Assembly: GCA_036557565.1 (NCBI GenBank) | Contig: DATBHJ010000114.1 | Coordinates: forward strand, 1,174-65,173 | Direction of reading: 5' to 3' | DNA from: Gemmataceae bacterium | GTDB lineage: Bacteria; Planctomycetota; Planctomycetia; Gemmatales; Gemmataceae | Length of the DNA: 64,000 bases | Shown here: positions 1 through 64,000 of the stretch, piece after piece | Position numbering within the stretch: the first letter of the stretch is position 1 | Layout: each line of letters opens with the position of its first letter | The notes under the pieces: generated by a model | What the model was told of the DNA's origin: nothing | Database searches by the model: none | What the model saw: the letters and a program-made list of their open reading frames with translations, nothing else | Made by a program: the position numbers and the translations under genes

Positions 1-1111
1 CGTATTTAACAAACTGCTGGAAATCCGTGATCGTCTGGGAATCTATCCGCGTTTGCGAAGTGCCTGCGCCGTTATCGTTGTACAACTTCACCTTCGAGAA
101 CTTCATGCCGAAATAGGTCATGTCCTCGCCGCCCTGAGAGGGACCGATCAATCCGTGCGGCTGCGTTGCTCCGTTGCCAACTCCTCCAATCATGAAAATG
201 CTGTTGTGGTTGTAATTGAATGAGAGACCCGGCCCCCAGCCCGCACCTATCCGGGTCATCGTTAGCGAAACTTGTTTCCTGTTGACCCAGACTTGAATCG
301 TGCCGGCGGCGAGGTCGATCTGAATGCTGCACTTGAGCAGCAGAGGCGGTGTCTTGCCGAGCGGTATGGCAACTTGCCGAGAAACTCCGTCGCTAGTGAC
401 GAAACCAAAATACATCCATGACAGATTGCCGATGTAGCAGTAGAAGGGGGACGGCTTATTGAACTCCAAAGTGCCGAACAGCGCGTACTGCTGATTCAGC
501 CAGGCCCCATCGTTATTGTTGACGCAGAAGTCAATCGTAAGCGTCTGCACGCCTTTCCACAGCGTTACGCCCGTGCCCTTGCTGTTAATGGGACCAAAGG
601 CGTATGGCGAAGCCGAAAAAGCCGCCCATTGATTGCCAAACGTTCTCAGCCCATAATTCGCGTTGCAGGTGGTGTCCAGGATTCCTTTCGCAGATTGCCA
701 CGAGCCTCTATTGACTGGGACGCCTGCGGGGGCGCGGGAAACGCCGAACTGGAGAATCGGATTGTAGGTCGTGGATTGCAGAACGGAATTGTAGCGCCCG
801 TCTCCGCGAAATTTCACATAGTTGCTGTCAGCAAGGATAGGGGCAGAGATCCTGTACGCGCGGGGATTGCCCGGCACGTAGATGGTCGTTGGCTGCTTAC
901 TGGCATATATGTCATCGCAGGCTTTTTGGAACGCCGCCGTACTATCCTGGCCAGCTACAGCCCCATAACGAGTAGCGATGTTTACTTCGCTCTGAGCGCT
1001 GATGGCAAGAGAACTGACGGTAAGAGCAGTAGCCGTTGGGCGAGCGACGAAATAGCCCGACGTTGCGGCCGCCACCATAAGCACGGCAGCCATGACGGTT
1101 TTCTTCATCAT
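1..1111 (-). CDS. secreted protein, C-terminus outside the window (possibly beta-helix/pectate-lyase-like N-domain plus lectin/LamG-like domain)
   Basis: Manual reverse-complement translation: ATG at 1111 (MMKKTVMAAVLMVAAATSGYFVARP..., signal-peptide-like). The frame stays open for about 370 codons down to nt 1. It is absent from the ORF track because no stop lies inside the window. A GAGG SD-like motif sits upstream. Function is only guessed from ...TIYVPGN..YRISAPILADSNYVKFRGDG. Confidence 0.7.
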   Translation of the reverse strand, partial: MMKKTVMAAVLMVAAATSGYFVARPTATALTVSSLAISAQSEVNIATRYGAVAGQDSTAAFQKACDDIYASKQPTTIYVPGNPRAYRISAPILADSNYVKFRGDGRYNSVLQSTTYNPILQFGVSRAPAGVPVNRGSWQSAKGILDTTCNANYGLRTFGNQWAAFSASPYAFGPINSKGTGVTLWKGVQTLTIDFCVNNNDGAWLNQQYALFGTLEFNKPSPFYCYIGNLSWMYFGFVTSDGVSRQVAIPLGKTPPLLLKCSIQIDLAAGTIQVWVNRKQVSLTMTRIGAGWGPGLSFNYNHNSIFMIGGVGNGATQPHGLIGPSQGGEDMTYFGMKFSKVKLYNDNGAGTSQTRIDSQTITDFQQFVKY

Positions 1112-1537
1112 GCTGTCAACCTCTTCTGGACGAAATTTGTGCGTCCTGCGTAAGCCCGCCTCCTGGCCGAACGCTTTCGGCAATGTGTGCCCTCTGCGAT
1201 ATTCTGGCGGTTTCCAGTGGAGCAAAAGAGTGCAGTAATCCTGCTCCTCCGATACACAAAAGGCCATGCGTCACGCACGCACAGCAACGCTCAAGCTCTG
1301 GTGGAAATTGTGCCCGTGAGTAATCTTGACTGGTTATCGAGGGCTTAACAGGAAGTGGAATTCACTTCCTGGACAACAATAAGCAACTGATAGCCGAGCA
1401 CCTAGGATTTCTCTCTGGGAGCGCCGGCGCCCCTTCGGGGCAGCAACGGCTCTGTCTTCGGGCCATTCTACGTCAAATCCCAGTTACCGGCCATCGCTTG
1501 GCCGTGCCTCTTCGCGGAATCCGGTCACCGACTCGCA

Positions 1538-1942
1538 TTGAACCCACAGATGGTCGGATCGTCGGCCTGTTGGTGTGTGGAGACCGATCTGGCCCATTTG
1601 AAAACGACTCTTGGGATGGACGCCTTGCCGTGCGCGACAGAGGCCGGGGTGGCCAAAGAATTGACGGCGTTTGCGATAGCCTACAATCTGGTGCGTGTGG
1701 TGATGCTGGAGGCGAGTCAGCGGCAGGAGGTGCCGGTGAGTCTTATCAGTTTCGTAGATGCCTCGCGATGACCGTCATCGTCCCAGCCCGGCACTCCGTT
1801 GCCGAGATTGATCGTTAACCCAGATCGTGAAGGGCGCATTGAGCCGCGGTGCAAGAAGAGGCGGGCAAAGAAGCACGCCTACACGATCCATCCTAGTCCT
1901 GTGCTGAGACAACGCTTGTTAGAGCAAAAGGCCCCGGCCTAA
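1538..1942 (+). pseudogene. IS4-family DDE transposase, 3' remnant with an in-frame stop
   Basis: Carries the C-terminal IS4-type signature ...CWCVETDLAHLKTTLGMDALPCATEAGVAKELTAFAIAYNLVR.... An in-frame TGA lies at 1769-1771, and the same frame continues ...LPRLIVNPDREGRIEPRCKKRRAKK... to a TAA at 1940-1942. The N-terminal two thirds of the transposase are missing. Confidence 0.7.
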
Positions 1943-1994
1943 CTTAACGGCATTCCGACAGAACCACTTCTTCGCGCCCATCTCCACTAGCTGG

Positions 1995-3118
1995 ATGAGC
2001 GATCTCACGAAGCACTATCAGACGTTGTTGGAGCTTGACGAGTCCTGGACCGTTCGGCAGGTTGACTTTTCCCTCCAAGGGAAGAAAGTCGAGATTTGCC
2101 TCGAACACCTGGGCGGACAAACGTGCCCCCAATGCGGAGCGAGTTGTTCGCAGGCCGACCTTGCCCCCGAGAGACAGTGGCGGCAGCTGGACACCATGCA
2201 GTTCCAGACGGTGTTGCGGGCTCGAGTGCCGCGGGACGAGTGCTCGGTCTGCGACGTCAAGACCATCACGCTGCCGTGGGCGGGCGAGCACTCGCGCTTC
2301 ACGATGCTCTTCGAGGCGTTCGCCATCGAGGTGCTCAAGGCGTGCGCCAATGTGAAGCGGGCTGTGGCGCCGTTGGGCCTCGACTGGCAGACGACGCACG
2401 GCATCCAGGAGCGTGCCGTCGAGCGTGGGCTGGAACCTCGTCAATTCGACGAGGTTCGGCGTGTCGGCATCGACGAGAAGAGCTTTAGAGCGGGGTAGAG
2501 CTACGTGTCGCTGCTGACCGACCTGGAAGGATCGCGTGTCCTGGAAGTGGTGGAAGACCGCAGCAAAGCCGCGGCGGACCAACTGTGGCAGACGCTGACG
2601 CCGCCGCAGCGGGAGCAGGTGCTGGCGGTGGCCGTGGACCTGTGGGAGCCGTTCATGGCTAGTGCGGACGAGCAGGTGCCGCAGGCGGAGATCTTGCATG
2701 ACAAGTTTCACGTGGTGAAGCATCTCAACGAGGCGATCGACAAGGTGCGTCGCCAGAAGATCGGACGCTGCGTGGCGGAGGCGACGACCGCCTCGCGGGA
2801 AGCAAGCACCTGCGGCTGTCGCGCCCGGACAGCCTGACCGAAGAACGCCTCGAATAGTTGGCGGAATTGTGCGACGCGAACCTAAGGACGAACCGGGCGT
2901 GGGCCATCAAGGAGCACTTTCGCCGCTTCTGGGACTACATTTATCCGTCGACAGCGGCACAATTCTTCTCGGATTGGTACGGCGGGGCGGGGCGAAGCCG
3001 GTCGGCGCCGATGATCGAGAAGGCGAAGACGCTGAGGCGTCATTTGTCGGGGCTGTTGAGTTACTTCCGGCAACCGGTGACGAACGCCGTGAGCGAGGGC
3101 TTCAACAGCCGCATCTAG
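1995..3118 (+). pseudogene. ISL3-family transposase, inactivated (two in-frame stops plus a frameshift)
   Basis: Zn-finger N-terminus (CPQCG...CSVC), then ...GIDEKSFRAG*SYVSLLTDLEGSRVLEVVEDRS...DKFHVVKHLNEAIDKVRRQ... and ...NRAWAIKEHFRRFWDY...VTNAVSEGFNSRI. There is a TAG at 2496-2498, a frame change near 2757, and a second in-frame TAG near 2853. I could not identify terminal inverted repeats. Confidence 0.85.
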
Positions 3119-3363
3119 TCGATCAAATCGGCAGCCCGCGGCTTTCGAGCGTTCGCCAACTACCTAGCCAGAACCCTGTTCTACTGCGGGAAACTTGATC
3201 TCCGACCGTGAGCGTTAACCACGAAATTCCACGAAGCACGGAGTTAACAGCAAAGTACAACGATGAGTGATTGAAGATCGATGCTGAACACCTGACTTTG
3301 GAGACACATTCTAGCAGAGATCTGCGTCGTCGGTGCTCTGACCAGACGCGCCGAAGGTTCGCC

Positions 3364-6093
3364 TCAGCGTCGCTGGTGGCTTTGCCACCAGTCATCTCGC
3401 TGACGCTTGCGCTCCTGCGATTTTCCTTGTCGCATCTCTTGTAACACCGTGTCGAGGAGTCCTTTGGCTGCGCCGCTCTTGGGTTCTTGAGCCAGTATCA
3501 CTGTCAGCTCACGGTGCGCATCTTCGAGCTTGTGCTCCTCGCGCAGGTAGTTGGCGAACTCGAAACGCAAACGCACCTGAGAAGCATCCCGTTTAAGGCA
3601 CTGCCGATACAAAGGGATTGCCTGCTCCGGCTGTTCGAGCGCCCTGTAAATCCGCGCTTTTACAAGTAAGTCTCGCTGTCCAGGTCCCTCCTCCTCCGAT
3701 TCCAGCAAGCGCAGGGCTCTCTCCAGGAAGGGGCGACGACGCTCAACCGAGCCGAAATCGCGATAAAGATGGAGCGCCGCGGCGAGCAGTATCTGGGGTT
3801 TGTCCGGCAGGACTTTTTCCAAGAGCTGATCAGTGGAGAGCCGATTGTTCGGGAGAGAGGCAATTAGATCGAGAATCTCAAGGAGATATATATCGGACAG
3901 CTCCAGGCAATGTCGCCAGCTTTTCCAGGCTTCCAGAGGATGCATCAACAGGAGTTCTTGTAAGCCGCACTCATACCATATCTTGACATTTCCGGGACTC
4001 AGGAGCTTGGCGCGGCGGAAATAATCCTCGGCCTGATCCCCTCGTTTCATGTAGACCGGTGATGCATAGACCCCGATCCCCTGCTGTGCGTCGCTCATCA
4101 ACGGGCAAGCGTCGCGGGCGCGTAAAAACTCTTGTAGTGCCAACATTCTTTCTTCGCGGACAGCAAGAACGTCCTGGGAGTTGACTCTCCGGAGCAGTTC
4201 GCCGAATCTTCGCCGGGGCAGTTCCTTTGAGTCACCACCTTTCAGGAGCAGCTCGCCTAGCCGTCCGTAGGTGAAACCAAGTTCATAATGAAGACGAGCG
4301 TCCTCGGGGCCCAACGAGACGGCCTCGTTCAGGCAAGCGATGCGTGCGCGCAGCTGATCAGCCTCGTCGTTGCCTGTTCGGAAGGCGGCGTCGACTAGCC
4401 GATTTATACGATGGGCCTTCCAACTATCGGCGCAAATCACCAGTCCCAAGCCCACAGCCACAAGCACACCCAAGCCAGGAGCGACCCCTCCGAGGCGGAG
4501 ACGATAAGTGTCACTCTCCACGTCTTTTCCCTGGCTCATGGGACTCGAAACCGAAGTCATAGGAAGCTCTTCACCAATCTTAACTCTTCGCGCTCCGTGC
4601 GGTCTTGACTGTCCCTGGGCACAGAGGTGCGCGCAGACGACGGTCGCCAACAACGTAATGGCGGGAATGTGAGCACCGAAGTCAGCGAAACTGTGCACGG
4701 CAAAAGCGGTGAAGGCGAAGAGCGCTCCCAGCGCCAATCCCACCCGGCGACTGCCGCGGTTTATCGCCAAGGCTCGAAAGCCGAGTCGATAGATGGCGGC
4801 GAGAGCCAATACGCTCAAGGATAAACCTACTATCCCGCCTTCCACAAGGATCTCGAGGTAATCGTTGTGGGCGTGGTCATACCAGAATAGGAGATCCGTA
4901 GTAGAGGCGTCCTTACGATACATCGGCTCGACGTAGGCGAACGTCCCGTAGCCCGTTCCCCAGATGGGGTAGTTGGGTACGATGGGTAGCGAGCGAAGCC
5001 ACAACGGCACACGGCTCTCAAACGCTTGTCCTGTCCCAAATGTGGCCAGACGATCCTTCAGCACGTTGAAACCGAACCAGGCGGACAATGCCATACCGAC
5101 ACCAGCTACCACCAGGATAGGGCCGAAGCGAAATGTGCGTCCGATGCGCAGCCGGCCAAGGACGCCGCACAATATAATTGCACTCACGAGCGCCACCAGA
5201 CCTCCGCGGGAACGGCTGAAGGCCACGGCGGTGAGCATCAAGCCCAGAGCGCAGCAAATCCACAGCGTGCGGGGATCGCGCAACATTTGCAACGGCGAGA
5301 AATCCTGCTCATCGGATGCACGAGAATGGCCGCGGCTATCCTTGCTCAGGAGCAATCCTATCCCTAGTCCGATGCACATGTTGACGTAATCGGGGAAATG
5401 ATTGTGGCAAATGAACGGACCGAACGGTGTAGTTTGGGCGGCAAAAGTCCAGTAAACCGTTAAAGGCGGCGCGCTAAAGAACTGGACCAAGGCGAAAAGC
5501 GATAGGAGCGCGCCGTTTATCAGGGCTACCCAGCTGAGCCGAATCAAGGCTTCCTTCGAGGTTAGATTGTTGAGTACCACCACGAAGACCAGGAACACAG
5601 CCAAGATACGTATTGCTTCCCGTTGTGTTGCGCCGGGAGAAAGGCTGAGAGTCGAACCCGGAGAGACCATCGCTCTGGAGCTCGTCGAAGCGCTGGGCAG
5701 TATTTCCGGCTGCTGGGGCAACAGCTCGTCATAGCAGCGCGCCGCACCGGGCGACAGCCAGGCCAGCACCGGCCGCGGCAACGGCGTGGCTTGCCAGATG
5801 CCCAGGAGAAACAAGGTTATCAGGCAAAGCGCGACCGTGCTCTTCCTCCAGGTAATTTGCCCTTCCAGAAGCATCCGTGCCGCCCAGAGGGCCAGGAGCA
5901 CAGCGATGCCAAGATCGAGCACGAACTCAAAACCCGGATGAACAGCCCCGTAAGCCCACGGCGACAAGCATATCAAGGCCAGAAGAACGGCTTCCATCGC
6001 CACGACGACATAAGCGACAAGCGGCGAGCAGCGGGTAGTGAGTGAAGACAGAGCTTCTTTCTCACTATCCGCAGCTCGCCGCGCGCCGCTCAT
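3364..6093 (-). CDS. O-antigen-ligase/Wzy_C-domain membrane protein fused to a C-terminal TPR-like domain
   Basis: 909-aa ORF. The N-terminal ~480 aa is polytopic and carries the Wzy_C-type loop motif WYDHAHNDYLEILVEGGIVGL. The C-terminal ~400 aa is soluble helical repeat (e.g. ARIYRALEQPEQAIPLYRQCLKRD). Confidence 0.85.
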   Translation of the reverse strand: MSGARRAADSEKEALSSLTTRCSPLVAYVVVAMEAVLLALICLSPWAYGAVHPGFEFVLDLGIAVLLALWAARMLLEGQITWRKSTVALCLITLFLLGIWQATPLPRPVLAWLSPGAARCYDELLPQQPEILPSASTSSRAMVSPGSTLSLSPGATQREAIRILAVFLVFVVVLNNLTSKEALIRLSWVALINGALLSLFALVQFFSAPPLTVYWTFAAQTTPFGPFICHNHFPDYVNMCIGLGIGLLLSKDSRGHSRASDEQDFSPLQMLRDPRTLWICCALGLMLTAVAFSRSRGGLVALVSAIILCGVLGRLRIGRTFRFGPILVVAGVGMALSAWFGFNVLKDRLATFGTGQAFESRVPLWLRSLPIVPNYPIWGTGYGTFAYVEPMYRKDASTTDLLFWYDHAHNDYLEILVEGGIVGLSLSVLALAAIYRLGFRALAINRGSRRVGLALGALFAFTAFAVHSFADFGAHIPAITLLATVVCAHLCAQGQSRPHGARRVKIGEELPMTSVSSPMSQGKDVESDTYRLRLGGVAPGLGVLVAVGLGLVICADSWKAHRINRLVDAAFRTGNDEADQLRARIACLNEAVSLGPEDARLHYELGFTYGRLGELLLKGGDSKELPRRRFGELLRRVNSQDVLAVREERMLALQEFLRARDACPLMSDAQQGIGVYASPVYMKRGDQAEDYFRRAKLLSPGNVKIWYECGLQELLLMHPLEAWKSWRHCLELSDIYLLEILDLIASLPNNRLSTDQLLEKVLPDKPQILLAAALHLYRDFGSVERRRPFLERALRLLESEEEGPGQRDLLVKARIYRALEQPEQAIPLYRQCLKRDASQVRLRFEFANYLREEHKLEDAHRELTVILAQEPKSGAAKGLLDTVLQEMRQGKSQERKRQRDDWWQSHQRR

Positions 6094-6138
6094 GAAGCAC
6101 CCTCAAGATGTTGGGATCGGTCTCTGATCCAGTCACCC

Positions 6139-6684
6139 TTATATGAAGGGCGAGGCAGGAGGAGGGAGTGTGGGGGAGCGCAAGGGTAGTGGGAGTGTCG
6201 AGTTGGCAAGACCCTGGACAAACCTCGCCAGATTATAAAGCGCTGTGAAAAATATATCAAACTGTAGCTGCTGTTGAGCGGATAAAAAACCAAGGGTATC
6301 GATAAACTCTTCCGCGGAGAACGCGTAAAAACCTAAGAAAAAAGCGGTCCACGACACTTGAAAGGCATCAGCGACCGGGTTCTGCGTGTATCTCCAGCTC
6401 CTGACGAGCAAGGAGTCAAGGCCTTCGGCCTTGTTGGTGCTCATTTCCACGTCCTCTGTCTTGGCTCTCAGCCGCATCACCGTCGCTGTAGGAGCCTCAA
6501 AGTTCAAAAGCCCCGTGTCGGGGACCAATGCTTGTTCAGCTTTGCCTTCCGCCTTGAAGGCGGCCAACAGATTCGAACCAAGCAGTGTAATTCCCACGAC
6601 GGCAACAGCCGCGAGTAAGGCGAAGGTCAAGGATGCCCCAGCGGCCCGATTCCACCTGTGTCCGATCGCGGTAAAGAAACGCAT
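6139..6684 (-). CDS. hypothetical membrane-anchored protein
   Basis: I prefer the internal ATG at 6684 because a strong SD (GGAGGGGAGG) lies immediately upstream. The N-terminal TM segment is LTFALLAAVAVVGITLLG. I recognise no family. Confidence 0.55.
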   Translation of the reverse strand: MRFFTAIGHRWNRAAGASLTFALLAAVAVVGITLLGSNLLAAFKAEGKAEQALVPDTGLLNFEAPTATVMRLRAKTEDVEMSTNKAEGLDSLLVRSWRYTQNPVADAFQVSWTAFFLGFYAFSAEEFIDTLGFLSAQQQLQFDIFFTALYNLARFVQGLANSTLPLPLRSPTLPPPASPFI

Positions 6685-7070
6685 AGTGAACCTCCCCTCC
6701 AAAATCAGCGTTGAACGGAGTTGTGTGCTTCGTCCAAAGGTGCCAAGTTCCAATCTCCCAGTTGATACGTCAACTCGTTCCTCTGAGTATTCCGAAGGCT
6801 ATGGAGTCCCCGGTCCGGTGCGTGCGCAGACCAGCTCTCCATCTCTTCCTTAAGAGGATATTCGGTCCATTTTGCCGAGTCAAGTGCGAAACCAGAAAAC
6901 CTGGGCATTTTTTTTCGGTTACCACATCTCCAGCGTCTCAACCGCGGGAGACCGGCGCCCGGTGGCGGCCGGCTGCCTGCTGCACGGACAGACCGCCCCC
7001 TTGATTTATTCGCGCCGTTTGCCTTGATAGATCGAATAGAATGAGCAAGTAGATTGAGCAAGATGAAGAT

Positions 7071-7379
7071 TTACTGTATCCAGGTTTCCGCTATCGATAA
7101 CGGTCTGTGACACAAGCATCGCCAACCGTTATACGGACTCACAAAGCTCTGAGTTTCCTTGGTCTCTCGCACTGTACGCGAAGCGACGTCATGACTTTTC
7201 TCGGACCATTGAGAAAGGAGCCAACCGTCAATGAGCAACAATCGACGAAGCGGACACGTCATCGTAGCGACGTAGATCGCCACCGCTGTCACAAGCGGGA
7301 AAAACGCCTTCGAGAACGGGGCGTTGGTTTCGGCGTAGGGTCCCCGGGTCTTCTCATACTGTGTTGTTGCCCTTCTCAT
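7071..7379 (-). CDS. hypothetical small protein (weak call)
   Basis: 102-aa ORF starting 5 nt downstream of the gmd stop, with one hydrophobic segment (FFPLVTAVAIYVATM). No homology recognised, so it could be spurious. Confidence 0.25.
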   Translation of the reverse strand: MRRATTQYEKTRGPYAETNAPFSKAFFPLVTAVAIYVATMTCPLRRLLLIDGWLLSQWSEKSHDVASRTVRETKETQSFVSPYNGWRCLCHRPLSIAETWIQ

Positions 7380-7383
7380 CTGG

Positions 7384-8397
7384 CTAACGCTCGTCAGGAT
7401 GGGCGGACCTTGGCCGCAATTTGCCTTGGGGAACTGTTCTCTCTAACCGTTCGAGATCGGCATCCACCATGCGGTGGATCAACTCCCGGAAGCTGACGCG
7501 CGGTTGCCAACCCAGCTGACGGCGTGCCTTGCTGGCGTCGCCGATCAGCAGATCCACTTCTGCGGGACGAATTAACTCTGGGTCTTGCACGACGTACTCG
7601 CGCCAGTTCAGGCCAACATATGCGAACGCCGTCTCGACTAACTCCTGAACCGTGTGGCTCTCGCCGGTGGCGATGACGTAATCCTCGGGTAGGTCCTGCT
7701 GGAGCATCATCCACATAGCCCGCACGTAATCGCCGGCGAATCCCCAGTCGCGCCGCGCCTCTAGGTTGCCCAGTCGCAATTCCTTTGCCAGGCCCAGTTT
7801 GATACGCGCCGTGCCGTCAGTCACCTTCCGTGTGACGAACTCCAAGCCGCGGCGCTCCGACTCGTGGTTGAACAGGATGCCCGAGCAGGCGAAGATGTCA
7901 TAGCTCTCGCGGTAATTGACGGTGATGAAGTGGCCGTAGACCTTGGCGACGCCGTAAGGCGAACGCGGATAGAAGGCGGTCGTTTCCTTCTGCGGCGTCT
8001 CCTGCACCTTGCCGAACATCTCACTGGAGCTGGCCTGGTAAAAGCGGATGCCCTTGGGGTCGAGCAGGCGGACGGCTTCCAGCACGCGCGTGACGCCTAT
8101 GGCCGTGAATTCCCCTGTCAACACCGGCTGCTGCCAGCTGGTCGGCACGAAGCTCATGGCCGCCAGATTGTAGACCTCCTGTGGGCGCACGCGCTTCAGC
8201 ACGCCAATGAGCGACAGCTGATCCAGAAGATCGGCCTGATGCAGCTGAACGCGGCCGGTCAGGTGAGCAATCCGCTCGAAATTCTCAGTGCTGGCGCGGC
8301 GCACGATGCCGTGTACCTCGTAGCCCTGCTCCAAGAGCCACTCCGCCAGGTAACTGCCATCTTGGCCGGTGATCCCAGTGATGATCGCTTTCTTCAT
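7384..8397 (-). CDS. gmd: GDP-mannose 4,6-dehydratase
   Basis: [36 protein letters not shown]..., SSSEMFG and YGVAKVYGH form a near-canonical Gmd/SDR signature along the whole length. I prefer the ATG at 8397 over the ORF-track start at 8442. Confidence 0.95.
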
Positions 8398-8578
8398 ATG
8401 TTGTACCCAAGTTTTCCCAGTTGCCCGGTGCGCCGACCGCAAACGTCTCTATTCTCTTTCGGCGCACGAAAATCCGATAAAAGCATTAAATCCACCCCAG
8501 TATCCGAGACGATTATGGAGAATGTTGCCGAAGAGGTCAATTCTGCGGCAGTCGTTGCCTATCTCGTAGAGGCGAGTA

Positions 8579-9373
8579 ATGCGCGCGATGATAATGTTAT
8601 ACCTTGTGGGACTCGGTTTTGCCTGCCAGGGATGCGCGCCGTTATGGCAGTCTGCCAGAACCTCCCTGGTTCAACCCTTTATCTATCGTCGCATCTCGAC
8701 CGATTATCACGAATGCCGCCGCAATCGAGAATTGGCCGACGAAGCCTGGGGATCATTCTTTAGCAAGCATCCGACCTTGGAGTATTCCAAAGATTTCGAA
8801 TGCGGCTTCAAGGAGGGCTTTTCGGACTACCTTTACTCGGGTGGAACAGGGGCACCACCTCCAGTGCCGCCGCGCTGCTACTGGAATTATAAGTACGAGA
8901 CTCCGGAGGGCCACAAAGCAGCTCAGAATTGGTTTGCTGGTTTCCGGGCGGGCGCCGAAAGCGCCCGGGAGAGTGGTTACCGCAAGCTGGTCTTAGTAGC
9001 TACCTCTACGTGCATTCCGACGTCAGGTACACAGATGTCCCCGCTTCCGTCTCCTTCTCAGTCTGCTGCTCCGGACAAGTCACCGGGGTCGGGAACGGGC
9101 ATGGAGGAGATGCTTCCACCACCGAAGCCCGTGCCCAATTCGGATAAACCGGCAACCGAGAAGTCGCCGACTAGCGAACCGCCGCCCCCGCCCGCTCCAA
9201 GCCGTCCTCCCGAGGAAACCCCGCCGAGGTTCCAGCAGACCTCCGACTTGGTCGATCCACCAATACCGCCTCCATACCCGGCTGAGTTGATTCCTCGGCG
9301 TCCGGAGCCGAAAAATGGGGCGCTGAAAACGGGTAGCGGTCCGTCTATCCGACTTGGGGCAAATGAGCCCTGA
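8579..9373 (+). CDS. putative lipoprotein with Pro-rich C-terminus
   Basis: Signal/lipobox-like MRAMIMLYLVGLGFACQGC, a GAGG SD, and a Pro/Ser-rich tail. It lies immediately upstream of, and is co-oriented with, the Wza-like gene. Confidence 0.6.
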   Translation: MRAMIMLYLVGLGFACQGCAPLWQSARTSLVQPFIYRRISTDYHECRRNRELADEAWGSFFSKHPTLEYSKDFECGFKEGFSDYLYSGGTGAPPPVPPRCYWNYKYETPEGHKAAQNWFAGFRAGAESARESGYRKLVLVATSTCIPTSGTQMSPLPSPSQSAAPDKSPGSGTGMEEMLPPPKPVPNSDKPATEKSPTSEPPPPPAPSRPPEETPPRFQQTSDLVDPPIPPPYPAELIPRRPEPKNGALKTGSGPSIRLGANEP

Positions 9374-9534
9374 CTTGTTGCCGCGTTGTGATGGAACACA
9401 GAGGAGAAGCCCTTTGCACCAAGGCCAATTGCAGGGACTGACGGTTGCAAAAAAGAGGTTATACAGTGGCTAGAGCCGCACAGCATAATCCCGTGCCAAT
9501 ATATTCCGCTACTACCGCGCCACTGCCGAAGGGG

Positions 9535-10953
9535 ATGATAAGGCTGGCGGGTCTCTTGCTCCTGTTCGCCGCCTGTGCGGCCGGGCAGGGGTGTGCGTCT
9601 GTGAGCAACCCGGTAGCCAACGGAATCCCGGCACGACGGGTGCCGCCCGAATTGCTCGGCGAGTCGAAGGAGGGAATGCAACGGCTCCCTCTGACGCTGT
9701 TGCAACAACCACCGCCGCGAGCCTACAAACTCGCTGCTGGCGACGTGCTTGGCGTCTGGATCGAAGGGGTAATAGGCGAGAAAGGGAAGCCACCGCTCAT
9801 CATTGACCGGAAGGAAATGGGACCCTCCTCCGACTCTGCGGGAACCATCCAGCAAACCACGGCCGTTGGCTATCCCATCCCGATCCGTGCAAACGGCACG
9901 ATCAAATTGCCAGTAGTGCCGCCGATCAATCTCGAGGGCCTGACGCTGGAGCAGGCCGAGGAGGAGATCCGGAAGGCTTACACGATAACCAAAAAAGTTC
10001 TTCAGCCAGGTCGGGAATCCATCATCGTAACGCTCTACCGTCCCCGAACCTACCACATTCTGGTTATTCGCCAGGATGGTGCTGCAGGGGCGACGCCAGG
10101 GGCGGCGGCGGGTGGGGGCTCGACCGGCGCCCGCTCAATCGGCTTCCTTCTCTCCCTGGGAGGCGGCGCACGCGGCGCCCGCCGCGGAACAGGACATTCC
10201 CTGGACCTCCCTGCCTACAAAAATGACATCCTGAACGCTCTGGCCCAGACCGGCGGTCTTCCTGGGACCGATGCCGCCGACGAAATCATCATCGAACGCG
10301 GCTCCTTCCAGGGAGAGCAGGGCCGACAGAACCTAGTGGATTCTCTTCTGGCTTGCCCCGGAAGCGACCTTCTTTCCCTGGCGCCCGGCACCCAACGGAC
10401 TCGCATCCCTCTTCGGTATCGGCCGGGCCAGTCTCTGCCCATCCGGCAGGAAGACGCTATTCTGCAGTCAGGAGACATCGTCTTCATCGAGTCACGCGAG
10501 TCCGAAGTGTTCTACGCAGGCGGTCTACTGCCCTCAGGCGAGTACCCCCTCCCGCGCGACTCCGACCTCGACGTTGTGGAAGCCGTCCTGCGCATCGGCG
10601 GTCCCCTCTGGTTTTCAGGTTTTCAGACCGCCAACATTTCCGGAAACATCATGACCGGCGGCCTTAGCTTCCCCCGCCCGACCCTGGTGAACATCGTCCG
10701 GCCGACCCCGGGCTGTAAACAGGTGGTGATTCGCGTGGACCTAGAGCGCGCTCTCCGCGATCCTCGCGAGCGCATTCTGATTCAACCCAAGGATCTGGTC
10801 CTCTTGCAAGAGCGTCCGCAAGAGGCGCTGGGGCGTTATCTCTACGAGATCTTCGACTTCCCCTTCAGCTACATTTTGGGGAATGGCCCCCGCATCATGG
10901 GACATATTGGCTACCAGGCCGGTTACGCTGCTTTTACCCCCGGTGTCCCTTAA
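9535..10953 (+). CDS. polysaccharide export protein (Wza/Poly_export + SLBB type)
   Basis: Lipoprotein signal MIRLAGLLLLFAACAAGQGCAS (ATG 9535), Poly_export-like YKLAAGDVLGVWIEG, and SLBB-like LQSGDIVFIESRESEVFYAGG. Confidence 0.85.
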   Translation: MIRLAGLLLLFAACAAGQGCASVSNPVANGIPARRVPPELLGESKEGMQRLPLTLLQQPPPRAYKLAAGDVLGVWIEGVIGEKGKPPLIIDRKEMGPSSDSAGTIQQTTAVGYPIPIRANGTIKLPVVPPINLEGLTLEQAEEEIRKAYTITKKVLQPGRESIIVTLYRPRTYHILVIRQDGAAGATPGAAAGGGSTGARSIGFLLSLGGGARGARRGTGHSLDLPAYKNDILNALAQTGGLPGTDAADEIIIERGSFQGEQGRQNLVDSLLACPGSDLLSLAPGTQRTRIPLRYRPGQSLPIRQEDAILQSGDIVFIESRESEVFYAGGLLPSGEYPLPRDSDLDVVEAVLRIGGPLWFSGFQTANISGNIMTGGLSFPRPTLVNIVRPTPGCKQVVIRVDLERALRDPRERILIQPKDLVLLQERPQEALGRYLYEIFDFPFSYILGNGPRIMGHIGYQAGYAAFTPGVP

Positions 10954-10974
10954 ACGGCGACTGGCAAGCATGAT

Positions 10975-11751
10975 CTACCAGAAGGGAACAAACCAGCGCC
11001 GAGATGGCGGCTCGGGTAGGGGCGCCTGCAAGGGCATGCCATACACGACAGCCGCGGCGTTGGTGCTGAATACGCGGTCGGCTGCTTCGATCCCCACCCA
11101 GTGGAGGACTTTACGATATGCCTCCGCCATTCGCGGCCGCCTTCGCCTCGGAGAATGTGCATCCGAACCCATGAGATGAACGACACCTCGACGAAACCAA
11201 CTCTTCAAGGCCCGGAGATCGTGGCCGGTTGAGGGGTTGGTGACACTCCCCGAGGATACTTGGATAAGACAGCCAACCTGGATCAGCTGTTCGATCCGGC
11301 CCAAGTCATGAAGAAGTTCGGGGGTGCGCTCCGGGTGAGCGAGGATGAGCCGGACGCCGGATTGGCGCAGATTTCCGGCGATCTGGCGTAGATCGACGAA
11401 GAGATCGTTCGGCATCTCGACGAGAAGGTAGCTACCACGGTCAGCAACACTGAGCAGTTCCCTGCGCTGCCAGGCTGCTTCAAGGTCCGGACGGGCCATC
11501 ACCTCGGAGCACGGGAAGACGGAGAGGGCGATACCCTCCTGGTGCAAGGTTTGCGTCAGTTTCTGCACACGTTCCCGGATCAGCTGAGGATTAACGGCGC
11601 TCCAGCGCTCATTCTGGTGAGCGAGTGCAGCGGAGACTTGGATGCCATCAGCGCAGGCGATGCGGCACATCTCCAGGACTTCCTCGTCCGTACGCGGTCC
11701 ATCGTCCACTCCGGCTAGGAGATGGCAGTGCATGTCAATTAGAGGGATCAT
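10975..11751 (-). CDS. CpsB/CapC-type (PHP family) protein-tyrosine phosphatase
   Basis: MIPLIDMHCHLLAGVDDGPRT..., LILAHPERT and LMGSDAHS are the metal-binding His/Asp motifs of PHP-type Tyr phosphatases. Confidence 0.9.
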   Translation of the reverse strand: MIPLIDMHCHLLAGVDDGPRTDEEVLEMCRIACADGIQVSAALAHQNERWSAVNPQLIRERVQKLTQTLHQEGIALSVFPCSEVMARPDLEAAWQRRELLSVADRGSYLLVEMPNDLFVDLRQIAGNLRQSGVRLILAHPERTPELLHDLGRIEQLIQVGCLIQVSSGSVTNPSTGHDLRALKSWFRRGVVHLMGSDAHSPRRRRPRMAEAYRKVLHWVGIEAADRVFSTNAAAVVYGMPLQAPLPEPPSRRWFVPFW

Positions 11752-11817
11752 AGCTCGTCACATAAGAGCGGGAAACGCGAGCCATGGCTGGGCGAGCGGA
11801 ACGCCCGCTTGACTCTG

Positions 11818-14166
11818 TTAGCGGTTGAGTAACCAAGCAAAAAAACCCGTCCTCCTTCGAGATGATTGCCCTGAAACAGATGGTTGGTTATTAGTGTCCA
11901 TTGCTTCATTCGCCCCTGTACGTTCTGCATCGCCACCATCCGAAGAATAATACTCCTGATACTGGTAGCGATAAGTGTAAGAGCCGCCATAACCATAACT
12001 TTTCGTGTCCGTTCGTATTCCGTTCACCACCGCCCCGATCAAATGTGCTCCCATCGTCGAGAGGATCTCTTTGGCTCGCAGAGCATGGGGACGCGCATGT
12101 TTGGAGGTGCGCAAAGTCAGGATCACGCCGTCTACGTGAGGCATGACGACACAGGGATCGGTAACTGCCAAAAGCGGCGGAGTATCGATCAAGACCATAT
12201 CATATTTCTCACGTAGGTAGCCGAGCACTTCCTTGAAGCGGGGCGAACTGAGTAGCTCAGCAGGGTTGGGAGGAGTTGGCCCACAGGGCAAAATGGACAG
12301 ACCGGGGATAAGACTGTCCAGAATGACGTCGTTCAACTCTGCTTCTCCACCAATTACCGAGGCCAGTCCCTGTCCGGCGCTGGTATTAAATAGCTTGTGG
12401 ATGCGGGGCCGGCGAAAATCGGCGTCGATCAGGATCACTGTCTTTTCCGCCTGCGCGATGGAAATGGCTAGGTTCGTGATAAGGGTCGATTTCCCATCGC
12501 CCATGTCAGGGCTAGTAACTTGTATGAGGGCGTGACCTTTCGCTCGATTGAAGAAAAAGAGGGCGGTTCGCACGCTTCGGTAGGCTTCCGCCTCGCGCGA
12601 CTTGGGGCGATGCACGGTACAGAGGCTTGGATCAACCTGAAGGCCATTCGCAGTAAGGAGATTCTCCTTATCTTCCAAGGTAGCATAGAATGGGATGTGC
12701 CCCACCACCGGCACACCGAGTTGCCGGCGGATCTCCTCCGGAGTGCGGAAACTCTGATCGGAGATCTCCGCCATGTACGCTAGGCCTAAGCCAGCGAGAA
12801 GCCCCAGGAAAATGGCGCAGGGAAACACAACAGCGGCTTTCGGCGCTACCTTGGTCCCGATCCCCGGAGCGTTAATGACTTCTGCTTCAAAGCCGCCGTC
12901 GATATTTTGGAGAATGCTCACTTCGTCTAAGCGCTTGGCGATTGCATCGAATAGATGCTCATGACGACCGAGATCATTGCGGTGCAATTCATTCATTCTC
13001 TCTAAAGCAAGCAACGGCTTTGCTTGCTTATGCGCCTTTTGGAGCAATTTGGCCGTGGTCTCCGATGCCGTCCGGAGGTACTCCAGCTCCAGCTTCAACG
13101 CTTGTAAGTGGCTCGTCAACGGGTCTCCGCCCGTGCTATCGTTGCTTCCAGACACCCCATTTGAATGCTTCACCCGCCCGCGAAGAAAGTCGAGTTCCTC
13201 GCGAACCGAGCGAACTTCTGGATGATCCGGCCCGTAATCCTCTGACAGGGTTTTCTCCAGGAGCTTGAGAGCCATCAGACGATCTGTCGTGTGAGAGTCC
13301 ACGTGCCCCGTGGCGATGCCGCTTGCCGAAGTCTGAGAAATCATGGTGAGCAACTCCACGCGGCTGTAATGTCCCTCTTTCATGGCCTTATCGATGGCTT
13401 GGAGTCTCCCCTCAAGATCCGCTGCCCGATTGATAAAGTCAATCCTCTTGGCCTCTAAGTTAATCAGCAGTACTTGCATGGAATTGTATCCGTCCTTGCT
13501 TTTCCATAAATCAGTAGGCAACTGGGCGAGGAAAGCATCATAGTCCTTCTGTTTTTGAGCGATCTTGTCGGCGAGAATCGTGTTGGCATCGCTGATGAGC
13601 TTGGCCGTCTCATCAGCACCGGTCCTGTAGCGATTCTTGAGGAACCGCTGATAGCTCTCGATGATCGCCGTCACGATGGTGGCGGCGTCCTCAGCATGGG
13701 AAGTCCGGAACGAGACGTTCAGGATGTTGGTCGGTACGCCATTGTTGCTATCCCGCGATAGCTTGAGTGCGGAAATGATCTCGCTGCCTGGATTTAATTT
13801 GCCTTCGAACGATGGTAAATTCGCCAAATCTGCCGCTTGCACAGCGTCACTCACAACGAGTGGGCTGCGGATGAGTGTCTGGTGTGTCGCAAGAAAATCT
13901 GAACCTTCGGAGCCTGTCTCCACACCACTTCTGTCGCCATTTAGCGGCAGACGGTTTTGTGACTTGTTTATCACCAAAATCTGGGCATTAGCCTGAAAAA
14001 CGGGGGTTGCCTTGGCGTAATACAAAACACCGACGACGCAACCTGCAACGGCCCCCAAAATCAGAAGCCAGTAGTGGTTCAAGATCAAGCGTAAGGCAAG
14101 GTTCTGGGATGTCGATTCTTGGGTTTCAAGTTGATCCGATCCACTCACTTCAACGAGAGCTGCCAT
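11818..14166 (-). CDS. Wzc/GumC-type polysaccharide co-polymerase fused to BY tyrosine autokinase
   Basis: N-terminal TM plus a long coiled-coil periplasmic domain and a second TM. Kinase domain: Walker A SPDMGDGKST, A' VILIDADFRRP, B LIDTPP. The Tyr-cluster tail is KSYGYGGSYTYRYQYQEYY. Confidence 0.92.
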   Translation of the reverse strand: MAALVEVSGSDQLETQESTSQNLALRLILNHYWLLILGAVAGCVVGVLYYAKATPVFQANAQILVINKSQNRLPLNGDRSGVETGSEGSDFLATHQTLIRSPLVVSDAVQAADLANLPSFEGKLNPGSEIISALKLSRDSNNGVPTNILNVSFRTSHAEDAATIVTAIIESYQRFLKNRYRTGADETAKLISDANTILADKIAQKQKDYDAFLAQLPTDLWKSKDGYNSMQVLLINLEAKRIDFINRAADLEGRLQAIDKAMKEGHYSRVELLTMISQTSASGIATGHVDSHTTDRLMALKLLEKTLSEDYGPDHPEVRSVREELDFLRGRVKHSNGVSGSNDSTGGDPLTSHLQALKLELEYLRTASETTAKLLQKAHKQAKPLLALERMNELHRNDLGRHEHLFDAIAKRLDEVSILQNIDGGFEAEVINAPGIGTKVAPKAAVVFPCAIFLGLLAGLGLAYMAEISDQSFRTPEEIRRQLGVPVVGHIPFYATLEDKENLLTANGLQVDPSLCTVHRPKSREAEAYRSVRTALFFFNRAKGHALIQVTSPDMGDGKSTLITNLAISIAQAEKTVILIDADFRRPRIHKLFNTSAGQGLASVIGGEAELNDVILDSLIPGLSILPCGPTPPNPAELLSSPRFKEVLGYLREKYDMVLIDTPPLLAVTDPCVVMPHVDGVILTLRTSKHARPHALRAKEILSTMGAHLIGAVVNGIRTDTKSYGYGGSYTYRYQYQEYYSSDGGDAERTGANEAMDTNNQPSVSGQSSRRRTGFFAWLLNR

Positions 14167-14250
14167 GATGTTACCTCGAAAACGTCAATGTCGTTGCAAC
14201 GAGGACCGTCGCATACTTTGGGGCACGGTCAGAGATTAGTTCCACTTCCA

Positions 14251-15488
14251 CTATTGTATACCGCGCGGCTTGATCGTGTAATTCCACTTGGGGCAGGTGC
14301 TATGATGCTCGATGTTCAACTCGGCCACTTCGGCATCGCTGACCACTACTCCTCGGCGGTACGAGTTCTCCAACCACTCGGCCGTTACCTCCAACCTCGT
14401 AGCCGTCCCCGTCCGCCCAAAAGGGGCCACAGCGAACCCGACGTCCGTAGCAGCATCCCCGCCGAATTCCGGCTGATCTGACTGAACAGGCGGTATTCCA
14501 CTGCGTTCCACTTGCTCACTCCACATGGTTAGTGGCAGACCTTCACTGCCAGGCCGTACCAGTCGGCCAGCCCTTGCAGCCGACGTTTCCACAGACGCGG
14601 CCGGCAGCCCTTGCTGCCGCCGCTGTCCGCCAACAACAAAGCACCCCGCCTCCGATAACGCTTGCAGCCGCGGCGGACCCACAACGGCTCACGACATCGG
14701 TGCCGAAGTCTGGCATGTCCGCCGACGTGCCGACCACTAGATGGCCCGTATCGACCAAAGGGCCATACAACCCGTAGAGGATCTCTCGACAGAAGGCGTC
14801 GCTGTAGAAGTCATGAACGCTGACCTCCATTGGTTCGTCGACCCACGCCGCCCGCCGTTGGCGAAGTTGCCCACCAATTCCTTCTTCTTGGTGTCTAAGC
14901 TCAGGATGGGCAGCCCCTCTGTCCGCAACTCCTCGATCATCGCCTCGATTCAGACGAATTGCCGGTCGCAGTCGTGGTGGTAAGGGCCGGTAATGCGCTT
15001 GCGGTCGACCCGCACGCTGTAGCCCAGCCCGCGCAGCAATTCTGCGACTGTCGCGGGACACACCTCATGGCCCAACGTCGCCAGTTCGTCGCTGAGCTGA
15101 CGCGAGCTGCGGCGGACGAACTTGCCTTGGGTCACGGGGTCGCCGCCGGTAGCCAGCTCGGCCAGTTGCTTAAAGTCCTCGAGGACGGCTGGTTTTTTCC
15201 CCTGGGCGGTCGGCCGGAGCGAGGACGGCGAACACGGTCGCTGGGCCGTCCTTGTGACTGAGCATTCAACTACTCGCGGCCGCGTCGGATGGTATCGACG
15301 TGCAGGCCAATGATGAGAGAGATCAGGGTATTGCCACTGTAGCCAGCCTCCCTCGACTGCAGGCCAGCAAACCAGCGGCGTTGTCGTTCGTCCAGGCGGC
15401 TCATGAGGAGGTTGATCAGGTGATGCAGTTGCCGGTCTGGATGATCCTGCCCACTCTGGTAGTGAGGGCAGGCACAAGACATGAACAA
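14251..15488 (-). pseudogene. ISAzo13-family (Rhodopirellula-transposase-type DDE) transposase, multiply frameshifted
   Basis: Collinear fragments lie in three frames: LDERQRRWFAGLQSREAGYSGN...VDTIRRGRE; VTQGKFVRRSSRQLSDELATLGHEV; LSLDTKKKELVGNFANGGR; VSVHDFYSD...; and a C-terminus ...VVVSDAEVAELNIEHHSTCPKWNYTIKP. Confidence 0.8.
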
Positions 15489-15905
15489 CCGTGTCCGCCA
15501 TGACGATTCCTCTGAAACGTGACAAGCCGAGCGACGGAGGACATTGTGGGAAAACTCTTCGAACTCATTACTGGACGCGCCCTTATTGTCGCATTACGGC
15601 TAGCACAACGGCGGTCGATTCCGCCGGTAGTGTGCCCTTTAGATTTTTATCACGGAATTCGACTGGACCACCTGCCGGAGAGCCAGCTAATCCGGAAGCA
15701 CGCTATGGTCGTTATACACTACCGGACTTTCGTCTATTCTTATAGTCGAGCGGCGTCATACTCCCCCCTTGATCGGCGACAACTACCTCTCCCCTTTAGC
15801 GGCGATTGGGATTCTCCATGGTTCTCCGGGGCCCCGGTTCCAGCCGCGCGTGGCCAGGGATGTCCCCGCCGTCCTCACTGAGACCAACTCTTTCGTCTTC
15901 GTCGC

Positions 15906-16262
15906 CTATTCGACCTCACATCTCAGTATGTTCAGTTCCAGAATGACGCCGTGATACGTTAGCCGATCGATGGCCGCAGCGGTCGTCATGGCGTCCTCGA
16001 AAATGGTCTCCTACCTCGAGAACGGCAAGTTGCTGGTCAAGAGCACTCTGCTCGGTTCGGAGCGTTCGGCCAACAGCGTGAACAAGACTTCTATTTCCTC
16101 GCAGCTCTGTTGCACGTAACCGAGGTCGTCCATGATCAGACCCTCGAAGGCATTGAGCCGCTTGAGTACTTTTCTCACCTTCAAGTCCCGCTTGGCGACT
16201 AGCAGTTCCTGCACCAGCAGGCTGGATGCGCAGAAATACAGCTTGCGGCCCGCGCGGATCAA
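15906..16262 (-). pseudogene. IS21-family IstB helper ATPase, 3' fragment with a frameshift
   Basis: ...LIMDDLGYVQQSCEEIEVLFTLLAERSEPSRVLLTSNLPFS (Walker B region), then in another frame ...ETIFEDAMTTAAAIDRLTYHGVILELNI. No IstA and no N-terminal part are present. Confidence 0.7.
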
Positions 16263-16271
16263 TTCTTTCCT

Positions 16272-17504
16272 CTATACACCCCCTCGCAGAAGTACGCGGT
16301 AGGATTCCAGGATCTGTTGACCGAGGCGGGACTGATTGAATCTGCTAACTGCCGTGAGGCGAGCTTGTTTACAGAGGCGCTGTCGCCGCTGCGCGTCCTC
16401 AACGAGGGTTCTTATCGCTAGAGCTAATCCTGAGACGTCGCCCGGCAAAACCCCGATGGCGTCCACGTCATGTTTGTACAGCTCCACGGTTCCGCCAGCT
16501 CGTGCCACGATGACTGCCTTGGCACACGCCATGGCCTCGATGATAGTGCGACCGAACGGCTCAGGCTCCGTACTGGCATGCACTACGATATCGAGAGCCC
16601 GATACACTTCCACGATATCTTCCTGGAAGCTCACGAAGCCTAAACGTTGTGTGCTGAGTAGGTGAGGAGCGCGCGCCTTTAACTCGGAGACAGACCACTG
16701 CGAGCCATGAGTGTGATAGATCGGGCTGCCAACGATGTAGAATCGGAGTTTAAGTTGAGGGACATCGCGGAGTACCTCTTCCGCAGCTTCCAAAAACACA
16801 TTCTGCCCTTTCCAGCGTGCGAACGTTGCCACGAGCCCAACTCGGAGGATGTCCGCGCCAACCTCCGGAAGTCCGGCCAACCTATCGAGTCGGCGACCAT
16901 CTCCCGGTCCGGGGGTAAAATGGTCGGTGTCGATAGCATTATGGATCACCGCAGTAGGAACACTCTGCAGGACTAAGCGTATGTCCTGTTCGACAGCTTG
17001 GGAAATGGCAATGATGGTTGGACAACAACCCGCTGCCCAGCGCAGAACGCGAGACATCAACGGACGGGAGCCCAGAAAATCGCGCACATGCCAAACGATG
17101 CACGAGCGTCGCAAAGAGGCGAGGCCCGTGAGCAGATGAAACTTATTACTATTCGAGTGGATAATGTTCGGCTGTATTTTATCCACGAACCGCTTCAATC
17201 GCCTAGCATATTGCCAAGTTTTCCACGCTAGGGGCACAGTGCGGGGTATCATTGTTAAGGCCGCACGATATCTTCCTTGTCCCCGCAAGGCATAGTCTCC
17301 TGCGGTGAGCAAGGAAGCAGGCAGAGGCAGGAGATGAACGTTTACTCCCAGTTTTCGGGCACTCTCGATCAGCGGCCCCTCGGCGGCAACAAGCAAGTGC
17401 AAGTTCACCGAGGGATCGGTCTGACGTACCGAGGCCATTACATCGAGAAGGCTCCGTTCGGCCCCTCCGAGAGCTGCGGAAGCGTTGAGATACAAAACCT
17501 TCAC
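16272..17504 (-). CDS. glycosyltransferase family 4 (GT-B)
   Basis: VKVLYLNASAALGGAERS N-terminus and C-terminal EX7E region STEPEPFGRTIIEAMACAKAVIV. The GTG start at 17504 overlaps the TGA of the upstream AsnB gene (GTGA) and follows a GAGGAAG SD. Confidence 0.85.
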   Translation of the reverse strand: MKVLYLNASAALGGAERSLLDVMASVRQTDPSVNLHLLVAAEGPLIESARKLGVNVHLLPLPASLLTAGDYALRGQGRYRAALTMIPRTVPLAWKTWQYARRLKRFVDKIQPNIIHSNSNKFHLLTGLASLRRSCIVWHVRDFLGSRPLMSRVLRWAAGCCPTIIAISQAVEQDIRLVLQSVPTAVIHNAIDTDHFTPGPGDGRRLDRLAGLPEVGADILRVGLVATFARWKGQNVFLEAAEEVLRDVPQLKLRFYIVGSPIYHTHGSQWSVSELKARAPHLLSTQRLGFVSFQEDIVEVYRALDIVVHASTEPEPFGRTIIEAMACAKAVIVARAGGTVELYKHDVDAIGVLPGDVSGLALAIRTLVEDAQRRQRLCKQARLTAVSRFNQSRLGQQILESYRVLLRGGV

Positions 17505-19450
17505 AAGATCTTCCTCAAGCCGTGCCGGACGGAATAATGCGCAAGGATTAGTAGAGCAAGGATCTGCAAGGCAGCGACGCGCCGATCTCTCGCCTCGAAT
17601 CGTTTCCACAGCCGCGCTGGCGCAGCTGGGTTGAATCCCAACCCGAGCCAAACATCTGTGTCGCTCAACGCTTTCTTTGCGTAAGAGCGCAGTGGGCCTC
17701 GCAGCCAGGCCTCCCAGGGGAAGGTAAATCCTCGTTTCGGGCGAGTGTATACCAAAGCAGGAAGACGCTTGCCCACAGCGTCCAGCAACAAAGGTTTGGG
17801 GCGAGGGTCGGGACGCTTGTGCGCCCCGGCTATTGACGCTGCCTCTTCGACCAGGCGATGATCGAGCAGAGGTACGCGGACTTCCAAACCGTGAGCCATA
17901 CTAAAGATGTCAGCATCGCGCAAAAGCATATGTCTCATGTATGAGCTAAGCTCGAAACAGGATACTTGATTTACGACATCGAGGCCGCGTGACTGTTCCA
18001 GCAACTCGGTCAGGAGTGCCTGAGGAATTCCGGCATCCGGATCGCTCTCCGCCGGCAGTGGATGCATTGCGCGCCGCTCAAGCGGAAGGAAAAGTTCTCG
18101 TCGGAGAAGATACATTTGTACGGGCGAGCACTGGCGGCGGAACATCTCGGCTGCCTTGGCCCACGGACGCCCTCCGGTCGTGCTCATTAGGCGGGCAAAA
18201 GTACGGCCAATCGGCCGCGCCCAACGCGTTCGTCGTCGCCAGAGGAGGGCGCGGGGGACATCGGCAAAGCTCGCATATCCGCCGAATAACTCATCGCCTC
18301 CCAAACCACTCAAGGCAACTGTCAGTCCCGCTCGCCGCGCCGCCTGCGCCACGAAGTAGACGTTGAAACCGTCCACCGTCGGCTGGTCGGCAGCTGTCAG
18401 AGCGTCGGTCAAATGATCGAGAATGTCCTGCCCGGTTAGGCGGACAGAACGAAAACCTACACCGAGGGCCGTAGCGACGGCCTCGGCTGTCTGGGTTTCA
18501 TCAAACTGCGGCTGATCGAAGCCGATGGAAACCGTTTGAATGTCTGTACCGGCAACCTCCGTCGCCACCGTAGCCAGTGCTGCCGAATCTATCCCTCCCG
18601 AAAGAAACAATCCGAGCGGGACATCGGCGAGCAACTGCATCTGTACTGCTTGGCGAAGCGTCGCGCCAAGTTGGTGCTCTGCTTGATCCCGAGCGAGATC
18701 TCTTGCCCCCTCTTGCGCTAGGGGCGTGAAGGGGATGCGCCAATACGTCCGCTCCTTAACCGCCCGCCCCAACCAATCGGTAGTCAGCGATTGGCCAGGC
18801 GCTAGAAGATGTACCCCCTGCACGATGCTCTCCGCCCCGTAGACCGCACCTTGGGCCAGAAAGCTCTCCAGAGCGAAGGCGTTTACCAAAGGCGGCACCA
18901 AGTCCGCTCCGGCGGCCAGCAGAGTTCGGAGTTCCGAAGCAAACAGCAGACCCCCGCCGCGTGGACGAAAGAGGTAGAGGGGTTTGATCCCCAGGTGGTC
19001 CCGACAGAACCAGGCCGTACTTCGTTGCGTGTCGAGAAGACACCAGGCGAACATGCCATGAAGCTTTTCGACACTCGATTCACCCCAGGCGCGATAAGCG
19101 TGCAAGATGACCTCCGTGTCGCAGCGGGTCCGACAAGGCCAACCGGCCGATGCCAGCTTGTCATGGAAGGCGAGAAAGTTATAGATCTCGCCATTGAAGA
19201 CGATCCAGTTCGGCGGCGCCGTTTCATCTGGAGGTTTATCCGGCATCGGCTGGTGGGCTGCGGACGAAAGGTCCACGATGGCCAAGCGGGTGTGGATCAA
19301 AACGGCGGGCGGGGCACGCCCCTGGGGATCTGCAACGACTTCGATGCCTTCGTCATCGGGTCCTCGATGTCGCATCGCTGTTAGCATTCGTGGAGCAGCA
19401 GCCTTGGCCAGTTCCTCCGCTACGCCTAACATGCCGGCAATTCCACACAT
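17501..19450 (-). CDS. asparagine synthase (glutamine-hydrolysing)-type amidotransferase
   Basis: Ntn start MCGIAGMLG (ATG 19450, AGGAAG SD, 6 nt after the upstream stop). PP-loop FLSGGIDSAALA. Similar to AsnB along the full length. Confidence 0.92.
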   Translation of the reverse strand: MCGIAGMLGVAEELAKAAAPRMLTAMRHRGPDDEGIEVVADPQGRAPPAVLIHTRLAIVDLSSAAHQPMPDKPPDETAPPNWIVFNGEIYNFLAFHDKLASAGWPCRTRCDTEVILHAYRAWGESSVEKLHGMFAWCLLDTQRSTAWFCRDHLGIKPLYLFRPRGGGLLFASELRTLLAAGADLVPPLVNAFALESFLAQGAVYGAESIVQGVHLLAPGQSLTTDWLGRAVKERTYWRIPFTPLAQEGARDLARDQAEHQLGATLRQAVQMQLLADVPLGLFLSGGIDSAALATVATEVAGTDIQTVSIGFDQPQFDETQTAEAVATALGVGFRSVRLTGQDILDHLTDALTAADQPTVDGFNVYFVAQAARRAGLTVALSGLGGDELFGGYASFADVPRALLWRRRTRWARPIGRTFARLMSTTGGRPWAKAAEMFRRQCSPVQMYLLRRELFLPLERRAMHPLPAESDPDAGIPQALLTELLEQSRGLDVVNQVSCFELSSYMRHMLLRDADIFSMAHGLEVRVPLLDHRLVEEAASIAGAHKRPDPRPKPLLLDAVGKRLPALVYTRPKRGFTFPWEAWLRGPLRSYAKKALSDTDVWLGLGFNPAAPARLWKRFEARDRRVAALQILALLILAHYSVRHGLRKIL

Positions 19451-19455
19451 GATCC

Positions 19456-20604
19456 CTATTCTTCCTGGAGAAGTCGTTGGTAGGCATCCACAATGATGCG
19501 CGTGTGGGCTGCCCAAGTAAATTGCTGCGCGTGGGCCAGCCGCAGCGACCGAGCAGGGGCGGAGCGGGGGTCATCCAACAGGCTATCGACTGTCGCGGTC
19601 CATGCCTCCACATCGCCCAGCGGGCAATACATCGCTGCCGCGCCACCCACTTCGCGCAACACGGGAAGATCCGTCGCCACTACGACGGCGCCACAGGCGA
19701 GGCCTTCGAGTACCGGCAGGCCGAAGCCTTCTGCCTCGCTCGTTTGCAACACTATACTCGTTCGACGGTAGAGGGTCGCAAGCTCCTTCCGGTTCAACCC
19801 GCGGAGTTGAAGCACAGACCCAGCAATCTGAAGTCGGTCGATCTGCTTTCGTTGCTCTTCGGTCCATGATCCGCCCACCTGCACGAGTAGCAGGTCCGGG
19901 TGTCGCGTCCGTACTTGCGCAAACACACCGAGAAGAACGTCGATGCGTTTTCGTGGAATAGAGCTGCCGACGTGGAGCAGGAAGGGTCGATTGTCCAGTC
20001 CTACTATCGCTGCATCTTCTAGTCCTTCGTCGCCTCCTTGAGGTGTAAACTCCGGTGCGATGCCTAAGGGAGCATAGACGAGCCTACAGGGATCGATCAG
20101 CCCATACTTTTCAATTTGCTGCCGAATCAAGCGGCTCTCGTGGAAGACGATCGCGGCTTTCTGGAGACCGTCCAGAACGCGCCGCATTATCCGCCGGAGC
20201 CAGCAGGGCCGCGGTTCGAGGCTTGGCTCCAACACACATCGGAAGGCATCCAGGTCGTGGCAGATTACACCCGTGCGCTGGCTTGGCAGCACGTGCACGA
20301 GTTGAGAATAACTATGATCGCAGATGTGGAAAAAGTCAAAAACACCGGCGTGGCGGCGGAGATAACGCGGATAGTCCCAGAAGCGGTTGAGCAGCCGGTC
20401 GAGGTTCTGCGCACCTTTCCGTTTTCCTATCATCGGCAACACACCCGCGCGACGCCGATATTTAGGGCAGATGCAGGTGGCGCGCACAGAGGCGATGTGG
20501 TCTGTACCGAGGTGACGGCAGAGCATTTCCGCGCATTGATCCATGCTCGGCCAACCCTCTTCAACGAAATCGGCGATCACAGCGAGACGCGGTGACTGAC
20601 TCAC
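19456..20604 (-). CDS. glycosyltransferase family 4
   Basis: EX7E region QTSEAEGFGLPVLEGLACGAVVVATD. The start is uncertain: GTG 20604 (2 nt after the upstream TAA) or ATG 20649. The ORF-track start at 20760 would overlap the FkbM gene by 155 nt. Confidence 0.8.
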   Translation of the reverse strand: MSQSPRLAVIADFVEEGWPSMDQCAEMLCRHLGTDHIASVRATCICPKYRRRAGVLPMIGKRKGAQNLDRLLNRFWDYPRYLRRHAGVFDFFHICDHSYSQLVHVLPSQRTGVICHDLDAFRCVLEPSLEPRPCWLRRIMRRVLDGLQKAAIVFHESRLIRQQIEKYGLIDPCRLVYAPLGIAPEFTPQGGDEGLEDAAIVGLDNRPFLLHVGSSIPRKRIDVLLGVFAQVRTRHPDLLLVQVGGSWTEEQRKQIDRLQIAGSVLQLRGLNRKELATLYRRTSIVLQTSEAEGFGLPVLEGLACGAVVVATDLPVLREVGGAAAMYCPLGDVEAWTATVDSLLDDPRSAPARSLRLAHAQQFTWAAHTRIIVDAYQRLLQEE

Positions 20605-20605
20605 G

Positions 20606-21466
20606 TTAGCTCGCTCCCAGAAACTCTGCAAATCCTGCCGCCTCAGCATTCTCGGAAGGCCAGGCGAATATCTGTGCGTACCATGGCGATTCAAGGATGC
20701 TTGCTCTGCTGCCCAATACCTGGACCCGGTACTGCAGTCCTGACAGCAAGTCGGCGACATCGGCGTTTGTGCCGTGTAATTCTATCAATAGAAGTGGTCG
20801 AACCGCCCGTAATGTCTCGGCGCTCCCGCGCAGGACATCTACCTCGGCACCTTCCACGTCAATCTTGAGAAGGTCGGGGCGCGGTAACTCGCCATTTGCG
20901 TGCAGTTTATCCAGACTTCGAATAGGAACCTGGATGACGGCGGTTTCCTGGTTGACAGGCCCTGTATATGCCAGCTTACCCCAGGTGCTTTCAGCTGAGA
21001 CACGAAAAGCAGCTTCCCCGTCCTGGTTTCCCAGGGCCATTTGACGAATGAAAACGTGATGGAAGCCGTTAAGCTTCAAGTTGTGCTCAAGCCAGTGCGC
21101 ATTTGCATTCACGGGTTCAAAAGCCACGACACGTCCGGTCGGCCCAACCAGTTTCGCTGCAAGGATCGTGAAAAAGCCGACGTTCGCACCGATATCATAA
21201 AAAGACATCCCCGGGCGAAGGAGGTGGTGCAACGCTTCCTGCATATCAGGCTCAGACGTGCCAAGAAGATATCCGGCATTTGCTCCCCCGCAATTGAACC
21301 GGAGGCCACGGCCTCTCCCCTGTTGAATCGTGCCGTCCTGTCGGCGAACGTGGTTGGCGACAAAGTCAAACAATCGTTTGCACACTGGATAACGCCACTG
21401 GATTCGGCTGCCGGTTTGGAGCCAATCTCGCGGCAGACGGCCTAGAAGTGAGACGAGAAAATTCAT
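20606..21466 (-). CDS. FkbM-family SAM-dependent methyltransferase
   Basis: YDIGANVGFFTILAAKLVGPTGRVVAFEPVNANAHWL and LLKIDVEGAEVDVLRGS. Its ATG overlaps the upstream TGA (ATGA at 21463-21466). Confidence 0.9.
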   Translation of the reverse strand: MNFLVSLLGRLPRDWLQTGSRIQWRYPVCKRLFDFVANHVRRQDGTIQQGRGRGLRFNCGGANAGYLLGTSEPDMQEALHHLLRPGMSFYDIGANVGFFTILAAKLVGPTGRVVAFEPVNANAHWLEHNLKLNGFHHVFIRQMALGNQDGEAAFRVSAESTWGKLAYTGPVNQETAVIQVPIRSLDKLHANGELPRPDLLKIDVEGAEVDVLRGSAETLRAVRPLLLIELHGTNADVADLLSGLQYRVQVLGSRASILESPWYAQIFAWPSENAEAAGFAEFLGAS

Positions 21467-22632
21467 AAGGCTCTCCTTTTTGCGGTAGCGCGAACTTCCG
21501 CGAAGAAGTCAAGGTGCTGTCGGGCGACGACGGGCCAAGCATAGCGTGCGTGGGCACGTTCCCGGCCGTGCTCGCCCAATTCGCAACGCCGAATCGGGTC
21601 AGTCAGCAGCTCCTCCAGAGCCTTCCGCCAGCCAACTTCGTCGCTTTCGCCGACAATCAATCCTGCGTCGCCCACGACATGTGGTATCTCCCCGCTGTCG
21701 CTGCCGATGACCGGCACGCCGCAGGCAAACGACTCAATGAGCATACGGCCAAATTGCTCGCGCCAGCGTGTGGTGGTCTGGCTAGGGGCACACAGCATAT
21801 CCATTGCGTTCAGGTAGGCAGGCACGGCATCGTGCTGCACGTCCGTACAAACGCGCACTCGATCGACATGGCGAAGCGACCAGTTCCGGAGGTCGCTTTC
21901 AAGCGGCCCCGCACCGACAAACAGCGCTCGCCACGGGCAAGTCAGGTTATCCAGCACCCGCATCAATAAAGAGAGACCCTTCTCCGGTAGGAATCGGCCC
22001 AAGAACCCTACCACCCGAGGTTCGGTATCGTCCCAGCCGAGCGAACGCCGGATGGACGCTCGCGCCGACGGGTCGGGCTGAAAGACTTTGACATCCACGC
22101 CCAGGGGGATGATCTGACTGGGGCGGTCCCGATACCCCACGCGCTCCCCGAGTACGTCTGCAACTGTGCGACCAAACGCAATCCAGCCGGTTGCACGGGC
22201 GAGGCACGTTCGTTCGAGCCAAGAGAAAGGCGGCGGATATTGTTTAGCCAGGTTTTGGAAGCTGGCGAAGACAAGGGGGGTGTTTTTCCGTTTCCAAAAG
22301 GCCACTTGTCCGCTGGCAACGATAAAGGGTTCCTCCCAGCAGTGGATGATGTCCCAGTGCTGGGAGAGAAGGGACCGTAACTGTCTCCCGTAGAAGAACG
22401 TATGGACATAGCGTGTGAGGTAAGCGTTCACAGGAACGGTTCGACAAGGCTCATCCGCCGAGGCGGCCAGAGCGACTGGACGGAGATCGCGACTTCCATG
22501 GAAGTAGGTGGGGGCGATGGCAGTCACTTCCCAAGTGCCAGCTCCAGCGCGAGCCAGTTCATGCGCCAGGCGGCGGTTAAGAGTTACCACGTAAGAATGC
22601 CCGACGGTCAGTAGCCTTAATGGCAGAGGCAT
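21463..22632 (-). CDS. glycosyltransferase family 4
   Basis: LRLLTVGHSY N-terminus and C-terminal ...FGRMLIESFACGVPVIGSDSGEIPHVV. Confidence 0.85.
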   Translation of the reverse strand: MPLPLRLLTVGHSYVVTLNRRLAHELARAGAGTWEVTAIAPTYFHGSRDLRPVALAASADEPCRTVPVNAYLTRYVHTFFYGRQLRSLLSQHWDIIHCWEEPFIVASGQVAFWKRKNTPLVFASFQNLAKQYPPPFSWLERTCLARATGWIAFGRTVADVLGERVGYRDRPSQIIPLGVDVKVFQPDPSARASIRRSLGWDDTEPRVVGFLGRFLPEKGLSLLMRVLDNLTCPWRALFVGAGPLESDLRNWSLRHVDRVRVCTDVQHDAVPAYLNAMDMLCAPSQTTTRWREQFGRMLIESFACGVPVIGSDSGEIPHVVGDAGLIVGESDEVGWRKALEELLTDPIRRCELGEHGRERAHARYAWPVVARQHLDFFAEVRATAKRRAL

Positions 22633-22764
22633 GAGAGATGGATTCTTTCAAGTCATCTGAGGCCAGCAGTTTATTATCGTTCGCTACAAAGCCGAATCTA
22701 TTATTGGATGTCTCTGTTGTACGCCTCAAACCCGATAGATTCAGCGCAGGCAGACTCTTGGCAA

Positions 22765-23910
22765 TTATTGATCTCGCAAGGTGCGGACGGTTCGCGACCA
22801 GCTGAATCGCTGCTCATACAGGGCCGCAGCTCGATGTCCCAACTCGATCCGCCGCCCAGCGTCTGCCAACAATGCTTCGGCCTCCGCCATTATTAATTCG
22901 GGAGAGTTGGCGGGCGCCAGGGCGACGGCGGCTGTTTCTTGCCAGATTATTTCTGTCAAATCGCCCTGGGTCGTGACCATAGGTCGACCCAGCGCCAGAC
23001 CGGACATCGCGCTCGTTCGACGGCTACTTATCCCATCGGGGTAGGGCTGCAACAGGAGATCGCAAGCAGCTAGGTGTGCGGCGAGTGCCGAGGCGGAAAG
23101 CTCGCCGGACACTTGGATCCGCTCCTTCAAGTAGGGATGCTTGTCAGCCAAGGCGCGGCCAAACGCTTTGCTCCCCCTCCCCAACAACAGCCCGACGCGA
23201 CGTGCATCGGCGGCAAGTAGTGGCGGCACTATGGCGGCTAGCATTTCGCTTATTTGCGATCCAAAAGTGCTAAAATGCCCCAGAATCAAAGCATCGGAAC
23301 ACGGAGCGATTCGCTCTCTCACCTCCTTAGCCTGTTCGTCCGGAACTACTGCTGGAAGATTGCTAGGAATGGGAAGATAAGTGATCGGCCGCGAGGAAGC
23401 CCCCAGCTGCCGGAGGAAGGGCTCCCAGGCAGGAATCGATACAAACAGGCGCTTCCCCGCTCGGATCATTAGTGCAGCCATAAGGCGCGTCACTACGCCC
23501 AGCACCTTGTGGGACAGCGGCTGGCGCCAGACAAGTGGGAAGAATACTTCATGGAACATTACTCCAACATCGTCCCGATGCCGCCTACTTAGCCACCAAC
23601 AAAAAAACAAATTCATGGCCTTAAAGCCGAAGCTATGGGGAACATACTGGACGAGTATGCGGCAAGAGCGGGGTAGGCGATCCAGGGCTTGGCCGAGAAT
23701 CCGCAGGGCCCTTGGTCCAAAATGCCCCGGCAAGCGATGGATCTCGACCCCGCGGTCCCTCGGTTGCGGGCCGGGACAGGCCGGCGCCCACACGTGGACT
23801 TCATCACCCAACTCTGCGAGTGCTCTGGCCAACAAACGGGTGTAATCGCTCACTCCGCCCGGTTGCGGCGGATATTCGCCGGTGATCAAAGCCCAGGTCA
23901 ACGTAGGCAT
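22765..23910 (-). CDS. glycosyltransferase family 4
   Basis: MPTLTWALITGEYPPQPGGVSDYT... and C-terminal ...SAMSGLALGRPMVTT. I prefer ATG 23910; the track start at 23952 is a GTG overlapping the Wzx gene. Confidence 0.8.
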   Translation of the reverse strand: MPTLTWALITGEYPPQPGGVSDYTRLLARALAELGDEVHVWAPACPGPQPRDRGVEIHRLPGHFGPRALRILGQALDRLPRSCRILVQYVPHSFGFKAMNLFFCWWLSRRHRDDVGVMFHEVFFPLVWRQPLSHKVLGVVTRLMAALMIRAGKRLFVSIPAWEPFLRQLGASSRPITYLPIPSNLPAVVPDEQAKEVRERIAPCSDALILGHFSTFGSQISEMLAAIVPPLLAADARRVGLLLGRGSKAFGRALADKHPYLKERIQVSGELSASALAAHLAACDLLLQPYPDGISSRRTSAMSGLALGRPMVTTQGDLTEIIWQETAAVALAPANSPELIMAEAEALLADAGRRIELGHRAAALYEQRFSWSRTVRTLRDQ

Positions 23911-23944
23911 TGAAAAGGGGGCGTTCCGTGAGGAGCTTGGAAGT

Positions 23945-25465
23945 TTAAGCACCCAACAGTAAGGCTCGGGTCCGTGTCATCAGTTCCACACGCTTCTCCC
24001 GGTTAAGGACCACCCACCATGCCAGAGCCAGGTAAAGGAGGATGGCGGATCCCATCTCCACAGCCAGTCCCATCCATCCCTCAGGCTCATGGTTGTGAGC
24101 GATCCACCACAAGCCAGCGACATAGGGCAGACCCAATAGCACAGGCACAAGAATCGCACACATCAATGGACCTAGCTTAGTCTCGAAAACACGTTTCAGA
24201 ACGAGCGGGAGATACCAAACGTAGGTACACAAGGCGGCTGCCAAAGTCCCCACCAGCGGACCAGCTATGCCCAGCGGCCGGACGAGAATCACGCTGGCCG
24301 CTAGGTTAATCGCCGTGGAGATCAGCGTGATTGGCAGCAGGAGCCGCACGTGTCCTGTGCCGACCATACATCCACTCCAGAGGGTGAACAGAGCCAGAAG
24401 GAAGGTATTGACTGCGGCTAACCCGGTGACCAGATCGCCTCCGTAGTGATTGGCTCCCAACCACCAGCGGACAAAATGCCCGTTGTAAGCGACGACGGGC
24501 GCCAGTCCAGCCATCCCTAAAACAGCTACCAAGCCTGTCAATTCTACCAGACGACGATTGAACAAGTCTTGGAAACCTTGTACATGAAGCTCCGCCATAC
24601 CGGCCCAGCTGGCCCCCGAGATGTTGCGTAACTGGTTCTGGGCAAGTGAGATCAGCCGCTGTGTAACAAAAAAAGGGACTACGAATACGGGCCCCAACAT
24701 CAGCGCGATGACGATGGTATCAGACATCAGACCAATTTGAAAGCAGAGAGCCCGCACCAAAGTCGGCCAGCTCAGGTCCCAGAGGCTCCGCCGGAGCTCG
24801 AGATCAGGGGTCTCCTTGAAGATACCTCGGAGGACGCCAGGATACTGTCGTGTGCCAAGCCAGGTGATGGACCCGTACAGCCATACACTGCCGAACACCA
24901 TCGCCAGACTCTGTCCGAAAATGCCCCAGCCAGTCCAGGCGAACAACACCGACAGGACCGCGATCACCAATCCCTGACAAGAGCACAGTCCCGCGATCCA
25001 GTATCCGCGCTGGTTAGCCTCTATCAACGGACGAAATGGGGCAAGGGGAAAAAAGAAGACCATACCGAGGACTGCCAGTAACCAGGCGCCACGCAACTCG
25101 CCGGCGTGTGCCGGAGCCACGGGAATCAGTCGAGTGATAATCAGAGCCGAGGCCAAGCCGGCGAACAGGGCGAACAAACCAAGCCGGAAGTACGCTCGGA
25201 CCGCCGCTTGGAGCGTCTGCCGAACCATCGTGGGATCGCCGCGCCCCAAAGCCTTTGCTAACATTGGATGCAGGGTGCCCCCCAATGCAAGCTCCAGCAG
25301 CACCAGATAGCCAAGCCAATCCTGGGTGACACGGAAAGCCCCGTAACGTTCCTCGCCTAGCCACTGCAAAACCAACTTGGTCGTTAGCAGCCCCACCCCA
25401 GCTAAGAAAAACTGGTTGGCGATACTGCCCACGTAGTTTAAGACAAAACGTCGAGTCCGTGCCAT
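23945..25465 (-). CDS. Wzx-type (MOP superfamily) polysaccharide flippase
   Basis: About 506-aa polytopic membrane protein with 12 or more hydrophobic segments, sitting in a polysaccharide locus. I prefer the start MARTRRFVLNYVGSIANQFF (ATG 25465). Confidence 0.8.
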   Translation of the reverse strand: MARTRRFVLNYVGSIANQFFLAGVGLLTTKLVLQWLGEERYGAFRVTQDWLGYLVLLELALGGTLHPMLAKALGRGDPTMVRQTLQAAVRAYFRLGLFALFAGLASALIITRLIPVAPAHAGELRGAWLLAVLGMVFFFPLAPFRPLIEANQRGYWIAGLCSCQGLVIAVLSVLFAWTGWGIFGQSLAMVFGSVWLYGSITWLGTRQYPGVLRGIFKETPDLELRRSLWDLSWPTLVRALCFQIGLMSDTIVIALMLGPVFVVPFFVTQRLISLAQNQLRNISGASWAGMAELHVQGFQDLFNRRLVELTGLVAVLGMAGLAPVVAYNGHFVRWWLGANHYGGDLVTGLAAVNTFLLALFTLWSGCMVGTGHVRLLLPITLISTAINLAASVILVRPLGIAGPLVGTLAAALCTYVWYLPLVLKRVFETKLGPLMCAILVPVLLGLPYVAGLWWIAHNHEPEGWMGLAVEMGSAILLYLALAWWVVLNREKRVELMTRTRALLLGA

Positions 25466-25602
25466 CAGTACCTGTCTATGATTCTTATGGTCCAGTTCAG
25501 ACTCGCATAGTCCGAATACTCCGAGTTGCCCGCCAGTTGTGAAAGGCGAGCACAACAGACTTACCGCCTACCGTCCAGGAAAGCGGTGGACGATCTCGCA
25601 CA

Positions 25603-25890
25603 CTATTGATTATTCTCATCAGCTTGCGGAAAGCACCATAGCCCAACAGGATTCTCCGCGTCCTCCAACGGTTGTCCGAAAGCGCCTGCGTTTCTCCACA
25701 TGAAACTGACTTCGTCTACCATCTCCAGGCAATCGACGCGCTTACTGTCTCGAATGCGACGGAATGCCAGCCGCTGTGAGTCCACTGACCAAGGATTGCC
25801 CACACTTTTCGCCAGCTCTGCAGTGGTACGTGCAATAGCATTTTCACTAAGGACCAGGCCAAAGTGATTATCCTGGACAGTTCTCTCCAC
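25603..25890 (-). CDS. hypothetical protein (weak; may be part of the degraded gene upstream)
   Basis: 95-aa ORF with no recognisable motif. It overlaps an alternative-frame ORF (25716..25982). Confidence 0.3.
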   Translation of the reverse strand: MERTVQDNHFGLVLSENAIARTTAELAKSVGNPWSVDSQRLAFRRIRDSKRVDCLEMVDEVSFMWRNAGAFGQPLEDAENPVGLWCFPQADENNQ

Positions 25891-25932
25891 AGAATCCCAT
25901 CAGGGCCCCAGGTATTGCGCCAGGCCACCAAG

Positions 25933-26706
25933 TCAGCCGGCCGAGGGCTTTCCCTCGGGTTGAGGTAAAAGCCACTGGTCATTGTGTGTCCGCATGTGAC
26001 CGTCGCGGGAGAAGTGTGGCATCAGAAGGACCTTGTTCACGATGACCCGAGCGGTCGTCTTGAGTTGGCGGAACGCGATTGTGACCTGGGCTACAACCGG
26101 GCAAACAGTCTTCACGGTACTGCTGTCATCTACGGTGGCGACACGGGAATCATCAACGGAGAAAACCGCCTTCTTGCCGAGTGCTTCTTCTGTAGAGTCC
26201 GTATACACTAGGCGGGGCGACAGTTCGGCCTTCTGGCCTGGCTCCACGAACAAGTCTTTCCAGCGCGATCGCACTGCATGGATGGTGCGACCATTGTCAA
26301 TTCGAACGGGCACCCGTATCGTGCCAGCCGGCGGGAGGCCCGGCGCTCGAGTAGGCGGCGGCGAAAAATTCGTGCCGGCCGTTGAGCCATCGAGTAGTGT
26401 TAAGTTCAACGGTCGCCTGTTTCCGTCCGTGAAAAGTGGGCCGAATTATCCGACCATCCACGAAGAATAGCAACCCCTGAACCGACTTCCCCCGTGGGTC
26501 GGCGCTGCCCTTTGACCGGTTGGCGGCCTCTTGAGCATCGGTGGACGATCGGCAGCGACTGTCCACTTCACTGAACCCTGGAGTACTTGGGTAGAGTCGG
26601 GTGAAATCATACGGATCGAGCCTCGGCCGTTGGCCAGGGTGAAGCGAATGACCGCACTCTCCGCAAGTACGTTAGGCTCGGCGAGCATGATTTGCCTCAC
26701 ACCCAT
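25933..26706 (-). pseudogene. degraded gene (possible Ig-like/Big_2-type secreted protein) with two frame changes
   Basis: Three collinear ORF pieces (26446..26706, 26297..26566, 25933..26409) read through if two frame changes are allowed: ...SVKWTVAADR | ...KSVQGLLFFVDGRIIRPTFHGRKQATVEL | NLTLLDGSTAG...ATVDDSSTVKTVCPVVAQVTIAF. Confidence 0.45.
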
Positions 26707-26817
26707 CGATTCCTGTCTATGTTTATTTGTTCACATAACCAGCCATTCACCTTGGCCAGTTGCCGGTATCCGGTAATGCTACTGCCCGATGAATGCTCGA
26801 CCGATTGGCCCTCAGCT

Positions 26818-27678
26818 TTACGCTCCCAGTTTTACGAAGACACGAGCAGTGTTGTCGATGTGATGAAGCAAGACGGGGAACGAGGAATGGGCAAGGAACT
26901 CATCGACCGCTTTGCGGCAGCCTTCCCAACAACCGTAATCATCGATCACGACAACTCCTCCTGGGATAACGAGGGGAAAGAGGTGGTCCAGGCACAGTTT
27001 TGTCGATTCGTACCAGTCGCCGTCGAGGCGTAGTAGCCCGATCGGACCGATCTCAGGGGCGTCCGTAGGCACAGTATTTTGAAACCAGCCGATATGGTAG
27101 TGCAGGAGGTTCTTGGGATAAGCGATTTTCTCCTCTAGGAATTTGCGGTTATCGTCCAGTGTGCCGACGCACTGGCCGATAGAGGCGAGTTTTCCCGACA
27201 TTCGCCCGTTCGCATAAGTGCGGGCTTTCTCGCCATCCGCGCCCTCCTGCGGCTCCGGCAAGCCTTCAAAACTATCAAAGAGGTGTAGGTGGCGTTGTGG
27301 CTTGCCGAAAGCTCTATGGGCAAGCGCCATCATACCGACTGAACCACCTCTGGCGACACCGCACTCCACCAACGCACCGGGGAGTGCATAGCGGTCGAGG
27401 TAGCAAACCTGCTGCCATAGAGTGGCCAGCCGCTCATAGCTACTCATGGAATGGGACTTCACCTGTCTGACAGCTTCCATAATGGCAGGTTCATCATCGT
27501 ATCCGAACGCGTTTGCGGGAGGAGCACTGGAAGCAGGCAAGTGCCAGCATGGCCTCATCCCCAAGTTGCCGACCATGGCGGCGGTAGGTTCCGTGAGGGC
27601 ACAATAGATCATCCGGAGGCGGAAACGGAGGCCGACCAAATTCATAGTGTTTTTACCTACTTTACTGAGATTTGTCAT
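26818..27678 (-). CDS. TylF/MycF/NovP-type sugar O-methyltransferase
   Basis: LVECGVARGGSVGMMA, LHLFDSFEGLPEP, and LLRLDGDWYESTKLCLDHLFPLVIPGGVVVIDDYGCWEGCRKAVDEF. Confidence 0.88.
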   Translation of the reverse strand: MTNLSKVGKNTMNLVGLRFRLRMIYCALTEPTAAMVGNLGMRPCWHLPASSAPPANAFGYDDEPAIMEAVRQVKSHSMSSYERLATLWQQVCYLDRYALPGALVECGVARGGSVGMMALAHRAFGKPQRHLHLFDSFEGLPEPQEGADGEKARTYANGRMSGKLASIGQCVGTLDDNRKFLEEKIAYPKNLLHYHIGWFQNTVPTDAPEIGPIGLLRLDGDWYESTKLCLDHLFPLVIPGGVVVIDDYGCWEGCRKAVDEFLAHSSFPVLLHHIDNTARVFVKLGA

Positions 27679-27741
27679 CGAGTCATCAGCATACCCAGCA
27701 GCGAGCGAGAAGCGAGCAGATCAAGTGAATGGTCAGGCGCT

Positions 27742-28788
27742 CTAGCCCTGCTCCTGGTGTGGAAGTCTATTGGTATGGTTCCCTACGTTACCTCGCAGAT
27801 GCCTTCCTCCTTCTTGGATCGAGGCATGTCGGTGATGCTCCGAACCTTTTACTCCCGGCTTCCTAACTAAACTGCCCAGGCGACCTACCTTGCTCCAGAC
27901 CCAGTGAGCGGTGAACCGTTGTCGCCAACGGTATTTCCACAACTCCCAGCAAGTGGGTGCGGCGTATTTTTTCATCTGCTTTTCGAGCTTGGCCTCGTCC
28001 ACGGCAACATCCAACTGTTCCGCCAGTTCCAAGATGTAAGGGTATTCTACATATCTCCGCCACTCGTTACCCAACGGATAGCAATTTGTCAGGTTGGGAT
28101 TGGTAGCATTGCGAGCCAGAGACTGGGTCGCGAGGATCCGCGTCGGAAGTCCGTAGAACTCCGCCACCTCTCCTACGGCACGAACGTCTCGGAAGAGGCG
28201 ATCAGCCCTCAGCCGCAGATATGGTACTTCCGGGTGCCGCTCATGGACTGCTAAAGCGAAGAGATTGTACTCCGCCCAACGCCACATCGCTTTCTCGAAG
28301 GGCGACATTTGCTCCCAACGTTCTGGGCACACGGGATGAGCGCAACTGCTCTCCAGTGGGTTGGGCTTCTCGAGATAATGGAATGCATCGCGTCGCGTCG
28401 TGGAATCGGGATAGTAATCGCCTAACGTGGAGCAGGAAGCGGCCGTGCTTACTGGTTCGCGTACCAGGTGAACGAGTCGAACACGACCGGGGAAAGTCGC
28501 TATGATCAAAGGGACCAGGGGCGTTGCGGTGCAACCCACGTCTATGTACGGCCGGTCAGCAGAAACAGCGACGATTCTCGTCAAGAGGCTCGCAATGTCC
28601 GGATCCTGGCGCATTACCGCGAAGTCTGCTTCCGCCATTCGCCACAGATATCGCCGCGGTTTCGCATGCCCTTCCCCTAGATCCTCGTGAAGAATCTCAT
28701 ATTCATTTCCGTAGGCCGCCGCAAGCACCGCTGCGAGGTATGTGGTCCCACATCGGCCCGTACTCATACACAAACAAATTGGATGCAT
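27742..28788 (-). CDS. sulfotransferase-family protein (PAPS-dependent type)
   Basis: N-terminal P-loop-like MSTGRCGTTYL (5'-PSB-like) and VRLVHLVREPVSTAAS (3'-PB-like). The start is either ATG 28788 or 28839. Confidence 0.6.
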   Translation of the reverse strand: MHPICLCMSTGRCGTTYLAAVLAAAYGNEYEILHEDLGEGHAKPRRYLWRMAEADFAVMRQDPDIASLLTRIVAVSADRPYIDVGCTATPLVPLIIATFPGRVRLVHLVREPVSTAASCSTLGDYYPDSTTRRDAFHYLEKPNPLESSCAHPVCPERWEQMSPFEKAMWRWAEYNLFALAVHERHPEVPYLRLRADRLFRDVRAVGEVAEFYGLPTRILATQSLARNATNPNLTNCYPLGNEWRRYVEYPYILELAEQLDVAVDEAKLEKQMKKYAAPTCWELWKYRWRQRFTAHWVWSKVGRLGSLVRKPGVKGSEHHRHASIQEGGRHLRGNVGNHTNRLPHQEQG

Positions 28789-28842
28789 GGTCAAAATGCC
28801 CCCCGTTGTGCTTGGGGAAAAGGATGCTCCCGACGGCAATTC

Positions 28843-29709
28843 CTATTGTTTCGTAGAGGCAATCGCTTCGCAAGGTGATCGCAACCTACTTGTGGTCCGG
28901 CTCCATACCTCTGGGGAACAGGCGTGTCCACCGCAAAAGCAAAGGATTGCCAGGTTCGTCCGGGTGATAAGGTGAAGAGGAAGGTGTTCCTGCCTCATGA
29001 GTTTCGGCAGCGCCTTTCGGACGCCGTAGCGTAACGCATCGTGCCAAATGATAAGTCCCCGCTCCCGGTCCACCATGTGCAACGCGCTCTGGCTATCCAG
29101 CGCCACTCCAGCCTCGGAGTGGTCAGCGTCGATGAATACCACCTGACAGCGGTTATAATACGCGGAAAGGTCAACCTTATGCGAGTTACCCCAAAGCTGA
29201 GTAATCTGCCTCGCCTCAGCCGTGTTCTGAAATCGGTGCCCCACTGGAGAGTCTTGCCGGTGGATCGGATCGTCCTCGAGGGGCAAATTGAGCGTGTAGA
29301 CGTGCCCGCAAGGGGCTAGGTTGGCGGCGAGGTTGCGCGTGGTCCGGCCGTCCGCGGTCCCGAACTCGAAGACGACCTGGGCCTCGGCTTGCCGCGTCAG
29401 CGCCGCCAGGGCGAGGAGCTCCAGCTCCATCACGTTGAAAAAGTGCGACGGCATCTCGAGTATCCGGATGGAAGTGTGAGCGTCGATCAAAGACGCGAGG
29501 GATACTTCCGGATAAACACCGCCCTGTTCCGAGCCAAAGCAAATCTCCCCCAGCCGCCAGAGCAAGCGTCGGTCATGGCGACGAAAGAGGGCCGTGATCG
29601 GTAGGACCGCAGCGCGCCCAAGCAAGGCCAGGGCCTTGGCTTCCAGCCGAGTAGCTAGTTTGATTTTGTGCATCTTCGTGTTGATTATGCGGACGATTGA
29701 AAACGACAT
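28843..29709 (-). CDS. class I SAM-dependent methyltransferase (Methyltransf_24-like)
   Basis: VVFEFGTADGRTTRNLA (motif I), VVFIDADHSEAGV and LIIWHD. Its start overlaps the upstream stop by 1 nt at 29709. Confidence 0.7.
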   Translation of the reverse strand: MSFSIVRIINTKMHKIKLATRLEAKALALLGRAAVLPITALFRRHDRRLLWRLGEICFGSEQGGVYPEVSLASLIDAHTSIRILEMPSHFFNVMELELLALAALTRQAEAQVVFEFGTADGRTTRNLAANLAPCGHVYTLNLPLEDDPIHRQDSPVGHRFQNTAEARQITQLWGNSHKVDLSAYYNRCQVVFIDADHSEAGVALDSQSALHMVDRERGLIIWHDALRYGVRKALPKLMRQEHLPLHLITRTNLAILCFCGGHACSPEVWSRTTSRLRSPCEAIASTKQ

Positions 29710-30704
29710 TATCGGAACAATCCTGGCCCTCGCTCCCCGATGCCGCCCGCGGGGTCGAGAAAGCCTTGGCGGATGAGGTTCGTTAGCCCTTCCCAGTAGA
29801 AGTAAGGGCGATAAAAACCTGGATAGTGCTTGGCTACCAACGGCCGGCCATCGGCAGTCGCAAGTCCGGGTTCCATGCTGACAAGGTAGGTATCAGGCAG
29901 ATGCTTGCCTCCGACCTTGCTAGCGCACAGCGCCTGGAGGGTCTGCTCTGTCAGCCAAGGATCGGCCAGTATGTCCGGATCGGCCAGGAACTCCTCCAGC
30001 ATCGCCAAGGGCAGCGATTCACGGCGCACTAATCCTAAGCCGGCGTTGATCTTCTCGATCAGAGTGATACCATAACGCTTCTTGGCTGCCTGCGGCGAGA
30101 CCGTGTACCAATTCTTACCGTCGCGGTTGAAAAGATTGACCGGTGTACGCGCAGCAACAGCCGACAGGATCTCCTCGGGCCGGTCAAAGAAGAGGATGTC
30201 GGAGTCCAACTGCAAGAGTCTCTCGGCGCGAGACAGCACTAGGCAATCGATCATCTTCAATAGCATAAAGCTGCGGCGGCGGGCCTCAAGGCAACGGAGG
30301 AATCCACCCCGCTTCAGCTCTCCTTCAACGAGATTGTCGGCTTCGTCTTGAGTTAGAACAAGGCTCTGAGGGAAATGCCGTCCCAACTCGGCGCGAGCGG
30401 CGTGTCTGAGTGATCCGCCTTCGTGCCACACGAGCGGCCAGTCAATGCCGGCGAAGTGGTAGAAGCTTTTCGCGGCCCAGAGGGCCATCCGCCAGTCACC
30501 GTCCCAGGTAAGGATGTGGACTTCGCAGGCCCCTGGTTTTTCCGAAACAGGCTGAGTATGGATGGGCCGCGTCTGGAGAATCCGCCGGAGTATCCTCCAG
30601 CGCTGGAAGCTCTCCAAAAAGCCGATGGTCTGGAGTCTCCGCATGGAAACCCAGCTCGGAGAATGTCGCAGCCACATACGCAGAGTATGAACGAACTTTT
30701 TCAT
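29709..30704 (-). CDS. hypothetical protein, possibly a GT-A-like transferase (DSD motif)
   Basis: 331-aa soluble ORF carrying LLQLDSDILFFDRPEE. No family assigned with confidence. I prefer ATG 30704 (MKKFVHTL) because the track start overlaps the FkbM gene. Confidence 0.5.
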   Translation of the reverse strand: MKKFVHTLRMWLRHSPSWVSMRRLQTIGFLESFQRWRILRRILQTRPIHTQPVSEKPGACEVHILTWDGDWRMALWAAKSFYHFAGIDWPLVWHEGGSLRHAARAELGRHFPQSLVLTQDEADNLVEGELKRGGFLRCLEARRRSFMLLKMIDCLVLSRAERLLQLDSDILFFDRPEEILSAVAARTPVNLFNRDGKNWYTVSPQAAKKRYGITLIEKINAGLGLVRRESLPLAMLEEFLADPDILADPWLTEQTLQALCASKVGGKHLPDTYLVSMEPGLATADGRPLVAKHYPGFYRPYFYWEGLTNLIRQGFLDPAGGIGERGPGLFR

Positions 30705-30747
30705 TCCAGCACGAACAAACTGACTCGCTCTGCCGGCGCCAAGTCTT

Positions 30748-31581
30748 TCAAGAGATCGGTTCCAGCAGCACATGCCCAAGAGTGGACAGTGAGTCCGCTT
30801 GTCCTTCCATGGCTGCTAAGCGATAGCCCGTTTCAGCGGCAATGGAAGCGATCTCTTCCCCGCCAACGCCGATCGCCGGCCAGTTCATCGGATGCACCTC
30901 CACCACGACAATAGGGCGATGGCGGAGCATGGTCTCGCGGGCGCCGCGCAGCGCATGGATTTCAAATCCCTCGATGTCCACTTTTATCAAGGTGGGCGCG
31001 ATGGCGTGCTCGGCACAAAACGTATCGATCGTTGTCAGCGGGACTTCCACTGCTCTAAATCCGGTAAAGTGCGGGTGCTTAGTGCATAGACTGCACAGAG
31101 TATTCTCAGTCGAATGATGGTTAGTGTACAGGGTTGCCGGCCCTGTCCGATCGCTGACGGCTAAGGGCAGCGCCGTCACTCGCTCCTTCACCCCGTTAAG
31201 GGTCAAATGCTCTTGCAGAGGGTGCAAAGTCTGCGGGTCCGGTTCGAAGGCATAGACGTGTCCCTCGGGACCTGCCCAGCGCGCCAAGAGGATGGTAAAC
31301 ACTCCAACGTTGGCCCCTACATCGAGGATAACTGCCCCGGGGCGGATCGCACGCTTCAAGTAATCGAAGACGGCAGGCTCATAAGTTTCGGCTATTTGGC
31401 GGCGGGATGGGAGGACGCGGATGGCTTCTTGGCCATTGATCAAGCGAGGGAGGCCCCTGCGACCGTAGAGAAGTTTCAACAAGAGCGAGTAGACGGGCCG
31501 CAGCACTGCTACCACGCGAGAATCCTTGCCGAGTTGAAATTTGTTCCGGGCATAGCGGACGAATCTCTCCACACTTTTCAT
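30748..31581 (-). CDS. FkbM-family methyltransferase
   Basis: ILDVGANVGVFTILLARWAGPEGHVYAFEPDPQT and LIKVDIEGFEIHALRGA. ATG 31581 is preceded by a strong AAGGAGGG SD. Confidence 0.9.
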   Translation of the reverse strand: MKSVERFVRYARNKFQLGKDSRVVAVLRPVYSLLLKLLYGRRGLPRLINGQEAIRVLPSRRQIAETYEPAVFDYLKRAIRPGAVILDVGANVGVFTILLARWAGPEGHVYAFEPDPQTLHPLQEHLTLNGVKERVTALPLAVSDRTGPATLYTNHHSTENTLCSLCTKHPHFTGFRAVEVPLTTIDTFCAEHAIAPTLIKVDIEGFEIHALRGARETMLRHRPIVVVEVHPMNWPAIGVGGEEIASIAAETGYRLAAMEGQADSLSTLGHVLLEPIS

Positions 31582-31721
31582 AGGAGAACCCTCCTTAACT
31601 CGACAGTTGAAATCCGCTCCGGGCTTAGCGGATGAAATTCTCCCTCGCTGACTTTGCCCGTCTAGGTGAGGATGTTTACCCGTGAACATGGCCCAGCGTC
31701 CCGGCACAACGGTGTCCACGC

Positions 31722-32951
31722 TCATTTGCGCGCCATTCGCAGGATACCGATGTAGAAGCTCGACAGAATTGTCTGAAAGCCGATTACGACCGACGTTACG
31801 CCAGGTATGACGAGGCGCATTGTGTGCGCATAATTAAGGTTCCCGAAGTGGGCTAGTCGCCACATGTTCACTGCCACTATGATCAGGACACCACCCGCCA
31901 CCGTCAACATGAACCCCGTTAGCAACCCGCGCTCCAGGCGGAAGATGTGGTAAAACCGCTCCATCGCTGAGTCCGTGGGCAACAGCCCCTCGTTGATTGC
32001 AAACGTTTTGGCGAATATTGCGAACTGTACACACTGGTAGCCGAGAATCAGCGCCAGGCTGGCGATAAGCAGCGTATGCGCGTCAAGCATGGCTCCAAAC
32101 ACCGTGAGGCCGGGCATCGCCACCAGATAGCCGAGTAGCCCCAACCCGATCAGTCCGAGTCCCGGCAGCAGAAACAGCCATTTTGGGCTGAAGCACATGA
32201 AGAAGCGCAGCGTCCGCCAGCCATCGCGGAACGTGCGCAAATGGGAGCGCTGGGTTTTGCGGCCGTCTGGGTGCAGGGTGATCGGCACCTCGGCGATCTT
32301 CTCCTGGAAGAGGCTGGCCTTGATAATCATTTCCGTAGCGAATTCCATGCCGGTACAGCGCATGTCGAGTCGTTGGTACAGGCTCTTGGTGAAGCCGCGC
32401 ATACCACAATAAATGTCATGGACTGGCGCTCCGAAGAAGATCCGAGCCAATCGTGAGAAGAAAGGATTACCAATCCAGCGGTGCGTGAACTTCATCGCAC
32501 CTGGAAGTACCCGGCCGCCTCCCGAGGGAAGTCTGCAGCCCTGGACAAGATCGTAGCCGGAGCGGAGTGCTGCGAGAAAGCGTGGAATTTCCAGAAAATC
32601 ATAGGAGTCATCGGCGTCCCCCATGATGATGTACCGGCCGCGGGCCACACCGATTCCACCCATCAGGGCGTTGCCATAGCCCTTTGGTGTGACGTCTACT
32701 ACGCGGGCGCCCACCTCCTCAGCGATGCTGACCGAGCCATCGGTACTGCCGTTGTCGCCGACGACTACCTCGCCATGGATCTCGTGTTCCTTTAGGGCCC
32801 GTAGAGCCTTCGTGATACAATTACCGAGTGTCTCGGCCTCATTTAAGCAGGGGATGACAACGGTCAATTCGCAGTCGGTCTCAGCGGCCGGTGTGACTAC
32901 GCTCGTAGGAGTCAGCGAATCGGCTACGTCAGCCATTCTGGTGGAACTCAT
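31722..32951 (-). CDS. glycosyltransferase family 2, polyprenyl-phosphate sugar synthase type (GtrB/ArnC-like) with C-terminal TM helices
   Basis: VVIPCLNEAETL, VVGDNGSTDGS, IIMGDADDSYD (DxD), then about 4 TM segments. ATG 32951 has a GGAGAC SD; the track start is a TTG. Confidence 0.88.
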   Translation of the reverse strand: MSSTRMADVADSLTPTSVVTPAAETDCELTVVIPCLNEAETLGNCITKALRALKEHEIHGEVVVGDNGSTDGSVSIAEEVGARVVDVTPKGYGNALMGGIGVARGRYIIMGDADDSYDFLEIPRFLAALRSGYDLVQGCRLPSGGGRVLPGAMKFTHRWIGNPFFSRLARIFFGAPVHDIYCGMRGFTKSLYQRLDMRCTGMEFATEMIIKASLFQEKIAEVPITLHPDGRKTQRSHLRTFRDGWRTLRFFMCFSPKWLFLLPGLGLIGLGLLGYLVAMPGLTVFGAMLDAHTLLIASLALILGYQCVQFAIFAKTFAINEGLLPTDSAMERFYHIFRLERGLLTGFMLTVAGGVLIIVAVNMWRLAHFGNLNYAHTMRLVIPGVTSVVIGFQTILSSFYIGILRMARK

Positions 32952-33003
32952 CAGATAGTCTCCATGCAATCAATAAGCCAAACGTCTGAGGTAAATGAGT
33001 GGT

Positions 33004-34482
33004 TCATCTGGTGGCTGGGGCCTGGCGGTCGAAACGGCGGGCCAGGAGTAGAGCGTGCACGTGCGGCCGCCAACGTGCCATGCCCACGGCGACCAGGGAA
33101 CCCACGATGCAGACCCAGGCCGGATCGGCGGGCAAGCGGTAGCGCATTCCCGCCCCGGAAATAGATTGCAGTGCCTGCCAATAGGATACGAACAGCAGCC
33201 AGGGCAGCATGCGCCACCACAACCGTCGTTTCGCCCAGTATAGGCCCATGGGTATCAGGACCAGCATAGGCCCCTTGATGTACCAAGCCATCACATTCGC
33301 CAGCGGCGAAGCAGCCGTGATCGCCACCGGCAAGAGAGCCATCCAGAAGCGTATCCACGTCAGACCCAAGAACTTGTGCGGCTGTTCGCGCAGAAACTGG
33401 TAGAACAGTTCCAGGCAGCGGTCGTCGCGCGCCACCTCATCATGCAGGCTTACCATCTCCTCACCGTAAAGGTCCACCGGTGGTGTGCCACCGACGGCAC
33501 GCGGGCCGAACTCAACGACCAAGCCGGAGTGGTTGAACACGTAGGCCGCCCCTCCCTTTTTCGTCGAAAACGGAATGAAGCGGTGGTAGTGGAGGTAATT
33601 GCGAACCGTCCATGGCGCACAAACGGTTGCGAACACGAGGAAGTAGACTAGTGGTCGCGCTAATCGGGTCGGCCACCAGTCCCGGTTGCGCACTTCCAGC
33701 AGTAACAGCGCCATAAGGACGACATTGAAATAAACGAACGTCGAGCGCGTCTCGCACAGGACACCCATGACCAAGCCGAGTAGCACTACCCGCAACCAGT
33801 GCCGGCCTGGCGCATAGCCGAGCGCGCCACGATGCGCCAGGAGCCAGAAGAACACGACGGCCAAGGGAATCACGAGGGCTTCACTCATCAAGGCGACGCT
33901 TGACCAGATAAGCATCGGGTGGAACGTGTAGTAGGCTGCGGCCACTGCCCCACCTACTGGACCGACGAGCCGCCTGACGGTCTGAAAAATCAGAGCGGCC
34001 GCCAGCGCGTGCATGGCGATCTGAATCAAATATACCGGGAGTTGCTGCCCGGAGCCAAAGATGCCATAGACAATGCCCACGAACAATGGATAACCACAGC
34101 CAGCATACAGGGCCGGTTTGCCCGGTTCGGTGATCTGCCACTGGCGGTCCAGGACGAAGCCGCGCCCAGCTACAATGTTTTGCCCCATTTCATGGTAACA
34201 AATCTCGTCTTCCGCCAGCGCTCGGTAGAGCACCCGGTGTTGCAGGAACTCTACCAGCCCCGAGACGTGGCCGACCCGCTCCATCCAAGGCGTGCCAACC
34301 TTGGGGTTGATCGCGGCCGTCGCGCCGGTGTAGGGCAGACTCACAAGCATCCCCAGACGCACAAGGGCAGCCAGTACAACCCAGACGCCGGGGCGCAACA
34401 GCGGTCGAACCATGTTCCGTGCGACCCACGTCTCGTGCGGCAGCGGTGTGGCGAGGGAACTCATGAAAATCTCTTGACTCAT
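33004..34482 (-). CDS. GT-C fold glycosyltransferase (ArnT/PMT_2, GT39/83-like)
   Basis: Polytopic membrane protein (10 or more TM). The first periplasmic loop motif is ALAEDEICYHEMGQNIVAGRGF. It lies directly upstream of the GT2 gene. Confidence 0.75.
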   Translation of the reverse strand: MSQEIFMSSLATPLPHETWVARNMVRPLLRPGVWVVLAALVRLGMLVSLPYTGATAAINPKVGTPWMERVGHVSGLVEFLQHRVLYRALAEDEICYHEMGQNIVAGRGFVLDRQWQITEPGKPALYAGCGYPLFVGIVYGIFGSGQQLPVYLIQIAMHALAAALIFQTVRRLVGPVGGAVAAAYYTFHPMLIWSSVALMSEALVIPLAVVFFWLLAHRGALGYAPGRHWLRVVLLGLVMGVLCETRSTFVYFNVVLMALLLLEVRNRDWWPTRLARPLVYFLVFATVCAPWTVRNYLHYHRFIPFSTKKGGAAYVFNHSGLVVEFGPRAVGGTPPVDLYGEEMVSLHDEVARDDRCLELFYQFLREQPHKFLGLTWIRFWMALLPVAITAASPLANVMAWYIKGPMLVLIPMGLYWAKRRLWWRMLPWLLFVSYWQALQSISGAGMRYRLPADPAWVCIVGSLVAVGMARWRPHVHALLLARRFDRQAPATR

Positions 34483-34517
34483 TGTGCCTCAGAGTGGCCG
34501 GTCTGCTCAGATGGGCT

Positions 34518-34715
34518 TTACCACCCAGCGGACAGAATAGTCAATCTGATGCACCAACATGGGAAGTCTAGACGGGCGATGAGTTCGTCTTCCGTCCGGC
34601 GGCAATCTTGGAAGTGGCCGTAACCGTCGAGGATTATGACGCCTCCCTTGACAACAAAGTGTTCATGCCGTCTTACCTTGTTGCCGGACCAAGATCTCCT
34701 CGTAGCAACGCTCAA
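34518..34715 (-). pseudogene. 3' remnant of a TylF-type methyltransferase
   Basis: VVKGGVIILDGYGHFQDCRRTEDELIARLDFP aligns by eye (~45% identity) with VIPGGVVVIDDYGCWEGCRKAVDEFLAHSSFP of the intact TylF gene at 26818..27678. Only about 44 homologous codons remain (34518-34649), in the GT4/GT-C intergenic space. Confidence 0.65.
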
Positions 34716-35859
34716 CTCTATCCAGGGCTACTTGTGGGCTACAGCACGCTTGCAGAAGCTGACGCGCCGCGACACGCTGGCGCTCCTGTCGCGCGCAATC
34801 CCCTAGCAAATCGATTGTATGCGCAATCAACCCAGCATCATCATTGCATACATCGGCATGGACGCCATCTTGCACCGGCAATCCTTCGACACCGTCATGT
34901 GTGGTCACCACTGGCACACCGTAGGCGAATGCTTCCAGCACCTTGACCTTCATTCCACTTGCTGCTCCGTCGGGGGCATAAACTAGTACGCTGGCACGCT
35001 CGAAGTAGGACTGGGTGCTCGGTACATTCTCCACCACCTCGACCCCCGCCTGCGGGAGATACGCTCGCAGCGCCTGCTGGGCGTTCCAGCCTACCAGCTG
35101 CAACCGAGTGTCGGAAGACCGTTCACGAATCTCTGGCCACAAACGGGTTAGCAGACGCACCGCCGCAGAATAAGTCGGGAGCCAATCAAAAGAGCCAATC
35201 AGACTGATCATCTTTGCTTTCGGCCGCAGTTGCGCTGGGATGAAGGGATAGAGGCTCAAGTCCATCGCCAGTGGCACGATATGGACAGGCACCCCAGGAG
35301 CGATGGCATTGACCGATTTTTGTAGACGGGTCGAAAGAGTCATCAATGTGCCAACGTTACGTAACAAGCGGCGTTCGGCACGACGGCGCAGCAGACGATG
35401 GATCCAGTCGCTCCAGTTAAGCGGGGGGTGGTTCGCCTGATCAATGTCGTATAGGCTATGGAAGTTCAATACCGTCCGCGCCAAATCCAAGCCCTGCCCC
35501 ATCCAGCCACTCCATATACTTTCGAGGTGCAAGATGTCGAATCCTTCTGCCAGCGTCGCTTTCAGACTGCTGCGCAAGTCCAGCCCAAACATGTAAGAAT
35601 AAGGCCGGTGGAAGATTTCCCACTTCGCCCGTAGACCAGACCTCTTCGGCAACGGATAGCAGCGCAGGTCAGACTTCGGCGAGGGGAACAGCGCCCGAGC
35701 CTGGTCCATCTCGGCCGGTTTGCTGCACACCGCGAAGGCCGTTACCCGGTGGCCGCGCTCGACTAATCCCCTGAGCAGGACGTAGTACCACCGAGACACC
35801 GCATGGCTGAAAGGCAGAGGCGGCTCGATCATCACCAACACGATACGCAGGGACTGCAT
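34663..35859 (-). CDS. glycosyltransferase family 4
   Basis: MQSLRIVLVMIEPPLPF... and C-terminal ...SGMKVKVLEAFAYGVPVVTTHDGVEG. Confidence 0.85.
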   Translation of the reverse strand: MQSLRIVLVMIEPPLPFSHAVSRWYYVLLRGLVERGHRVTAFAVCSKPAEMDQARALFPSPKSDLRCYPLPKRSGLRAKWEIFHRPYSYMFGLDLRSSLKATLAEGFDILHLESIWSGWMGQGLDLARTVLNFHSLYDIDQANHPPLNWSDWIHRLLRRRAERRLLRNVGTLMTLSTRLQKSVNAIAPGVPVHIVPLAMDLSLYPFIPAQLRPKAKMISLIGSFDWLPTYSAAVRLLTRLWPEIRERSSDTRLQLVGWNAQQALRAYLPQAGVEVVENVPSTQSYFERASVLVYAPDGAASGMKVKVLEAFAYGVPVVTTHDGVEGLPVQDGVHADVCNDDAGLIAHTIDLLGDCARQERQRVAARQLLQACCSPQVALDRVERCYEEILVRQQGKTA

Positions 35860-35971
35860 TCTTGTCCTCATTTTGCTTCCGTCCAGTTCACAACGAGTGA
35901 ACCAATTCATCCCATTTCTTTGATGTCACCACTCACGATCACCCAGGTCATCGCCACTTGCTACTTCACCT

Positions 35972-36841
35972 CTACTTGTTCGTCCTTACGTTCACAAAAC
36001 AATCCATGTTCTCCGGCCAGACAGTGCCGTTTCGGATGAAGCGGAACCCGCACTTTTCGATGTTCGTGATCAATCGCCTATATTCAACAATATCGGGGTG
36101 AAACTCGATGATCAGGGCATCGATGGTCCCCAGCCAGCTCAGGTCTCCCGTGAATAACTCCTGTTCTCCCCCTTCGATATCGACTTTGAGCAAATTCACT
36201 CGCTCCGCCGGTGTCAACATATCGAGGATGGTATTCATCGAGTAAACCTGCACGGGATAGCCGGTCTCCCCTCGCCCTAGTCCCCCCTGGTTGGAATTCA
36301 CATGAGGGCTAAACAACCCAGTACGATCGTTCGCGCCGACGGCCGCCTGGATTACCTTCCCGGGCACATCGTTGACCTTGAAATTCTCTCGAGCCAGTGT
36401 CACGTTGCTAGGATTGGGTTCGATGGCCAATACCTTCCGGAATTGATAACGCTTGTTGAACCAGAGGCTGGTGAGCCCGATGTTCGCCCCTAAATCTACA
36501 AGAGTGCCGGGAACCACGTCGAAGGGCAGTCGGTAACACTCGCGAATCCAGACCTCGGTGAGCGAAAAAAGATCTCCTTGGTTTTGCCGACAGGCGACCG
36601 TGATGCCGGGCCGAAGCCGTGTACACAGAACATTCCGATTATCCGCCGCCAGGCCAAGGCGTGGGGCCAGTCGAAGTCGAGTGAGCATCCCCACCAGCCT
36701 CAGGAACGGACCGGTTCCATCTGCGATGCGAAAAGCGGCCCGGCAATCCGCTATCCACCGAGCCAACGATTTCAATATTCGATTCCGCGCCATTCCGTGT
36801 TCATCTGCCGAGTTATTCGGTAACGGCCCTCTGTGCGGCAC
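35972..36841 (-). CDS. FkbM-family methyltransferase
   Basis: LVDLGANIGLTSLWFNKRYQFRKVLAIEPNPSN and LLKVDIEGGEQELF. The start could instead be ATG 36793. Confidence 0.88.
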   Translation of the reverse strand: MPHRGPLPNNSADEHGMARNRILKSLARWIADCRAAFRIADGTGPFLRLVGMLTRLRLAPRLGLAADNRNVLCTRLRPGITVACRQNQGDLFSLTEVWIRECYRLPFDVVPGTLVDLGANIGLTSLWFNKRYQFRKVLAIEPNPSNVTLARENFKVNDVPGKVIQAAVGANDRTGLFSPHVNSNQGGLGRGETGYPVQVYSMNTILDMLTPAERVNLLKVDIEGGEQELFTGDLSWLGTIDALIIEFHPDIVEYRRLITNIEKCGFRFIRNGTVWPENMDCFVNVRTNK

Positions 36842-36930
36842 AGAGTCCTCACAGCAACCGCAAGTCGTTGCCGGCTCAGCATTTCGTAGTCCAGCCGGCC
36901 GCCTCTGCCGCGTAGAGGATCCCTACCGCC

Positions 36931-38079
36931 TCATCCCGTCTCTTTGATGATACTTACCATTTGCGCCGCCATGTCGCTCCAGGTGCGCTGGCGCAACATT
37001 GCCCCGAAGCAGCTTGCACGTGCCCGGTAAGCGGGCATCTCTTGACGCCAGCGGCGCAGGCAATGAGCCAGCGTGCCGGCATCGGGCGGATCGGGGAGGA
37101 GGCAATCGGCCATCTCGGCAGGGAACCGTTCGGCAATGCCAGCGCTTCGGGTCACGAAAGCCGGCAGTCCACAGCAGAGGGCTTCTTGCACGGCCAGACC
37201 ATAGGCGTCGTAAAAAGTTGGACTGACCAACACGTCCGCGGCCGCCAGCAGGTCCGGGACTTGGGTCGTGAACCCTCTCATGTAAATCCGCTCACTCAAG
37301 CCGGCCGCACTGGCTCGCTGCTGCCACAGCTTCACCTCGGCCCCCGCGCCGGCCACGACGAGATCCACGTCCCAACGGGAATCGCGACAGAGCTGATTCC
37401 AGGCGGCAAACAATACGTCAAAACCCTTGTTGCGATCACGGCCCAGGGCGCCGGTGAAAACGGCAAGCGGGCGATTCGCTGGCCGGCCGAGTCGGTAGCG
37501 GGCGGCAGCGCGCTCGGCGTCGCTGAAAAGGCGAAAGACGTTTGCATCGACGCCCAGGTACACGACGTGAACCCGCTCGGCGGGGACGCCGATTTTCTCG
37601 ATGATCTGTTGCCGAGTCCGCTCCGAATTAGCGACAATCACCAGTGCCTCCTGCAAAGCTAGCTTCTCCGCGCGGCGTGCCCGATATTTCAGCCAGCGAT
37701 TACGCAACCGGAATAAAGCGGAGGCATGGGTATTGCGGTTTTCCCAAACGGCGTGGACCGCATGGACCCAATTGACGTCCGGCCAACGACAGTTGCCGCC
37801 GTTGACGATGACCCGCGCATCCTGTCGAGAAAGACAGCGGGCCACGCGCCGCCCTGCCAACGCGAGCAGAGGGGCTGAAAGAGTGTAGCTGTTCAGCGGC
37901 TTGGGCACGCGATGCCAGCTGACGCGCGGATGTTCGACCAATGGAGGAACAACGCGATGGCTGACCAGATGCACCGAAGTGCATACGCGCTCGGCCAAGT
38001 GCCAGGCCAACTCGTAATTGGCTCGATCCATCCCTCCCCAGGGCGTGAAGTCGCCGCTAACCAAGACGTAGACACTCAT
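36931..38079 (-). CDS. glycosyltransferase family 4
   Basis: MSVYVLVSGDFTPWGGMDRANYEL... and C-terminal SPTFYDAYGLAVQEALCCGLPAFVTRSAGIAE. The start overlaps the upstream stop (ATGA at 38076-38079). Confidence 0.85.
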   Translation of the reverse strand: MSVYVLVSGDFTPWGGMDRANYELAWHLAERVCTSVHLVSHRVVPPLVEHPRVSWHRVPKPLNSYTLSAPLLALAGRRVARCLSRQDARVIVNGGNCRWPDVNWVHAVHAVWENRNTHASALFRLRNRWLKYRARRAEKLALQEALVIVANSERTRQQIIEKIGVPAERVHVVYLGVDANVFRLFSDAERAAARYRLGRPANRPLAVFTGALGRDRNKGFDVLFAAWNQLCRDSRWDVDLVVAGAGAEVKLWQQRASAAGLSERIYMRGFTTQVPDLLAAADVLVSPTFYDAYGLAVQEALCCGLPAFVTRSAGIAERFPAEMADCLLPDPPDAGTLAHCLRRWRQEMPAYRARASCFGAMLRQRTWSDMAAQMVSIIKETG

Positions 38080-39503
38080 CCCGCCACCGAATAAGAGCGC
38101 TTCCCAGGACACCGCAGGGACTCTTGAGACGCCGTCACGGCGCCATGGAGGGCGCCTGCCATGAACCAATACTGCAATCCCACCTGCGTTGTGAACAGCG
38201 TGGAGCCAAAGATTAAGAACGTCGCCCCCGCATTGAGGGTGAAGATGATGACTATCCAGGATGAGAATGAAGAGGAGACAGCAGAGGTCATAAGCTGGAA
38301 TTCATGTACGGAGTTCACCAAAAGGGCCAGCAAGTAGAGTACGAGTAGGACAACACCGCCGTCCAGGATCCAAGCAGAGAACTGCAACTCTGCCCAGATC
38401 GCAGGAGAATCGGTGTTATTCAAATCGCCGAAGTAAAAGCGCATCATCCCCCAGCGTCCCAGTCCAGCGCCAAGTGGGTAATCGAACAAAAGAGAGGTCA
38501 GGGCATATTCAAGCTGATTTCCGCGCTGAGCCTTGTAATATACCTCCGTTGGATTGTCCTCGATAAGTGTGGCGAACCGCTCCTTGGTCGCCTCGCCTCC
38601 CAGAGACAAAGCCGCGGCGAAGAGTATGATACTTAAAGCCCCTATCATGCATAAGAAGCGGATCGCTCTTGAGAGTTGATTCAGCCAGATCTGCACAATA
38701 AAGAACACAGCCATACAAAAGAGGACAATCACCAGCATCGTCCGCACATGGCTGAGGAAAATGGCCACCACGCTCACGCTGCCGAATATCAGCCCGCAGA
38801 CCTTCTTCCACAATTCGACTCGAGAAGCACAAAGCGTTAATCCCAAGACCGCGGCTGCCGAGGCCGGGACGCATACGCCCCCTGGGTTGTCCGATAGGCC
38901 CATCGGCCGAAAGACCTTTGTCCCATCCCCCCGGTCGAAGCGGAGACCGTTTATCCGATCCTGGTGGGCATCGGTGACGATGGCGGACAGCTCCTGCGGC
39001 ATGAAGCGGTCTGGGTCGTATACCTGAAGTACGCCGACGACGGAGTTGATGCCATTGATCACCAGCAGGATCATGACTAACGTGGACAACTGCTGTGGAC
39101 CACGAATCATCCGCGGAACCCAGAACAGCGGTGCCAGTACCGACGTATAGAGCATCACTTGGGCGAGGCCAGCCAGCAATGAGTTGGTGGTGGGGTGCAG
39201 AATCATCAGCGTCAGGTAGGCAACCACCAGCGCCAACCAGCGGCAAGCGGGATGGGCGGAGATGCTCCTGCTATCTCTGACGAACCACCATGCCAGCGCC
39301 GCTAGACTGCCGGCATAGGCAGACACCCGGATGGGAACGCGCACGGATTGAGTGCCCGGAAGATACAACAGCATCGGCAACACAACTTGGCTGATGAGGA
39401 ACCATTCGAGGAAGCCCCACCTCTGGCCTGTTGCAGCGCCCTTGTGACGTACTTCTTGGGCAGTGCCATTTGATTGAACAGAAACAATCCGGCTGGTTAC
39501 CAA
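38076..39503 (-). CDS. Wzy-type O-antigen/EPS polymerase-like polytopic membrane protein
   Basis: 475-aa ORF with 10 or more hydrophobic segments and one large loop, sitting in a polysaccharide locus. The only in-frame start near the 5' end is TTG 39503, so the start is uncertain. Confidence 0.7.
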   Translation of the reverse strand: MVTSRIVSVQSNGTAQEVRHKGAATGQRWGFLEWFLISQVVLPMLLYLPGTQSVRVPIRVSAYAGSLAALAWWFVRDSRSISAHPACRWLALVVAYLTLMILHPTTNSLLAGLAQVMLYTSVLAPLFWVPRMIRGPQQLSTLVMILLVINGINSVVGVLQVYDPDRFMPQELSAIVTDAHQDRINGLRFDRGDGTKVFRPMGLSDNPGGVCVPASAAAVLGLTLCASRVELWKKVCGLIFGSVSVVAIFLSHVRTMLVIVLFCMAVFFIVQIWLNQLSRAIRFLCMIGALSIILFAAALSLGGEATKERFATLIEDNPTEVYYKAQRGNQLEYALTSLLFDYPLGAGLGRWGMMRFYFGDLNNTDSPAIWAELQFSAWILDGGVVLLVLYLLALLVNSVHEFQLMTSAVSSSFSSWIVIIFTLNAGATFLIFGSTLFTTQVGLQYWFMAGALHGAVTASQESLRCPGKRSYSVAG

Positions 39504-39626
39504 GACGCCATCCTATGTTCGGTCCACTCTAACGTAGAGAGAAAGCGTAGCCAACATCATAACTGGCCCGTTTCCTCCACCCCGATTCAATTATCTCTTC
39601 CGTCTAGTACACACAAGGATCAGTCC

Positions 39627-41465
39627 CTAGCGAGCGACGCCGGGTTTCTGAGCCAGGAGCATAATATTGTCAGAAAGCGCTCGTGGAAAAAGCCAGGAAG
39701 CCCAACCAGGGTAATGCCAGGGAGTCCCAGGCACCCGGCCGCAGCCACTGAAGTCGGTGCGCAAATCGGTCAACCCGCATTCGCGGGCTATCCGCTTGAG
39801 GTCGGTCTCGACCAAGGCGGTGATATGGGCGGGGTAACAACTATCCTGAAAGGCGCTGAATTGGTTCTTCAGGACGAGCGTCAGCTTGCTCAGGAGACTC
39901 AGATTGTTCGGAGTTGTAACCAAGACCCAACCGCCTGGCTTGGTGAGGCGGATGAGCTCGCGGATAAAGGCTCTTGGGTTCTCCAGATGCTCAATCGTCT
40001 CCACGGCGGCGGCCACGTCCGCTGTCCCGTCCGGAAGAGGTATTCGCCCCGAATCCAGATCGACCTTCACAAAGTCCCAAACCTCCGGATAGTTGCCATA
40101 TTTTACGACATCGCACCCCACATAGGAGCTAAACTGCGATTGCACAGCCGGCCACAGTTGTCCTGCGCCGCAGCCGACATCGACAAGTGTTCCCCCCGGC
40201 CGACGGACCAGCCGCAAAACAGAGGACACCATCGTGTATACACTAGCGGTGCTTGTCCCGGCACTTAATCGGGCCCGAACTTCGACGTCCCATGCCGGCG
40301 GGAGGAACATCGCATCAGCTCTCAGAGCTGTCGAATAATGCATTGTGGTCCGCGCTAACATCTGGAATAATTGGTGCAGTTGCTTTTGAGAGTTGCACAA
40401 CTCAATTGCCTTATCCTTGGCGCGAGCCCCCATCGCCTTTCGTCGGGTGGCATCGGTGAGGAATCCTCGCAGGGCTTGGGCAAAGTCCTCGACATTCTCC
40501 GGAGCGACAAGGATCCCTGCCGAAGGATCGATCCATTCAGAGGGTGCGCCCAAGTTCGATGTGACAACCGGCAGACCGCAGTAGCTGGCTTCCAGAAACG
40601 ATAAGCCGAATGACTCCGGCCCCCTGTTCCCCTGGCAATACAAGTCGGATGCTCGCATAAGCTGCGGGACATCGGTTCGCTGGCCAAGAAATTCCACCCG
40701 GTCTTCGATGTCTAACGCAACGGTGAGCCGCTTGAGCTCGTTGAAGTAGGAGAGCTCCTGACTTCGCTGTGCCCCTCCCGCGAGCCAAAACCGCCAGTTC
40801 GGCCGGTCTTTCAAATGCCCCAACGCGCGGAGTACCAGATCCGGTCCCTTCCACCGCTCGATGCGGCTAGCCTGGAGAATCACTACGTCTCCGGCTCTGG
40901 CCCCTAATCGAGTTCGGATTGCCAGGCGATCCTCGGCCGACAATTCCGCTGTGTCAGTGACCTGAGACGGGAGGGGATAATGGAGGACCTCGCCCGATAC
41001 TCCTGGGAAGAAGGATCGTACGCTGTTCAAGCAATAAAGGCTCGGGGCGACGATCAATTGGGGCCGACGCCGGCGGGCCAAGTATTCCGGCCACCCTCCG
41101 CTTTGGGGGCCGTGGAAGTAGGCCACGTAGGGAGTGCCGCTTTTGCGGACTTCGCCGCCGAAGAGCGCTTGGGTCCACGGTTGATGACAGACAACTACAT
41201 CGAAGTGGTCGCGGTGGAGTAGGCGGCGAAGGGCCCTCCTGGCTCGGAAGACGGTCCAAGGCCGACTGAACCGAACCGCTCCAAGTCGATGAACGGCAAC
41301 ACCAGCCTGTCGAAGTTCGTCTTCCAATCGCCCGGGAACACATAGCGCGAATTCCGGCACCATTTCCGGGCAGAGATCTCGACACTGTGCGAGGGTGACC
41401 AAAAAGGTTTCCACTCCTCCGTACAGGTTTCCGGGATTGATGTGCAGGACGCGAAGACTATTCAT
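39627..41465 (-). CDS. bifunctional fusion: GT4 glycosyltransferase (N) + class I SAM methyltransferase (C)
   Basis: N-terminal part: MNSLRVLHINPGNLYGGVETF... and ESFGLSFLEASYCGLPVVTSNLG. C-terminal part: LVDVGCGAGQLW (motif I) and AAAVETIEHLENP. ATG 41465. Confidence 0.85.
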   Translation of the reverse strand: MNSLRVLHINPGNLYGGVETFLVTLAQCRDLCPEMVPEFALCVPGRLEDELRQAGVAVHRLGAVRFSRPWTVFRARRALRRLLHRDHFDVVVCHQPWTQALFGGEVRKSGTPYVAYFHGPQSGGWPEYLARRRRPQLIVAPSLYCLNSVRSFFPGVSGEVLHYPLPSQVTDTAELSAEDRLAIRTRLGARAGDVVILQASRIERWKGPDLVLRALGHLKDRPNWRFWLAGGAQRSQELSYFNELKRLTVALDIEDRVEFLGQRTDVPQLMRASDLYCQGNRGPESFGLSFLEASYCGLPVVTSNLGAPSEWIDPSAGILVAPENVEDFAQALRGFLTDATRRKAMGARAKDKAIELCNSQKQLHQLFQMLARTTMHYSTALRADAMFLPPAWDVEVRARLSAGTSTASVYTMVSSVLRLVRRPGGTLVDVGCGAGQLWPAVQSQFSSYVGCDVVKYGNYPEVWDFVKVDLDSGRIPLPDGTADVAAAVETIEHLENPRAFIRELIRLTKPGGWVLVTTPNNLSLLSKLTLVLKNQFSAFQDSCYPAHITALVETDLKRIARECGLTDLRTDFSGCGRVPGTPWHYPGWASWLFPRALSDNIMLLAQKPGVAR

Positions 41466-41508
41466 GATTGTTATGAAATCCCCGACGGTTGTCTCAGCCA
41501 AATCGCCG

Positions 41509-42432
41509 CTAGGCCAAGCATTGCCAGCCGCCACATTTCATTCGGCTAATGGCGCGAGCAGCATCCAAAGTGGCGATGAAACTTTGTGGCATCCATGTTG
41601 ACCTTGCTATTGGTATCGATCCTTTCAGAAGTTCCGGCCTGAAGAATCCTTTTTTTATCTGAAATATGCTGTATCCGTTTTTCTCAAACAGTTTCGTCAC
41701 CTCTGACGGGTAAGCAGAATGATGTTCGAACACCCAATCGCGGATTCGGCGATCCTGAAGGACTTGCCGACTACCTCGCAACACCTTCTCTTCGTGCCCT
41801 TCTACATCCATTTTGGCAACCCCAACAGTGCTTAAACCATCCAAACAGCGGTCTAATGTAGAGCTTGGTACAGAAATAAAAGAAGCGGTCGAAAGGTCAC
41901 AGGCGCTTTCTTCTACGACGCGACCTGTCCCTCGATTGTGGGATTCCTCTAGAGGCAATTGAAACTGCACCGATCCTTCGCAATCGGATAGCGCTAAGCC
42001 GAAAACCTGGATGACGGCCCCTCCAACCACCTCTCTCCAATTGGCAACGTTGTTTTGAAGTTCTATCTCAATTCTCGGGTTAGCCTCAAAACATAATACT
42101 CGACCCCTGCTCCCTACTCGCTTGGCAAGGAGAGCTGTCATATAACCGATATTTGCCCCCAGATCGAGAGTCGTTTCCCCCTCGTCACATAACCTCCACA
42201 GGACTTCAGAAACAGCCAAATCATACACGCCCAGGTGTAGCAGTGCCTTACCTAGATCCTCCGATGGGTCGACCTGAATTGACCACCCCCAGGGCAATTG
42301 AGCGACCAATCGTTCAGCCCGAATTTTAAACAACGACCGCTGAAGGCGACGAACGATCTGCGTTGGCCGCAATAAGTATTCGGGTTTGAATATAGCAGAA
42401 AGGCCTATGCCGATTGAATGTTTCCGCAACAT
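41509..42432 (-). CDS. FkbM-family methyltransferase
   Basis: LDLGANIGYMTALLAKRVGSRGRVLCFEANPR and VAKMDVEGHEEKVLRGS. ATG 42432; the track start is a TTG at 42447. Confidence 0.88.
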   Translation of the reverse strand: MLRKHSIGIGLSAIFKPEYLLRPTQIVRRLQRSLFKIRAERLVAQLPWGWSIQVDPSEDLGKALLHLGVYDLAVSEVLWRLCDEGETTLDLGANIGYMTALLAKRVGSRGRVLCFEANPRIEIELQNNVANWREVVGGAVIQVFGLALSDCEGSVQFQLPLEESHNRGTGRVVEESACDLSTASFISVPSSTLDRCLDGLSTVGVAKMDVEGHEEKVLRGSRQVLQDRRIRDWVFEHHSAYPSEVTKLFEKNGYSIFQIKKGFFRPELLKGSIPIARSTWMPQSFIATLDAARAISRMKCGGWQCLA

Positions 42433-42506
42433 TATGTCATTTCTCAAGAGCTAACCTGAAATGTACCGCTCTGCGGTCTCGAAAAACGTGGGCGGCACCT
42501 TTTCTA

Positions 42507-43355
42507 TCACTTTGCTATAGACCTGCAGCCTGTGCCACACCAAGGGCCACTACCGGAAGCCTCTGCCCGACGAAAATGGGCCACGCCAACATCGGGGCCG
42601 ATCACACGATCATGCGAGAGCAACAATCCCGCAGACTGAAGATGATTGAAGAGTTGTCGCTTAGGTTGATTCGGATGGTATTCCATTCCCAACTCCTTGA
42701 TCGGAAAGAAGGAACGCGGCGATGACGCTTTCAAGGCTTCATGCTCCCCTCCTTCGATATCTACTTTGACGAAGTCGATCGTTTCCGATTGAAAATGACT
42801 GCAGGCATTTTGGATAAGTTCCTCAAATGTAACGACATGCACCTTGGCATGTCCCTCCCCGTCGCACGGGGAGGCGGCTGGCAAAATACCGCGATATTGA
42901 GAAGGAACTGCGCCGGACATTACTCGAATGCCCGGACACTCGGCAATTCCGACGTTCCAACAGTCTACACGACACGCCACCCTATTTCTCGCTACATTCG
43001 AATGAAGTTGGGCGAACGTCGTCGGAAATGGCTCGACTGCAATGATCCGCGCATCGTGGTTTCGAAACGCGGCATATAAGCTGAAGAAGCCGACATTTGC
43101 GCCGATGTCAACTACGGTTTCTGCGCATGACGACATCTTATATTCTTTGCGAAAATTAACGACCCAAGCGGTGACGAGATCATGAAAGTTCTCGGCTGTA
43201 ATCTGAATCCCATTCCTAAGATGGATGTCAAATGGATATCCAGAATGGTGAGGCGATAAATAGCGATGTAACACGGACCATGGTCGTCGACTCTGCCTGA
43301 AGCATCGCCAAACTTCAGGAAGTCGATTCAAGTGATTTAGTTGAATCTTCCTCAT
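42507..43355 (-). CDS. FkbM-family methyltransferase
   Basis: VVDIGANVGFFSLYAAFRNHDARIIAVEPFPTT and FVKVDIEGGEHEAL. ATG 43355 lies inside the 3' end of the upstream GT4 ORF (41-nt overlap). Confidence 0.88.
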   Translation of the reverse strand: MRKIQLNHLNRLPEVWRCFRQSRRPWSVLHRYLSPHHSGYPFDIHLRNGIQITAENFHDLVTAWVVNFRKEYKMSSCAETVVDIGANVGFFSLYAAFRNHDARIIAVEPFPTTFAQLHSNVARNRVACRVDCWNVGIAECPGIRVMSGAVPSQYRGILPAASPCDGEGHAKVHVVTFEELIQNACSHFQSETIDFVKVDIEGGEHEALKASSPRSFFPIKELGMEYHPNQPKRQLFNHLQSAGLLLSHDRVIGPDVGVAHFRRAEASGSGPWCGTGCRSIAK

Positions 43356-44601
43356 GAGATCTCCCTCCGCCGTCAGTACACAGAAATGAGCGGGCGGGAG
43401 CGATCCCTTGTGATCGACGCCGCCTAAGAGTAGAGTAATAAATCTTCAGACTCCGATCACCCATCAGCCGATGGTCAAAGCGAGCCATGGCCTGCTCGCG
43501 CGCTGCGGATGCCAAATGATCGCGAAGCCCACCCTCTTCCAACAATCGCCGGGAAGCCCCCGCCAGTGCAATTGCGTCGTTCACGGGCACGGTCAACCCT
43601 GTTTCTCCGTGCTTACTGACCCACGATACTCCGCTATGGGGGATCGCCGTGTTGATTACGGGACAGCCGCTCGCCATCGCTTCCACCTGCACGAAGCCGT
43701 ACCCCTCACTTCGCTCGTTGCTGGGGAACCACAAGGCGGTGGCGGCATGATAGGAGCCGATCAGCTCCTCTTCACTGACCCGCCCACACCAGACGATGCG
43801 CTGCCCGACGCCGACCTCTTCCGCTAACTGCCTCAGCTTGCTCTCCAGGGGGCCGTCCCCCACGATCAATAGCTTACCGGGAACCAAAGCCAAGGCACGG
43901 ATCGCATTGTGCAAGCCCTTGTAATAGACCAAGCGTCCTACAGCTAACCAGAGAGGCCGTCCATGCTCCTCCTGCAACCGCTGGGCATGTTTCTGTGTGG
44001 CCAGCGTTGGCCGTAGGTATGCACCCATTGGAATACCCATCGGCAGCACAACAAGCTTGCCACGGTAACGCTGGAGCACCGTCGACCCGCCGGGATATGT
44101 TGGGGAATTCGAGATCAAAATGGCGGCTCGGCGAAAGACTAAATGCTCAAAGGGCCGCTGGGCCATACCTAACAATCTCTGCTTGATTACATCGCTGTGG
44201 TAGGTGACCACCAAGGGTGTCCGAGGCTGGAGCGCCGCCAGAGCCAGCAACATGGTCGGGTTAGGTACGTGCAAGTGCAGTACATCCGTTGCCGAAGGCC
44301 TCAGTCCCGCCAGCACGCGCGGCAGGCCAGGACATACGTCGAGCCGAGCGAGGGACGCCCGCCGCCCCACTCGCGTCACCTTCACAGAGCCGTCCCACTC
44401 CTCCACCGTCTCCGTAGCAGCGAAACGCTCCCAGGTCACGTCCCGCCCCTTCCGATCGAGGTGATTAACGCAGACGACGCGCACCTCCGCACCCAAGGCA
44501 GCCTGGGCCTGAGCGAGGATGCGGACGTGCGTTTCTATCCCACCCGTGGCCGGCGAGTAGAACTTTCCCAAGTGACAGATCCGCAACGAGCTATTCCCCA
44601 A
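43315..44601 (-). CDS. glycosyltransferase family 4
   Basis: LRICHLGKFYSPATGGIETH... and SEGYGFVQVEAMASGCPVINTAIPHSG. There is no ATG near the 5' end, so the probable start is TTG at 44586 or 44601. Confidence 0.85.
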   Translation of the reverse strand: MGNSSLRICHLGKFYSPATGGIETHVRILAQAQAALGAEVRVVCVNHLDRKGRDVTWERFAATETVEEWDGSVKVTRVGRRASLARLDVCPGLPRVLAGLRPSATDVLHLHVPNPTMLLALAALQPRTPLVVTYHSDVIKQRLLGMAQRPFEHLVFRRAAILISNSPTYPGGSTVLQRYRGKLVVLPMGIPMGAYLRPTLATQKHAQRLQEEHGRPLWLAVGRLVYYKGLHNAIRALALVPGKLLIVGDGPLESKLRQLAEEVGVGQRIVWCGRVSEEELIGSYHAATALWFPSNERSEGYGFVQVEAMASGCPVINTAIPHSGVSWVSKHGETGLTVPVNDAIALAGASRRLLEEGGLRDHLASAAREQAMARFDHRLMGDRSLKIYYSTLRRRRSQGIAPARSFLCTDGGGRSHEEDSTKSLESTS

Positions 44602-44637
44602 GTACCCTTGCTCCTCTCCGTTCGATCATGCGAAGAA

Positions 44638-45429
44638 TCAAATCCTCCCCGCGAACCAATACCAGGCCAAGCCGATCCATTCGTGGCTGGCCGACTCACA
44701 CCCATTGATCCCTTCTATCATGGGGACGAATTGGTATCCGGACAGCTGGAATTCTGTCGCCAAATAACGACAGCCAGACGGGAACACCTCGAACCCTTGT
44801 TTGCGGAAGCAACGCACCGCGCGAGGCAGATGGATCGCTTCGGTCACCAGTGCAATTCGGGTCACCCCTCGGTTTTCCAGAATCTTCCGGCTCTCAACTG
44901 CGTTTTCATAAGTGGTCCGCGAGTTGTTCTCCACGATCAGATCGGAGGAGTGTACACCTTGCTGGACTAGTAGCTGCGCCATCAAATCGGCGCACGCCAG
45001 ACCAGGAGTATCCGCTTCCGGCTTGCCACCAGTCACTAAGAGCAAACATGGACCGGCCTGACGATAGAGCCGGGCTGCATGAAGAGATCGGTAGAGGGCA
45101 TTCGCATCAAGTTCCGCCCGGTCGCGTACTTGATCGGGGGGAAGTGTGCCGCTGCCAAGGACAACAATGGCCTGGACATCCTTGGGCCGCTCAACCTGAT
45201 GGGCATACTGCCACTCCAGCGAACCCACAGCCAAATAACTCACTGCCGGGGTGGACAGAACGACCAACAAAAGAAGCGGCATCACCAGCAAAAGCAAGCT
45301 GAGCCGCTGCTCTGGCCGCTTTCGCCAGATACAAACGATTGTCGCCCCAAGGAGCACCAAGCAAAAGACATAAGGATGCAAGAAGTAGGAGATCAGTTTG
45401 TACAATGGTTCGGCAACAATTGAGTCCAA
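44638..45429 (-). CDS. DUF218 / YdcF-ElyC-SanA family protein
   Basis: Two N-terminal TM segments, then AIVVLGSG, LLLVTGG, ENNSRTTYENAV and IALVTEAIHLPRAVRCF. TTG start. Confidence 0.85.
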   Translation of the reverse strand: MDSIVAEPLYKLISYFLHPYVFCLVLLGATIVCIWRKRPEQRLSLLLLVMPLLLLVVLSTPAVSYLAVGSLEWQYAHQVERPKDVQAIVVLGSGTLPPDQVRDRAELDANALYRSLHAARLYRQAGPCLLLVTGGKPEADTPGLACADLMAQLLVQQGVHSSDLIVENNSRTTYENAVESRKILENRGVTRIALVTEAIHLPRAVRCFRKQGFEVFPSGCRYLATEFQLSGYQFVPMIEGINGCESASHEWIGLAWYWFAGRI

Positions 45430-45592
45430 GTGGACGCGACCAAGTCAAAAAGCGAACTCCTGGCGCACTCCGTGCCCGTGGGTTGCAGTAACAACCCTCG
45501 CCCGCGAAGGGCAGACAACCGCCACAGCGAATCCCCCTGCTTGTGCGGGGAATATCGACTGCTCTCATCACATATAGGAGAGGGTTTGGCGG

Positions 45593-46180
45593 TCAGGCGC
45601 TCCGGGCATTAACCTGCCGGGCGTCAAGAGGCTGCAACATCCAGCCCTCGATTTCCACAGAGGCTCCACGCTGGATGAAGTCAACCTCGATAACAAATCG
45701 CATGTTTTTATCGCGTCGGATTACTTTTCCGTGGAGGCCGGCAAGGGGGCCCGCGGTTAGCACGACTGTCATACCCGATTGAAGACGATCCTCGGGCGCT
45801 ACAGGGGCGCCACACTCCATTAGCTGGTAGATTCTCTTCAAATCCGTTCTCAGCCGTTCTCCCTCGGAGACCGACAGCACGCGAATGATTTGGTTTGTTC
45901 GCAGAGCTTCCAGACGCGCGTTTTCATCGCCGCGCAGAAAGACATAGCTAGGAAACAGGGGGACATAGGATGCCAACGAACGCCCACGGATTTGTAACCG
46001 TTTTTGATACAGGGGGAGAAAGAAATCTATCCGGAGCGCTAGAAGTTTACGAGCCAATGCCTTCTCTGCTCGAGGACGAGTATGCAGGACCCACCACGAC
46101 TCTGTTGCTTCTGGGTCTTGACAAGACGCTGTCAAGAGGTCGGCTGGTTGCACGAATGGTTCCAGTGGTAGAAGTGGCAT
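45593..46180 (-). CDS. specialised NusG paralog (NGN + KOW; UpxY/RfaH/LoaP-like operon-specific antiterminator candidate)
   Basis: NGN domain: WWVLHTRPRAEKALARKLLALRIDFFLPLY...VPLFPSYVFLRGD. KOW motif: GMTVVLTAGPLAGLHGKVI. It is the first gene of the 30-kb minus-strand operon. ATG 46180. Confidence 0.85.
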   Translation of the reverse strand: MPLLPLEPFVQPADLLTASCQDPEATESWWVLHTRPRAEKALARKLLALRIDFFLPLYQKRLQIRGRSLASYVPLFPSYVFLRGDENARLEALRTNQIIRVLSVSEGERLRTDLKRIYQLMECGAPVAPEDRLQSGMTVVLTAGPLAGLHGKVIRRDKNMRFVIEVDFIQRGASVEIEGWMLQPLDARQVNARSA

Positions 46181-46294
46181 CGACAAAACCTTGGATTGAT
46201 CGCCTTCGATCCACCCGTCATCCTTCCTTAATTACCAACCTTCCCTTCCTTCATCCTGAAGGGGAAAACATCAATAAAAGCACCCTTATTCGCC

Positions 46295-46322
46295 TCTATA
46301 CGGCGAATTCCATTGTGTTCAA
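46295..46322 (-). promoter_or_regulatory. candidate sigma70-type promoter for the NusG-paralog operon
   Basis: The minus strand reads TTTTTTT-TTGAAC-16 nt-TATAGA, about 115 nt upstream of ATG 46180. Planctomycete promoter rules are poorly known, so this is tentative. Confidence 0.3.
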
Positions 46323-46511
46323 AAAAACTTCGATACGGTCGTAATTGTAGCGCGCCAATTTCACATCGTCAACCTTTTCCTCCAGTATTTCATCTTGTTC
46401 TCTTTTTATCTGGTTCTCATATTTATTCCGCCAGGATACAAGCGCTTTTCTCTTCACCTCAGAGCTACCTAGAAACGGGCCAGGCTCGAACGAGCGACTT
46501 GCCAAGCCCAC
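46296..46511 (-). CDS. hypothetical small charged protein in the AT-rich leader region (weak)
   Basis: 71-aa ORF with GTG start; a shorter form begins VKRKALVSWRNKYENQIKREQDEILEEKVDDVKLARYNYDRIEVF. No homology recognised. Its composition differs from neighbouring genes. Confidence 0.25.
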   Translation of the reverse strand: MGLASRSFEPGPFLGSSEVKRKALVSWRNKYENQIKREQDEILEEKVDDVKLARYNYDRIEVFLNTMEFAV

Positions 46512-46681
46512 ATATCGAGGTAATCAAAACTATTCAATAAGCATTTCCTGTGCCAAGCCGTAGCTAGGGCCCAGCGCACGCTCTAAATCATACCCAAATA
46601 TGGCTTTGTGGATAGCGAGACGGCAAATGCACCGTCGAAAATGTTTACAAAAAGTTACATCGCTCCTTGCAGGCTTACGAT

Positions 46682-46705
46682 GAGCGTTAACAAAAGTTAA
46701 CGCTC
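46682..46705. promoter_or_regulatory. perfect 10-bp inverted repeat GAGCGTTAAC-AAAA-GTTAACGCTC (operator-like)
   Basis: Read directly from the sequence. A related half-degenerate copy, GTTTAC-AAAAA-GTTAC, lies at 46643-46658. Confidence 0.5.
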
Positions 46706-48218
46706 GCACGTCTGCCGGGAGTGAGCATACACGCTAGTTGAAGGTTGGAGGACGTCAAGACGTCTCTTTTAGCCGCAGCGGGGCAGGGCAGGTGCTGAGG
46801 GCAGCCTGACCAAGAGGAGGTAATCTACTGTCGGAGGTCATAAGGAATTAGCAAATCAGAACTCTTGCGATTAGAATAACAATCAGACTCCGACTCGATA
46901 TCTTCGGTGCCACTGACAACATGACTGGTCCAAGAACCGATGGCAGATAAGACTGAGGGCGATGTTAAGAAAAGCATATTGCATGTCCCGAGTGATCTCG
47001 GTTGCCGAGCAGAGATTGCGAAAGCCGTGCCCGCACGATAAGGTGCGCTCGACGACACAGCGATACGCTCCTAGGCATACAAGTTGCGGCACCTCCTCGT
47101 CAGGAGGTGTACCGGCACTATCGGCGTCATCCGTTTTTCTGAGGACACAGGCGTCGTCACCGACCGCGACCAACCCGCAGCCATCGTCGCTATTTCCAAT
47201 CTCAAGCGACTTGCCGGATGGACAACTTACTGCAGAGAGTCGAGAGCGCTTATCGCCCACCTCAGAGCCTCGTATCTTGCACCTGCCTGATGACGCCGAG
47301 ATCCTAACGTCGTTGTCATTCTACCTCATCCGCCAACATTCTGCTACACCCGTTGTCTTAATTCATCGCAAATTCGCCTCATTATAGCGTGAGGCGAGCT
47401 TACCTTTCTTCTTTCGTGTAGTCCATCCTCACACGCTGCCCGTGCTGGGGACGGCCTACTTTGTCGCTTGGTACCCAGCTTGCAAGCCTGGGCGGTACGG
47501 TTTTCCCTAAACCGGACCGCCCGGGGGCAGGGGCGGTCCCATGATAGGAGATCACTCCCATGCTGACACAATGATCCTCCTCCGCTGCCGCTCACCTGCA
47601 GGCCTTCTTTCTCGTCATCGTCCTCCCAAGGATGCTGTCCCTTGGCCAAGTGTTCTTTCGCGGTATCCAGCGTCCACACCGCTAGGAAGACCGCCATCCA
47701 AGAAATGATTGGACTGGCTTGTTTTGGCACCTGAAACTGGCAGAAAGGGGCAAAGATACCACCCGCTTCCCGACCGCTCTCGCTTCCTCTGCCGCCCACG
47801 CTGAGCCAACGGTGCGCCACTTTTGTGGCCAGAAAAGAGCCAACGAAGTCCCGTCACCCGTGGCGCAGCAACAGCATCACTTCGCCCTCCGTGAACTTCC
47901 GGTTTTCGAGCCACTAGCCGTTCCGCCGGTAAGTGAGGTCCGACACGACAAGACTCAGTCGCCACCGGATGAAATCGTCTGCCTCAACCTGGATTTCGCC
48001 AGCAAGCGAGCCAGTTGAAGTAAGCATGATCGAGACATCGTCGAGGAGCTCATGCTTGGCGCGAGCGCGATCGACGTTGCCGATAATTACCAAGTCAGCC
48101 TCGTACCCATCTTGCAAAAGAGAAGAGTTTCACCAGTATCGGCAGGCCCTCTGCGGAACCCTGCCCTTGGCCCCGGCCTCTACCTCTACCATCAGCATTA
48201 TTTGAGCGAAGAGGAACC

Positions 48219-48413
48219 ATGAGCGCGTACTTGTTGTTCGAAGAATTCCACCTGACCGTTCTCGTCTCTGCGGACCTGGAAGAATCCGCGTGTGAAGCAA
48301 TCCACCGGATCCTCGTGAGTCGACCCTTTCACACCGCACTGGACTCCGCCGTCCGCCAAGTCGTCCGCCAATACTCCGATCTCGACCCGATCCGGGTCCG
48401 CATCTCCCACTAA
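48219..48413 (+). CDS. hypothetical 64-aa protein, first ORF of the cassette
   Basis: ATG preceded by a GAAGAGGA SD. Acidic, helical-looking sequence with no family recognised. Confidence 0.45.
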   Translation: MSAYLLFEEFHLTVLVSADLEESACEAIHRILVSRPFHTALDSAVRQVVRQYSDLDPIRVRISH

Positions 48414-48533
48414 CCGACTCAAAACAATTCTGCTTGCAGCGACAATCCAGAGTTGCCCTCAGCTGGTGCACCGGAATGTTGCCGCAGCGCCGGCCTCTTT
48501 TCACTTAACCCAAGCACAGGAGGAACTGTCCGG

Positions 48534-48896
48534 ATGTCACACATCGTCACGCTGCAAACGAAGGTGCACGATCACGCCGCCGTGGTTGCCGCTTGCCAGC
48601 GACTCAACCTCACTCCGCCGCAGCAAGGTACCGCTCGGCTCTACAGTGGGGAGGCTGAGGGGCTCATGGTGCAGCTGCCCGGCTGGCAATACCCCATCGT
48701 CATCGATACCCTCAGCGGCATCGTCCGCTACGACAACTTCGAGGGACGATGGGGCGAGCCACAACACCTCGATCGTTTCTTGCAACTCTATGCCGTCGAA
48801 CGAGCGAAACTGGAAGCGCGCAAGAAGGGTTACACCGTCAGCGAGCAAGCCCTCCAGGATGGAAGCATCCGAGTGCAAATCACCCAAGGCTTTTGA
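48534..48896 (+). CDS. DUF1257 / Ycf35-like protein
   Basis: ATG 48534 follows an AGGAGG SD. MSHIVTLQTKVHDHAAVVAACQRLNL...WQYPIVID...FLQLYAVERAKLEARKKGYTVSEQALQDGSIRVQI matches my recollection of the DUF1257 pattern (MSH..T..T start, ~120 aa). Confidence 0.75.
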   Translation: MSHIVTLQTKVHDHAAVVAACQRLNLTPPQQGTARLYSGEAEGLMVQLPGWQYPIVIDTLSGIVRYDNFEGRWGEPQHLDRFLQLYAVERAKLEARKKGYTVSEQALQDGSIRVQITQGF

Positions 48897-49069
48897 CTCG
48901 ACCATCTCTCCCTCTTGACAAAAACTCCTCTGGAGCGCCCGAGCCTGCACGGCACGCCAGTGAAGCATTGCCCTTTCTTCTGTGGATCTCGAACAAGAAC
49001 ACCGACAGCGGCGTGCCGGCCGAAGAGCCAGCACTAATCCTCTTTCTCAGTCCGTCACAAGGAACCTTC

Positions 49070-49258
49070 ATGCCGCGCATCATCGAGGTCATCGTCTCGC
49101 CGCAGGGCGAGGTCACCCTGCAAACCAAAGGCTACGCCGGCAGCGACTGCTTAGAGGCCAGCAGGTTTCTGGAGCAAGCGCTCGGCATCGTCACCAACGA
49201 CCGGAAAACGACGGAGTTCTATCAAAAGGAGACAGCCCAGCAACAACTCAGGCAATAA
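49070..49258 (+). CDS. DUF2997-like small protein
   Basis: 62 aa: MPRIIEVIVSPQGEVTLQTKGYAGSDCLEASRFLEQALGIVTNDRKTTEFYQ. This follows the family pattern I recall (I.V.pdG.V...v.G..G..C...T..le.aLG). Confidence 0.7.
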   Translation: MPRIIEVIVSPQGEVTLQTKGYAGSDCLEASRFLEQALGIVTNDRKTTEFYQKETAQQQLRQ

Positions 49259-49371
49259 CCCTTGCCCCCTCCGGCGGCCTCGCGTCGCGCAGAACGCCGA
49301 TGCGAGACCGCCTTCCTTCTACGATCAGCTCCAACTATCCCAAAAACCTGGCCCAAAGAAACGGACGGCTC

Positions 49372-50853
49372 ATGAACCTGACCGAACGCCTGACCGACTA
49401 TGTCCATGCCGCCTGCACCGGCTTGTGGATTCAGACCCAGGAAGCCGATGAGGCCGAGCGAGAAATCCTCCAGCACGCCAGCCAGCAGGACTGGAAGCTG
49501 GCTATCTGGGACGTGACCAACGGCCTGCGTCTGGCCGGAGCCAGCAGCCCGATCAGCACCGACACTCGCGATCCGCTGGCGGCACTGCGGGCCCTACCTT
49601 CTCTGGCCGAACGCAACGGCACAGCGCTATTACTGCTTCACCAATTCCATCGATTTCTCAATCATCCCGAAGTGATTCAGACGATGTTCAACCAACTCGT
49701 CGCTGGCAAGCAGCAACGCACCTTCCTGGTAGTTTTATCACCGCTGGTGCAAATCCCTGTCGAGCTGGAGAAGCTCTTCATCGTCCTCGAACATGCCCTC
49801 CCAGATCGCCAGCAACTCGAAGGGATCGCCCGCGAGCTTACCAGCGACGCGCCCGAGGACTTGCCCCAAGGAGAAGCTCTCGAGCGCGTTCTCGATGCCG
49901 CGGTGGGATTGACACGCTACGAAGCCGAGGCTGCCTTCGCCCTGTCCTTGACCCGGCACAATGCCATCCGGCCCGATAGCGTGTGGGAACTGAAAGCGCA
50001 GACGCTCAAGAAGAACAACCTGCTAACGCTGCACCGCGGCAGCGAACGCTTCGATACACTGGGTGGACTGGCCAGCCTCAAGGACTTCTGCCGCCGCGCC
50101 CTGCAAACGGGCAAGACGGTCAAGCCCCGTGGCATCTTACTTTTGGGTGTCCCCGGCACGGGCAAGAGTTGCTTCGCGCGGGCCCTGGGTAACGAGGTCG
50201 GCCGTCCCACCCTGCTATTGGACATCGGCGCGCTGTATGGCTCATTGGTTGGTTCTACCGAAACCAACATCCGCCAGGCTCTTCGCATAGCCGACGCCAT
50301 GAGTCCGTCGGTGCTTTTTGTGGATGAGCTGGAAAAAGCGCTCAGCGGCGTAGGTGGTGCGGGCGACAGCGGCGTGGCCACGCGGCTGTTTGGTACGTTT
50401 TTAACCTATCTGTCCGATCGAACCAGTGACACGTTTGTGATCGGAACCTGTAACGACATCTCCAAATTACCTCCGGAATTCTCCCGCGCCGAACGCTGGG
50501 ACGGGATTTTCTTTCTCGACCTTCCCCATAGCACCGACAAGGATGCCATTTGGACGCTCTATCGCCGTCAGTTCGGCATTGCGGACGGCCAGGCGCGACC
50601 GGATGATACAGACTGGACGGGGGCCGAAATCTGCTCGTGTTGCCGTCTGGCAGCCTTGCTGGACGTCCCCCTGACGCAAGCTGCCCATCACGTCGTGCCA
50701 GTGGCCGTCACTGCCGCCGAAGCCGTGGAACGGCTACGCAACTGGGCCTCGGGTCGCTGCCTGAGTGCCTCCTATCCGGGTATCTACACGCGTCACGGCA
50801 GTATGGGATCACGCCCCAGCCGAAAGATCCGACGCGATCCCTCCAGCAACTAA
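49372..50853 (+). CDS. Ycf46-like classical-clade AAA+ ATPase with ~230-aa N-terminal domain
   Basis: Walker A GILLLGVPGTGKS, Walker B SVLFVDELEKA, GDSGVATRLFGTFLTYL, second region of homology LPPEFSRAERWDGIFFLDLP, and C-terminal VERLRNWASGR. I prefer ATG 49372 (MNLTERLTDYV); the long track ORF begins inside the DUF2997 region. Confidence 0.85.
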   Translation: MNLTERLTDYVHAACTGLWIQTQEADEAEREILQHASQQDWKLAIWDVTNGLRLAGASSPISTDTRDPLAALRALPSLAERNGTALLLLHQFHRFLNHPEVIQTMFNQLVAGKQQRTFLVVLSPLVQIPVELEKLFIVLEHALPDRQQLEGIARELTSDAPEDLPQGEALERVLDAAVGLTRYEAEAAFALSLTRHNAIRPDSVWELKAQTLKKNNLLTLHRGSERFDTLGGLASLKDFCRRALQTGKTVKPRGILLLGVPGTGKSCFARALGNEVGRPTLLLDIGALYGSLVGSTETNIRQALRIADAMSPSVLFVDELEKALSGVGGAGDSGVATRLFGTFLTYLSDRTSDTFVIGTCNDISKLPPEFSRAERWDGIFFLDLPHSTDKDAIWTLYRRQFGIADGQARPDDTDWTGAEICSCCRLAALLDVPLTQAAHHVVPVAVTAAEAVERLRNWASGRCLSASYPGIYTRHGSMGSRPSRKIRRDPSSN

Positions 50854-51006
50854 GACTCCTTCGCCGGCGCCTTTCTGTCCCCATTGCCGTCGCCAGTTCC
50901 CATCCTTCCGCACTGGCAAGTGCTTGTCCCATTGCGTGACTTGATCACGGCAAGGGGCAGGTGCGGATGAAGATCGATCATCCTTCTCTTGGTCCAGGAG
51001 TCGTTC

Positions 51007-51966
51007 ATGAGCACCCTTCGCGTATCCGACATTCCGCTGGTTCCCGAAAGCCCGGCCCAGCGCCTGCGCCGGCTGGCCGCGGCCGTGCGCGTCCATTTCA
51101 CCTGGTGGGGAGTCCACCGCACCCTCACGGCACGTCAGAAGGAAGAAGTCGGCGTCACCTACGATGCTGATGCCCGCTTCCTCACTGCTGGCAAAAAGCT
51201 GGTGGATACCCGCCATGAAGCATTTCGCCGGCTGACAGCGCTGCGCACGCTGGTCAGCAATTACTGGCGCGGCCTGACGCTTCCCTACGTTGAGGTTGGC
51301 GTCCGCCTCATCCGCCAGAACGACATCGAGCCGTTTGTGCATACCTTGACCGGCTTCCGTGAAGAATTGACACAAGCAGAAGCCGATCTCAATGCTGTCT
51401 TCGAGGAGATTAAGGCAGATGCCCAACGCCGCCTGGGGCGGCTGTACGATCCGTCCGATTATCCGCCGGAAGTCCGGGGACTGTTCGGGCTGGACTGGGA
51501 TTTCCCCTCCGTAGAGCCGCCCAACTACCTGCTGCAAATAGCTCCGGAAGTTTACGAACAGGAGCAGCAGCGTATCGGCCGCCGCTTTGAGCAAGCCATT
51601 GAGCTGGCCGAGCAAGCGTTCCTGGGTGAGTTCGCGCGTCTGGTCTCGCATCTCACAGAAAGGTTGAACAGTACCTCTGATGGCGAGCGCAAGGTCTTCC
51701 GCGATTCAGCGGTGACGAACCTCATGGACTTCTTCGAGCGATTCCGCCATCTGAATGTGCGCTCGAACGTGCAATTGGACGAGTTGGTCGAGCAAGCGCA
51801 GCGCGTCGTTCAGGGGGTGGGTGCGCAGGAACTGCGCACGAGCGCGGACTTGCGGCAGCACGTGGCCACGCAGCTGGCCGGTGTGGAGTCGGCCCTGGAC
51901 GGCCTGCTGGTTGAACGGCCGCGGCGGAGCCTGGTGCGCAACCGGCCAAACCAGGGAGGACATTGA
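51007..51966 (+). CDS. hypothetical 319-aa helical protein (faint resemblance to DUF3150-type plasmid/ICE proteins, unverified)
   Basis: ATG 51007 with an AGGAG SD 6 nt upstream. The pattern is ...VHFTWWGVHRTL...AGKKLVD...LPYVEVGVRLI...LYDPSDYPPEV.... A long antisense ORF is judged a shadow. Confidence 0.7.
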   Translation: MSTLRVSDIPLVPESPAQRLRRLAAAVRVHFTWWGVHRTLTARQKEEVGVTYDADARFLTAGKKLVDTRHEAFRRLTALRTLVSNYWRGLTLPYVEVGVRLIRQNDIEPFVHTLTGFREELTQAEADLNAVFEEIKADAQRRLGRLYDPSDYPPEVRGLFGLDWDFPSVEPPNYLLQIAPEVYEQEQQRIGRRFEQAIELAEQAFLGEFARLVSHLTERLNSTSDGERKVFRDSAVTNLMDFFERFRHLNVRSNVQLDELVEQAQRVVQGVGAQELRTSADLRQHVATQLAGVESALDGLLVERPRRSLVRNRPNQGGH

Positions 51967-52226
51967 TGGAGCTACTCATCCGTCCGGGTGGCGAGGTTCG
52001 CTGTGTTTATGGCGAAGCCATCGACCTAGAGGCTCTGGGGCAGCCGCACATCACGCGGGCTAGCATGGTCGAGCCGGACGAGCAGGGGCGATGGTGGGCT
52101 GACCTTTCTCCCGTAAATGGTCCGCTCCTGGGTCCCTTTCGGCAGAGGACGCAGGCCCTGGACGCCGAAGAGGTATGGTTGAGCCGATATTGGTTAATGG
52201 CGCCGAGCTCGACTGCTCAGCAGTAG
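51966..52226 (+). CDS. hypothetical 86-aa protein, translationally coupled to the previous ORF
   Basis: TGATG stop/start overlap at 51964-51968. MELLIRPGGEVRCVYGEAIDLEALGQPHITRASMVEPDEQGRWWADLSPVNGPLLGPF. Confidence 0.6.
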   Translation: MELLIRPGGEVRCVYGEAIDLEALGQPHITRASMVEPDEQGRWWADLSPVNGPLLGPFRQRTQALDAEEVWLSRYWLMAPSSTAQQ

Positions 52227-52384
52227 CTTCGTGAGGACCGTGGACCCGCTCTTGTCTTGAAGCGAGGTTCGCTCAAGCCCAACACAGTCAACACGCAAGG
52301 AGACCGGCCCTTACCAGCCGACGCGCCGGTTCTCGAACATCCCATCCGCTGGCGATCGCAAACGTGGTCCAAGGAGAGAAGCTC

Positions 52385-52573
52385 GTGAAAGTAACCATCG
52401 AAAACGGCGAGCTGGTCATTCGGCTGCCCTTGAACAAGACGCCGATTCCCTCCAGTAGCGGCAAAACTTTGGTTATCGCCTCAACGCACGGCAATCAGAA
52501 GACGGATGCCGTCGTCAACGGCCAGCCCGTCGTCGTCGGGGTCAACGCCTACATCGCCCGGCTCACGCGCTGA
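52385..52573 (+). CDS. hypothetical 62-aa beta-rich protein
   Basis: GTG 52385 preceded by an AAGGAGAG SD. VKVTIENGELVIRLPLNKTPIPSSSGKTLVIASTHGNQKTDAVVNGQPVVVGVNAYI. Confidence 0.55.
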   Translation: MKVTIENGELVIRLPLNKTPIPSSSGKTLVIASTHGNQKTDAVVNGQPVVVGVNAYIARLTR

Positions 52574-52694
52574 GCTGGGAAACAAGAGGTGGGCCCTTCG
52601 CTGTCAGCCTCCCATTCACAAATGATGATTGCCCGTTCTCCCTGCACCGCAGGGCGGGCCGTCTTTCTTTCCCTCTTCTTGCCAAGGAGCCTGT

Positions 52695-52997
52695 GTGACG
52701 ACACCGACCGAAAAACCGCGCAAGGCCACGGCCCGAGACCTGTTCTTTTTCGCGAATCCCGAACATTGGCCGACGTGGCCGGTCCTGCCTGTGGTTCGCC
52801 GCCATGACGATGGCGAGATGCAATGTGGACTCCTTTACGACATCATGCACCTCAGCGGACGCACCGGCTTTAGCAGCACCGTCTTTTTGTGCAATATCTT
52901 CCTGATGCCACAGAATGAGGACGAGTTCCTTGCCTTGCCCAAGGAAGTATTCGACTCGCCCGAGGAAATGGCGGCGGCTGGCTGGTGCGTCGATTGA
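52695..52997 (+). CDS. hypothetical 100-aa protein
   Basis: GTG 52695 preceded by an AAGGAG SD. ...DLFFFANPEHWPTWPVLPVVRR...STVFLCNIFLMPQNEDEFLALPKEVFDSPEEMAAAGWCVD. Confidence 0.55.
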   Translation: MTTPTEKPRKATARDLFFFANPEHWPTWPVLPVVRRHDDGEMQCGLLYDIMHLSGRTGFSSTVFLCNIFLMPQNEDEFLALPKEVFDSPEEMAAAGWCVD

Positions 52998-53638
52998 AGA
53001 CTGGCTGGTTCTGCGTGGAGATGCCCGGGTAATTGAACCGAATTCTGGAAGGAATCAGATCGTGCCGCGAGTCCCGACGCTGCCTCGACTCCTGCGAAGG
53101 TAGCTCAAGCGGGTCGGTTCCGACTTTTGCCTGAACTACCTGCAGAAGATCAGCCGTCGCGTTTCGGGCCACAAGAGCCTTCCCGCCCCGAATCATTGGA
53201 ACTGTGAAGGTGATAAGAGCCAAGAGCCCAAGCGCATGCCAATGACCTCGACGCTGTTCGAGGACAACGGCGACAGTACCTATGCCAACGGTCTTTCAGC
53301 ATCTTCGGTCGAGTTGGTCACACGAGCACTTAAAGCCGGAGCTGCCGTCGCGCCGCTCCCAAGCTGCCAGGATTTCAAGGACGTCCCGCGCCTGGAAAGG
53401 CTTTTTGATTGATCATTGCTCCGGCAGGCGGGAAGGCCGCCGGCATAAGCGGCGCCAGAAATCCCATATGGATCCGGATGTCCCAAGCCGCTCGCCGCTG
53501 CTCCAGGCGTCGTTGGGGCGGCGATCTCACTTTATCGCTTGGCGGTCGGGGATAGTTTGCTCAAGAAGGAATCCACTCTGGCCAGGACGCACCGACCTTT
53601 TCCCCTTTCCCGAGTTCTTTCCACCAGGAGTCAGAATC

Positions 53639-55087
53639 GTGATCGTACTGCCACGCTCTCTGGCCCGGCAGTTCCGGGTCTTCTTGCGTCGTTGTCTACA
53701 ACCGCCGGGTCCACGCCAACCGCCATTCATTCGCCTGCAGGCCGACTCGCATGGCCTTGAACTCTTAGCACACCAGCAGGAATGCGTGATCGTCTACCAG
53801 CAGCCCGGAAAATGGGCCCGCGAAACGCTCTTCTTTCCTGCCGACGTGCTGGCCGACATCGAAGGCAAAGACGGCTCGGCCACGCTGGAAACAACCGGAG
53901 AAGGCAAGGGCGAAGCCCGCTGGGACGATGCTGGTAGCCCGCGCGTTAGACCCTTCGATTCAGTGAAGCCCGAAAGGATGCCCGAAGTGCCGGCGATGCC
54001 CGCACACTTTCAGCCCATCGAGCCGGCCTTTCTGCAAGCGCTGGCTGAGGCAACCCGGACAACCGCTCGTGATCGTGTTCACTATGCGCTTACGCGCCTC
54101 CAGTTGCGAGGACGGCGTGGCCAGCTGATAGCCACGGATGGACGGCAATTGCTCTTACAAGTCGGCTTCTCTTTGCCCTGGCCCGAGGATCTCCTCATTC
54201 CTGCTCTGCCGTTGTTCGTAAGCCGCGACCTGCCGGTTAGCGAGCCACTCGCCATTGGTCGCACCGACAAGCACGTCAGCTTGCGCATTGGTCCCTGGAC
54301 CTTTCATTTGGAGATTGACAAAGACGGCCGCTATCCCAACGTCGAGAGCGTCATCCCCAAGATAGACACCACGGCCAGCCGGCTGCATCTGTCCGAGGAC
54401 GATGCCCGCTTTCTTGTCCATGTCTTGCCCCGACTGCCAGGTAATGAAGACGGTTCGGCACCCGTGACCCTCGATCTGGGCCAAGAGGTGCGGCTGCGGG
54501 CACGAGCCGAGGACTCGCCCCAGATCAGCGAAGTTTTACTGTCCGGCTCGTCTTGTGAAGGGCCCCCTGTCCGCATCGCCTGCAACCGACGCTTTCTGTG
54601 GCGTGCCGTGCAATTGGGCTTCCGCGCCATTCTTATCCGCAACGCCACTACTCCCTTGGTGTGCCGTGATGAGACACGGACCTATCTGTTCATGCCGTTG
54701 GACGGCGTCTTGGCGCCCGCGGCCGACGCCGTGCGCATTGTTTCGGGCGAGACTCTCTCTGTCGTCACCGAGGCCAAACCGGAACTTCAACCCCAAAGAG
54801 ACAAACCCAAACCCGAGCCCAAAAGGAGCCGAGCAACCATGCCTCGATCTCAAACGAATGGTGAGGAACCACGCAACGGTCCTGCGGGAGTTCCAACGAC
54901 GCCGCGCCCCTCTTCCGAAGCGGAAGCGCCCGACGCGCTGGTAGAAGCGGAGGCCTTGCGCTCGCTGCTGCACGAAGCCCAGATGCGGCTCGGTCACCTG
55001 CTGGCCGCGCTCAAGCAGCAACGGCGGCACAACCGTGCCCTACGAGCCGCCATGGATTCGCTGCGCGGTCTGCGGCTGGATCGCTGA
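53639..55087 (+). CDS. DNA polymerase III beta sliding-clamp (DnaN) homolog with ~125-aa low-complexity + coiled-coil C-terminal extension
   Basis: GTG 53639 after an AGGAG SD. Four collinear DnaN-like motifs appear at DnaN-like spacing: QLIATDGRQLL (~aa 165), GRYPNVESVIPK (~230), ACNRRFLWRAVQLGF (~315) and TYLFMPLDG (~350). The tail is ...EAEALRSLLHEAQMRLGHLLAALKQQRRHNRALRAAMDSL. Confidence 0.8.
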   Translation: MIVLPRSLARQFRVFLRRCLQPPGPRQPPFIRLQADSHGLELLAHQQECVIVYQQPGKWARETLFFPADVLADIEGKDGSATLETTGEGKGEARWDDAGSPRVRPFDSVKPERMPEVPAMPAHFQPIEPAFLQALAEATRTTARDRVHYALTRLQLRGRRGQLIATDGRQLLLQVGFSLPWPEDLLIPALPLFVSRDLPVSEPLAIGRTDKHVSLRIGPWTFHLEIDKDGRYPNVESVIPKIDTTASRLHLSEDDARFLVHVLPRLPGNEDGSAPVTLDLGQEVRLRARAEDSPQISEVLLSGSSCEGPPVRIACNRRFLWRAVQLGFRAILIRNATTPLVCRDETRTYLFMPLDGVLAPAADAVRIVSGETLSVVTEAKPELQPQRDKPKPEPKRSRATMPRSQTNGEEPRNGPAGVPTTPRPSSEAEAPDALVEAEALRSLLHEAQMRLGHLLAALKQQRRHNRALRAAMDSLRGLRLDR

Positions 55088-55117
55088 ACCCCTTGATCCT
55101 GGACCTGGAGAGTGCTT

Positions 55118-55735
55118 ATGAGCTGGGATTCTGCGAGCAGCTGGCCCGTCCGCGGCAAGCTAGCCCGGCATCTGGGCCGTTTACAACAGCACCTGGATTC
55201 AGTCGGAGAACAGGTACGCGAGGCCGTTGCCAACGCTGTTGGCCGTACCGTGGCCGAGGCCGTCGGCGAAGCCGTCTACGATACCCTAGCCCCTTACGCG
55301 GATCCTTCGGCCCCTGAATCTCGCTATTACCACCGCGCTACTGACCGTTCTGTGCGCACCCGGCAAGATTGGGACGATCCAGCCTGGAGGCGCCCTGGAG
55401 ATTCCTCGCCTTGGCGTGATCCCTACGCTGATGACAACTACGACGAACCGCGTTACGACGACGGAGCCGAGGCGGAAGATCGATCCTCCCTCCGCGACGC
55501 GCCGCAGGCGCGGCGTTGGCGGCGGGCAATGGCGGCAGGCCTGCAAGCGGCAGCCTGGTGGCTGCAGCGGCATCCCGGTCAGTTGTCGCTCCTGGTGGCC
55601 TTGGCTGTTGGTTCGGTGGCCGGATTGGCGGTGCTGGCCGGTCCTGTTAGCGGCGTCGCAACTTTGGTGATGTCTGCTCTGGGCTTGGCCTACCTGCTCG
55701 ACCTGGTGCGCTTGTCTAGCGCCCTGCTGGGCTGA
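55118..55735 (+). CDS. tail-anchored membrane protein with xAVx repeat and acidic Trp/Tyr/Asp-rich linker
   Basis: ATG 55118 with a GGAG SD. EAVA-NAVG-RTVA-EAVG-EAVY repeat; DWDDPAWRRPGDSSPWRDPYADDNYDEPRYDD linker; C-terminal hydrophobic region LSLLVALAVGSVAGLAVLAGPVSGVATLVMSALGLAYLL. Confidence 0.7.
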   Translation: MSWDSASSWPVRGKLARHLGRLQQHLDSVGEQVREAVANAVGRTVAEAVGEAVYDTLAPYADPSAPESRYYHRATDRSVRTRQDWDDPAWRRPGDSSPWRDPYADDNYDEPRYDDGAEAEDRSSLRDAPQARRWRRAMAAGLQAAAWWLQRHPGQLSLLVALAVGSVAGLAVLAGPVSGVATLVMSALGLAYLLDLVRLSSALLG

Positions 55736-55780
55736 GACGGCACAACCGGAGCTACACGAAATGGAAGTGTGCCATCCTCA

Positions 55781-55808
55781 CCCGCAGCCGGCAGGCACCG
55801 GCTGCGGG
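55781..55808 (+). terminator. perfect 11-bp stem-loop between the two tail-anchored genes (possible attenuator or intrinsic terminator)
   Basis: CCCGCAGCCGG-caggca-CCGGCTGCGGG followed by TCTTGTTCTG and, 17 nt later, TTTTTTCTT. Read directly from the sequence. Confidence 0.45.
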
Positions 55809-55847
55809 TCTTGTTCTGAGTCAACTTTTTTCTTGGAGATTTCAGCC

Positions 55848-56360
55848 GTGACAGCGACAACGACAATGGGAACGCATACGAACGGCCAGACGCGGAAGAC
55901 GCTGGCCAGCCAGATCGACCGTTTGGACGGCATTCTCGACGGACTGGATGCTGCCCTGGCCGGGGCGGTGCAAGAGGCCGTCGAACAGGCTGTCAAGCAG
56001 GCCGTGCAGGCCGTCTTGGCCGAGGTGCTGACCAACCGCCAGCTACAAGAACAACTGCAACGAACTGCTCGGACAGCTGAGCCGGCTGGGGAATCTGAAT
56101 GTAAACGGAGCCTGCCTTACCGACTATGGCAAGCCACGACCGAGGGCGTGCGGCGCACCGTCCAAATGCTGAAGAAACGTGGCCGCGGTCTCGGCGTGGC
56201 CCTGGTAGCTGCCGGCGCGATGATGACCGGCATCGTCTATGCCGTCCGCAAGAAGTGCATCTTGATCGCCTCGAGCGTGTACCGACACGGCAAGTGCTTG
56301 GCTCTCAGGGCCATCTCGACCTTGACGAGCTTCCTGCCGTCCTTCGCATTTGGCAGCTAA
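55848..56360 (+). CDS. tail-anchored membrane protein with xAVx repeat (paralog-like to 55118..55735)
   Basis: GTG 55848 (GGAG SD) or ATG 55866. GAVQ-EAVE-QAVK-QAVQ-AVLA repeat. C-terminal TM LGVALVAAGAMMTGIVYAV. Confidence 0.65.
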   Translation: MTATTTMGTHTNGQTRKTLASQIDRLDGILDGLDAALAGAVQEAVEQAVKQAVQAVLAEVLTNRQLQEQLQRTARTAEPAGESECKRSLPYRLWQATTEGVRRTVQMLKKRGRGLGVALVAAGAMMTGIVYAVRKKCILIASSVYRHGKCLALRAISTLTSFLPSFAFGS

Positions 56361-57394
56361 GGAAGAGAGTGGAGAGATGAGGTCGGCCTGGCCGGTCTAT
56401 CGCTCGGTTGTAGCGGCACAAGCCGTACCGGAGCGAGTAATCCCGCGCAGGTGCACAACTTGATCTCTCCACTCTTTTCGGCATCGTGGCGGCTAGGGCC
56501 AGCGTCTCGTTACGGCATCCGTCCGGCACGTCAACGATATGGCCCTGAATACATCCAGTCGAGGTTTAGACGTTGGCGGCTGGTCGATTCTTGCCGTCGG
56601 GTGCATCCCGTCGCCCAGACACAGTACAGCGAGACGGACCTGCCAGCGTTGACGGAGTTGGCGACTCAGGTGCTGCTGTCACATATCACGACCGTCGAAT
56701 TGCTCGTAGATAGGATCGATGGAGCCCGCGAGATTTCTGGACAGTTTCTGGAAATAGTCAAACCAATACTGAACGCTGAGAAACACGCTCGCTTGCTCTT
56801 CAACTGCATTTACCGTCCTGCGGAGCCATCCGCGGCCCATCACGCTCATCGCTTTTTTTAACTATCAGAACGAGCTCTGCGGCGGTGGAAATCGTAATTC
56901 TGCCTCTCAATTATGGTCATCTGCTTTCATTGTCGGAACGATCAGGGATACCGTCAGGACAAGCCCTATCCGGTTGGCACAAGAGGTATTTCATCGAGCG
57001 CCGAGACGCCACTGGACGAAACGCTCACGGGCGCTGGCGACCCGCTCGCAGCGAAGGATTAATGGGCTTTCAACGACCCCCATGATTCATGTTCTTTCGG
57101 ATCAAGTTATATGGCACAATCTCCTTCCTTTTCGGGACTGCTGGGACAGACACCATCACCCGCTTGACGTAGGACCGCTTCCTTTGGGCCGTTATGCTCG
57201 CCGAAACTCTATCGCGTCGCCAGTTCCTGGCGGCGGCCCGTACGCTCACCTCGTGGCCATCCCACTATGTCTACTTCGCCGGCAAAGACCCCTGGCCGCC
57301 GAGCAGGAAACCGCAAGCAGACACTTGCGAGATGGGCCACCGAGGCGCTAATCAAATACGGACAAAGAAAGGGGAACTCCAGTCGATAAAACCC

Positions 57395-57423
57395 TTGAAA
57401 TAGTTTATTCAGGCGTGTAAACT
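57395..57423 (+). promoter_or_regulatory. candidate sigma70-like promoter TTGAAA-17-TAAACT upstream of the GT2 gene
   Basis: Read from the sequence, about 65 nt upstream of ATG 57489. Tentative for this phylum. Confidence 0.3.
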
Positions 57424-57488
57424 CCCCCTCGAAAGTCACGGATGAAGCTCGGTGAGCAATTGCGGACGAGCGATGGATTGGAGTCTTG

Positions 57489-58331
57489 ATGCTAAATTCA
57501 GATTTTGACGCTGTGTTCGATGAGATGTTGCACAGTCCAATACCCATCTCATCCCAAGAACGCCTGGCGCTGCTGCACCAACTGCTCGGTGAGCCTGCCT
57601 GCCGCCAACTTGGAATTTACAAGATCCCGGACGGCTTTAGGCTGTCCGTGGTCATGCCCGTATACAACGAAGAGCGCTGGCTAGCCGAGATCGTGCGGCG
57701 CGTGCAGGCAATTTCTATTCCTAAAGAGATCGTCATTGTCGATGATTGCAGCACGGACAATACGCGCGAGATCCTCAAGCAGCTCGAGAGCGATGAAGTC
57801 CGCGTCTTTTACCAACCTTTCAACCAAGGTAAGGGCGCAGCCATGCGGCGCGGTTTCCAAGAGGCGACCGGCGACGTTGTTCTTGTGCAAGACGCCGACC
57901 TCGAATACGATCCGAGCGAATACTCGCGGCTGTTGCAACCAATTCTGGAGGACCGCGCCGACGTCGTCTACGGTTCGCGTTTCGTTGGCGAGACACATCG
58001 CGTGCTGTACTTTTGGCACTATGTCGCCAACAACATGTTGACCATGCTGTCGAACATGTTCACCAATCTGAACCTGACTGACATGGAGACGTGCTACAAG
58101 GTTTTCCGCCGCGAAGTGCTGCAAGGCGTCACTCTGAAATCGAATCGCTTCGGTTTCGAGCCGGAGATCACGGCCAAGATCGCGCGGAAGCGTCCGGGCC
58201 AACCCTCCTGGCGCGTCTATGAAATCCCTATCAGCTACTCCGGGCGAACGTACGAGGAGGGCAAGAAAATCGGGCTCAAGGACGCCTTTAATGCCTTTTA
58301 CTGTATCCTGCGCTATCGTTTCTTCGATTGA
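57489..58331 (+). CDS. glycosyltransferase family 2 (dolichyl/polyprenyl-phosphate hexosyltransferase-like)
   Basis: [49 protein letters not shown] and VVYGSRF. Confidence 0.9.
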
Positions 58332-58374
58332 AGCACTTTGACTGGCTAGCTAAACCCACAAGAGAACCGGCGCA

Positions 58375-59034
58375 TCAAGCCGCCAAGTTCCATACCGACA
58401 CTTCCACCGCAAATCGTCCGTGAGCAGCTATCCATTCGAAGGTAGCATCCGATAGTTCCTCCTTCGACGGACAACAGTGGTTGCGCGTGATCGTTTCATG
58501 CAAGCGCCACGAGACACGCTCGATCGGATTCGCCTCGGGAGCGTAGGTAGGCAGGAAGGGAAGCACCAAGCGCTCTCCCTACTGACGCAGGTAATCCTGC
58601 ACCGCTCGACGATCATGGAAGCGCACGTTGTCGCAAATCACATGAATGCGTCGGTAGCAACGTAGTCGGCAGCGAAGGTCGCCCTAGTGTGCCACGAACA
58701 GTCCTGCGTTACGCAGCCGACCGGGATCGGAGAGCAAAAGCGCTCCTGTCCGCCAATGTAAGGAGCCGGCTCGGTGGGGTTTCTCATTGTTACCCGACGT
58801 TACTACTTCGGCCTGCTCGCCGCGAGACATCCAGCAGCAACCAATTCTGGAGTTGAGGTGAACCTCCACCTCTTCCTCGAAGACCACCTTTTCGTCGTCT
58901 GGTAGGTTGTCCATTTGCCGCACAACCAATGTCCACGGCAGGGAAGCAAAAGCCCTCGTTCTCAATTCGGGGAAGGATGAAGGCCAGGAGCGTGACCGGA
59001 GGCCAGAGGGGTCCTTGTTGATATTCTCATTCAT
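58375..59034 (-). pseudogene. IS630-family transposase remnant with in-frame stops
   Basis: ...VHLNSRIGCCWMSRGEQAEVVTSGNNEKPHRAGSLHWRTG..., then RRIHVICDNVRFHDRRAVQDYL, then LPFLPTYAPEANPIERVSWRL. The pieces are interrupted by stops and the N-terminal DNA-binding part is absent. Confidence 0.8.
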
Positions 59035-59282
59035 CGATGTCAGGAAGAAGAGATCGCCGCCTTCGTAAGCACAAGACGGAGCTGGACAAGAAAGGAAGAT
59101 TACAGAGCTGACGTCGGTTTTTCCGACATTTTGCCGAAGAATTCGACAGCCAAGGCTGTAGGTAGGTCCCGTGCCTGATCTAAGTCTTGAGCTACAAACT
59201 ATTTTCTATTAACCATTTATGTCGAGTCGTGATGGCAGACGGCACATGGGCGCGCCGAGTGCTTTTGCGCTCATCGCCCGTA

Positions 59283-59476
59283 CCCAACAAACTCTTTCAT
59301 CGACGACGCTGAGAGAGTTCACCTACGTCCAACAGACTCTCTCCTCATCGTCGCTGGGAGAGGGTCTCTCCTCATCGTCGCTGAGAGAAGTCGCCCACGC
59401 CCAACAAACTCTCTTGTCATCGCCCGGAGAGTCCGCCTGACAATCTCTTTCATGAACGTCGCTGGGAGAGTTCACC
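59283..59476. repeat. array of five degenerate hairpin units (CCAACARACTCT..TCATCG..CGCTGRGAGAGTTCACC)
   Basis: Copies lie at about 59291-59318, 59336-59362, 59365-59388, 59408-59432 and 59444-59470. Each has ACTCTC/CTCTCC ... GAGAG(T) inverted arms around a TCATCG-containing loop. The flanks CCCAACAAACTCT and GAGAGTTCACC each recur twice. Confidence 0.7.
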
Positions 59477-59670
59477 CCCATCCCTCATCGCTTTCGCGAT
59501 AAACGCTCCCTGGCTGCCCACCTGGGAGCGTTTTTCTTTGCGCGATCCGTGCGCTGCTGGGACATGTAAGGGGTGCCGGAGGCCGAATTAATAGTCGAGC
59601 GATCGGCAAGTCTACGCTCCGCTTCCCTTGGTTGAACGCTTGCGCCCCTCGACCCGGGAGCGGATACGCA

Positions 59671-60060
59671 TCATCTGCTCATAGAAGCAATCACTCCTAT
59701 GGCCAGCATCGCGAATGCGGATACCACCGCTATCAGGGCGGATTTTGAGCGCTGAATCTCCTTCCAAGGCGGCTTGGCATTAAACGTGTCAACTTTAACG
59801 GGAGCGTTCGCCGCGCCTACCGCCGTGGGCTGGACCGCAGGCAATTGAGTTTCCGTGCGGAGGACGTGGTGGGAATCGGTTTCTTCGCGTGCCAGGTCTG
59901 TAAGGTTGCTTCGAGCAGCCCTTGGCGGATGCACGTCGTTTTTCTGCGCCGGAACCATGATAGCAGCGTCGCACTTTGGGCAATTGACCTTGCGTCTGAC
60001 TTTTTTTTCGGGGGCGCGTATTCTCGCGCCGCAATACGAGCAGTAGCATGAGATGAACAT
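59671..60060 (-). CDS. zinc-ribbon protein with C-terminal TM anchor
   Basis: I prefer ATG 60060: MFISCYCSYCGARIRAPEKKVRRKVNCPKCDAAIMV (CxxC...CxxC). The C-terminal TM is ALIAVVSAFAMLAIGVIASM. Confidence 0.6.
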   Translation of the reverse strand: MFISCYCSYCGARIRAPEKKVRRKVNCPKCDAAIMVPAQKNDVHPPRAARSNLTDLAREETDSHHVLRTETQLPAVQPTAVGAANAPVKVDTFNAKPPWKEIQRSKSALIAVVSAFAMLAIGVIASMSR

Positions 60061-60633
60061 GAGAGACTCCGTTCGACAGATGCTCCATTCAAAAGAGAGC
60101 GAAGTGAACGAGCGCCACTCGGGATTGCGCTGGATTTTGTCCAGCGGCACCCACCCATGATTGTCAGGCCACGACAGAAGCCTACCGAGCAGGATGAGAT
60201 CGGGCTTCTCTGCGCGGTAGATCTATCGCCTGTCTGCCGTGGGAGATCCCCCGATGGAGTAGCCTTGACAACTCAGGATGGTGGATCAACCTTCGCGTGT
60301 GAGTTCGTTGTCTTCCACGATGGGCAAGATTTCGTTGCGAGTCGGACCATCGGTTCCTCTTGCCGTTCTTCCCGAACGGGTGGACCGGCGGCTTTCGCGA
60401 GTCGAAACCGGATGAATCGATTCTATTCGCAGGTTCATCCTCGGCAATGGAGACGGACATGCCGAACCCAACAACCCCAGAAAGGCCAAGGCCTGACGCA
60501 CGCCGATCCCGCCCATGCTTTTGTCGGCTACGAGAAGCTGAGACGCTACGAAATCCTCGCGGCCATCAACGTGATCCTCTAGCCACTGGGGAATCCATCG
60601 CATATCTAGCGAAATACATCTGGAAGGTGCATC

Positions 60634-61089
60634 ATGTGCGGCGGCCTTGCTCGCATTGTCTCTGATCGGAAGCTGAGAGAGAGATACCGGATAAGAGAGG
60701 CAACACTGCTGAAGGATTCCTACAACATTGCTCTCCCTCAACTCGTCGCCGCTGTCCGAGTCAGCGCTGGGGAGCGAGCCTTGGTCCTCCTCAAATGGGG
60801 TCTTATCCCCGCCTGGGCGAAGGATGCCACGATCAGCCACAAGTCAATCAATGCACGGTCGGAACTCGTAAGTCTTGCCGAAGAATCGATAACTACAATT
60901 CCGACTCCTTTTCCTTCCTCCGCCTCTTTGCCCGACCGACCGAATCATGTCCGCTCATGCCCCCATCGCTGCGAGCGCGTTTCGATCCATGAGCCGACGA
61001 GCAAAAGTGAGCCAGCGGTCACAGCCCGGCGAAATACCTCGCCAAAGACTCTACCAGATAGCTGGTCGTGCGCGTCGAAACAGAGTTAG
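60634..61089 (+). pseudogene. SRAP (SOS-response-associated peptidase, YedK/DUF159) gene truncated after ~78 codons
   Basis: MCGGLARIVS...SYNIALPQLVAAVRV...LVLLKWGLIPAWAKDATISHKSINARSE retains the catalytic Cys2 and a GGAAGG SD. Homology stops near nt 60870, and the rest of the ORF is unrelated low-complexity sequence. Confidence 0.7.
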
Positions 61090-61519
61090 CCGGCATAGTG
61101 ACCTTTTAATGAGTAGCACACCTCGCCCGCATCCGTTAGATTTCGTCTGTTTTTCATGAGCATGACTCTTGACACCGACGAAGGCAGATTCGAAAATATC
61201 GCCGTCCGACCATCTCTAAGCTGATTGAATGCCTCGCCCGCCGGTTTCAGCGACGGGACCGATGGAATGGGTTAATTCTCTTTCCCTCGTCCACTCTCCA
61301 CTGCCTCAGCTGAAACACGGCATGATATCGGCGTTACGCCCTAGCACGCCCAGAGCTTCACGGTTGTCGCCGAAGAATTGCTCCTCTAGCTGTGTCGTCC
61401 TGAGTAGGAGCCGTGAGGAAAACACAGACTACTTGCCGAAGCTGCGCCTGGCGAGGAGTCCTGCACGCGGAGTGGAGAGGCTTCATTGCTCGCCTCGATC
61501 TTCTTTGAGAGGGGTCATC

Positions 61520-63942
61520 ATGTTTTCCAAGTTGTGGAAGCAGTCGAGCTTCGCCTGCGACAAAGAGAAGGTTCGCTCTGGCAAGCGGCCCAAGCCGCCG
61601 CGTGTGTTGCTGGCGCTGGAAGGGCTCGAAACTCGCGAGCTACTCAGTGTCGCAACGCCGAACATCATCATCGAGTCAACACAACACGCCACGACCGCTG
61701 CGGCTTGGGAAGGGCATCCCGCCGCTCCGCCTGCCAGTTCCCCTCCCGGCTTCAGCCCCAGCCAAATTCAGAATGCCTACGGCTTCAACCAGATCAGTTT
61801 CGCCAGCTACACCGGCAGCACTCTTCCGGGCGCCAACCAGACCATCGCCATCGTCGATGCCTAAACGACCCTGACATCTACAGCGATCTGGAGACGTTCG
61901 ACAGCCAATTCGGACTGGCCAATCCGACGTTGACCGTAGTGAACCAGAACGGCCAGGTCATCAGCACGAACGGGAATACTAGCGGCGGCGTCACGCCTCC
62001 GTCCAACAATCCCAGCTGGGCCGTAGAAGAAGCCCTGGATGTCGAATGGGCGCACGCCATTGCTCCGGGAGCCAGCATCGTCCTCGTTGAGGCGAATAAC
62101 GCCAGTATGTCGAACCTGCTCACGGCGGTGACGACCGCGGCTACCAAGGTGGGTGCCTCGGTCGTGTCCATGAGCTGGGGCGGCAACGAGTCCTCCAGCG
62201 AGACCAGTTTCGACAGCGATTTCACGGCTCCCGGTGTGCCCTACGTGGCGGCCTCCGGCGACAACGGGGCCCCGCCAATCTACCCGGCGGTTTCCCCCAA
62301 CGTCCTGGCCGTCGGCGGCACGAGCTTGACTCTGAACAGTAGCGGTGGTTACGGCAGTGAGACGGCCTGGAGCGGCAGCGGCGGGGGCATCAGCGCCTAC
62401 GAGCCGCTGCCCAGCTATCAGCCGCGAACCTACAGCAACGGCTCCTCGACAGGCACGTCCACGACACGGATGAACCCCGACGTCGCCTACGACGCCAACC
62501 CCAATACCGGCTTCGCGGTTTACGATAGCGACGGCGAACCGGGTTGGTTGGAGGTTGGGGGCACAAGTGATGCCGCTCCCCAATGGGCGGCGCTGGTGGC
62601 CATCGCCGATCAGGGCCGCGCCCTAAATGGGAAGGGCACCCTGACCGGCTCCACGCAAACACTCCCCATGCTCTATCAGATGCCCAGCAGCAATTTCCAC
62701 GAAATTACCAGCGGCGGCAACGGCACTGATTCGGCTGGACCGGGATACAATCTGGTCACCGGACTGGGCACTCCCGTCGCCAATGAGGTGATCAACTACT
62801 TCGTGAATGGATCTACGTCGCCGCCGCCGCCCACGACGCCGCCGGCGCCGACGGGCTTGACGGCCACTGCCGTCTCATCCAGCCAGATCAACTTGTCTTG
62901 GAACCCCGACAGCGGCGCCACGGACGGCTACCTTATCGACCGAAGCCTCACCGGCGCCGTCGGCAGCTTTACGCAGATCGGCAGCACCACCGCCACCACG
63001 TTCAGCAACAACGGCCTCAACCCGTCTACCACCTATTACTACGAGGTCTTTGCCGTCAACTCCGTGGGCGATTCGCCGCCCAGCAACATCGCCTCCGCCA
63101 CCACCCAAGCGTCATCCAGCAGCGGACTCCTTCCGGATGGCGGCTTTGAGTCGCCGGTCTTGACGCCTGGCACTTACGTCCTTGACCCGACAGGCACGCC
63201 GTGGACCTTCTCCGGGACAGCAGGCATTGCCAGCAACGGCAGCTCCATCACCGTTGACAATCCGCCGGCTCCGCAAGGTACCCAGGTTGGCTTCCTTAGC
63301 GGCTTCGGCAGCGGCTTCACCCAGACGGTGAATCTCAGCACCGGCACCTACTACACCATCAGCTTCGACGCCGCTAACGCGGGCATTACCTCTCGCACTC
63401 AGCAGTTCGCCATTGCGGTGGACAACACCATCATGGGGATGGGGACGGCTGCCAGTACCCAATACACCAGCTACAGCACCGTTTCCTTTTACGTCACTGC
63501 TTCGGGCGCCTACACGATCACGTTCGTCGGTACCAATTCTCGCGGCGGCATCGCTCTGATCGATGACGTGAGTCTCAATGTTACTCCTGCCGTGAAGCTC
63601 AGCGCATCGCTTTCTGGCGGGCAAGCCACGACTTCTCTATCTGGGAACGCCGGTGTGTCCAGCTCCACGATCTCGACGGGTGTTGCCAGCCATGCTACGG
63701 GGGTGCAAGCGCCCTCGACCAGCAACCAACCGTCTCAGGACAGGCTGAATTTGGGCGCGATGACGAACCTTTTCCCCGCATCAAGCCCTCACTCCATCGC
63801 TCAACTTTTCTTTCAGACTGAGTTGGAGGCGATCATGAGTTTCAACACCTACCTGTCGTCGCATTATGTCAGTCCGATTGTCACGGGCTTACGACCGCCA
63901 AGCGTGAGCGACCCGTTCGCGGAGGCTTTGGATTGGGAATAG
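61520..63942 (+). pseudogene. secreted S53 (sedolisin-type) serine peptidase with FN3 and C-terminal beta-sandwich domains; a 1-nt frameshift splits it
   Basis: N-terminal frame (ATG 61520, GAGAGGGG SD): ...VLLALEGLETRELLSV...NQTIAIVDA*. Second frame: NDPDIYSDLETFDSQFGL, EEALDVEWAHAIAPGA, AASGDNGA, VGGTSDAAPQWAAL, and FN3 (LSWNPDSGATDGYLIDRS). The junction GAT GCC TA- AAC at ~61859-61864 lacks one nucleotide of an expected Tyr codon. Confidence 0.8.
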
Positions 63943-64000
63943 TCTGAGAAAAAAAGTTGGCTACGACGGCTCCAGCCGCACCTGCCCCCACTGCCTCGCG

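Follow-up and report, generated by a model that had tools for sequence, protein, structure and literature searches.

A cassette of co-directional genes in a Gemmataceae bacterium belongs to a widespread, conserved and accessory module of proteins lacking an assigned function, one that has not been described before, our search of the open literature having returned no description of it. We propose, with a probability of roughly 55%, that this copy is a mobile-element module left stranded in the genome, one that serves DNA replication or recombination and is driven by a Cdc48-type unfoldase. The genes lie at positions 48219-56360 of the window, i.e., the whole stretch of 64,000 nucleotides of contig DATBHJ010000114.1 that was analyzed. 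Our results confirm the cassette recognized in an earlier note, including its tightly spaced, co-directional arrangement, with the correction that the plus-strand ORFs number 11 (named o1 to o11) rather than ten. The JGI gene calls for this contig, made independently, give the same 11 ORFs save for three start codons. The features, from 5' to 3', are as follows.

47686-48219, plus strand: remnant of a sigma-70/ECF-like regulator (cluster c12), N terminus missing, stop at ~48016
48219-48413, plus strand: o1, 64 aa; homologues in 5-7 loci, close relatives only; dN/dS 0.43-0.52
48534-48896, plus strand: o2, 120 aa, divergent DUF1257 (Ycf35-type) protein; Pfam DUF1257 E 7e-4; dN/dS 0.10-0.34
49070-49258, plus strand: o3, 62 aa, DUF2997 protein; Pfam PF11211 E 5.7e-15
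49372-50853, plus strand: o4, 493 aa, AAA+ protein, gene intact; PF00004 E 1.2e-23
51007-51966, plus strand: o5, 319 aa, DUF3150 superfamily; 31% identity (E 3e-34) to annotated plasmid DUF3150 proteins
51966-52226, plus strand: o6, 86 aa; start overlaps the o5 stop (TGATG)
52385-52573, plus strand: o7, 62 aa, lineage-specific; homologues in 4 loci; dN/dS 0.17-0.43
52695-52997, plus strand: o8, 100 aa, lineage-specific; homologues in 8 loci; dN/dS 0.12-0.37
52998-53638, no strand: variable spacer 5' of the clamp gene; ~480 bp missing from the closest relatives (alignment to loci L004 and L005)
53639-55087, plus strand: o9, 482 aa, predicted beta-clamp fold (PHROG, family profile, AlphaFold2/Foldseek)
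55118-55735, plus strand: o10, 205 aa; homologues in 5 loci; dN/dS 0.23-0.49
55780-55809, plus strand: 12-bp G+C-rich hairpin in the o10-o11 gap
55848-56360, plus strand: o11, 170 aa from a GTG start; homologues in 3-5 loci
56362-56479, plus strand: 118-nt stem-loop with a 22-nt inverted repeat (I2) at its base, followed by UUUUC (computed fold)

The intergenic gaps measure 30-173 nt, apart from a 1-nt overlap between o5 and o6 and a single 641-nt gap (52998-53638). All the Shine-Dalgarno strings named earlier were found, 6-12 nt 5' of the respective start codons, and the TGATG stop/start overlap was located at 51964-51968, with GGAGG 7 nt upstream; since the start of o6 overlaps the stop of o5, the two genes are probably translationally coupled. 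In comparisons with four diverged copies, dN/dS ranged from 0.10 to 0.58 across all 11 ORFs, a sign of purifying selection over the entire divergence between the copies and not of present-day selection in this genome. The earlier note had seen no integrase, capsid, relaxase, polymerase, nuclease or toxin domain, which holds for all 11 ORFs in profile searches including Pfam, PHROG, PADLOC and NCBIfam, and its remark that the cassette is no named defense system agrees with a PADLOC search that returned none.

The AAA+ protein o4 possesses an N-terminal domain of ~240 aa followed by a single classical-clade AAA+ module, with Walker A (GVPGTGKS at residue 259), pore loop (LVGSTE at 292), Walker B (VLFVDE at 314) and arginine fingers (PPEFSRAERWD at 367). 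Its assignment as an AAA+ protein is upheld by the profiles and by these intact catalytic motifs. The protein matches phrog_8638 over its whole length (PHROG, E 2e-79) and its best PDB matches are Cdc48/p97 (E ~1e-35), so that, judged by its sequence, o4 is a member of the classical Cdc48/p97/FtsH-type clade. The clamp loader and TRIP13-HORMA pairs invoked earlier as analogies are not family relationships, because o4 falls in this clade and scores weakly against the clamp-loader PHROG (1e-4, versus 2e-79 for phrog_8638) and PADLOC TRIP13 (1e-3). A sign of decay among the other copies is a disrupted AAA+ gene, observed in L004, L008, L088, L098 and L099.

The proposal that o9 is a beta-clamp homolog survives both profile and structure-prediction tests. 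Pfam and NCBIfam searches gave no match, whereas o9 hits PHROG 947 (E 7.6e-7) and its family profile hits DnaN in the PDB (8.5e-10); the AlphaFold2 model (pLDDT 86.5) has exclusively DnaN as top Foldseek matches (E ~4e-21, target TM 0.77, ~380 aligned columns). We conclude that o9 is predicted to have a true three-domain beta-clamp fold (residues 1-370), to which are added a disordered linker of 58 residues (372-429) and a conserved C-terminal helix (433-476). The tail is weakly similar (E 1e-3) to the c6 family, a separate gene 3' of the clamp in other lineages. Homologues that span the full query (100%) back the GTG start at 53639, as does a ribosome-binding site conserved in L004.

Around o4, the DUF2997 label of o3 is clear, and 62-aa homologues of o3 were called in L002, L004 and L005. 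The DUF1257 label of o2 stands at the level of its family (10 of 20 members match DUF1257, best 8.6e-8), although o2 alone, at 20.2 bits, remains under the cut-off of 22.2. The o5 family is large, with 5477 cluster representatives at E<=1e-3 (50% clustering), and o5 and o4 rank with the best-conserved proteins of the cassette. The AlphaFold2 model of o5 (pLDDT 94.5) resembles the models of phage DUF3150 proteins (TM 0.70-0.79) and matches no PDB entry (best E 0.33), the DUF3150 superfamily being a large one without a solved fold. No PDB match was obtained for o6 either, which is 43% identical, with all motifs retained, to a small gene located 3' of DUF3150 on a Nitrospirota plasmid. At the 5' end, o1 matched no family in Pfam, PHROG, PADLOC or NCBIfam searches.

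The cassette gene order was found again in >80 loci, with an invariant core of five genes: DUF1257, DUF2997, the Cdc48/FtsH-type AAA+, the DUF3150-superfamily protein and the coupled 80-90-aa protein. In 42 Planctomycetota loci with full flanks and a single-strand arrangement, o5 and o6 were each present in 42, the AAA+ gene in 39, DUF1257/DUF2997 in 36 and the clamp in 28. The triad-plus-clamp cassette originally proposed must thus be revised: the clamp is real, being present in 28/42, but the constant partners of the DUF1257/DUF2997/AAA+ triad are o5 and o6 (42/42), which had been left unlabeled. In Planctomycetota the core has gained the divergent beta sliding clamp and, in one lineage or another, also membrane-anchored coiled-coil proteins, a GemA-like protein, a Cas4-like nuclease or an ATP-dependent ligase. 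The best 80 genome loci for the o5 family are nearly all from Planctomycetota and include plasmid pP12_2. At least nine genomes carry two to five copies, and the o5 proteins of copies in the same genome are 56-100% identical; in CP043547.1, two copies are 94% identical across 6.25 kb.

The five-gene core was also seen in tailed phages, plasmids and integrating elements of several phyla. In the temperate-phage contigs L092 and L093 from IMG/VR, the core is followed by genes for a Sak4-type annealing protein, integrase, primase, large terminase and portal; L093 additionally has a gene for a Cas4-like nuclease ahead of Sak4. The acidobacterial phage Tunturi_3 encodes the AAA+ protein, DUF1257, DUF2997 and an o5 homologue, as well as an ORF that, at E 1e-5, is probably o6-like. 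On a Manganitrophus (Nitrospirota) plasmid, the order is RadC/JAB, AAA+, DUF1257, DUF2997, DUF3150 and o6 homologue. Among cluster O mycobacteriophages, the AAA+ is full-length in 34/34 matching records; in Smooch, the homologous AAA+ gene shares a gene block with a Ku-like gene and with a DnaN clamp that lies ~6.4 kb from it, and in Dylan the protein beside the AAA+ weakly matches the o5 fold (E 1.3e-3). In six loci, L099 and L100 among them, the cassette directly adjoins large serine integrases. Structural, replication-initiator and integrase genes are absent within 10 kb of most Planctomycetota genomic copies, so that most of these copies do not obviously belong to complete elements. Homologous cassettes thus lie within mobile elements in part, and no conserved core chromosomal position was found.

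DNA homology between the window copy and its closest relative (L004) is restricted to 47844-56472, with unrelated flanks; the window copy sits between glycosyltransferase operons, its relatives lie next to CRISPR-Cas, transposase and toxin-antitoxin genes, and no flanking gene cluster was common to different loci. Intact c12 regulators of 204-274 aa stand at the head of the cassette in L005, L013 and L015. In the window, the c12 profile picks up two fragments: its positions 49-145 (of 206) align to 47686-48015 at E 1.6e-37 and its positions 150-183 to 48019-48219 at E 5.7e-6. We regard this sigma-like regulator gene, from its truncated and interrupted sequence, as a pseudogene. The spacer 5' of the clamp gene measures 167 nt in L004, 72 nt in L005 and ~470 nt, unalignable to that of the window, in L008; the window spacer (52998-53638) contained no detected repeats and no Rfam match. 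At the 3' end, o10 combines an (E/Q)AV-repeat helix at its N terminus with an acidic central part rich in Pro, Asp and Trp and with a hydrophobic region toward the C terminus (153-200), and o11, for which the JGI call uses an alternative ATG at 55866 (164 aa), has an (E/Q)AV-repeat helix, one transmembrane segment (~114-134) and weak similarity to o10 (E 0.006). The C-terminal hydrophobic stretches and (E/Q)AV-type repeats agree with the tail-anchored repeat proteins of the earlier description, but o10/o11 are not a defining part of the cassette, since they are confined to 3-5 close Gemmataceae relatives. The hairpin between these genes may be an internal terminator or attenuator. The stem-loop after o11 (fold of 56355-56490: -69.8 kcal/mol, z = -6.15) is probably the end of both the transcription unit and the conserved block, and DNA homology to L004 ends at 56472, i.e., within it. 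The window copy has lost its regulator and has no integrase, and its coding genes are intact.

Our current working hypothesis is that the AAA+ hexamer would remodel or unload a DNA-bound protein assembly while the element replicates, recombines or becomes established, with the small DUF1257 and DUF2997 proteins as candidate adaptors and with a target assembly centered on DUF3150, its partner o6 and the clamp ring. The 58-residue disordered linker and terminal helix of the clamp would be the type of handle that a pore-threading unfoldase engages, and eukaryotic Cdc48/p97, which takes closed rings off DNA, Ku and CMG among them, provides a precedent. The window copy, presumably immobile now, may be retained as useful or may simply not have decayed yet. 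Running counter to this reading, most Planctomycetota genomic copies lie far from structural, replication-initiator and integrase genes, as noted above. Moreover, many of the phage- and plasmid-borne cores have no recognizable clamp, and the clamp therefore cannot be a universal substrate.

The DNA-sensing module first proposed, taken as a stand-alone system, fits worse than the alternative offered with it, the core of a decayed integrated element, given the phage, plasmid and integrase contexts and the multiple copies. A rival reading, to which we assign a minor but appreciable share of the probability, is that the cassette acts in conflict with phages or plasmids and travels as cargo on mobile elements. 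AAA+, DUF1257, DUF2997 and DUF3150 would then form a sensor or switch, the clamp or a JAB-E1/Ubl-like module would be a swappable DNA- or protein-targeting arm, and the membrane proteins, nuclease and ligase would be effectors. Such modular swapping is apparent in that a JAB-E1/Ubl-like (Cap2/Cap3-like) module stands in for the clamp in most clamp-less loci (n=8, against 28 loci with the clamp and only one with both), its E1 resembling the cap2_3 protein of anti-phage 6A-MBL (E 4e-15) and being weakly Cap3-like at the N terminus. Consistent with conflict are also the cassette's own sigma-like and XRE regulators, neighbors of relatives that include CRISPR-Cas (including type I-C), toxin-antitoxin genes (HicA, DUF433/DUF5615) and a HerA-like ATPase with an M78 peptidase, the IetA-like ATPase core, and a clamp that diverges faster than the core (dN ~0.5 versus 0.2-0.3 in comparisons with L005 and L013). 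The alternation of clamp and JAB-E1 and the defense-gene neighbors are thus expected of a conflict system as well as of the replication or recombination module that we favor. However, PADLOC matches the generic ATPase core and no other component, the window version has no recognizable effector, up to five copies per genome would be unusual for defense, and the full-length AAA+ in all 34 cluster O records and the position of the phage core among recombination and replication genes are more typical of propagation than of cargo.

Rather doubtful, in our view, is that the cassette is inert here, a decaying leftover of an integrated element that brings no host benefit and in which disabling mutations have yet to accumulate. 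The regulator pseudogene, the missing integrase, the ~480 bp of foreign DNA before the clamp gene, the nearby IS630 remnant and the frameshifted AAA+ genes of sister copies all point that way, but 11/11 ORFs are intact with ribosome-binding sites, the catalytic motifs are complete, and dN/dS is far under 1, albeit over the entire divergence and not in this genome today. Still less credible is a role as a housekeeping stress operon corresponding to the ycf46/ycf35 triad of cyanobacteria and plastids, in which DUF1257 (Ycf35), DUF2997 and a single-module AAA+ likewise occur. The DUF2997 and DUF1257 genes are adjacent in cyanobacteria (PMC4284462), and ycf46 of Synechococcus belongs to a three-gene, stress-induced operon (bioRxiv 10.1101/2025.07.21.665879). 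With such a stress operon on cyanobacterial chromosomes, the triad is evidently not tied to mobile elements, an observation that also counts against our preferred reading. The distribution of the cassette largely refutes the housekeeping alternative: flanks differ among close relatives, one genome can hold several diverged copies, these are frequently pseudogenized, phages and plasmids carry the cassette, and no link to DUF3150/o6 or to a clamp is reported in cyanobacteria.

Several known systems share parts with the cassette. The Ycf46/Ycf35/DUF2997 set brings together the same three families, o4 resembling Ycf46 by family, but the cyanobacterial genes are chromosomal and single-copy, with no reported DUF3150, o6 or clamp, whereas those described here are mobile, multi-copy and part of a larger cassette. 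The IetAS/SgiAT pairs of an AAA+ protein and an S8 protease are also borne on mobile elements (PMC10954446) and have a similar ATPase core (IetA E 1e-13, limited to residues ~240-405 of o4), but the cassette has no IetS/S8 protease partner. The trio of MoxR-like ATPase, DUF3150 and VWA located next to the PRTRC (ParB-related, ThiF-related cassette) genes of proteobacterial plasmids (Cupriavidus pMTS2) likewise places DUF3150 directly beside an AAA+ remodeler with ThiF/E1-type genes near, just as Planctomycetota cassettes pair the core with JAB-E1/Ubl-like genes. That trio, itself uncharacterized, differs in its MoxR/CobS-type ATPase and VWA partner from the classical AAA+ with DUF1257 and DUF2997 found here; unlike PRTRC plasmids, the window has no ParB or ThiF, and Planctomycetota ThiF proteins stay far below the cut-off of the PRTRC_ThiF model (17.7-27.5 versus 144.75 bits). 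With DnaN and phage beta clamps, o9 shares the predicted three-domain fold, and the DnaN clamp of Smooch lies near a homologous AAA+; yet o9 is 16-18% identical to DnaN, is outside a dnaA-dnaN-recF context with no polymerase or clamp loader nearby, and adds the disordered linker and C-terminal helix, both absent from DnaN. Finally, the Cdc48/p97/VAT segregases are the closest solved relatives of the o4 module (E ~1e-35) and share its classical pore loop and arginine fingers, although o4 has one AAA+ module instead of two and an unrelated N-terminal domain, and the functional resemblance is one that we infer. p97 pulls ubiquitylated or ring-shaped proteins off chromatin, and the setting of o4, with two small candidate adaptor proteins and a link to a DNA ring here and to Ubl-conjugation genes elsewhere, would by analogy be that of a segregase.

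The cassette at 48219-56360 had been described as ten ORFs in the earlier note; we find eleven there (o1 to o11), all on the plus strand. The Shine-Dalgarno strings which that note named are all present in the sequence, as is its TGATG stop/start overlap (1 nt), which joins o5 to o6 at 51964-51968. The remaining inter-ORF gaps measure 30-173 nt, besides a single 641-nt gap upstream of o9. JGI gene calls (contig Ga0376027_0000492) are concordant with our ORFs except at the starts of o3, o9, and o11; we place the start of o9 at 53639, since its homologs span 100% of the query and since the ribosome-binding site plus GTG is conserved in L004, the closest related locus. Compared with four diverged copies (L004, L005, L008, and L013), all of the ORFs (11/11) gave dN/dS values of 0.10-0.58, and therefore even those of 62-100 aa are real genes. 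Homologs of o1, o7, o8, o10, and o11 are confined to three to eight close Gemmataceae relatives, and the tail-anchored o10 and o11 resemble each other in carrying a helix of (E/Q)AV repeats and, toward the C terminus, a hydrophobic segment. Pfam, NCBIfam, and PADLOC yielded only weak, chance-level matches for o1, o5 to o8, and o10, and no useful Pfam match was obtained for o11.

Three of the proteins form a triad of an AAA+ ATPase (o4), a DUF1257-like protein (o2), and a DUF2997 protein (o3). The assignment of o3 is direct (PF11211, E = 5.7e-15, 55.4 bits versus a cut-off of 24.1). The score of o2 against DUF1257 (Ycf35) is 20.2 bits, under the cut-off of 22.2; 10 of the 20 aligned members of its family match DUF1257, the best at 8.6e-8, and an o2 homolog on a plasmid of Candidatus Manganitrophus is annotated as such. 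A search with the DUF1257 family profile yielded no significant match to a solved structure. o4 (493 aa) has a single classical AAA+ module, in which Walker A (residue 259), the pore loop LVGSTE (292), Walker B (314), and the arginine fingers (367) are intact, and it matches phrog_8638, a PHROG of unknown function, over its full length (2e-79). Its nearest solved structures are Cdc48/p97 (E about 1e-35), with FtsH-type ATPases also among the best relatives. These relationships do not bear out the analogies drawn earlier with clamp loader-clamp and TRIP13-HORMA pairs: o4 lies outside the RFC/gamma-delta' clade and matches a clamp-loader PHROG only at 1e-4, and the PADLOC TRIP13 profile aligns across 66 residues only (E = 1.1e-3), with no HORMA match. 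As a Cdc48-type unfoldase with a pore loop, o4 would most plausibly act on proteins, remodeling them, and not on DNA.

The AAA+ gene is whole in the window, unlike in many sister copies. It is split or frameshifted in many Gemmataceae loci (L004 at 6168-7726, L008, L088 at 7640-9135, L098 at 6770-8266, and L099 at 6790-7976), where o5, o6, and the clamp gene remain intact; in such copies, the ATPase may come in trans from another copy, or the AAA+ gene may be the first to decay. In acidobacterial phage Tunturi_3, a BLASTP alignment of gp103 (L006 at 5153-6748) with o4 revealed an insert of ~38 aa before Walker A that includes a Walker B-like 'IIWYDEIEKGF', and gp103 has no stretch corresponding to the Walker B of o4. 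This alignment raises the possibility that gp103 is an ATPase that has been rearranged or has degenerated.

o4 and o5 are the two most conserved proteins of the cassette. The latter had been left without a label, and we identify it as a homolog of DUF3150 by tblastn with annotated plasmid DUF3150 proteins (31% identity, E = 3e-34) and by its structural model (pLDDT 94.5), which phage DUF3150 models match at TM 0.70-0.79 (for one of them, TM 0.73/0.79 and E = 1.2e-14). o5 itself has no direct match to Pfam DUF3150 (PF11348), and 4 of 61 relatives match it weakly. The family is large (5477 cluster representatives at 50% identity), and a Foldseek search of the PDB with the o5 model returned no fold match (best E = 0.33). 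o6, an 86-aa protein coupled to o5, carries motifs that are invariant across phyla; neither the o5 nor the o6 family profile found a significant solved structure. Seven Asp, His, and Glu positions of DUF3150/o6 (D67, H70, E96, D151, E202, E208, and H215) are invariant.

o9 (53639-55087) had been proposed to be a beta-clamp homolog, and its predicted structure agrees: the AlphaFold2 model (pLDDT 86.5) comprises three tandem domains with the DnaN fold (Foldseek E about 4e-21) and superimposes on PDB DnaN chains with a target TM of 0.77 over about 380 columns at 16-18% identity. Sequence-level membership of DnaN is rejected, as homology is visible at the profile level only: no Pfam DNA_pol3_beta or NCBIfam DnaN match was found at E<=0.1, and a 43-sequence profile of the o9 family retrieved DnaN from the PDB at 8.5e-10. 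o9 also matches phrog_947 (7.6e-7). Searches by tblastn gave one weak phage match (DnaN of cyanophage S-H1, 3e-4) and no plasmid match. The cassette contains neither a polymerase nor a clamp loader, and a regular-expression search for clamp-binding motifs returned uninformative matches only. Beyond the clamp domains, o9 continues into a disordered linker (residues 372-429) and then a conserved 44-residue helix. Residues 382-465 (window 54782-55033), which cover linker and helix, weakly match our protein cluster c6, a 'GemA-like' family (E = 1e-3); since c6 is a separate gene directly after the clamp gene in other lineages, the tail of o9 may have arisen by gene fusion.

A scan of species-representative genomes with a 13-sequence o5 alignment confirmed o5 relatives in at least 408 stretches. 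The best 80 of these are almost all from Planctomycetota, span Gemmataceae, Isosphaeraceae, Pirellulales, Planctomycetaceae, Phycisphaerae, and Kuenenia, and include the Tundrisphaera plasmid pP12_2. At least nine genomes carry two to five copies, with 56-100% identity among their o5 proteins, and the two copies of CP043547.1 are 94% identical across 6.25 kb. That record belongs to Planctomycetales bacterium 10988, which carries intact cassettes, as does Singulisphaera sp. Ch08 within 9,652,265-9,673,131 of NZ_CP155447.1. Gene co-occurrence was counted in 42 loci with full flanks, in which the genes always lie on one strand.

Occurrence of cassette and associated genes among the 42 loci
o5: 42/42
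o6: 42/42
AAA+: 39/42
DUF1257/DUF2997: 36/42
88-aa protein: 29/42
Clamp: 28/42
GemA-like protein: 20/42
JAB-E1 (ThiF) / Ubl-like / Cys-rich module: 8/42 (7 of these without clamp)
Sigma-like regulator: 7/42
Cas4-like nuclease: 7/42
Large serine recombinase: 4/42
ATP-dependent ligase: 4/42

The constant unit of the cassette is the triad together with the DUF3150 protein and o6, and in Planctomycetota the cassette usually includes a protein with, by structural modeling, a true clamp fold. No flanking genes are common to different loci. In seven of eight loci, the clamp is replaced as partner of the core by a module encoding a small Ubl-like protein, a Cys-rich one of ~330 aa, and a JAB-E1 (ThiF) fusion (for example, L014 at 4603-7300, L083 at 5639-9291, and L022 at 128-2800), whose E1 resembles the cap2_3 protein of the anti-phage 6A-MBL type (E = 4e-15). 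Group II intron reverse transcriptases and IS elements recur in or beside related cassettes (L008 at 3470-5098, L054 from 20523, and L068 from 4805).

Related copies elsewhere lie on phage contigs, on plasmids, and beside serine integrases. Beyond Planctomycetota, the five-gene core is found in two IMG/VR phage contigs (L092 and L093), in Tunturi_3, and on the Candidatus Manganitrophus plasmid. In the two contigs, it is followed in order by a Sak4-type annealing protein, an integrase, a primase, the large terminase, and the portal, with a Cas4-like nuclease additionally preceding Sak4 in L093; on an IMG/VR contig, a clamp of the window's type adjoins genes for a large serine integrase and for a helicase. 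Tunturi_3 encodes the AAA+, DUF1257, DUF2997, and o5 homologs and probably an o6-like ORF. A full-length AAA+ protein was found in all 34 matching records of cluster O mycobacteriophages (34/34). In one of these phages, Smooch, the AAA+ gene is gp98 and the gene downstream of it gp97, and the same gene block also encodes, downstream of the AAA+ gene, Ku, a ParB-like nuclease, and a DnaN clamp; plain BLASTP of the cassette proteins against Smooch matched the AAA+ protein alone. In Dylan, also of cluster O, the gene adjoining AAA+ weakly matches the o5 fold. On Cupriavidus plasmid pMTS2, DUF3150 is instead flanked by genes for a MoxR-like ATPase and for a VWA protein, and PRTRC genes lie alongside. 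The Streptococcus satellite Javan368 was rejected as a carrier, as it has the ATPase alone in common and lacks the module.

DNA homology between the window and L004 is limited to 47844-56472, with unrelated flanks. The following features mark the block.

47686-48219, plus strand: pseudogene of a sigma-70/ECF-like regulator, with N-terminal region 2 missing and an internal stop near 48016
52998-53638: 641-nt spacer before the clamp gene, versus 167 nt in L004, 72 nt in L005, and about 470 nt in L008; the spacers are mutually unalignable
55780-55809, plus strand: G+C-rich 12-bp hairpin with a T-rich tail, between o10 and o11
56362-56479, plus strand: 118-nt stem-loop with a 22-nt inverted repeat (-69.8 kcal/mol, z = -6.15), followed by UUUUC

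An intact sigma-like gene (204-274 aa) heads related cassettes. About 480 bp of the spacer (roughly 53000-53480) have no counterpart in L004 or L005; this extra DNA includes a non-conserved 58-aa ORF (53236-53412), and the spacer (52998-53638) contains no repeats and no Rfam match. The hairpin suggests that o11 may be separately transcribed or attenuated. The 118-nt stem-loop directly follows o11 at the edge of the L004 homology, where it ends the block, and could be a terminator or an element end structure; it alone stood out in a search of 46.1-57.5 kb for terminal inverted or direct repeats (transposon ends, att sites), none of which flank the block. Neither tRNA genes nor Rfam matches were found in the window, and a sigma-70 promoter scan, ill-suited to Planctomycetota, did not exceed the shuffled expectation. 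On its left, the block is bordered by a minus-strand DUF218/glycosyltransferase cluster, at the head of which stands a NusG paralog (45593-46186, minus strand; NusG domain E = 1.3e-9) that might serve a polysaccharide operon as its dedicated antiterminator; a GT2 gene lies on the other side, and the remnant of an IS630 element is close by. Window positions 46-57 kb contain no integrase, relaxase, structural, transfer, or replication-initiator genes, which rejects a complete prophage, ICE, or plasmid; its relatives sit on phages, on plasmids, or by serine integrases, and the window copy is thus at most a fragment. That it is an inert remnant in this genome we consider decidedly unlikely.

The cassette is real, conserved, and carried by mobile elements. 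Our preferred reading, to which we give a probability of about 55%, is that it is a mobile-element propagation module stranded in this genome. DUF1257 and DUF2997 would be candidate adaptors of the ATPase, and DUF3150/o6 its candidate substrate or co-machine; the nearby clamp, Cas4-like nuclease, ligase, Sak4, and primase would implicate the module in replicating or recombining the element. By analogy with p97, which removes Ku or CMG rings, the long disordered tail of the clamp would be a plausible entry point for the unfoldase. A role in defence or conflict is rather unlikely in our view: the exchange of the clamp for an E1-Ubl module, the Cap2/Cap3-like nature of that E1, the cassette's own regulators, and the defence genes among the neighbors are in its favor, but the copy number, the conservation of AAA+ throughout cluster O phages, and the lack of an effector argue against it. 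A housekeeping operon of the ycf46 type is a very improbable explanation for a cassette found on phages and plasmids. Beyond propagation of the element, we raise, tentatively, the possibility that the five-gene core constitutes a prokaryotic segregase not recognised before, which extracts or recycles DNA-bound proteins, parallel to, and possibly ancestral to, the eukaryotic axis of PCNA, ubiquitin/SUMO, and p97. Such a segregase would combine a Cdc48-like unfoldase with DUF1257 and DUF2997 as its two dedicated small adaptors and with a DUF3150/o6 complex whose fold is novel; on mobile elements, the core would be connected to a DNA-encircling clamp or, alternatively, to a JAB-E1/Ubl module for tagging.

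The gene module defined here has thousands of members on phages, plasmids, and bacterial islands of several phyla, and its central part, the DUF3150 protein, has a confidently predicted fold without a solved relative. If the targets of the ATPase are the clamp or Ubl-tagged proteins, the cassette would be a bacterial or phage counterpart of the p97-based removal of proteins from DNA in eukaryotes and would give a first functional handle on Ycf46/Ycf35 of cyanobacteria and plastids; if it is a defence system, it would represent a new type in which clamp and Ubl arms are interchangeable. The propagation and defence readings are both testable, given the cultured carriers (Singulisphaera sp. Ch08, Planctomycetales bacterium 10988, and Tundrisphaera lichenicola P12 with plasmid pP12_2) and tractable phages (cluster O mycobacteriophages and Tunturi_3). 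The cassette itself is solid and widespread; its mechanism is proposed by inference.

No description of the cassette was found in the open literature on its families or in searchable family libraries, and we consider it categorically new because no described kind of system corresponds to it as a whole. Even so, the proteins that make it up belong to known DUF families, and biologically it is probably an accessory module of phages or plasmids; uncharacterised modules are common on mobile elements. A PADLOC-DB v2 scan of o1 to o10 rejected a named anti-phage system: the ATPase core alone matches IetA, and membership of IetAS fails because IetS is absent; the other nine proteins gave nothing significant, o5 resembling Cas11 weakly (E = 0.0019). 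A PRTRC system is likewise rejected, as the window contains no ParB-family or ThiF-family proteins and no PRTRC proteins A-F; the ThiF genes of sister loci score far under the PRTRC_ThiF cut-off. Among the closest known things are the IetAS/SgiAT pairs, the Cdc48/p97 segregases through the ATPase, DnaN and phage clamps through o9, and the neighborhoods of MoxR, DUF3150, VWA, and PRTRC genes on proteobacterial plasmids. The cyanobacterial set of Ycf46, Ycf35, and DUF2997 resembles the cassette in its families, whereas it is chromosomal and has neither DUF3150 nor a clamp.

Follow-up and report, generated by a model that had tools for sequence, protein, structure and literature searches.

Ycf46 and Ycf35 are conserved cyanobacterial and plastid genes whose mechanism has gone unexplained for decades. 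Ycf46 is among the most strongly stress-induced genes in Synechocystis and Synechococcus, and the published operon slr0373-slr0374-slr0376 includes a gene for a protein of 116 aa (slr0376). A Met-Ser-His N-terminal signature has been described for Ycf35 (PMC13060386). The literature places cyanobacterial DUF2997 with ycf35 and fed7, and in red-algal plastids, ycf35 and ycf46 were lost together, along with ycf34 and the heme oxygenase gene pbsA. No paper describing a triad of DUF1257, DUF2997, and ATPase genes was found in the literature searched.

Such a triad lies in the window, by which we mean the whole 64,000-nucleotide stretch of DNA that was analyzed; its source is a Gemmataceae MAG, so the original prediction of a planctomycete-like genome was right. 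The DUF1257, DUF2997, and AAA genes are three consecutive plus-strand open reading frames with exactly the coordinates first predicted, and they head a five-gene block that continues with a DUF3150-like gene and an 87-aa gene. The features discussed below are as follows:

48534..48896, plus strand: DUF1257/Ycf35-family small protein, 120 aa (Pfam, hhalign, AF2, Foldseek)
49070..49258, plus strand: DUF2997 small protein, 62 aa (Pfam PF11211, phrog_23133)
49372..50853, plus strand: Ycf46-family AAA+ ATPase, 493 aa (Pfam AAA, phrog_8638, PDB profiles, AF2)
50989..51966, plus strand: DUF3150-like protein, 325 aa from a TTG start, fourth gene of the block (homologues in the same position)
51963..52226, plus strand: conserved 87-aa protein, fifth gene of the block (homologues downstream of the ATPase)
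53786..55087, plus strand: putative beta-clamp-like protein, 433 aa in the JGI call, more loosely associated with the block (phrog_947 match)
46200..57400, no strand: island of ~11 kb around the block, with approximate boundaries (flanking genes)

The window and the Ycf46 operon (slr0373-slr0374-slr0376; Synpcc7942_0416-0418) share a full-length ATPase family, including its N-terminal domain, and in both a DUF1257-family gene adjoins the ATPase gene. The operon differs in being chromosomal and stress-induced, in having a slr0373-family gene upstream and no DUF2997, and in placing DUF1257 after the ATPase rather than before it, whereas the window form has the extra DUF3150-like and 87-aa genes and groups with phage copies. 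Cyanobacterial operons in our data set follow the order slr0373-family gene (NF052617, 165 bits, as for the gene upstream of the ATPase in locus L083), Ycf46, and 117-aa DUF1257 protein. This order matches the published operon and largely verifies that related genes cluster around slr0374, as the original prediction had it. In the window, the gene directly upstream of the ATPase is DUF2997, and NF052617 had no match among the ten window proteins scanned. DUF2997 was absent from the cyanobacterial Ycf46 operon loci examined, and a second cyanobacterial clade of Ycf46-named proteins had neither small gene nearby. The ycf35 cluster (DUF2997 - ycf35/DUF1257 - fed7) has the same two small-protein families side by side, but their neighbor is a ferredoxin gene rather than an AAA ATPase gene, and the order of DUF2997 and DUF1257 is the reverse of that in the window.

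Family assignments and domain architecture

The three families named in the original prediction hold, by Pfam, hhalign, and full-length homology to a Ycf46-named protein. The DUF2997 assignment is direct: the window protein scores 55.4 bits against PF11211 (cut-off 24.1) over profile positions 1-47 of 47 and also matches phrog_23133 (E=1.8e-6). In an alignment of 16 diverse homologues including the window protein, Gly13, Gly24, and Cys27 of a G...G..C core are invariant. For DUF1257, the Pfam match (PF06868) covers only the C-terminal 45 residues and, at 20.2 bits (E=7e-4), falls below the gathering score of 22.2. Comparison of profiles nonetheless supports membership in the family despite this sub-threshold score, as hhalign aligns the window profile with a cyanobacterial DUF1257 protein over 117 columns (probability 99.8%, E=9e-29). 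PF06868 is carried by relatives 63-74% identical to the window protein, which is itself retrieved at E=1e-39 by a custom HMM seeded on annotated DUF1257 members. Its 120 aa fit the family length of ~120 aa, and its N-terminus, MSHIVT, bears the family "MSH" signature; Ser2 is invariant in 50 sequences and is usually followed by His.

AF2 modeled the DUF1257 protein as a confident alpha/beta fold (pLDDT 87.5) with an unstructured N-terminal Ser-His segment. Foldseek found no solved structural relative of this model in the PDB (best E=0.3), and sequence-profile searches of the PDB gave nothing better than E=0.08 for DUF1257 and DUF2997, with no relative found for DUF2997. With no significant match in these searches, no fold could be assigned to either family.

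The ATPase scores 84.6 bits against Pfam AAA, matches phrog_8638 over its full length (E=2e-79), and aligns over 490 of 493 residues with protein P0511 (32% identity, E=8e-77). The 90% cluster of P0511 carries the source names "AAA domain-containing protein ycf46" and "stress-responsive protein Ycf46"; the Ycf46 identity was taken from such names of exact clusters because NCBIfam has no Ycf46 model. A sequence alignment also shows conserved columns in the N-domain, and the N-domain family, with 3032 representatives at E<=1e-3, is both family-specific and widespread. The first domain, residues 1 to ~215, is AAA-like but degenerate and lacks a P-loop (no GxxxxGK[ST]). From residue ~245 onward, a classic-clade AAA domain follows, with Walker A GVPGTGKS, Walker B DELE, arginines R372 and R375, and a pore loop, SLVG, in which the Leu is nearly invariant. 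The PDB profile matches were to VAT, p97, and Cdc48 D2 (E ~1e-86). The full-length AF2 model (pLDDT 86.7) aligned by Foldseek with the D1-D2 portions of p97, Cdc48, and AFG2 over 520-550 columns, with a TM score of up to 0.69, and thus predicts two AAA folds in tandem in a p97/Cdc48-like arrangement.

In a distance-based NJ tree of 168 ATPase sequences, which did not include plastid sequences, the window protein fell in a clade of planctomycete and phage proteins, apart from both cyanobacterial clades, and so did not group as a Ycf46 ortholog. It is 50-67% identical to planctomycete and IMG/VR phage sequences and 31-33% identical to cyanobacterial proteins. Given this placement and the lack of DUF2997 in the Ycf46 operon loci examined, "cyanobacterial-type triad", as the genes were first described, is misleading.

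Co-inheritance and mobile context of the module

Outside this genome, the three families co-occur strongly in viral, genome, and plasmid loci, as had been anticipated. The triad is complete around the ATPase in 77 of 80 IMG/VR viral loci, in ~29 of 80 genome loci drawn from many phyla, and in five of the six plasmids inspected. Two archaeal MAG loci are among the genome loci, one of them without DUF1257. In the fetched flanks, 2.32 Mb in all, no DUF1257 or DUF2997 match was farther than 3 kb from the ATPase, and 229 of the 231 matches shared its strand, an adjacency far beyond chance. The proteins are also co-inherited: for 112 loci, the distance matrix of the AAA protein correlated with those of DUF1257 (r=0.92) and DUF2997 (r=0.90), values reached by none of 500 permutations. 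A natural DUF1257-DUF2997 fusion protein occurs in a Clostridia MAG, and at many loci the two frames are divided by a single stop codon. The fusion and the co-inheritance favor a pair that would act together.

The triad was found in phages, plasmids, Myxococcota, Bacillota, Actinomycetota, Aquificota, Nitrospirota, and archaea, a range that bears out the original prediction that the function is not photosynthesis-specific. Some ATPase clades had no small gene within 8 kb, namely, 17 cyanobacterial loci, Armatimonadota, Chloroflexota, and mycobacteriophage Corndog; there, the ATPase may work alone, or the small genes may lie elsewhere in the genome. Corndog-type ATPases, full-length homologues at 27% identity, were rejected as triads, since HMMs found no DUF1257 or DUF2997 nearby. 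Enterobacterial plasmids (Klebsiella, Escherichia, and others) gave hundreds of partial matches confined to the AAA domain, and only 10 records covered at least 80% of the ATPase query.

The last two genes of the block recur at other loci. Among genome and plasmid loci, 10 have a homologue of the DUF3150-like protein downstream of the ATPase and 8 have one of the 87-aa protein; among viral loci, the counts are 50 and 45. The window DUF3150-like protein (319 aa, 51007-51966, in the alternative JGI call) has no Pfam match itself, and one of its seven aligned homologues matches DUF3150 (E=2.8e-4). In the same position, the temperate phage contig L141 has a bona fide DUF3150 gene (PF11348, 79.8 bits). 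A Manganitrophus plasmid homologue is likewise bona fide DUF3150 (37.7 bits), and on that plasmid, where the DUF3150 gene is split, the window protein matches its second half. The start of the 87-aa gene overlaps the DUF3150-like stop by 4 nt; its product matched no family in Pfam, NCBIfam, or PHROG. Beyond the five genes, all-against-all clustering of neighbors, which was contaminated by antisense open reading frames, found lineage-specific neighbors only. The clamp homolog reported next to the triad stands on a single match, to phrog_947 ("DNA polymerase processivity factor", E=1.3e-6), with no Pfam or PDB sequence match, and homologues downstream of the block were seen only in loci L010 and L016.

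Phages and plasmids are the main carriers of the full triad, which is related to, and not derived from, the cyanobacterial Ycf46/Ycf35 genes. Terminase genes lie near the module on a 205-kb and a 32-kb viral contig, the latter also encoding an integrase, a CI repressor, RadC-JAB, and Dam, and at other Gemmataceae loci an integrase gene or nuclease and ligase genes adjoin the block. The window copy groups with planctomycete and phage versions within the conserved five-gene block, and its presence here is a matter of mobile elements rather than an odd phyletic outlier. Its ~11-kb island interrupts a polysaccharide-biosynthesis region between a NusG-like gene (45593-46186, minus strand) and a GT2 gene (57486-58331, plus strand), flanking genes that are missing from all related loci compared, and holds the block together with several open reading frames that have no family assignment. 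Pfam, PHROG, tRNA, and repeat searches of the island found no integrase, terminase, tRNA, or att-like repeats. At its boundaries, there was no Rfam family, no direct repeats in the flanks were convincing, and scans for promoters and terminators were near background.

Proposed mechanism and alternatives

The reading we prefer, to which we give an even chance of being correct, is that the triad is the core of a self-contained protein-remodeling module, passed on as one unit and carried mainly by phages and plasmids, with DUF1257-DUF2997 as its cofactor or client. The ATPase would be a p97/Cdc48-like double-tier AAA+ protein whose first tier has lost nucleotide binding and whose second tier is catalytically intact. 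With a degenerate first tier and an intact second tier, it would be expected to assemble into a hexameric ring and to use ATP for remodeling or unfolding proteins. Threading is not assured, because Leu stands in the SLVG pore loop at the position that is aromatic in processive unfoldases. Like p97, Cdc48, and VAT, the window ATPase has two stacked AAA folds per subunit (~530 columns in the model) and a classic-clade second domain with all catalytic motifs. It differs from them in its non-aromatic pore loop, in a first tier without a P-loop, and in having no N-terminal double-psi-barrel cofactor domain. Those unfoldases work with small dedicated cofactors; the candidate cofactors here, DUF1257 and DUF2997, are without solved relatives. 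They most likely form a heterodimer that works with the ring, either as a client-selecting or gating cofactor or as a regulated client, and the invariant, unstructured Met-Ser-His N-terminus of DUF1257 may serve for contact or insertion. A toxin/antitoxin-like relation, or one through a pathway, would likewise be compatible with adjacency and co-inheritance. When carried by mobile elements, the module probably helps in establishment or host-cell takeover, a role that we infer from neighbors only, which differ between lineages. The cyanobacterial relatives (Ycf46 with a slr0376-type DUF1257 protein; Ycf35 with DUF2997) may represent a domesticated, stress-induced version.

A role in anti-phage defense or anti-defense is possible, although we consider it unlikely. 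The ATPase would then be an AAA sensor or effector and the small proteins triggers or inhibitors, carried in defense islands and on mobile elements. The anti-phage system IetAS (Gao_Iet) has, like the window, a classic-clade AAA ATPase that is found on mobile elements and in defense islands, with a similar AAA domain. The window AAA domain matches models of the anti-phage ATPase IetA/IteA (PADLOC, E=1e-13; NCBIfam IteA, E=2e-11). However, the likeness is confined to the generic AAA domain and lies far below the family cut-off (43.9 versus 510 bits). The N-terminal domain and partners differ from those of IetAS, no IetS-like protease partner is present, and neither small protein has a PADLOC match; PADLOC-DB v2 returned AAA-domain matches to IetA and TRIP13 only and assigned the genes to no known system. 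Several neighborhoods are suggestive of defense, including that on a Geminocystis plasmid (an ATP-binding/RloB pair, zeta toxin, and DUF4007), DUF499 in locus L010, double-GTPases in locus L017, and FHA, DUF4157, and pentapeptide-repeat genes at Myxococcota loci. Both phage L141 and the Manganitrophus plasmid have RadC-JAB and Dam, genes typical of anti-restriction, at the flanks of the module. These neighbors are not conserved across lineages, and the cyanobacterial relatives are chromosomal, stress-regulated housekeeping genes, both of which argue against a defensive role.

Somewhat more doubtful is the idea that DUF1257 and DUF2997 form a redox, metal-binding, or radical-bearing pair for which the ATPase is a maturation or repair chaperone, or by which it is redox-gated. 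The residues that invite this idea are the one invariant Cys and two invariant Gly of DUF2997 and the invariant N-terminal Ser of DUF1257, usually followed by His, in an unstructured segment; yet a single Cys is insufficient to bind a cluster alone, and neither small protein has a glycyl-radical motif. Genomic context favors the idea in places. An NrdG-like glycyl-radical-activase gene (CxxxCxxC; TIGR02491 at 109-119 bits, cut-off 126) lies beside the ATPase or triad at six loci (Bacillota, Actinomycetota, Spirochaetota, Myxococcota, and two archaeal MAGs), and on two plasmids the module has DsbA or thioredoxin-fold genes at its flanks. Cyanobacterial DUF2997 and ycf35 are linked to the ferredoxin fed7, and ycf35 and ycf46 share their loss from red-algal plastids with ycf34 and pbsA. 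All of these links are neighborhood-based, however, and the radical-SAM gene is present at only 6 of ~168 loci, which include neither the window nor any planctomycete or phage relative.

An extension of these ideas, which we regard as a long shot, holds that DUF1257-DUF2997 is a small metallo-, redox, or radical heterodimer of a kind not recognized before, with a free N-terminal (Met-)Ser-His and a single invariant Cys as its candidate functional groups. Its chemical state would turn a p97-like pseudo-D1/D2 unfoldase on or off during host takeover by phages and plasmids, a switch that would have been domesticated as a Ycf35/Ycf46 stress checkpoint. Under that scheme, the NrdG-like activase would serve the pair in some lineages and ferredoxin in cyanobacteria, and domestication would extend to red-lineage plastids. 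If true, such a switch would for the first time give a mechanism to two conserved plastid genes that have long lacked an explanation. A recent transfer by which the planctomycete gained the cyanobacterial Ycf46/Ycf35 system and kept its function, as the title of the original prediction implies, draws on common family membership and on the Ycf46 names that sources give the cyanobacterial homologues, but it is very improbable and already contradicted by the NJ placement of the window ATPase among planctomycete and IMG/VR phage sequences (50-67% identity) far from both cyanobacterial clades, by the 31-33% identity to cyanobacterial proteins, by the phage-form gene order and DUF3150-like and 87-aa partners, and by a cyanobacterial operon that has a slr0373-family gene and no DUF2997.

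Implications for the Ycf35 and Ycf46 families

Ycf35-type and Ycf46-type families, together with DUF2997, form one co-inherited module, most frequent on phages and plasmids and distributed across bacteria and archaea. On this genomic evidence, the module would link Ycf35-type and Ycf46-type proteins functionally, and photosynthesis is no longer the context in which to seek what they do. The gene repertoire of jumbo and temperate phages is likewise enlarged by a widespread, unstudied accessory module. Compact versions, with three to five genes on a temperate phage or plasmid, make the system tractable for biochemistry.

The three genes and their relation to Ycf46

The original prediction placed a cyanobacterial-type Ycf35/DUF2997/Ycf46 triad at 48534–50853, and ORF reading confirmed three forward-strand genes there:

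48534–48896, + strand, gene 1, DUF1257 (120 aa; weak Pfam match plus four further grounds)
49070–49258, + strand, gene 2, DUF2997 (62 aa; full-model Pfam match, 55.4 bits)
49372–50853, + strand, gene 3, AAA ATPase (493 aa; C-terminal classic AAA domain by Pfam)

Both small-protein assignments held in HMM searches. Pfam DUF1257 scored gene 1 at 20.2 bits versus a 22.2-bit cut-off and covered the C-terminal 45 residues. Despite this weak score, family membership is secure because an HMM seeded on annotated plasmid DUF1257 proteins matched gene 1 at E=1e-39, a gene 1-headed profile of 50 sequences matched, at 99.8% probability, a cyanobacterial protein bearing the name DUF1257, PF06868 is present in relatives of 63–74% identity, and the N-terminus bears the Met-Ser-His signature published for essentially all Ycf35 proteins (PMC13060386).

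The match of gene 3 to the phage family phrog_8638 (E=2e-79) spans the entire protein, and an identical sequence is recorded from a Gemmataceae MAG. NCBIfam contains no Ycf46 model, and the window and cyanobacterial ATPases match generic AAA families only; identification therefore relied on the source names of the exact sequences used. The genome scan yielded two cyanobacterial clades source-named "AAA domain-containing protein ycf46," one of which is also named "stress-responsive protein Ycf46." The window ATPase aligned with the latter over 490 of 493 residues (32% identity, E=8e-77), and its N-terminal 235 residues represent a specific family with 3,032 representatives at 50% clustering; it thus belongs to the Ycf46 family, broadly defined. 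It is not orthologous to the cyanobacterial proteins: in a neighbor-joining tree of 168 family members, the window ATPase falls in a clade that unites Planctomycetota loci with IMG/VR viral contigs, with 50–67% identity to its clade mates versus 31–33% to cyanobacteria. Among 8,000 candidates scored, 5,668 were ATPase homologues at E<=0.001; the window copy is thus one of thousands, and its presence in a planctomycete is unsurprising.

The original suggestion that related genes cluster around slr0374 proved largely right. Five cyanobacterial loci (L083:7551–9991, L072, L075, L076, and L079) contain an operon of a slr0373-family gene (NF052617, 165 bits), stress-responsive Ycf46, and a 117-aa DUF1257 protein, matching the published slr0373-slr0374-slr0376, in which slr0376 is 116 aa long. 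The examined copies of this operon, however, lacked DUF2997, which a review on ferredoxin gene clusters places in another conserved cluster, together with ycf35 (DUF1257) and fed7. The 117-aa protein is unusually conserved, its 90%-identity cluster comprising 1,206 members from several cyanobacterial orders. Neither DUF1257 nor DUF2997 genes were found near the second Ycf46-named clade (17 loci); in L074, its inspected member, a YidC-like gene (read from sequence by eye) adjoins the ATPase. In red-algal plastids (127 genomes), losses of ycf35 and ycf46 tend to coincide with each other and with those of ycf34 and pbsA, which is independent phyletic support for a ycf35-ycf46 functional link.

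Co-inheritance and mobile carriers

The triad also clearly co-occurs outside the window genome, so the outcome that would have refuted the original prediction did not arise. Full triads were present in 77 of 80 IMG/VR viral loci, and five of the six plasmids inspected have a full-length ATPase homologue with DUF1257 and DUF2997 genes alongside; plasmids with ATPase homologues came from Nitrospirota, Cyanobacteriota, Aquificota, Bacillota, and Actinomycetota. Approximately 29 of 80 species-representative genome loci, fetched by the ATPase alone, have both small genes adjoining it. These genome triads occur in Planctomycetota, Myxococcota, Omnitrophota, KSB1, Clostridia, Thermodesulfobacteriota, and the archaeal MAG L065; in another archaeal MAG, L067, the ATPase and DUF2997 occur without detectable DUF1257. 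All 231 DUF1257 or DUF2997 hits in the 2.32 Mb fetched lay at most 3 kb away from the ATPase, 229 of them on its strand. Distance matrices from 112 loci correlated strongly between the ATPase and DUF1257 (r=0.92) or DUF2997 (r=0.90), values reached by none of 500 permutations; the triad is thus inherited as one unit. In a Clostridia MAG, DUF1257 and DUF2997 are fused into one 185-aa protein encoded right after the ATPase (L077:9554–10111).

A KSB1 genome (L089:3514–9809) has three tandem ATPase paralogues; the genes for DUF1257 and DUF2997 lie between paralogues one and two. Myxococcota (L026:2702–7952 and neighbours; L023–L043, L060) have a conserved but lineage-specific neighbourhood, in which several paralogous proteins, FHA-like by eye, precede a triad ordered AAA, DUF1257, DUF2997; a HExxH-motif protein, which we take to resemble DUF4157, and a repeat protein clustering with an annotated pentapeptide-repeat protein then follow. 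In six loci from distant lineages, including two archaeal MAGs, a small radical-SAM protein of the NrdG/glycyl-radical-activase type is encoded beside the ATPase or triad (L007, L008, L009, L056, L065, and L067; e.g., L008:8275–8856 and L065:13628–14209), with a CxxxCxxC motif and TIGR02491 scores of 109–119 bits, slightly short of the 126-bit cut-off; no glycyl-radical enzyme was evident near these six genes.

In Planctomycetota, a Manganitrophus plasmid, and ~50 viral contigs, two more genes lie 3' of the ATPase. Their window counterparts, with homologues following the ATPase in related loci, are:

50989–51966, + strand, DUF3150-like gene (325 aa)
51963–52226, + strand, 87-aa gene (start overlaps the preceding stop by 4 nt)

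The window 325-aa protein had no direct Pfam match; its positional homologues score 79.8 bits (L141, a temperate phage contig) and 37.7 bits (Manganitrophus plasmid) for DUF3150, which also matched one of seven aligned homologues (E=2.8e-4). In phage versions, a hexapeptide-repeat protein gene separates the DUF3150-like gene from the 87-aa gene, and uncharacterised genes interleave the block (L110:9535–10149, L110:11094–12095, L110:13670–14116; L141:11979–12377), with matches to DUF6878, DUF6573, and, weakly, DUF1281_C (Api92-like ferredoxin-like). The carriers are genuine phages. On a 205-kb viral contig, the module lies 4 kb from a terminase large-subunit gene (phrog_675, E=8e-55), and a 32-kb contig encodes terminase large and small subunits, RadC-JAB, the module, DUF3150, Dam, an integrase, and a CI-type repressor. 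Block neighbours in other Gemmataceae genomes are a tyrosine integrase, or a PD-(D/E)XK nuclease and an ATP-dependent ligase.

The window block resides in an ~11-kb island (roughly 46.2–57.4 kb) between a NusG-like gene and a polysaccharide-region GT2 gene; these flanking genes were in none of the related loci, and a search of the island for an integrase, tRNA, or att repeats found none. The "clamp homolog" originally noted beside the triad (53786–55087) retains a PHROG match (E=1.3e-6) and no other support, and recurs in two related loci only. The ~2.3 kb 5' of the triad (46200–48500) have a G+C content of 0.53 versus 0.58–0.60 and contain short ORFs only, with no matches to protein families, RNA families, or tRNA. 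Other features of the window are:

26800–46186, − strand, extended series of glycosyltransferase and methyltransferase genes that looks like a polysaccharide cluster
44638–45429, − strand, DUF218 gene at the end of this run
45593–46186, − strand, NusG-like gene at the end of this run; may be a cluster-specific antiterminator
58684–59034, − strand, 116-aa ORF resembling a DDE transposase fragment by eye; no Pfam match
59287–59483, four degenerate direct repeats of ~44 nt (61–82% identity to the reference copy), apparently non-coding
60634–60870, + strand, truncated SRAP (SOS-response-associated peptidase) gene retaining only profile positions 1–84 of 214; probably a pseudogene

Protein architecture and candidate functions

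Compared with the PDB, the ATPase family profile matched the D2 domains of VAT, p97, and Cdc48 (E about 1e-86). Walker A (GVPGTGKS), Walker B (DELE), and R372 and R375, the arginines of the second region of homology, are invariant in 78 diverse members. The AlphaFold model (pLDDT 86.7) can be aligned to both ATPase tiers of p97, Cdc48, and AFG2 (520–550 columns, TM up to 0.69); the N-terminal 215 residues are thus an AAA-like fold whose P-loop, on direct reading of the sequence, has been lost. The pore loop reads S-L-V-G; processive unfoldases carry an aromatic residue at the position of this Leu, and the loop resembles that of p97 D1. DUF1257 is confidently modeled as alpha/beta (pLDDT 87.5), with its most conserved residues, the N-terminal Met-Ser-His, in the sole unstructured segment. 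DUF2997 shows invariance at Gly13, Gly24, and Cys27. Solved structural relatives were sought for both and none was found.

Beyond the observed homology, architecture, co-inheritance, fusion, and mobile context, we infer complex formation, activity, and role in a joint reading that we consider evenly poised. The ATPase would be a hexameric, p97-like protein remodeller with a DUF1257-DUF2997 heterodimer as its dedicated partner, acting as cofactor or gate, or else as a regulated client. Phages and plasmids would use the module to establish themselves in the host; its domesticated form would be a stress module of cyanobacteria and plastids. We liken this arrangement to known AAA+ remodellers with dedicated small partners and to the Ycf46 stress operon.

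Some neighbours would instead suit a defence or anti-defence system, including RloB, zeta toxin, and DUF4007 on a Geminocystis plasmid, DUF499 and double-GTPases elsewhere, FHA and DUF4157 genes in Myxococcota, and RadC and Dam in phages; the AAA domain is also similar to IetA. However, defence models matched nothing beyond the generic AAA domain, and such neighbours differ between lineages; we regard this role as possible but unlikely. A redox, metal, or radical function of the DUF1257-DUF2997 pair would accord with the conserved Cys of DUF2997 and Ser/His of DUF1257, with Dsb/thioredoxin genes neighbouring the module, with fed7 adjoining DUF2997 and ycf35 in cyanobacteria, and with the NrdG-like activase gene beside the ATPase or triad in six loci, but that activase is rare and absent from the window ATPase's clade, and such a function seems distinctly improbable. 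Recent transfer from cyanobacteria into the planctomycete is contradicted by the tree and gene order and is hardly credible.

The families themselves are on record, and the plasmid neighbours already carry labels from annotation pipelines. In the searchable literature, we found neither the triad, its phage and plasmid habitat, nor the Ycf35-type/Ycf46-type link, and the five papers there that name DUF1257 or DUF2997 all leave the ATPase association unmentioned. The module thus described turns a long-standing question into a testable one.

What the first reader, a model, noticed from the sequence alone, without database searches (positions are those of the whole stretch)
53639..55087. Orphan, divergent beta-sliding-clamp homolog with a coiled-coil tail
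The protein shows four collinear DnaN hallmark motifs at DnaN-like positions: ATDG(R/H)xL near 165, (F/Y)PxxxxVIP near 232, a CN/FN..(F/Y)L...(L/V) block near 315, and a C-terminal (M/F)MP(L/M) near 351. It is otherwise highly diverged and carries an extra ~125 residues: a Pro/Lys/Glu-rich linker plus an amphipathic coiled coil. There is no dnaA/recF/gyrB context, so it is not the replicative clamp. A ring-shaped DNA-encircling protein with an added oligomerisation or recruitment tail, encoded next to an AAA+ ATPase, is unusual.
Basis: partly seen in the sequence, partly recalled or inferred. Interest (0 to 1): 0.7.

Follow-up and report, generated by a model that had tools for sequence, protein, structure and literature searches.

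The report
Tailed accessory sliding clamp of Planctomycetes
This gene encodes a real but non-replicative relative of the bacterial DNA sliding clamp with an added flexible linker and helical tail; it belongs to a large, unnamed family found almost only in Planctomycetes, where it sits in a conserved multi-copy gene cassette of unknown function.

Summary
ORF 53639-55087 (+, 482 aa, GTG start) is a distant but true homolog of the beta sliding clamp (DnaN).

- **Homology.** A family profile hits only beta clamps in the PDB (E=9e-9). The AlphaFold model (pLDDT 86) superposes on full-length clamps (Foldseek E=2e-21, TM 0.77).
- **Conserved sites.** Invariant residues cluster in the partner-binding pocket, the dimer interface and the first helix (the helix bearing basic channel residues in canonical clamps).
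- **Added parts.** A 40-86 aa disordered linker is followed by a constant 50-aa basic helix with heptad periodicity.
- **Not an orphan.** The family has at least 1,428 clusters at 50% identity, is almost entirely in Planctomycetota, and reaches at least four copies per genome.
- **Cassette.** It lies in a ~9 kb same-strand cassette. Upstream is a DUF1257/DUF2997/AAA+/DUF3150-like/small-protein module, also found clamp-free on Nitrospirota plasmids. Downstream, most versions carry a Cas4-like nuclease; some carry an ATP-dependent ligase, and one a Y-family polymerase. This window's version has two predicted membrane proteins instead.
- **Best reading.** It is an accessory DNA-encircling docking platform for cassette DNA-processing proteins. 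Whether the purpose is repair, mobile-element maintenance or defence is unresolved.
- **Verdict.** New variant of a known kind; moderately high interest.

The parts
47596..48219 (+). Remnant of the cassette's first gene, a ~240-aa protein with a C-terminal helix-turn-helix. It is a pseudogene here, with two in-frame stop codons.
   Evidence: tblastn with the L001 homolog gives 39% identity over 168 aa, with stops at about 47683 and 48016. The family HMM matches two pieces of it. The resemblance to LuxR/sigma region-4 HTH is weak only (PDB profile E=0.05-0.2; no Pfam hit).
48528..48896 (+). DUF1257-like small protein.
   Evidence: Pfam PF06868 E=7e-4, 20.2 bits, just under the 22.2-bit cut-off. 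It is collinear in 22 of 33 loci with enough flank. A homolog lies beside the AAA gene on a Manganitrophus plasmid, where it is annotated DUF1257.
49070..49258 (+). DUF2997 small protein (62 aa).
   Evidence: Pfam PF11211 E=5.7e-15, above the cut-off. Precomputed hits agree in L062, L001, L063, L069 and L070. My earlier coordinate, 49063, was out of frame.
49348..50853 (+). Classical-clade AAA+ ATPase with a ~250-aa N-terminal domain.
   Evidence: Pfam AAA PF00004 E=1e-23. Full-length match to PHROG 8638, E=1e-79. CDC48, FtsH and IetA models match only the ATPase domain. Relatives occur on plasmids and in mycobacteriophage Corndog gp96.
50989..51966 (+). DUF3150-like protein (gD). It is more conserved than the clamp among the fetched loci: 41-78% identity versus 30-64% for the clamp.
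   Evidence: BLASTP E=2e-17 to an annotated DUF3150 protein. The family HMM hits DUF3150 proteins of Burkholderiales plasmids at E~1e-27. It lies upstream of the clamp in 36 of 44 loci. The AF2 model has pLDDT 68, is mostly helical, and has no PDB fold match.
51963..52226 (+). Conserved 87-aa protein (gE). Its start overlaps the gD stop by 4 nt.
   Evidence: Present upstream of the clamp in 37 of 44 loci. A homolog follows DUF3150 on the Manganitrophus plasmid (E=7e-27). No Pfam or PDB match.
52364..52573 (+). Small beta-rich ORF (gF), found only in the Gemmataceae-type cassettes.
   Evidence: ORF listed. Homologs in L001 and L003. Only a weak bPH_8 Pfam hit.
52629..52997 (+). Small ORF (gG) upstream of the clamp, specific to this subtype. 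The JGI gene call is 52695-52997.
   Evidence: Homologs upstream of the clamp in L001, L003, L025, L044, L055 and L060. No family match.
53639..54748 (+). Clamp core, residues 1-370: three beta-clamp domains.
   Evidence: AF2 pLDDT above 90 over most of the core. Foldseek PDB hits are all beta clamps (E=1.7e-21, TM 0.77, ~385 aligned columns). BFVD hits are phage beta clamps.
54749..54934 (+). Disordered Pro/Glu/Lys/Arg-rich linker, residues 371-432.
   Evidence: pLDDT below 50 at 372-390 and 398-428. Length is 40-86 aa and poorly conserved across the family.
54935..55087 (+). Conserved 50-aa basic amphipathic helix (residues 433-482) plus the stop codon.
   Evidence: Helix 433-477 with pLDDT of 83-93 in the blocks covering residues 431-470. 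Always 50 aa with net charge about +5. L454 is invariant, and L440, L444, R450 and K459 are at least 90% conserved. The 3.5-residue hydrophobic periodicity is the strongest peak.
55112..55735 (+). gI: 207-aa protein with an Ala/Val/Glu-rich N-terminal helix and a C-terminal hydrophobic (predicted membrane) segment. It starts 25 nt after the clamp stop.
   Evidence: ORF. Homologs follow the clamp in L001, L003, L063 and L070. The membrane segment is read directly from the sequence. No family match.
55761..56360 (+). gJ: 199-aa protein with a similar helical N-terminus and a hydrophobic segment.
   Evidence: ORF. Homologs in L001, L003 and L004. Only weak, non-specific family hits.
56362..56479 (.). 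Inverted repeat (22-nt arms, 74-nt spacer) directly after the last cassette gene. It marks the right end of the block conserved among loci.
   Evidence: Repeat found. Cross-locus conservation ends at about 56.5 kb.

Best explanation
**What it is.** The gene encodes an accessory, non-replicative member of the beta-sliding-clamp superfamily. Residues 1-370 fold as the three clamp domains. They most likely pair head-to-tail into a ring around double-stranded DNA.

**How it most likely works.**
- The ring keeps the hydrophobic pocket that canonical clamps use to hold polymerases, ligases, nucleases and the loader.
- It adds a second docking or oligomerisation device: a constant 50-aa basic amphipathic helix on a 40-86-aa flexible tether.
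- It is one component of a ~9-kb same-strand cassette that has spread and duplicated within Planctomycetota.
- In that cassette it most likely acts as a DNA-bound platform. It would position cassette-encoded DNA-processing proteins on DNA: a Cas4-like PD-(D/E)XK nuclease in about half of the versions, an ATP-dependent ligase in some, and a DinB-like polymerase in one.
- The upstream module (DUF1257, DUF2997, classical AAA+, DUF3150-like, gE) is shared with plasmids. It probably assembles, remodels or regulates the complex. It is not an RFC-type loader.
- In this window the nuclease and its partner protein f5 are replaced by two predicted membrane proteins, so this version may tether clamp-bound DNA to the membrane.

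**Shown:** the fold, the conservation of pocket, interface and first-helix residues, the tail architecture, the family size and taxonomic range, and the gene linkage.

**Inferred:** ring formation, DNA loading, which proteins bind the pocket or the tail, the role of the AAA+ protein, and the biological purpose.
For: **Fold and homology.**

**Functional-site conservation** (mapped on E. coli beta, whose sequence was verified identical to 1mmi_A; mapping):
- Pocket: T172 to T (34/35), G174 to G (35/35), P242 to P (35/35), M362 to M (28/35), P363 to P (28/35), M364 to L (35/35), R152 to R (32/35).
- Five of the 15 invariant core columns fall in the 25 pocket positions, against 1.1 expected (P=0.003).
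- Dimer interface: F106 to W95 (35/35), E304 to E298 (35/35).
- DNA contact: R24 to R26 (30/35).
- The first helix carries invariant R6 and R17 and near-invariant R10 and R13.

**Non-replicative status.**
- No Pfam or NCBIfam DnaN hit.
- No dnaA/recF context.
- Up to four copies per assembly, 38-95% identical to each other.
- Core pI is 8.6, against 5.2 for E. coli beta.

**Linkage.**
- Upstream: DUF3150-like 36/44, gE 37/44, AAA+ 24/33.
- Downstream: f5 30/45, Cas4-like PDDEXK_1 21/45.
- The Cas4-like match is E=1e-33. Its family consensus keeps a DfKT motif, a QLllY motif and four conserved Cys.

**Clamp-client enzymes in the variable region.**
- ATP-dependent ligase in 6-7 loci.
- A DinB-like polymerase in L049 (IMS E=6e-52) carrying a QQDLF motif.

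**Island-like placement.**
- Flanks differ between close relatives: glycan genes here, type I-C cas genes in L063, a serine recombinase and PrimPol-ParB in L070.
- Copies within one genome are mosaics of conserved and replaced blocks.
Against: - No partner has been tied to the pocket. No cassette protein has a conserved QLxLF-type motif. The QLSLL in gI lies at a membrane segment and is not conserved.
- This window's version lacks the nuclease, f5, ligase and polymerase. The platform idea is therefore borrowed from other versions.
- The pocket enrichment disappears when columns conserved at 90% or more are added (7 of 58, P=0.12). Part of the motif conservation may be structural.
- A neutral-to-basic core is atypical for a freely sliding clamp.
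- Dimerisation and DNA encirclement were not modelled.
- The cassette's HTH gene is a pseudogene here, so this copy may be partly decayed.
Confidence: 0.55

Rival explanations
1. The cassette is an anti-phage or anti-plasmid defence system. The clamp loads on invading DNA (free ends, nicks or replication intermediates) and recruits or licenses the Cas4-like nuclease. The AAA+ module acts as sensor or regulator. This overlaps with the best explanation and differs only in purpose.
For: - Multi-copy, with diversified paralogs in one genome and a mosaic variable region.
- It sits beside type I-C cas genes in L063, beside transposases, and near a DUF2726 gene in L001.
- It combines a nuclease with an ATPase.
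- The AAA domain's best PADLOC matches are IetA models (E=1e-13).
Against: - No PADLOC model matches the clamp or any other cassette protein.
- The IetA match covers only the generic ATPase domain.
- The five-gene upstream module is carried by plasmids and putative viral contigs, that is, by the presumed targets.
- Ligase and Y-family polymerase accessories fit repair better than destruction.
- This window's version has no nuclease.
Confidence: 0.2
2. The gene is the processivity factor of an integrated mobile element (a prophage- or plasmid-derived replication/recombination module). It would recruit the host Pol III or the element's own enzymes to replicate or repair the element's DNA.
For: - A single-sequence scan matches the phage clamp family PHROG 947 (E=7.6e-7), while Pfam DnaN models do not match.
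- There is a weak tblastn hit to the clamp of Synechococcus phage S-H1.
- The upstream module occurs on plasmids, in phage Corndog and in IMG/VR contigs.
- L070 has a large serine recombinase and a PrimPol-ParB gene nearby.
- Within-genome copies reach 86-95% identity, implying recent duplication.
Against: - The conserved block contains no replicative polymerase, helicase, primase, integrase, capsid genes, origin-like iterons or terminal repeats.
- The clamp family is absent from 72,556 plasmids.
- It occurs in only one IMG/VR contig, where it is truncated beside an inserted prophage.
Confidence: 0.15
3. The protein is a clamp-dependent transcription device like phage T4 late transcription. 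The DNA-loaded clamp would activate cassette promoters through the cassette's HTH (sigma region-4-like) protein.
For: An HTH protein family is part of the cassette in 13 loci. It lies directly next to the clamp submodule in L031 and L054.
Against: - The sigma-like assignment is not significant (no Pfam hit).
- The gene is missing from most loci and is a pseudogene here.
- No clamp-binding motif was found in it.
Confidence: 0.04
4. It is the cell's replicative DnaN, or a decaying pseudogene with no function.
For: It has the clamp fold and retains the pocket. The neighbouring HTH gene is decayed.
Against: - Multiple divergent copies per genome.
- No dnaA/recF context.
- No match to DnaN Pfam or NCBIfam models.
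- The ORF is intact and full length, with invariant functional residues across at least 1,428 clusters, so it is under selection.
Confidence: 0.02

Closest known systems
Bacterial beta sliding clamp DnaN (E. coli beta, PDB 1mmi/2pol; Pfam PF00712/PF02767/PF02768)
   Same: - Three-domain clamp fold, collinear over the whole length.
- Pocket motifs conserved: ATDG, P242, MP(M/L).
- Interface residues F106/E304 have equivalents, as does R24.
   Different: - About 17% identity, and below the Pfam and NCBIfam thresholds.
- Neutral-to-basic core instead of acidic.
- An extra ~126-residue linker plus helix.
- Multi-copy, not next to dnaA/recF, and part of an accessory cassette.
Phage-encoded beta clamps (PHROG 947; e.g. 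Synechococcus phage S-H1 'DNA polymerase III beta subunit'; BFVD models)
   Same: - Best single-sequence family match (E=7.6e-7).
- Structural similarity equal to that with cellular clamps (TM up to 0.79).
- Encoded outside the host replication locus.
   Different: - Phage clamps sit in replication modules with polymerases. Here there is no polymerase, and the family is essentially absent from viral contigs and phage genomes.
- Most phage clamps are 340-390 aa and lack the tail.
Extra DnaN paralogs in bacteria (for example the second DnaN of griselimycin-producing Streptomyces, or Bacillus DnaN-2). Recalled from my own knowledge, not tested here.
   Same: A second clamp gene beside the replicative one, with the client-binding pocket retained.
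   Different: Those paralogs are close DnaN relatives of normal length that Pfam recognises. This family is far more diverged, carries a tail, and is embedded in a conserved cassette.
Eukaryotic 9-1-1 checkpoint clamp, where Rad9 has a long disordered C-terminal tail. This is an analogy from my own knowledge.
   Same: A non-replicative DNA clamp. A flexible C-terminal extension adds a recruitment or regulatory function and works with repair nucleases, polymerases and ligase.
   Different: PCNA-type two-domain subunits forming a heterotrimer with a dedicated RFC-like loader. There is no evolutionary link beyond the clamp fold, and no RFC-like loader in this cassette.
Plasmid/ICE modules with DUF3150: AAA+/DUF1257/DUF2997/DUF3150 on Manganitrophus plasmids, and MoxR-like ATPase-DUF3150-VWA next to PRTRC systems in Burkholderiales
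   Same: The upstream half of the cassette is homologous: AAA+ at 42% identity, DUF3150 at E~1e-27 to 1e-33, and gE at E=7e-27.
   Different: - Those modules have no clamp, f5 or Cas4-like gene.
- No PRTRC or VWA proteins occur here.
- Their function is unknown; only one paper in the library even mentions DUF3150.

Membership tests
Beta sliding clamp superfamily (fold level) | Three tandem clamp domains arranged as a half-ring | tested here: met
   AF2 pLDDT 86 and pTM 0.73. Foldseek top 50 PDB hits are all beta clamps, with E down to 1.7e-21, TM(target) 0.70-0.79 for all but one and rmsd 3.5-4.6 A over 377-402 columns.
Beta sliding clamp superfamily (fold level) | Detectable sequence homology, collinear over the protein | tested here: met
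   The profile against the PDB hits only beta clamps, E=8.7e-9. hhalign gives probability 93% over 1-356 vs 2-366. PHROG 947 matches at E=7.6e-7.
Canonical replicative DnaN (Pfam PF00712/PF02767/PF02768; NCBIfam dnaN) | Scores above the curated thresholds of the DnaN models | tested here: not met
   No Pfam family at E<=0.1. No NCBIfam family at E<=0.01. None of the homologs listed has a precomputed Pfam domain.
Canonical replicative DnaN (Pfam PF00712/PF02767/PF02768; NCBIfam dnaN) | Single essential copy in the dnaA-dnaN-recF(-gyrB) neighbourhood | tested here: not met
   Neighbours are cassette genes and glycosyltransferases. There are up to four copies per assembly. No other dnaN lies in the window. 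The rest of the source genome could not be searched.
Canonical replicative DnaN (Pfam PF00712/PF02767/PF02768; NCBIfam dnaN) | Hydrophobic client-binding pocket between domains II and III | tested here: met
   At sequence level only. T166, G168, P233, M352, P353, L354 and R148 are conserved at the pocket positions. Invariant columns are enriched in the pocket (P=0.003), but not when near-invariant columns are added.
Canonical replicative DnaN (Pfam PF00712/PF02767/PF02768; NCBIfam dnaN) | Head-to-tail homodimer ring | tested here: inconclusive
   W95 (equivalent to F106) and E298 (equivalent to E304) are invariant, but the I272/L273 equivalents are not kept. No multimer modelling tool was available.
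Canonical replicative DnaN (Pfam PF00712/PF02767/PF02768; NCBIfam dnaN) | Acidic protein with a basic inner channel | tested here: not met
   Core median pI is 8.6 with net charge +3, against pI 5.2 and net -11 for E. coli beta. Conserved Arg residues do lie on helix 1 and at R26.
Canonical replicative DnaN (Pfam PF00712/PF02767/PF02768; NCBIfam dnaN) | Loaded by the gamma/tau-delta-delta' clamp loader and confers processivity on Pol III | not testable with these tools
   This needs biochemistry. The cassette's ATPase is a classical AAA, not an RFC/gamma-type loader.
Phage beta clamps (PHROG 947) | Encoded in a viral genome within a replication module | tested here: not met
   One weak phage hit. 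One IMG/VR contig, carrying a truncated copy beside an inserted prophage. No polymerase, helicase or primase in the cassette.
Known anti-phage defence systems (PADLOC-DB v2) | Cassette proteins match the models of a described system | tested here: not met
   Only the AAA domain matches IetA/TRIP13 models, and only partially. The clamp, gD, gE, gG and gI have no hits at E<=0.01, apart from one weak chance-level match for gD (typeIV_Cas11, E=0.002, 0 stretches).
Plasmid AAA+/DUF1257/DUF2997/DUF3150 module | Homologous AAA+, DUF1257, DUF2997, DUF3150 and gE genes on one strand | tested here: met
   The gene order differs: the plasmid has AAA first, the cassette has DUF1257 first.
PRTRC system | PRTRC proteins A-F, ThiF-family E1 and ParB | tested here: not met
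   No NCBIfam PRTRC model matches any cassette protein. PRTRC genes only neighbour DUF3150 on Burkholderiales plasmids.

The most novel reading that the evidence does not exclude
The cassette is a new kind of clamp-centred DNA-surveillance machine specific to Planctomycetota. A classical-clade AAA+ remodeller, working with DUF1257, DUF2997, DUF3150 and gE cofactors, would take the place of an RFC-type loader. It would open, load or unload the tailed clamp by acting on its disordered C-terminal tether and helix. The loaded clamp would then deliver a Cas4-like nuclease, ligase or polymerase, or membrane anchors in this version, to DNA ends or foreign DNA. That would be a previously unknown way of operating a sliding clamp, and possibly a new defence or repair system.
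Probability: 0.12. Interest if true: 0.85.

Novelty: new variant of a known kind. Interest (0 to 1): 0.6.

Why it matters
**Why sliding clamps matter here.** Sliding clamps are the universal hubs of DNA replication and repair. In bacteria they are almost always the single DnaN.

**What is new.**
- This is a large family (at least 1,428 clusters at 50% identity) that keeps the clamp's client pocket.
- It has gained a tethered helical tail and a basic surface.
- It has spread in multiple copies through one phylum.
- It lies inside a cassette that mixes plasmid-type AAA+/DUF3150 genes with classic clamp clients: a nuclease, a ligase and a Y-family polymerase.

**What it could lead to.**
- It gives a concrete, testable entry point into the function of four widespread domains of unknown function (DUF1257, DUF2997, DUF3150, and the DUF3072-like C-terminus of f5).
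- It raises the question of whether clamps can be operated without an RFC-type loader.
- It bears on the poorly known genome-maintenance and mobile-element biology of Planctomycetes.
- At minimum it justifies a new protein-family model, so that these genes stop being annotated as 'hypothetical'.

Tried and rejected
1. **Single-sequence searches.** Pfam, NCBIfam, PADLOC and PDB found nothing for the clamp. Only profiles, PHROGs and structure revealed the homology.
2. **Clamp-binding motifs.** A regex scan and a conservation scan of all cassette families found nothing conserved. The QLSLL in gI is part of a hydrophobic segment and is not conserved. The tail's own C-terminal SLRQLQL resembles QLxL but lacks the final aromatic residue, and the model gives it low confidence. 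I left that as speculation.
3. **gD (DUF3150-like) structure.** The AF2 model reaches only pLDDT 68 and has no Foldseek or PDB-profile match.
4. **gE and f5 profiles.** No meaningful PDB match.
5. **'Sigma-like' HTH gene.** No Pfam hit, and only E=0.05-0.2 to LuxR/sigma-28 HTHs. I downgraded it to 'HTH protein'.
6. **Mobile-element boundaries.** There are no terminal direct or inverted repeats and no iterons. There are no tRNAs and no Rfam hits. Promoter and terminator scans do not exceed shuffles.
7. **Apparent conservation at 57.0-57.5 kb.** These were short, generic twin-arginine-like matches at unrelated positions.
8. **Free-standing tail homologs.** None exist. All short hits are pieces of split clamp genes.
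9. **Literature.** Nothing describes this family or cassette.
10. **Correction.** My DUF2997 reference 49063-49258 was out of frame. Its negative family scans and its low locus count are therefore void. The correct gene is 49070-49258.
11. **Caution on pseudogenes.** Many split clamp ORFs (L003, L036, L041, L060, L061 and others) come from long-read MAGs, so the frameshifts may be sequencing errors. I do not count them as evidence of decay.
Full report
**1. The observation**

An open frame runs 53282-55087 on the + strand. Full-length homologs of 465-482 aa begin with the same MIxIPRxLARQFRAVLRR sequence. An AGGAG lies 8 nt upstream. The product is 482 aa.

They align with their E. coli beta counterparts in a global profile-sequence alignment.

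**2. Is it a clamp?**

Single-sequence searches of Pfam, NCBIfam, PADLOC and the PDB found nothing. Four other lines of evidence are clear.

- PHROG 947, 'DNA polymerase processivity factor', matches at E=7.6e-7 over residues 110-354.
- A profile of 35 family members hits 24 PDB sequences. Every one is a beta sliding clamp. The best is E=8.7e-9, and the matches are collinear, e.g. 128-356 against 131-366.
- The AlphaFold2 model is confident (pLDDT 86, pTM 0.73). Residues 1-370 are folded.
- Foldseek places the model on full-length beta clamps at E=1.7e-21, TM 0.77 and rmsd 3.7 A over 387 columns. Phage beta clamps match equally well.

The homology claim is therefore confirmed at both sequence-profile and fold level.

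**3. Which clamp features are kept?**

I aligned it to the family (probability 93%) and mapped known functional residues.

| Surface | E. coli residue | Family equivalent (of 35) |
|---|---|---|
| Client pocket | T172 | T166, 34 |
| Client pocket | G174 | G168, 35 |
| Client pocket | P242 | P233, 35 |
| Client pocket | M362 | M352, 28 |
| Client pocket | P363 | P353, 28 |
| Client pocket | M364 | L354, 35 |
| Client pocket | R152 | R148, 32 |
| Dimer interface | F106 | W95, 35 |
| Dimer interface | E304 | E298, 35 |
| DNA contact | R24 | R26, 30 |

- Five of the 15 invariant core columns lie in the 25 pocket positions, against 1.1 expected (P=0.003).
- That enrichment vanishes when columns conserved at 90% or more are included (P=0.12).
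- The I272/L273 interface equivalents are not kept.
- The first helix carries invariant R6 and R17 and near-invariant R10 and R13. In canonical clamps this helix lines the channel.
- Unlike canonical clamps, the core is neutral to basic: median pI 8.6, against 5.2 for E. coli beta.

**4. The tail**

The model is disordered at 372-428 and forms one long helix at 433-477.

- Across the family the linker varies from 40 to 86 aa and is poorly conserved.
- The tail is always 50 aa, with net charge about +5.
- L454 is invariant. L440, L444, R450 and K459 are nearly so.
- The hydrophobic pattern has its strongest periodicity at 3.5 residues, with polar Q/H and S/A/N at central core positions.
- This fits a coiled coil, but oligomerisation was not tested.
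- No other protein in any fetched locus contains a related helix.

**5. Family size and range**

An exhaustive profile search of 1.84 billion representatives gave these counts, nearly all about 470 aa and including the tail.

| E-value threshold | Clusters at 50% identity |
|---|---|
| 1e-30 | 1,428 |
| 1e-10 | 2,634 |
| 1e-3 | 4,421 |

- All named hits are 'hypothetical protein', and none has a Pfam domain.
- A scan of one genome per species found 59 loci. Nearly all are in Planctomycetota: Gemmataceae, Isosphaeraceae, Pirellulaceae, Planctomycetaceae, Thermoguttaceae and Phycisphaerae. They include the complete genomes of Kolteria novifilia Pan216 and Anatilimnocola sp. NA78.
- Two loci have outlying labels. 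One is titled Candidatus Nealsonbacteria and one only 'bacterium'. These assignments were not checked.
- Several assemblies hold two to four copies, 38-95% identical to each other. Two copies lie on a single 7.5-Mb contig.
- The family is absent from 72,556 plasmids.
- In 50,697 phage genomes, only a true phage DnaN matches, at E=7e-4.
- IMG/VR has a single hit. There the clamp gene is truncated next to a serine-recombinase prophage.

**6. The cassette**

Comparing 64 loci shows a same-strand block. In the window it spans about 47.5-56.5 kb. The typical order is:

HTH protein, DUF1257-like, DUF2997, classical AAA+, variable region, DUF3150-like gD, gE, small proteins (f7, or gF/gG), clamp, then either f5 plus a Cas4-like PD-(D/E)XK nuclease, or gI plus gJ.

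Linkage among loci with enough flank:

| Gene | Position | Loci |
|---|---|---|
| gD | upstream | 36 of 44 |
| gE | upstream | 37 of 44 |
| AAA+ | upstream | 24 of 33 |
| DUF1257 | upstream | 22 of 33 |
| f5 | downstream | 30 of 45 |
| Cas4-like | downstream | 21 of 45 |
| gI | downstream | 5 of 45 |

- The Cas4-like gene matches PDDEXK_1 at E=1e-33. Its family consensus keeps a DfKT motif, a QLllY motif and four conserved Cys.
- Three loci keep clamp-f5, with or without Cas4, but lack the upstream module nearby. The cassette therefore consists of two sub-modules.
- The variable region holds an ATP-dependent DNA ligase with an N-terminal zinc-finger-like Cys/His motif in 6-7 loci. In L002 it also carries a WGR domain.
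- L049 has a DinB-like Y-family polymerase (IMS E=6e-52) carrying a QQDLF motif.
- Selfish insertions also occur: a group II intron and an IS element.
- Nuclease, ligase and Y-family polymerase are all classic clamp clients. That statement rests on established knowledge of beta and PCNA.

**7. Origin of the upstream module**

- AAA+, DUF1257, DUF2997, DUF3150 and a gE homolog occur together, without any clamp, on Candidatus Manganitrophus (Nitrospirota) plasmids.
- They also occur together in two IMG/VR contigs.
- DUF3150 also sits between a MoxR-like ATPase and a VWA protein, next to PRTRC systems, on Burkholderiales plasmids.
- Relatives of the AAA+ occur with Hsp70/GrpE on a cyanobacterial plasmid, in a contractile-injection-system locus, and as Corndog gp96.
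- This points to a protein-remodelling role rather than clamp loading. The ATPase is a PF00004 classical AAA.
- None of these modules has a known function.

**8. This window's version**

- It is the Gemmataceae subtype, shared with L001, L003, L063 and L070.
- It has no f5, f7, Cas4-like, ligase or polymerase gene.
- gI and gJ follow the clamp after gaps of 25 and 26 nt. Each has an Ala/Val/Glu-rich helix and a hydrophobic C-terminal segment, read directly from the sequence.
- The HTH gene has two in-frame stop codons. All other cassette genes are intact.
- The cassette interrupts a run of glycan-biosynthesis genes. A GT4/methyltransferase/DUF218 operon headed by a NusG paralog lies on one side. 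A GT2 gene and transposase fragments lie on the other.
- The close relative L063 sits beside type I-C cas genes.
- L070 sits beside a serine recombinase and a PrimPol-ParB gene.
- Placement is therefore island-like. However, no integrase, terminal repeats or iterons belong to the conserved block.

**9. Interpretation**

- *Best supported (confidence 0.55):* an accessory clamp that encircles DNA and serves as a docking platform for cassette proteins, through the retained pocket and the added tail. The plasmid-type AAA+ module would act as assembler or regulator.
- *Not decided:* whether the purpose is DNA repair or damage tolerance, maintenance of a mobile element, or defence. The defence reading (0.2) and the mobile-element replication reading (0.15) remain open.
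- *Unlikely:* a T4-like transcription role (0.04), and a replicative or pseudogene status (0.02).
- *Weak points:* no client has been identified. This version lacks the enzymes. Ring formation was not modelled.

**10. Novelty**

- The fold and pocket are those of a known protein kind.
- The family itself has no model in Pfam or NCBIfam and no literature.
- It has a unique tail, a basic surface, a multi-copy phylum-restricted distribution, and a new gene context.
- I rate it a new variant of a known kind, with interest 0.6.

Noticed in passing
window 47596-48219 (+): The cassette's HTH-protein gene has two in-frame stop codons, at about 47683 and 48016. The AAA+, gD, gE and clamp genes are intact, so this copy may have lost its own regulator.
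   Followed up: partly
window 38076-46186 (-) and 57486-58331 (+): The cassette sits inside a glycan-biosynthesis region. On the minus strand are GT4 glycosyltransferases, an FkbM-type methyltransferase and DUF218, headed by a NusG paralog (45593-46186). A GT2 gene lies on the other side. This looks like an insertion into a polysaccharide locus.
   Followed up: partly
window 58375-59034 (-): A fragment of a DDE_3 (IS630-type) transposase lies just downstream of the cassette and the GT2 gene.
   Followed up: no
L066 1-4000 (IMG/VR UViG_3300047160_025969): The clamp gene is cut off at about residue 265. It is followed by a large serine recombinase and phage-like genes. A prophage may use this multi-copy gene as its integration site.
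   Followed up: no
L038 10001-15800: The clamp core ends at about residue 409. The tail, f5 and the Cas4-like gene lie inverted about 4 kb downstream. This is either an inversion with a breakpoint in the linker or an assembly error.
   Followed up: no
L049 5310-7641: A DinB-like Y-family polymerase with a QQDLF motif about 40 residues from its end lies inside the cassette's variable region. Next to it is an ATP-dependent ligase with an N-terminal zinc-finger-like Cys/His motif. Both are candidate clamp clients.
   Followed up: partly
L045 3829-5706; L007 5841-7247: A group II intron reverse transcriptase/maturase and an IS transposase are inserted in the variable region of two cassettes.
   Followed up: no
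BFVD hit A0A2H4PAZ9 (rank 22): A 469-aa viral protein aligns with the model over 458 columns. It may be a phage clamp with an extension of similar length.
   Followed up: no
P0241: The top-scoring family member is 635 aa with two matched stretches. This suggests a partial internal duplication or a fusion.
   Followed up: no
L012, L023, L041 and other loci, 3-6 kb downstream of the clamp: Large formylglycine-generating-enzyme (FGE-sulfatase)-like proteins recur near the cassette in 16 loci, mostly on the opposite strand. The family label comes from reading the sequence and was not confirmed with Pfam.
   Followed up: no
L032 4528-7220: In a Singulisphaera locus the usual upstream module is replaced by a weakly VWA-like protein (VWA_2 E=0.007, below the cut-off) and a DUF6744 protein. 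This may parallel the ATPase-DUF3150-VWA arrangement on Burkholderiales plasmids.
   Followed up: no
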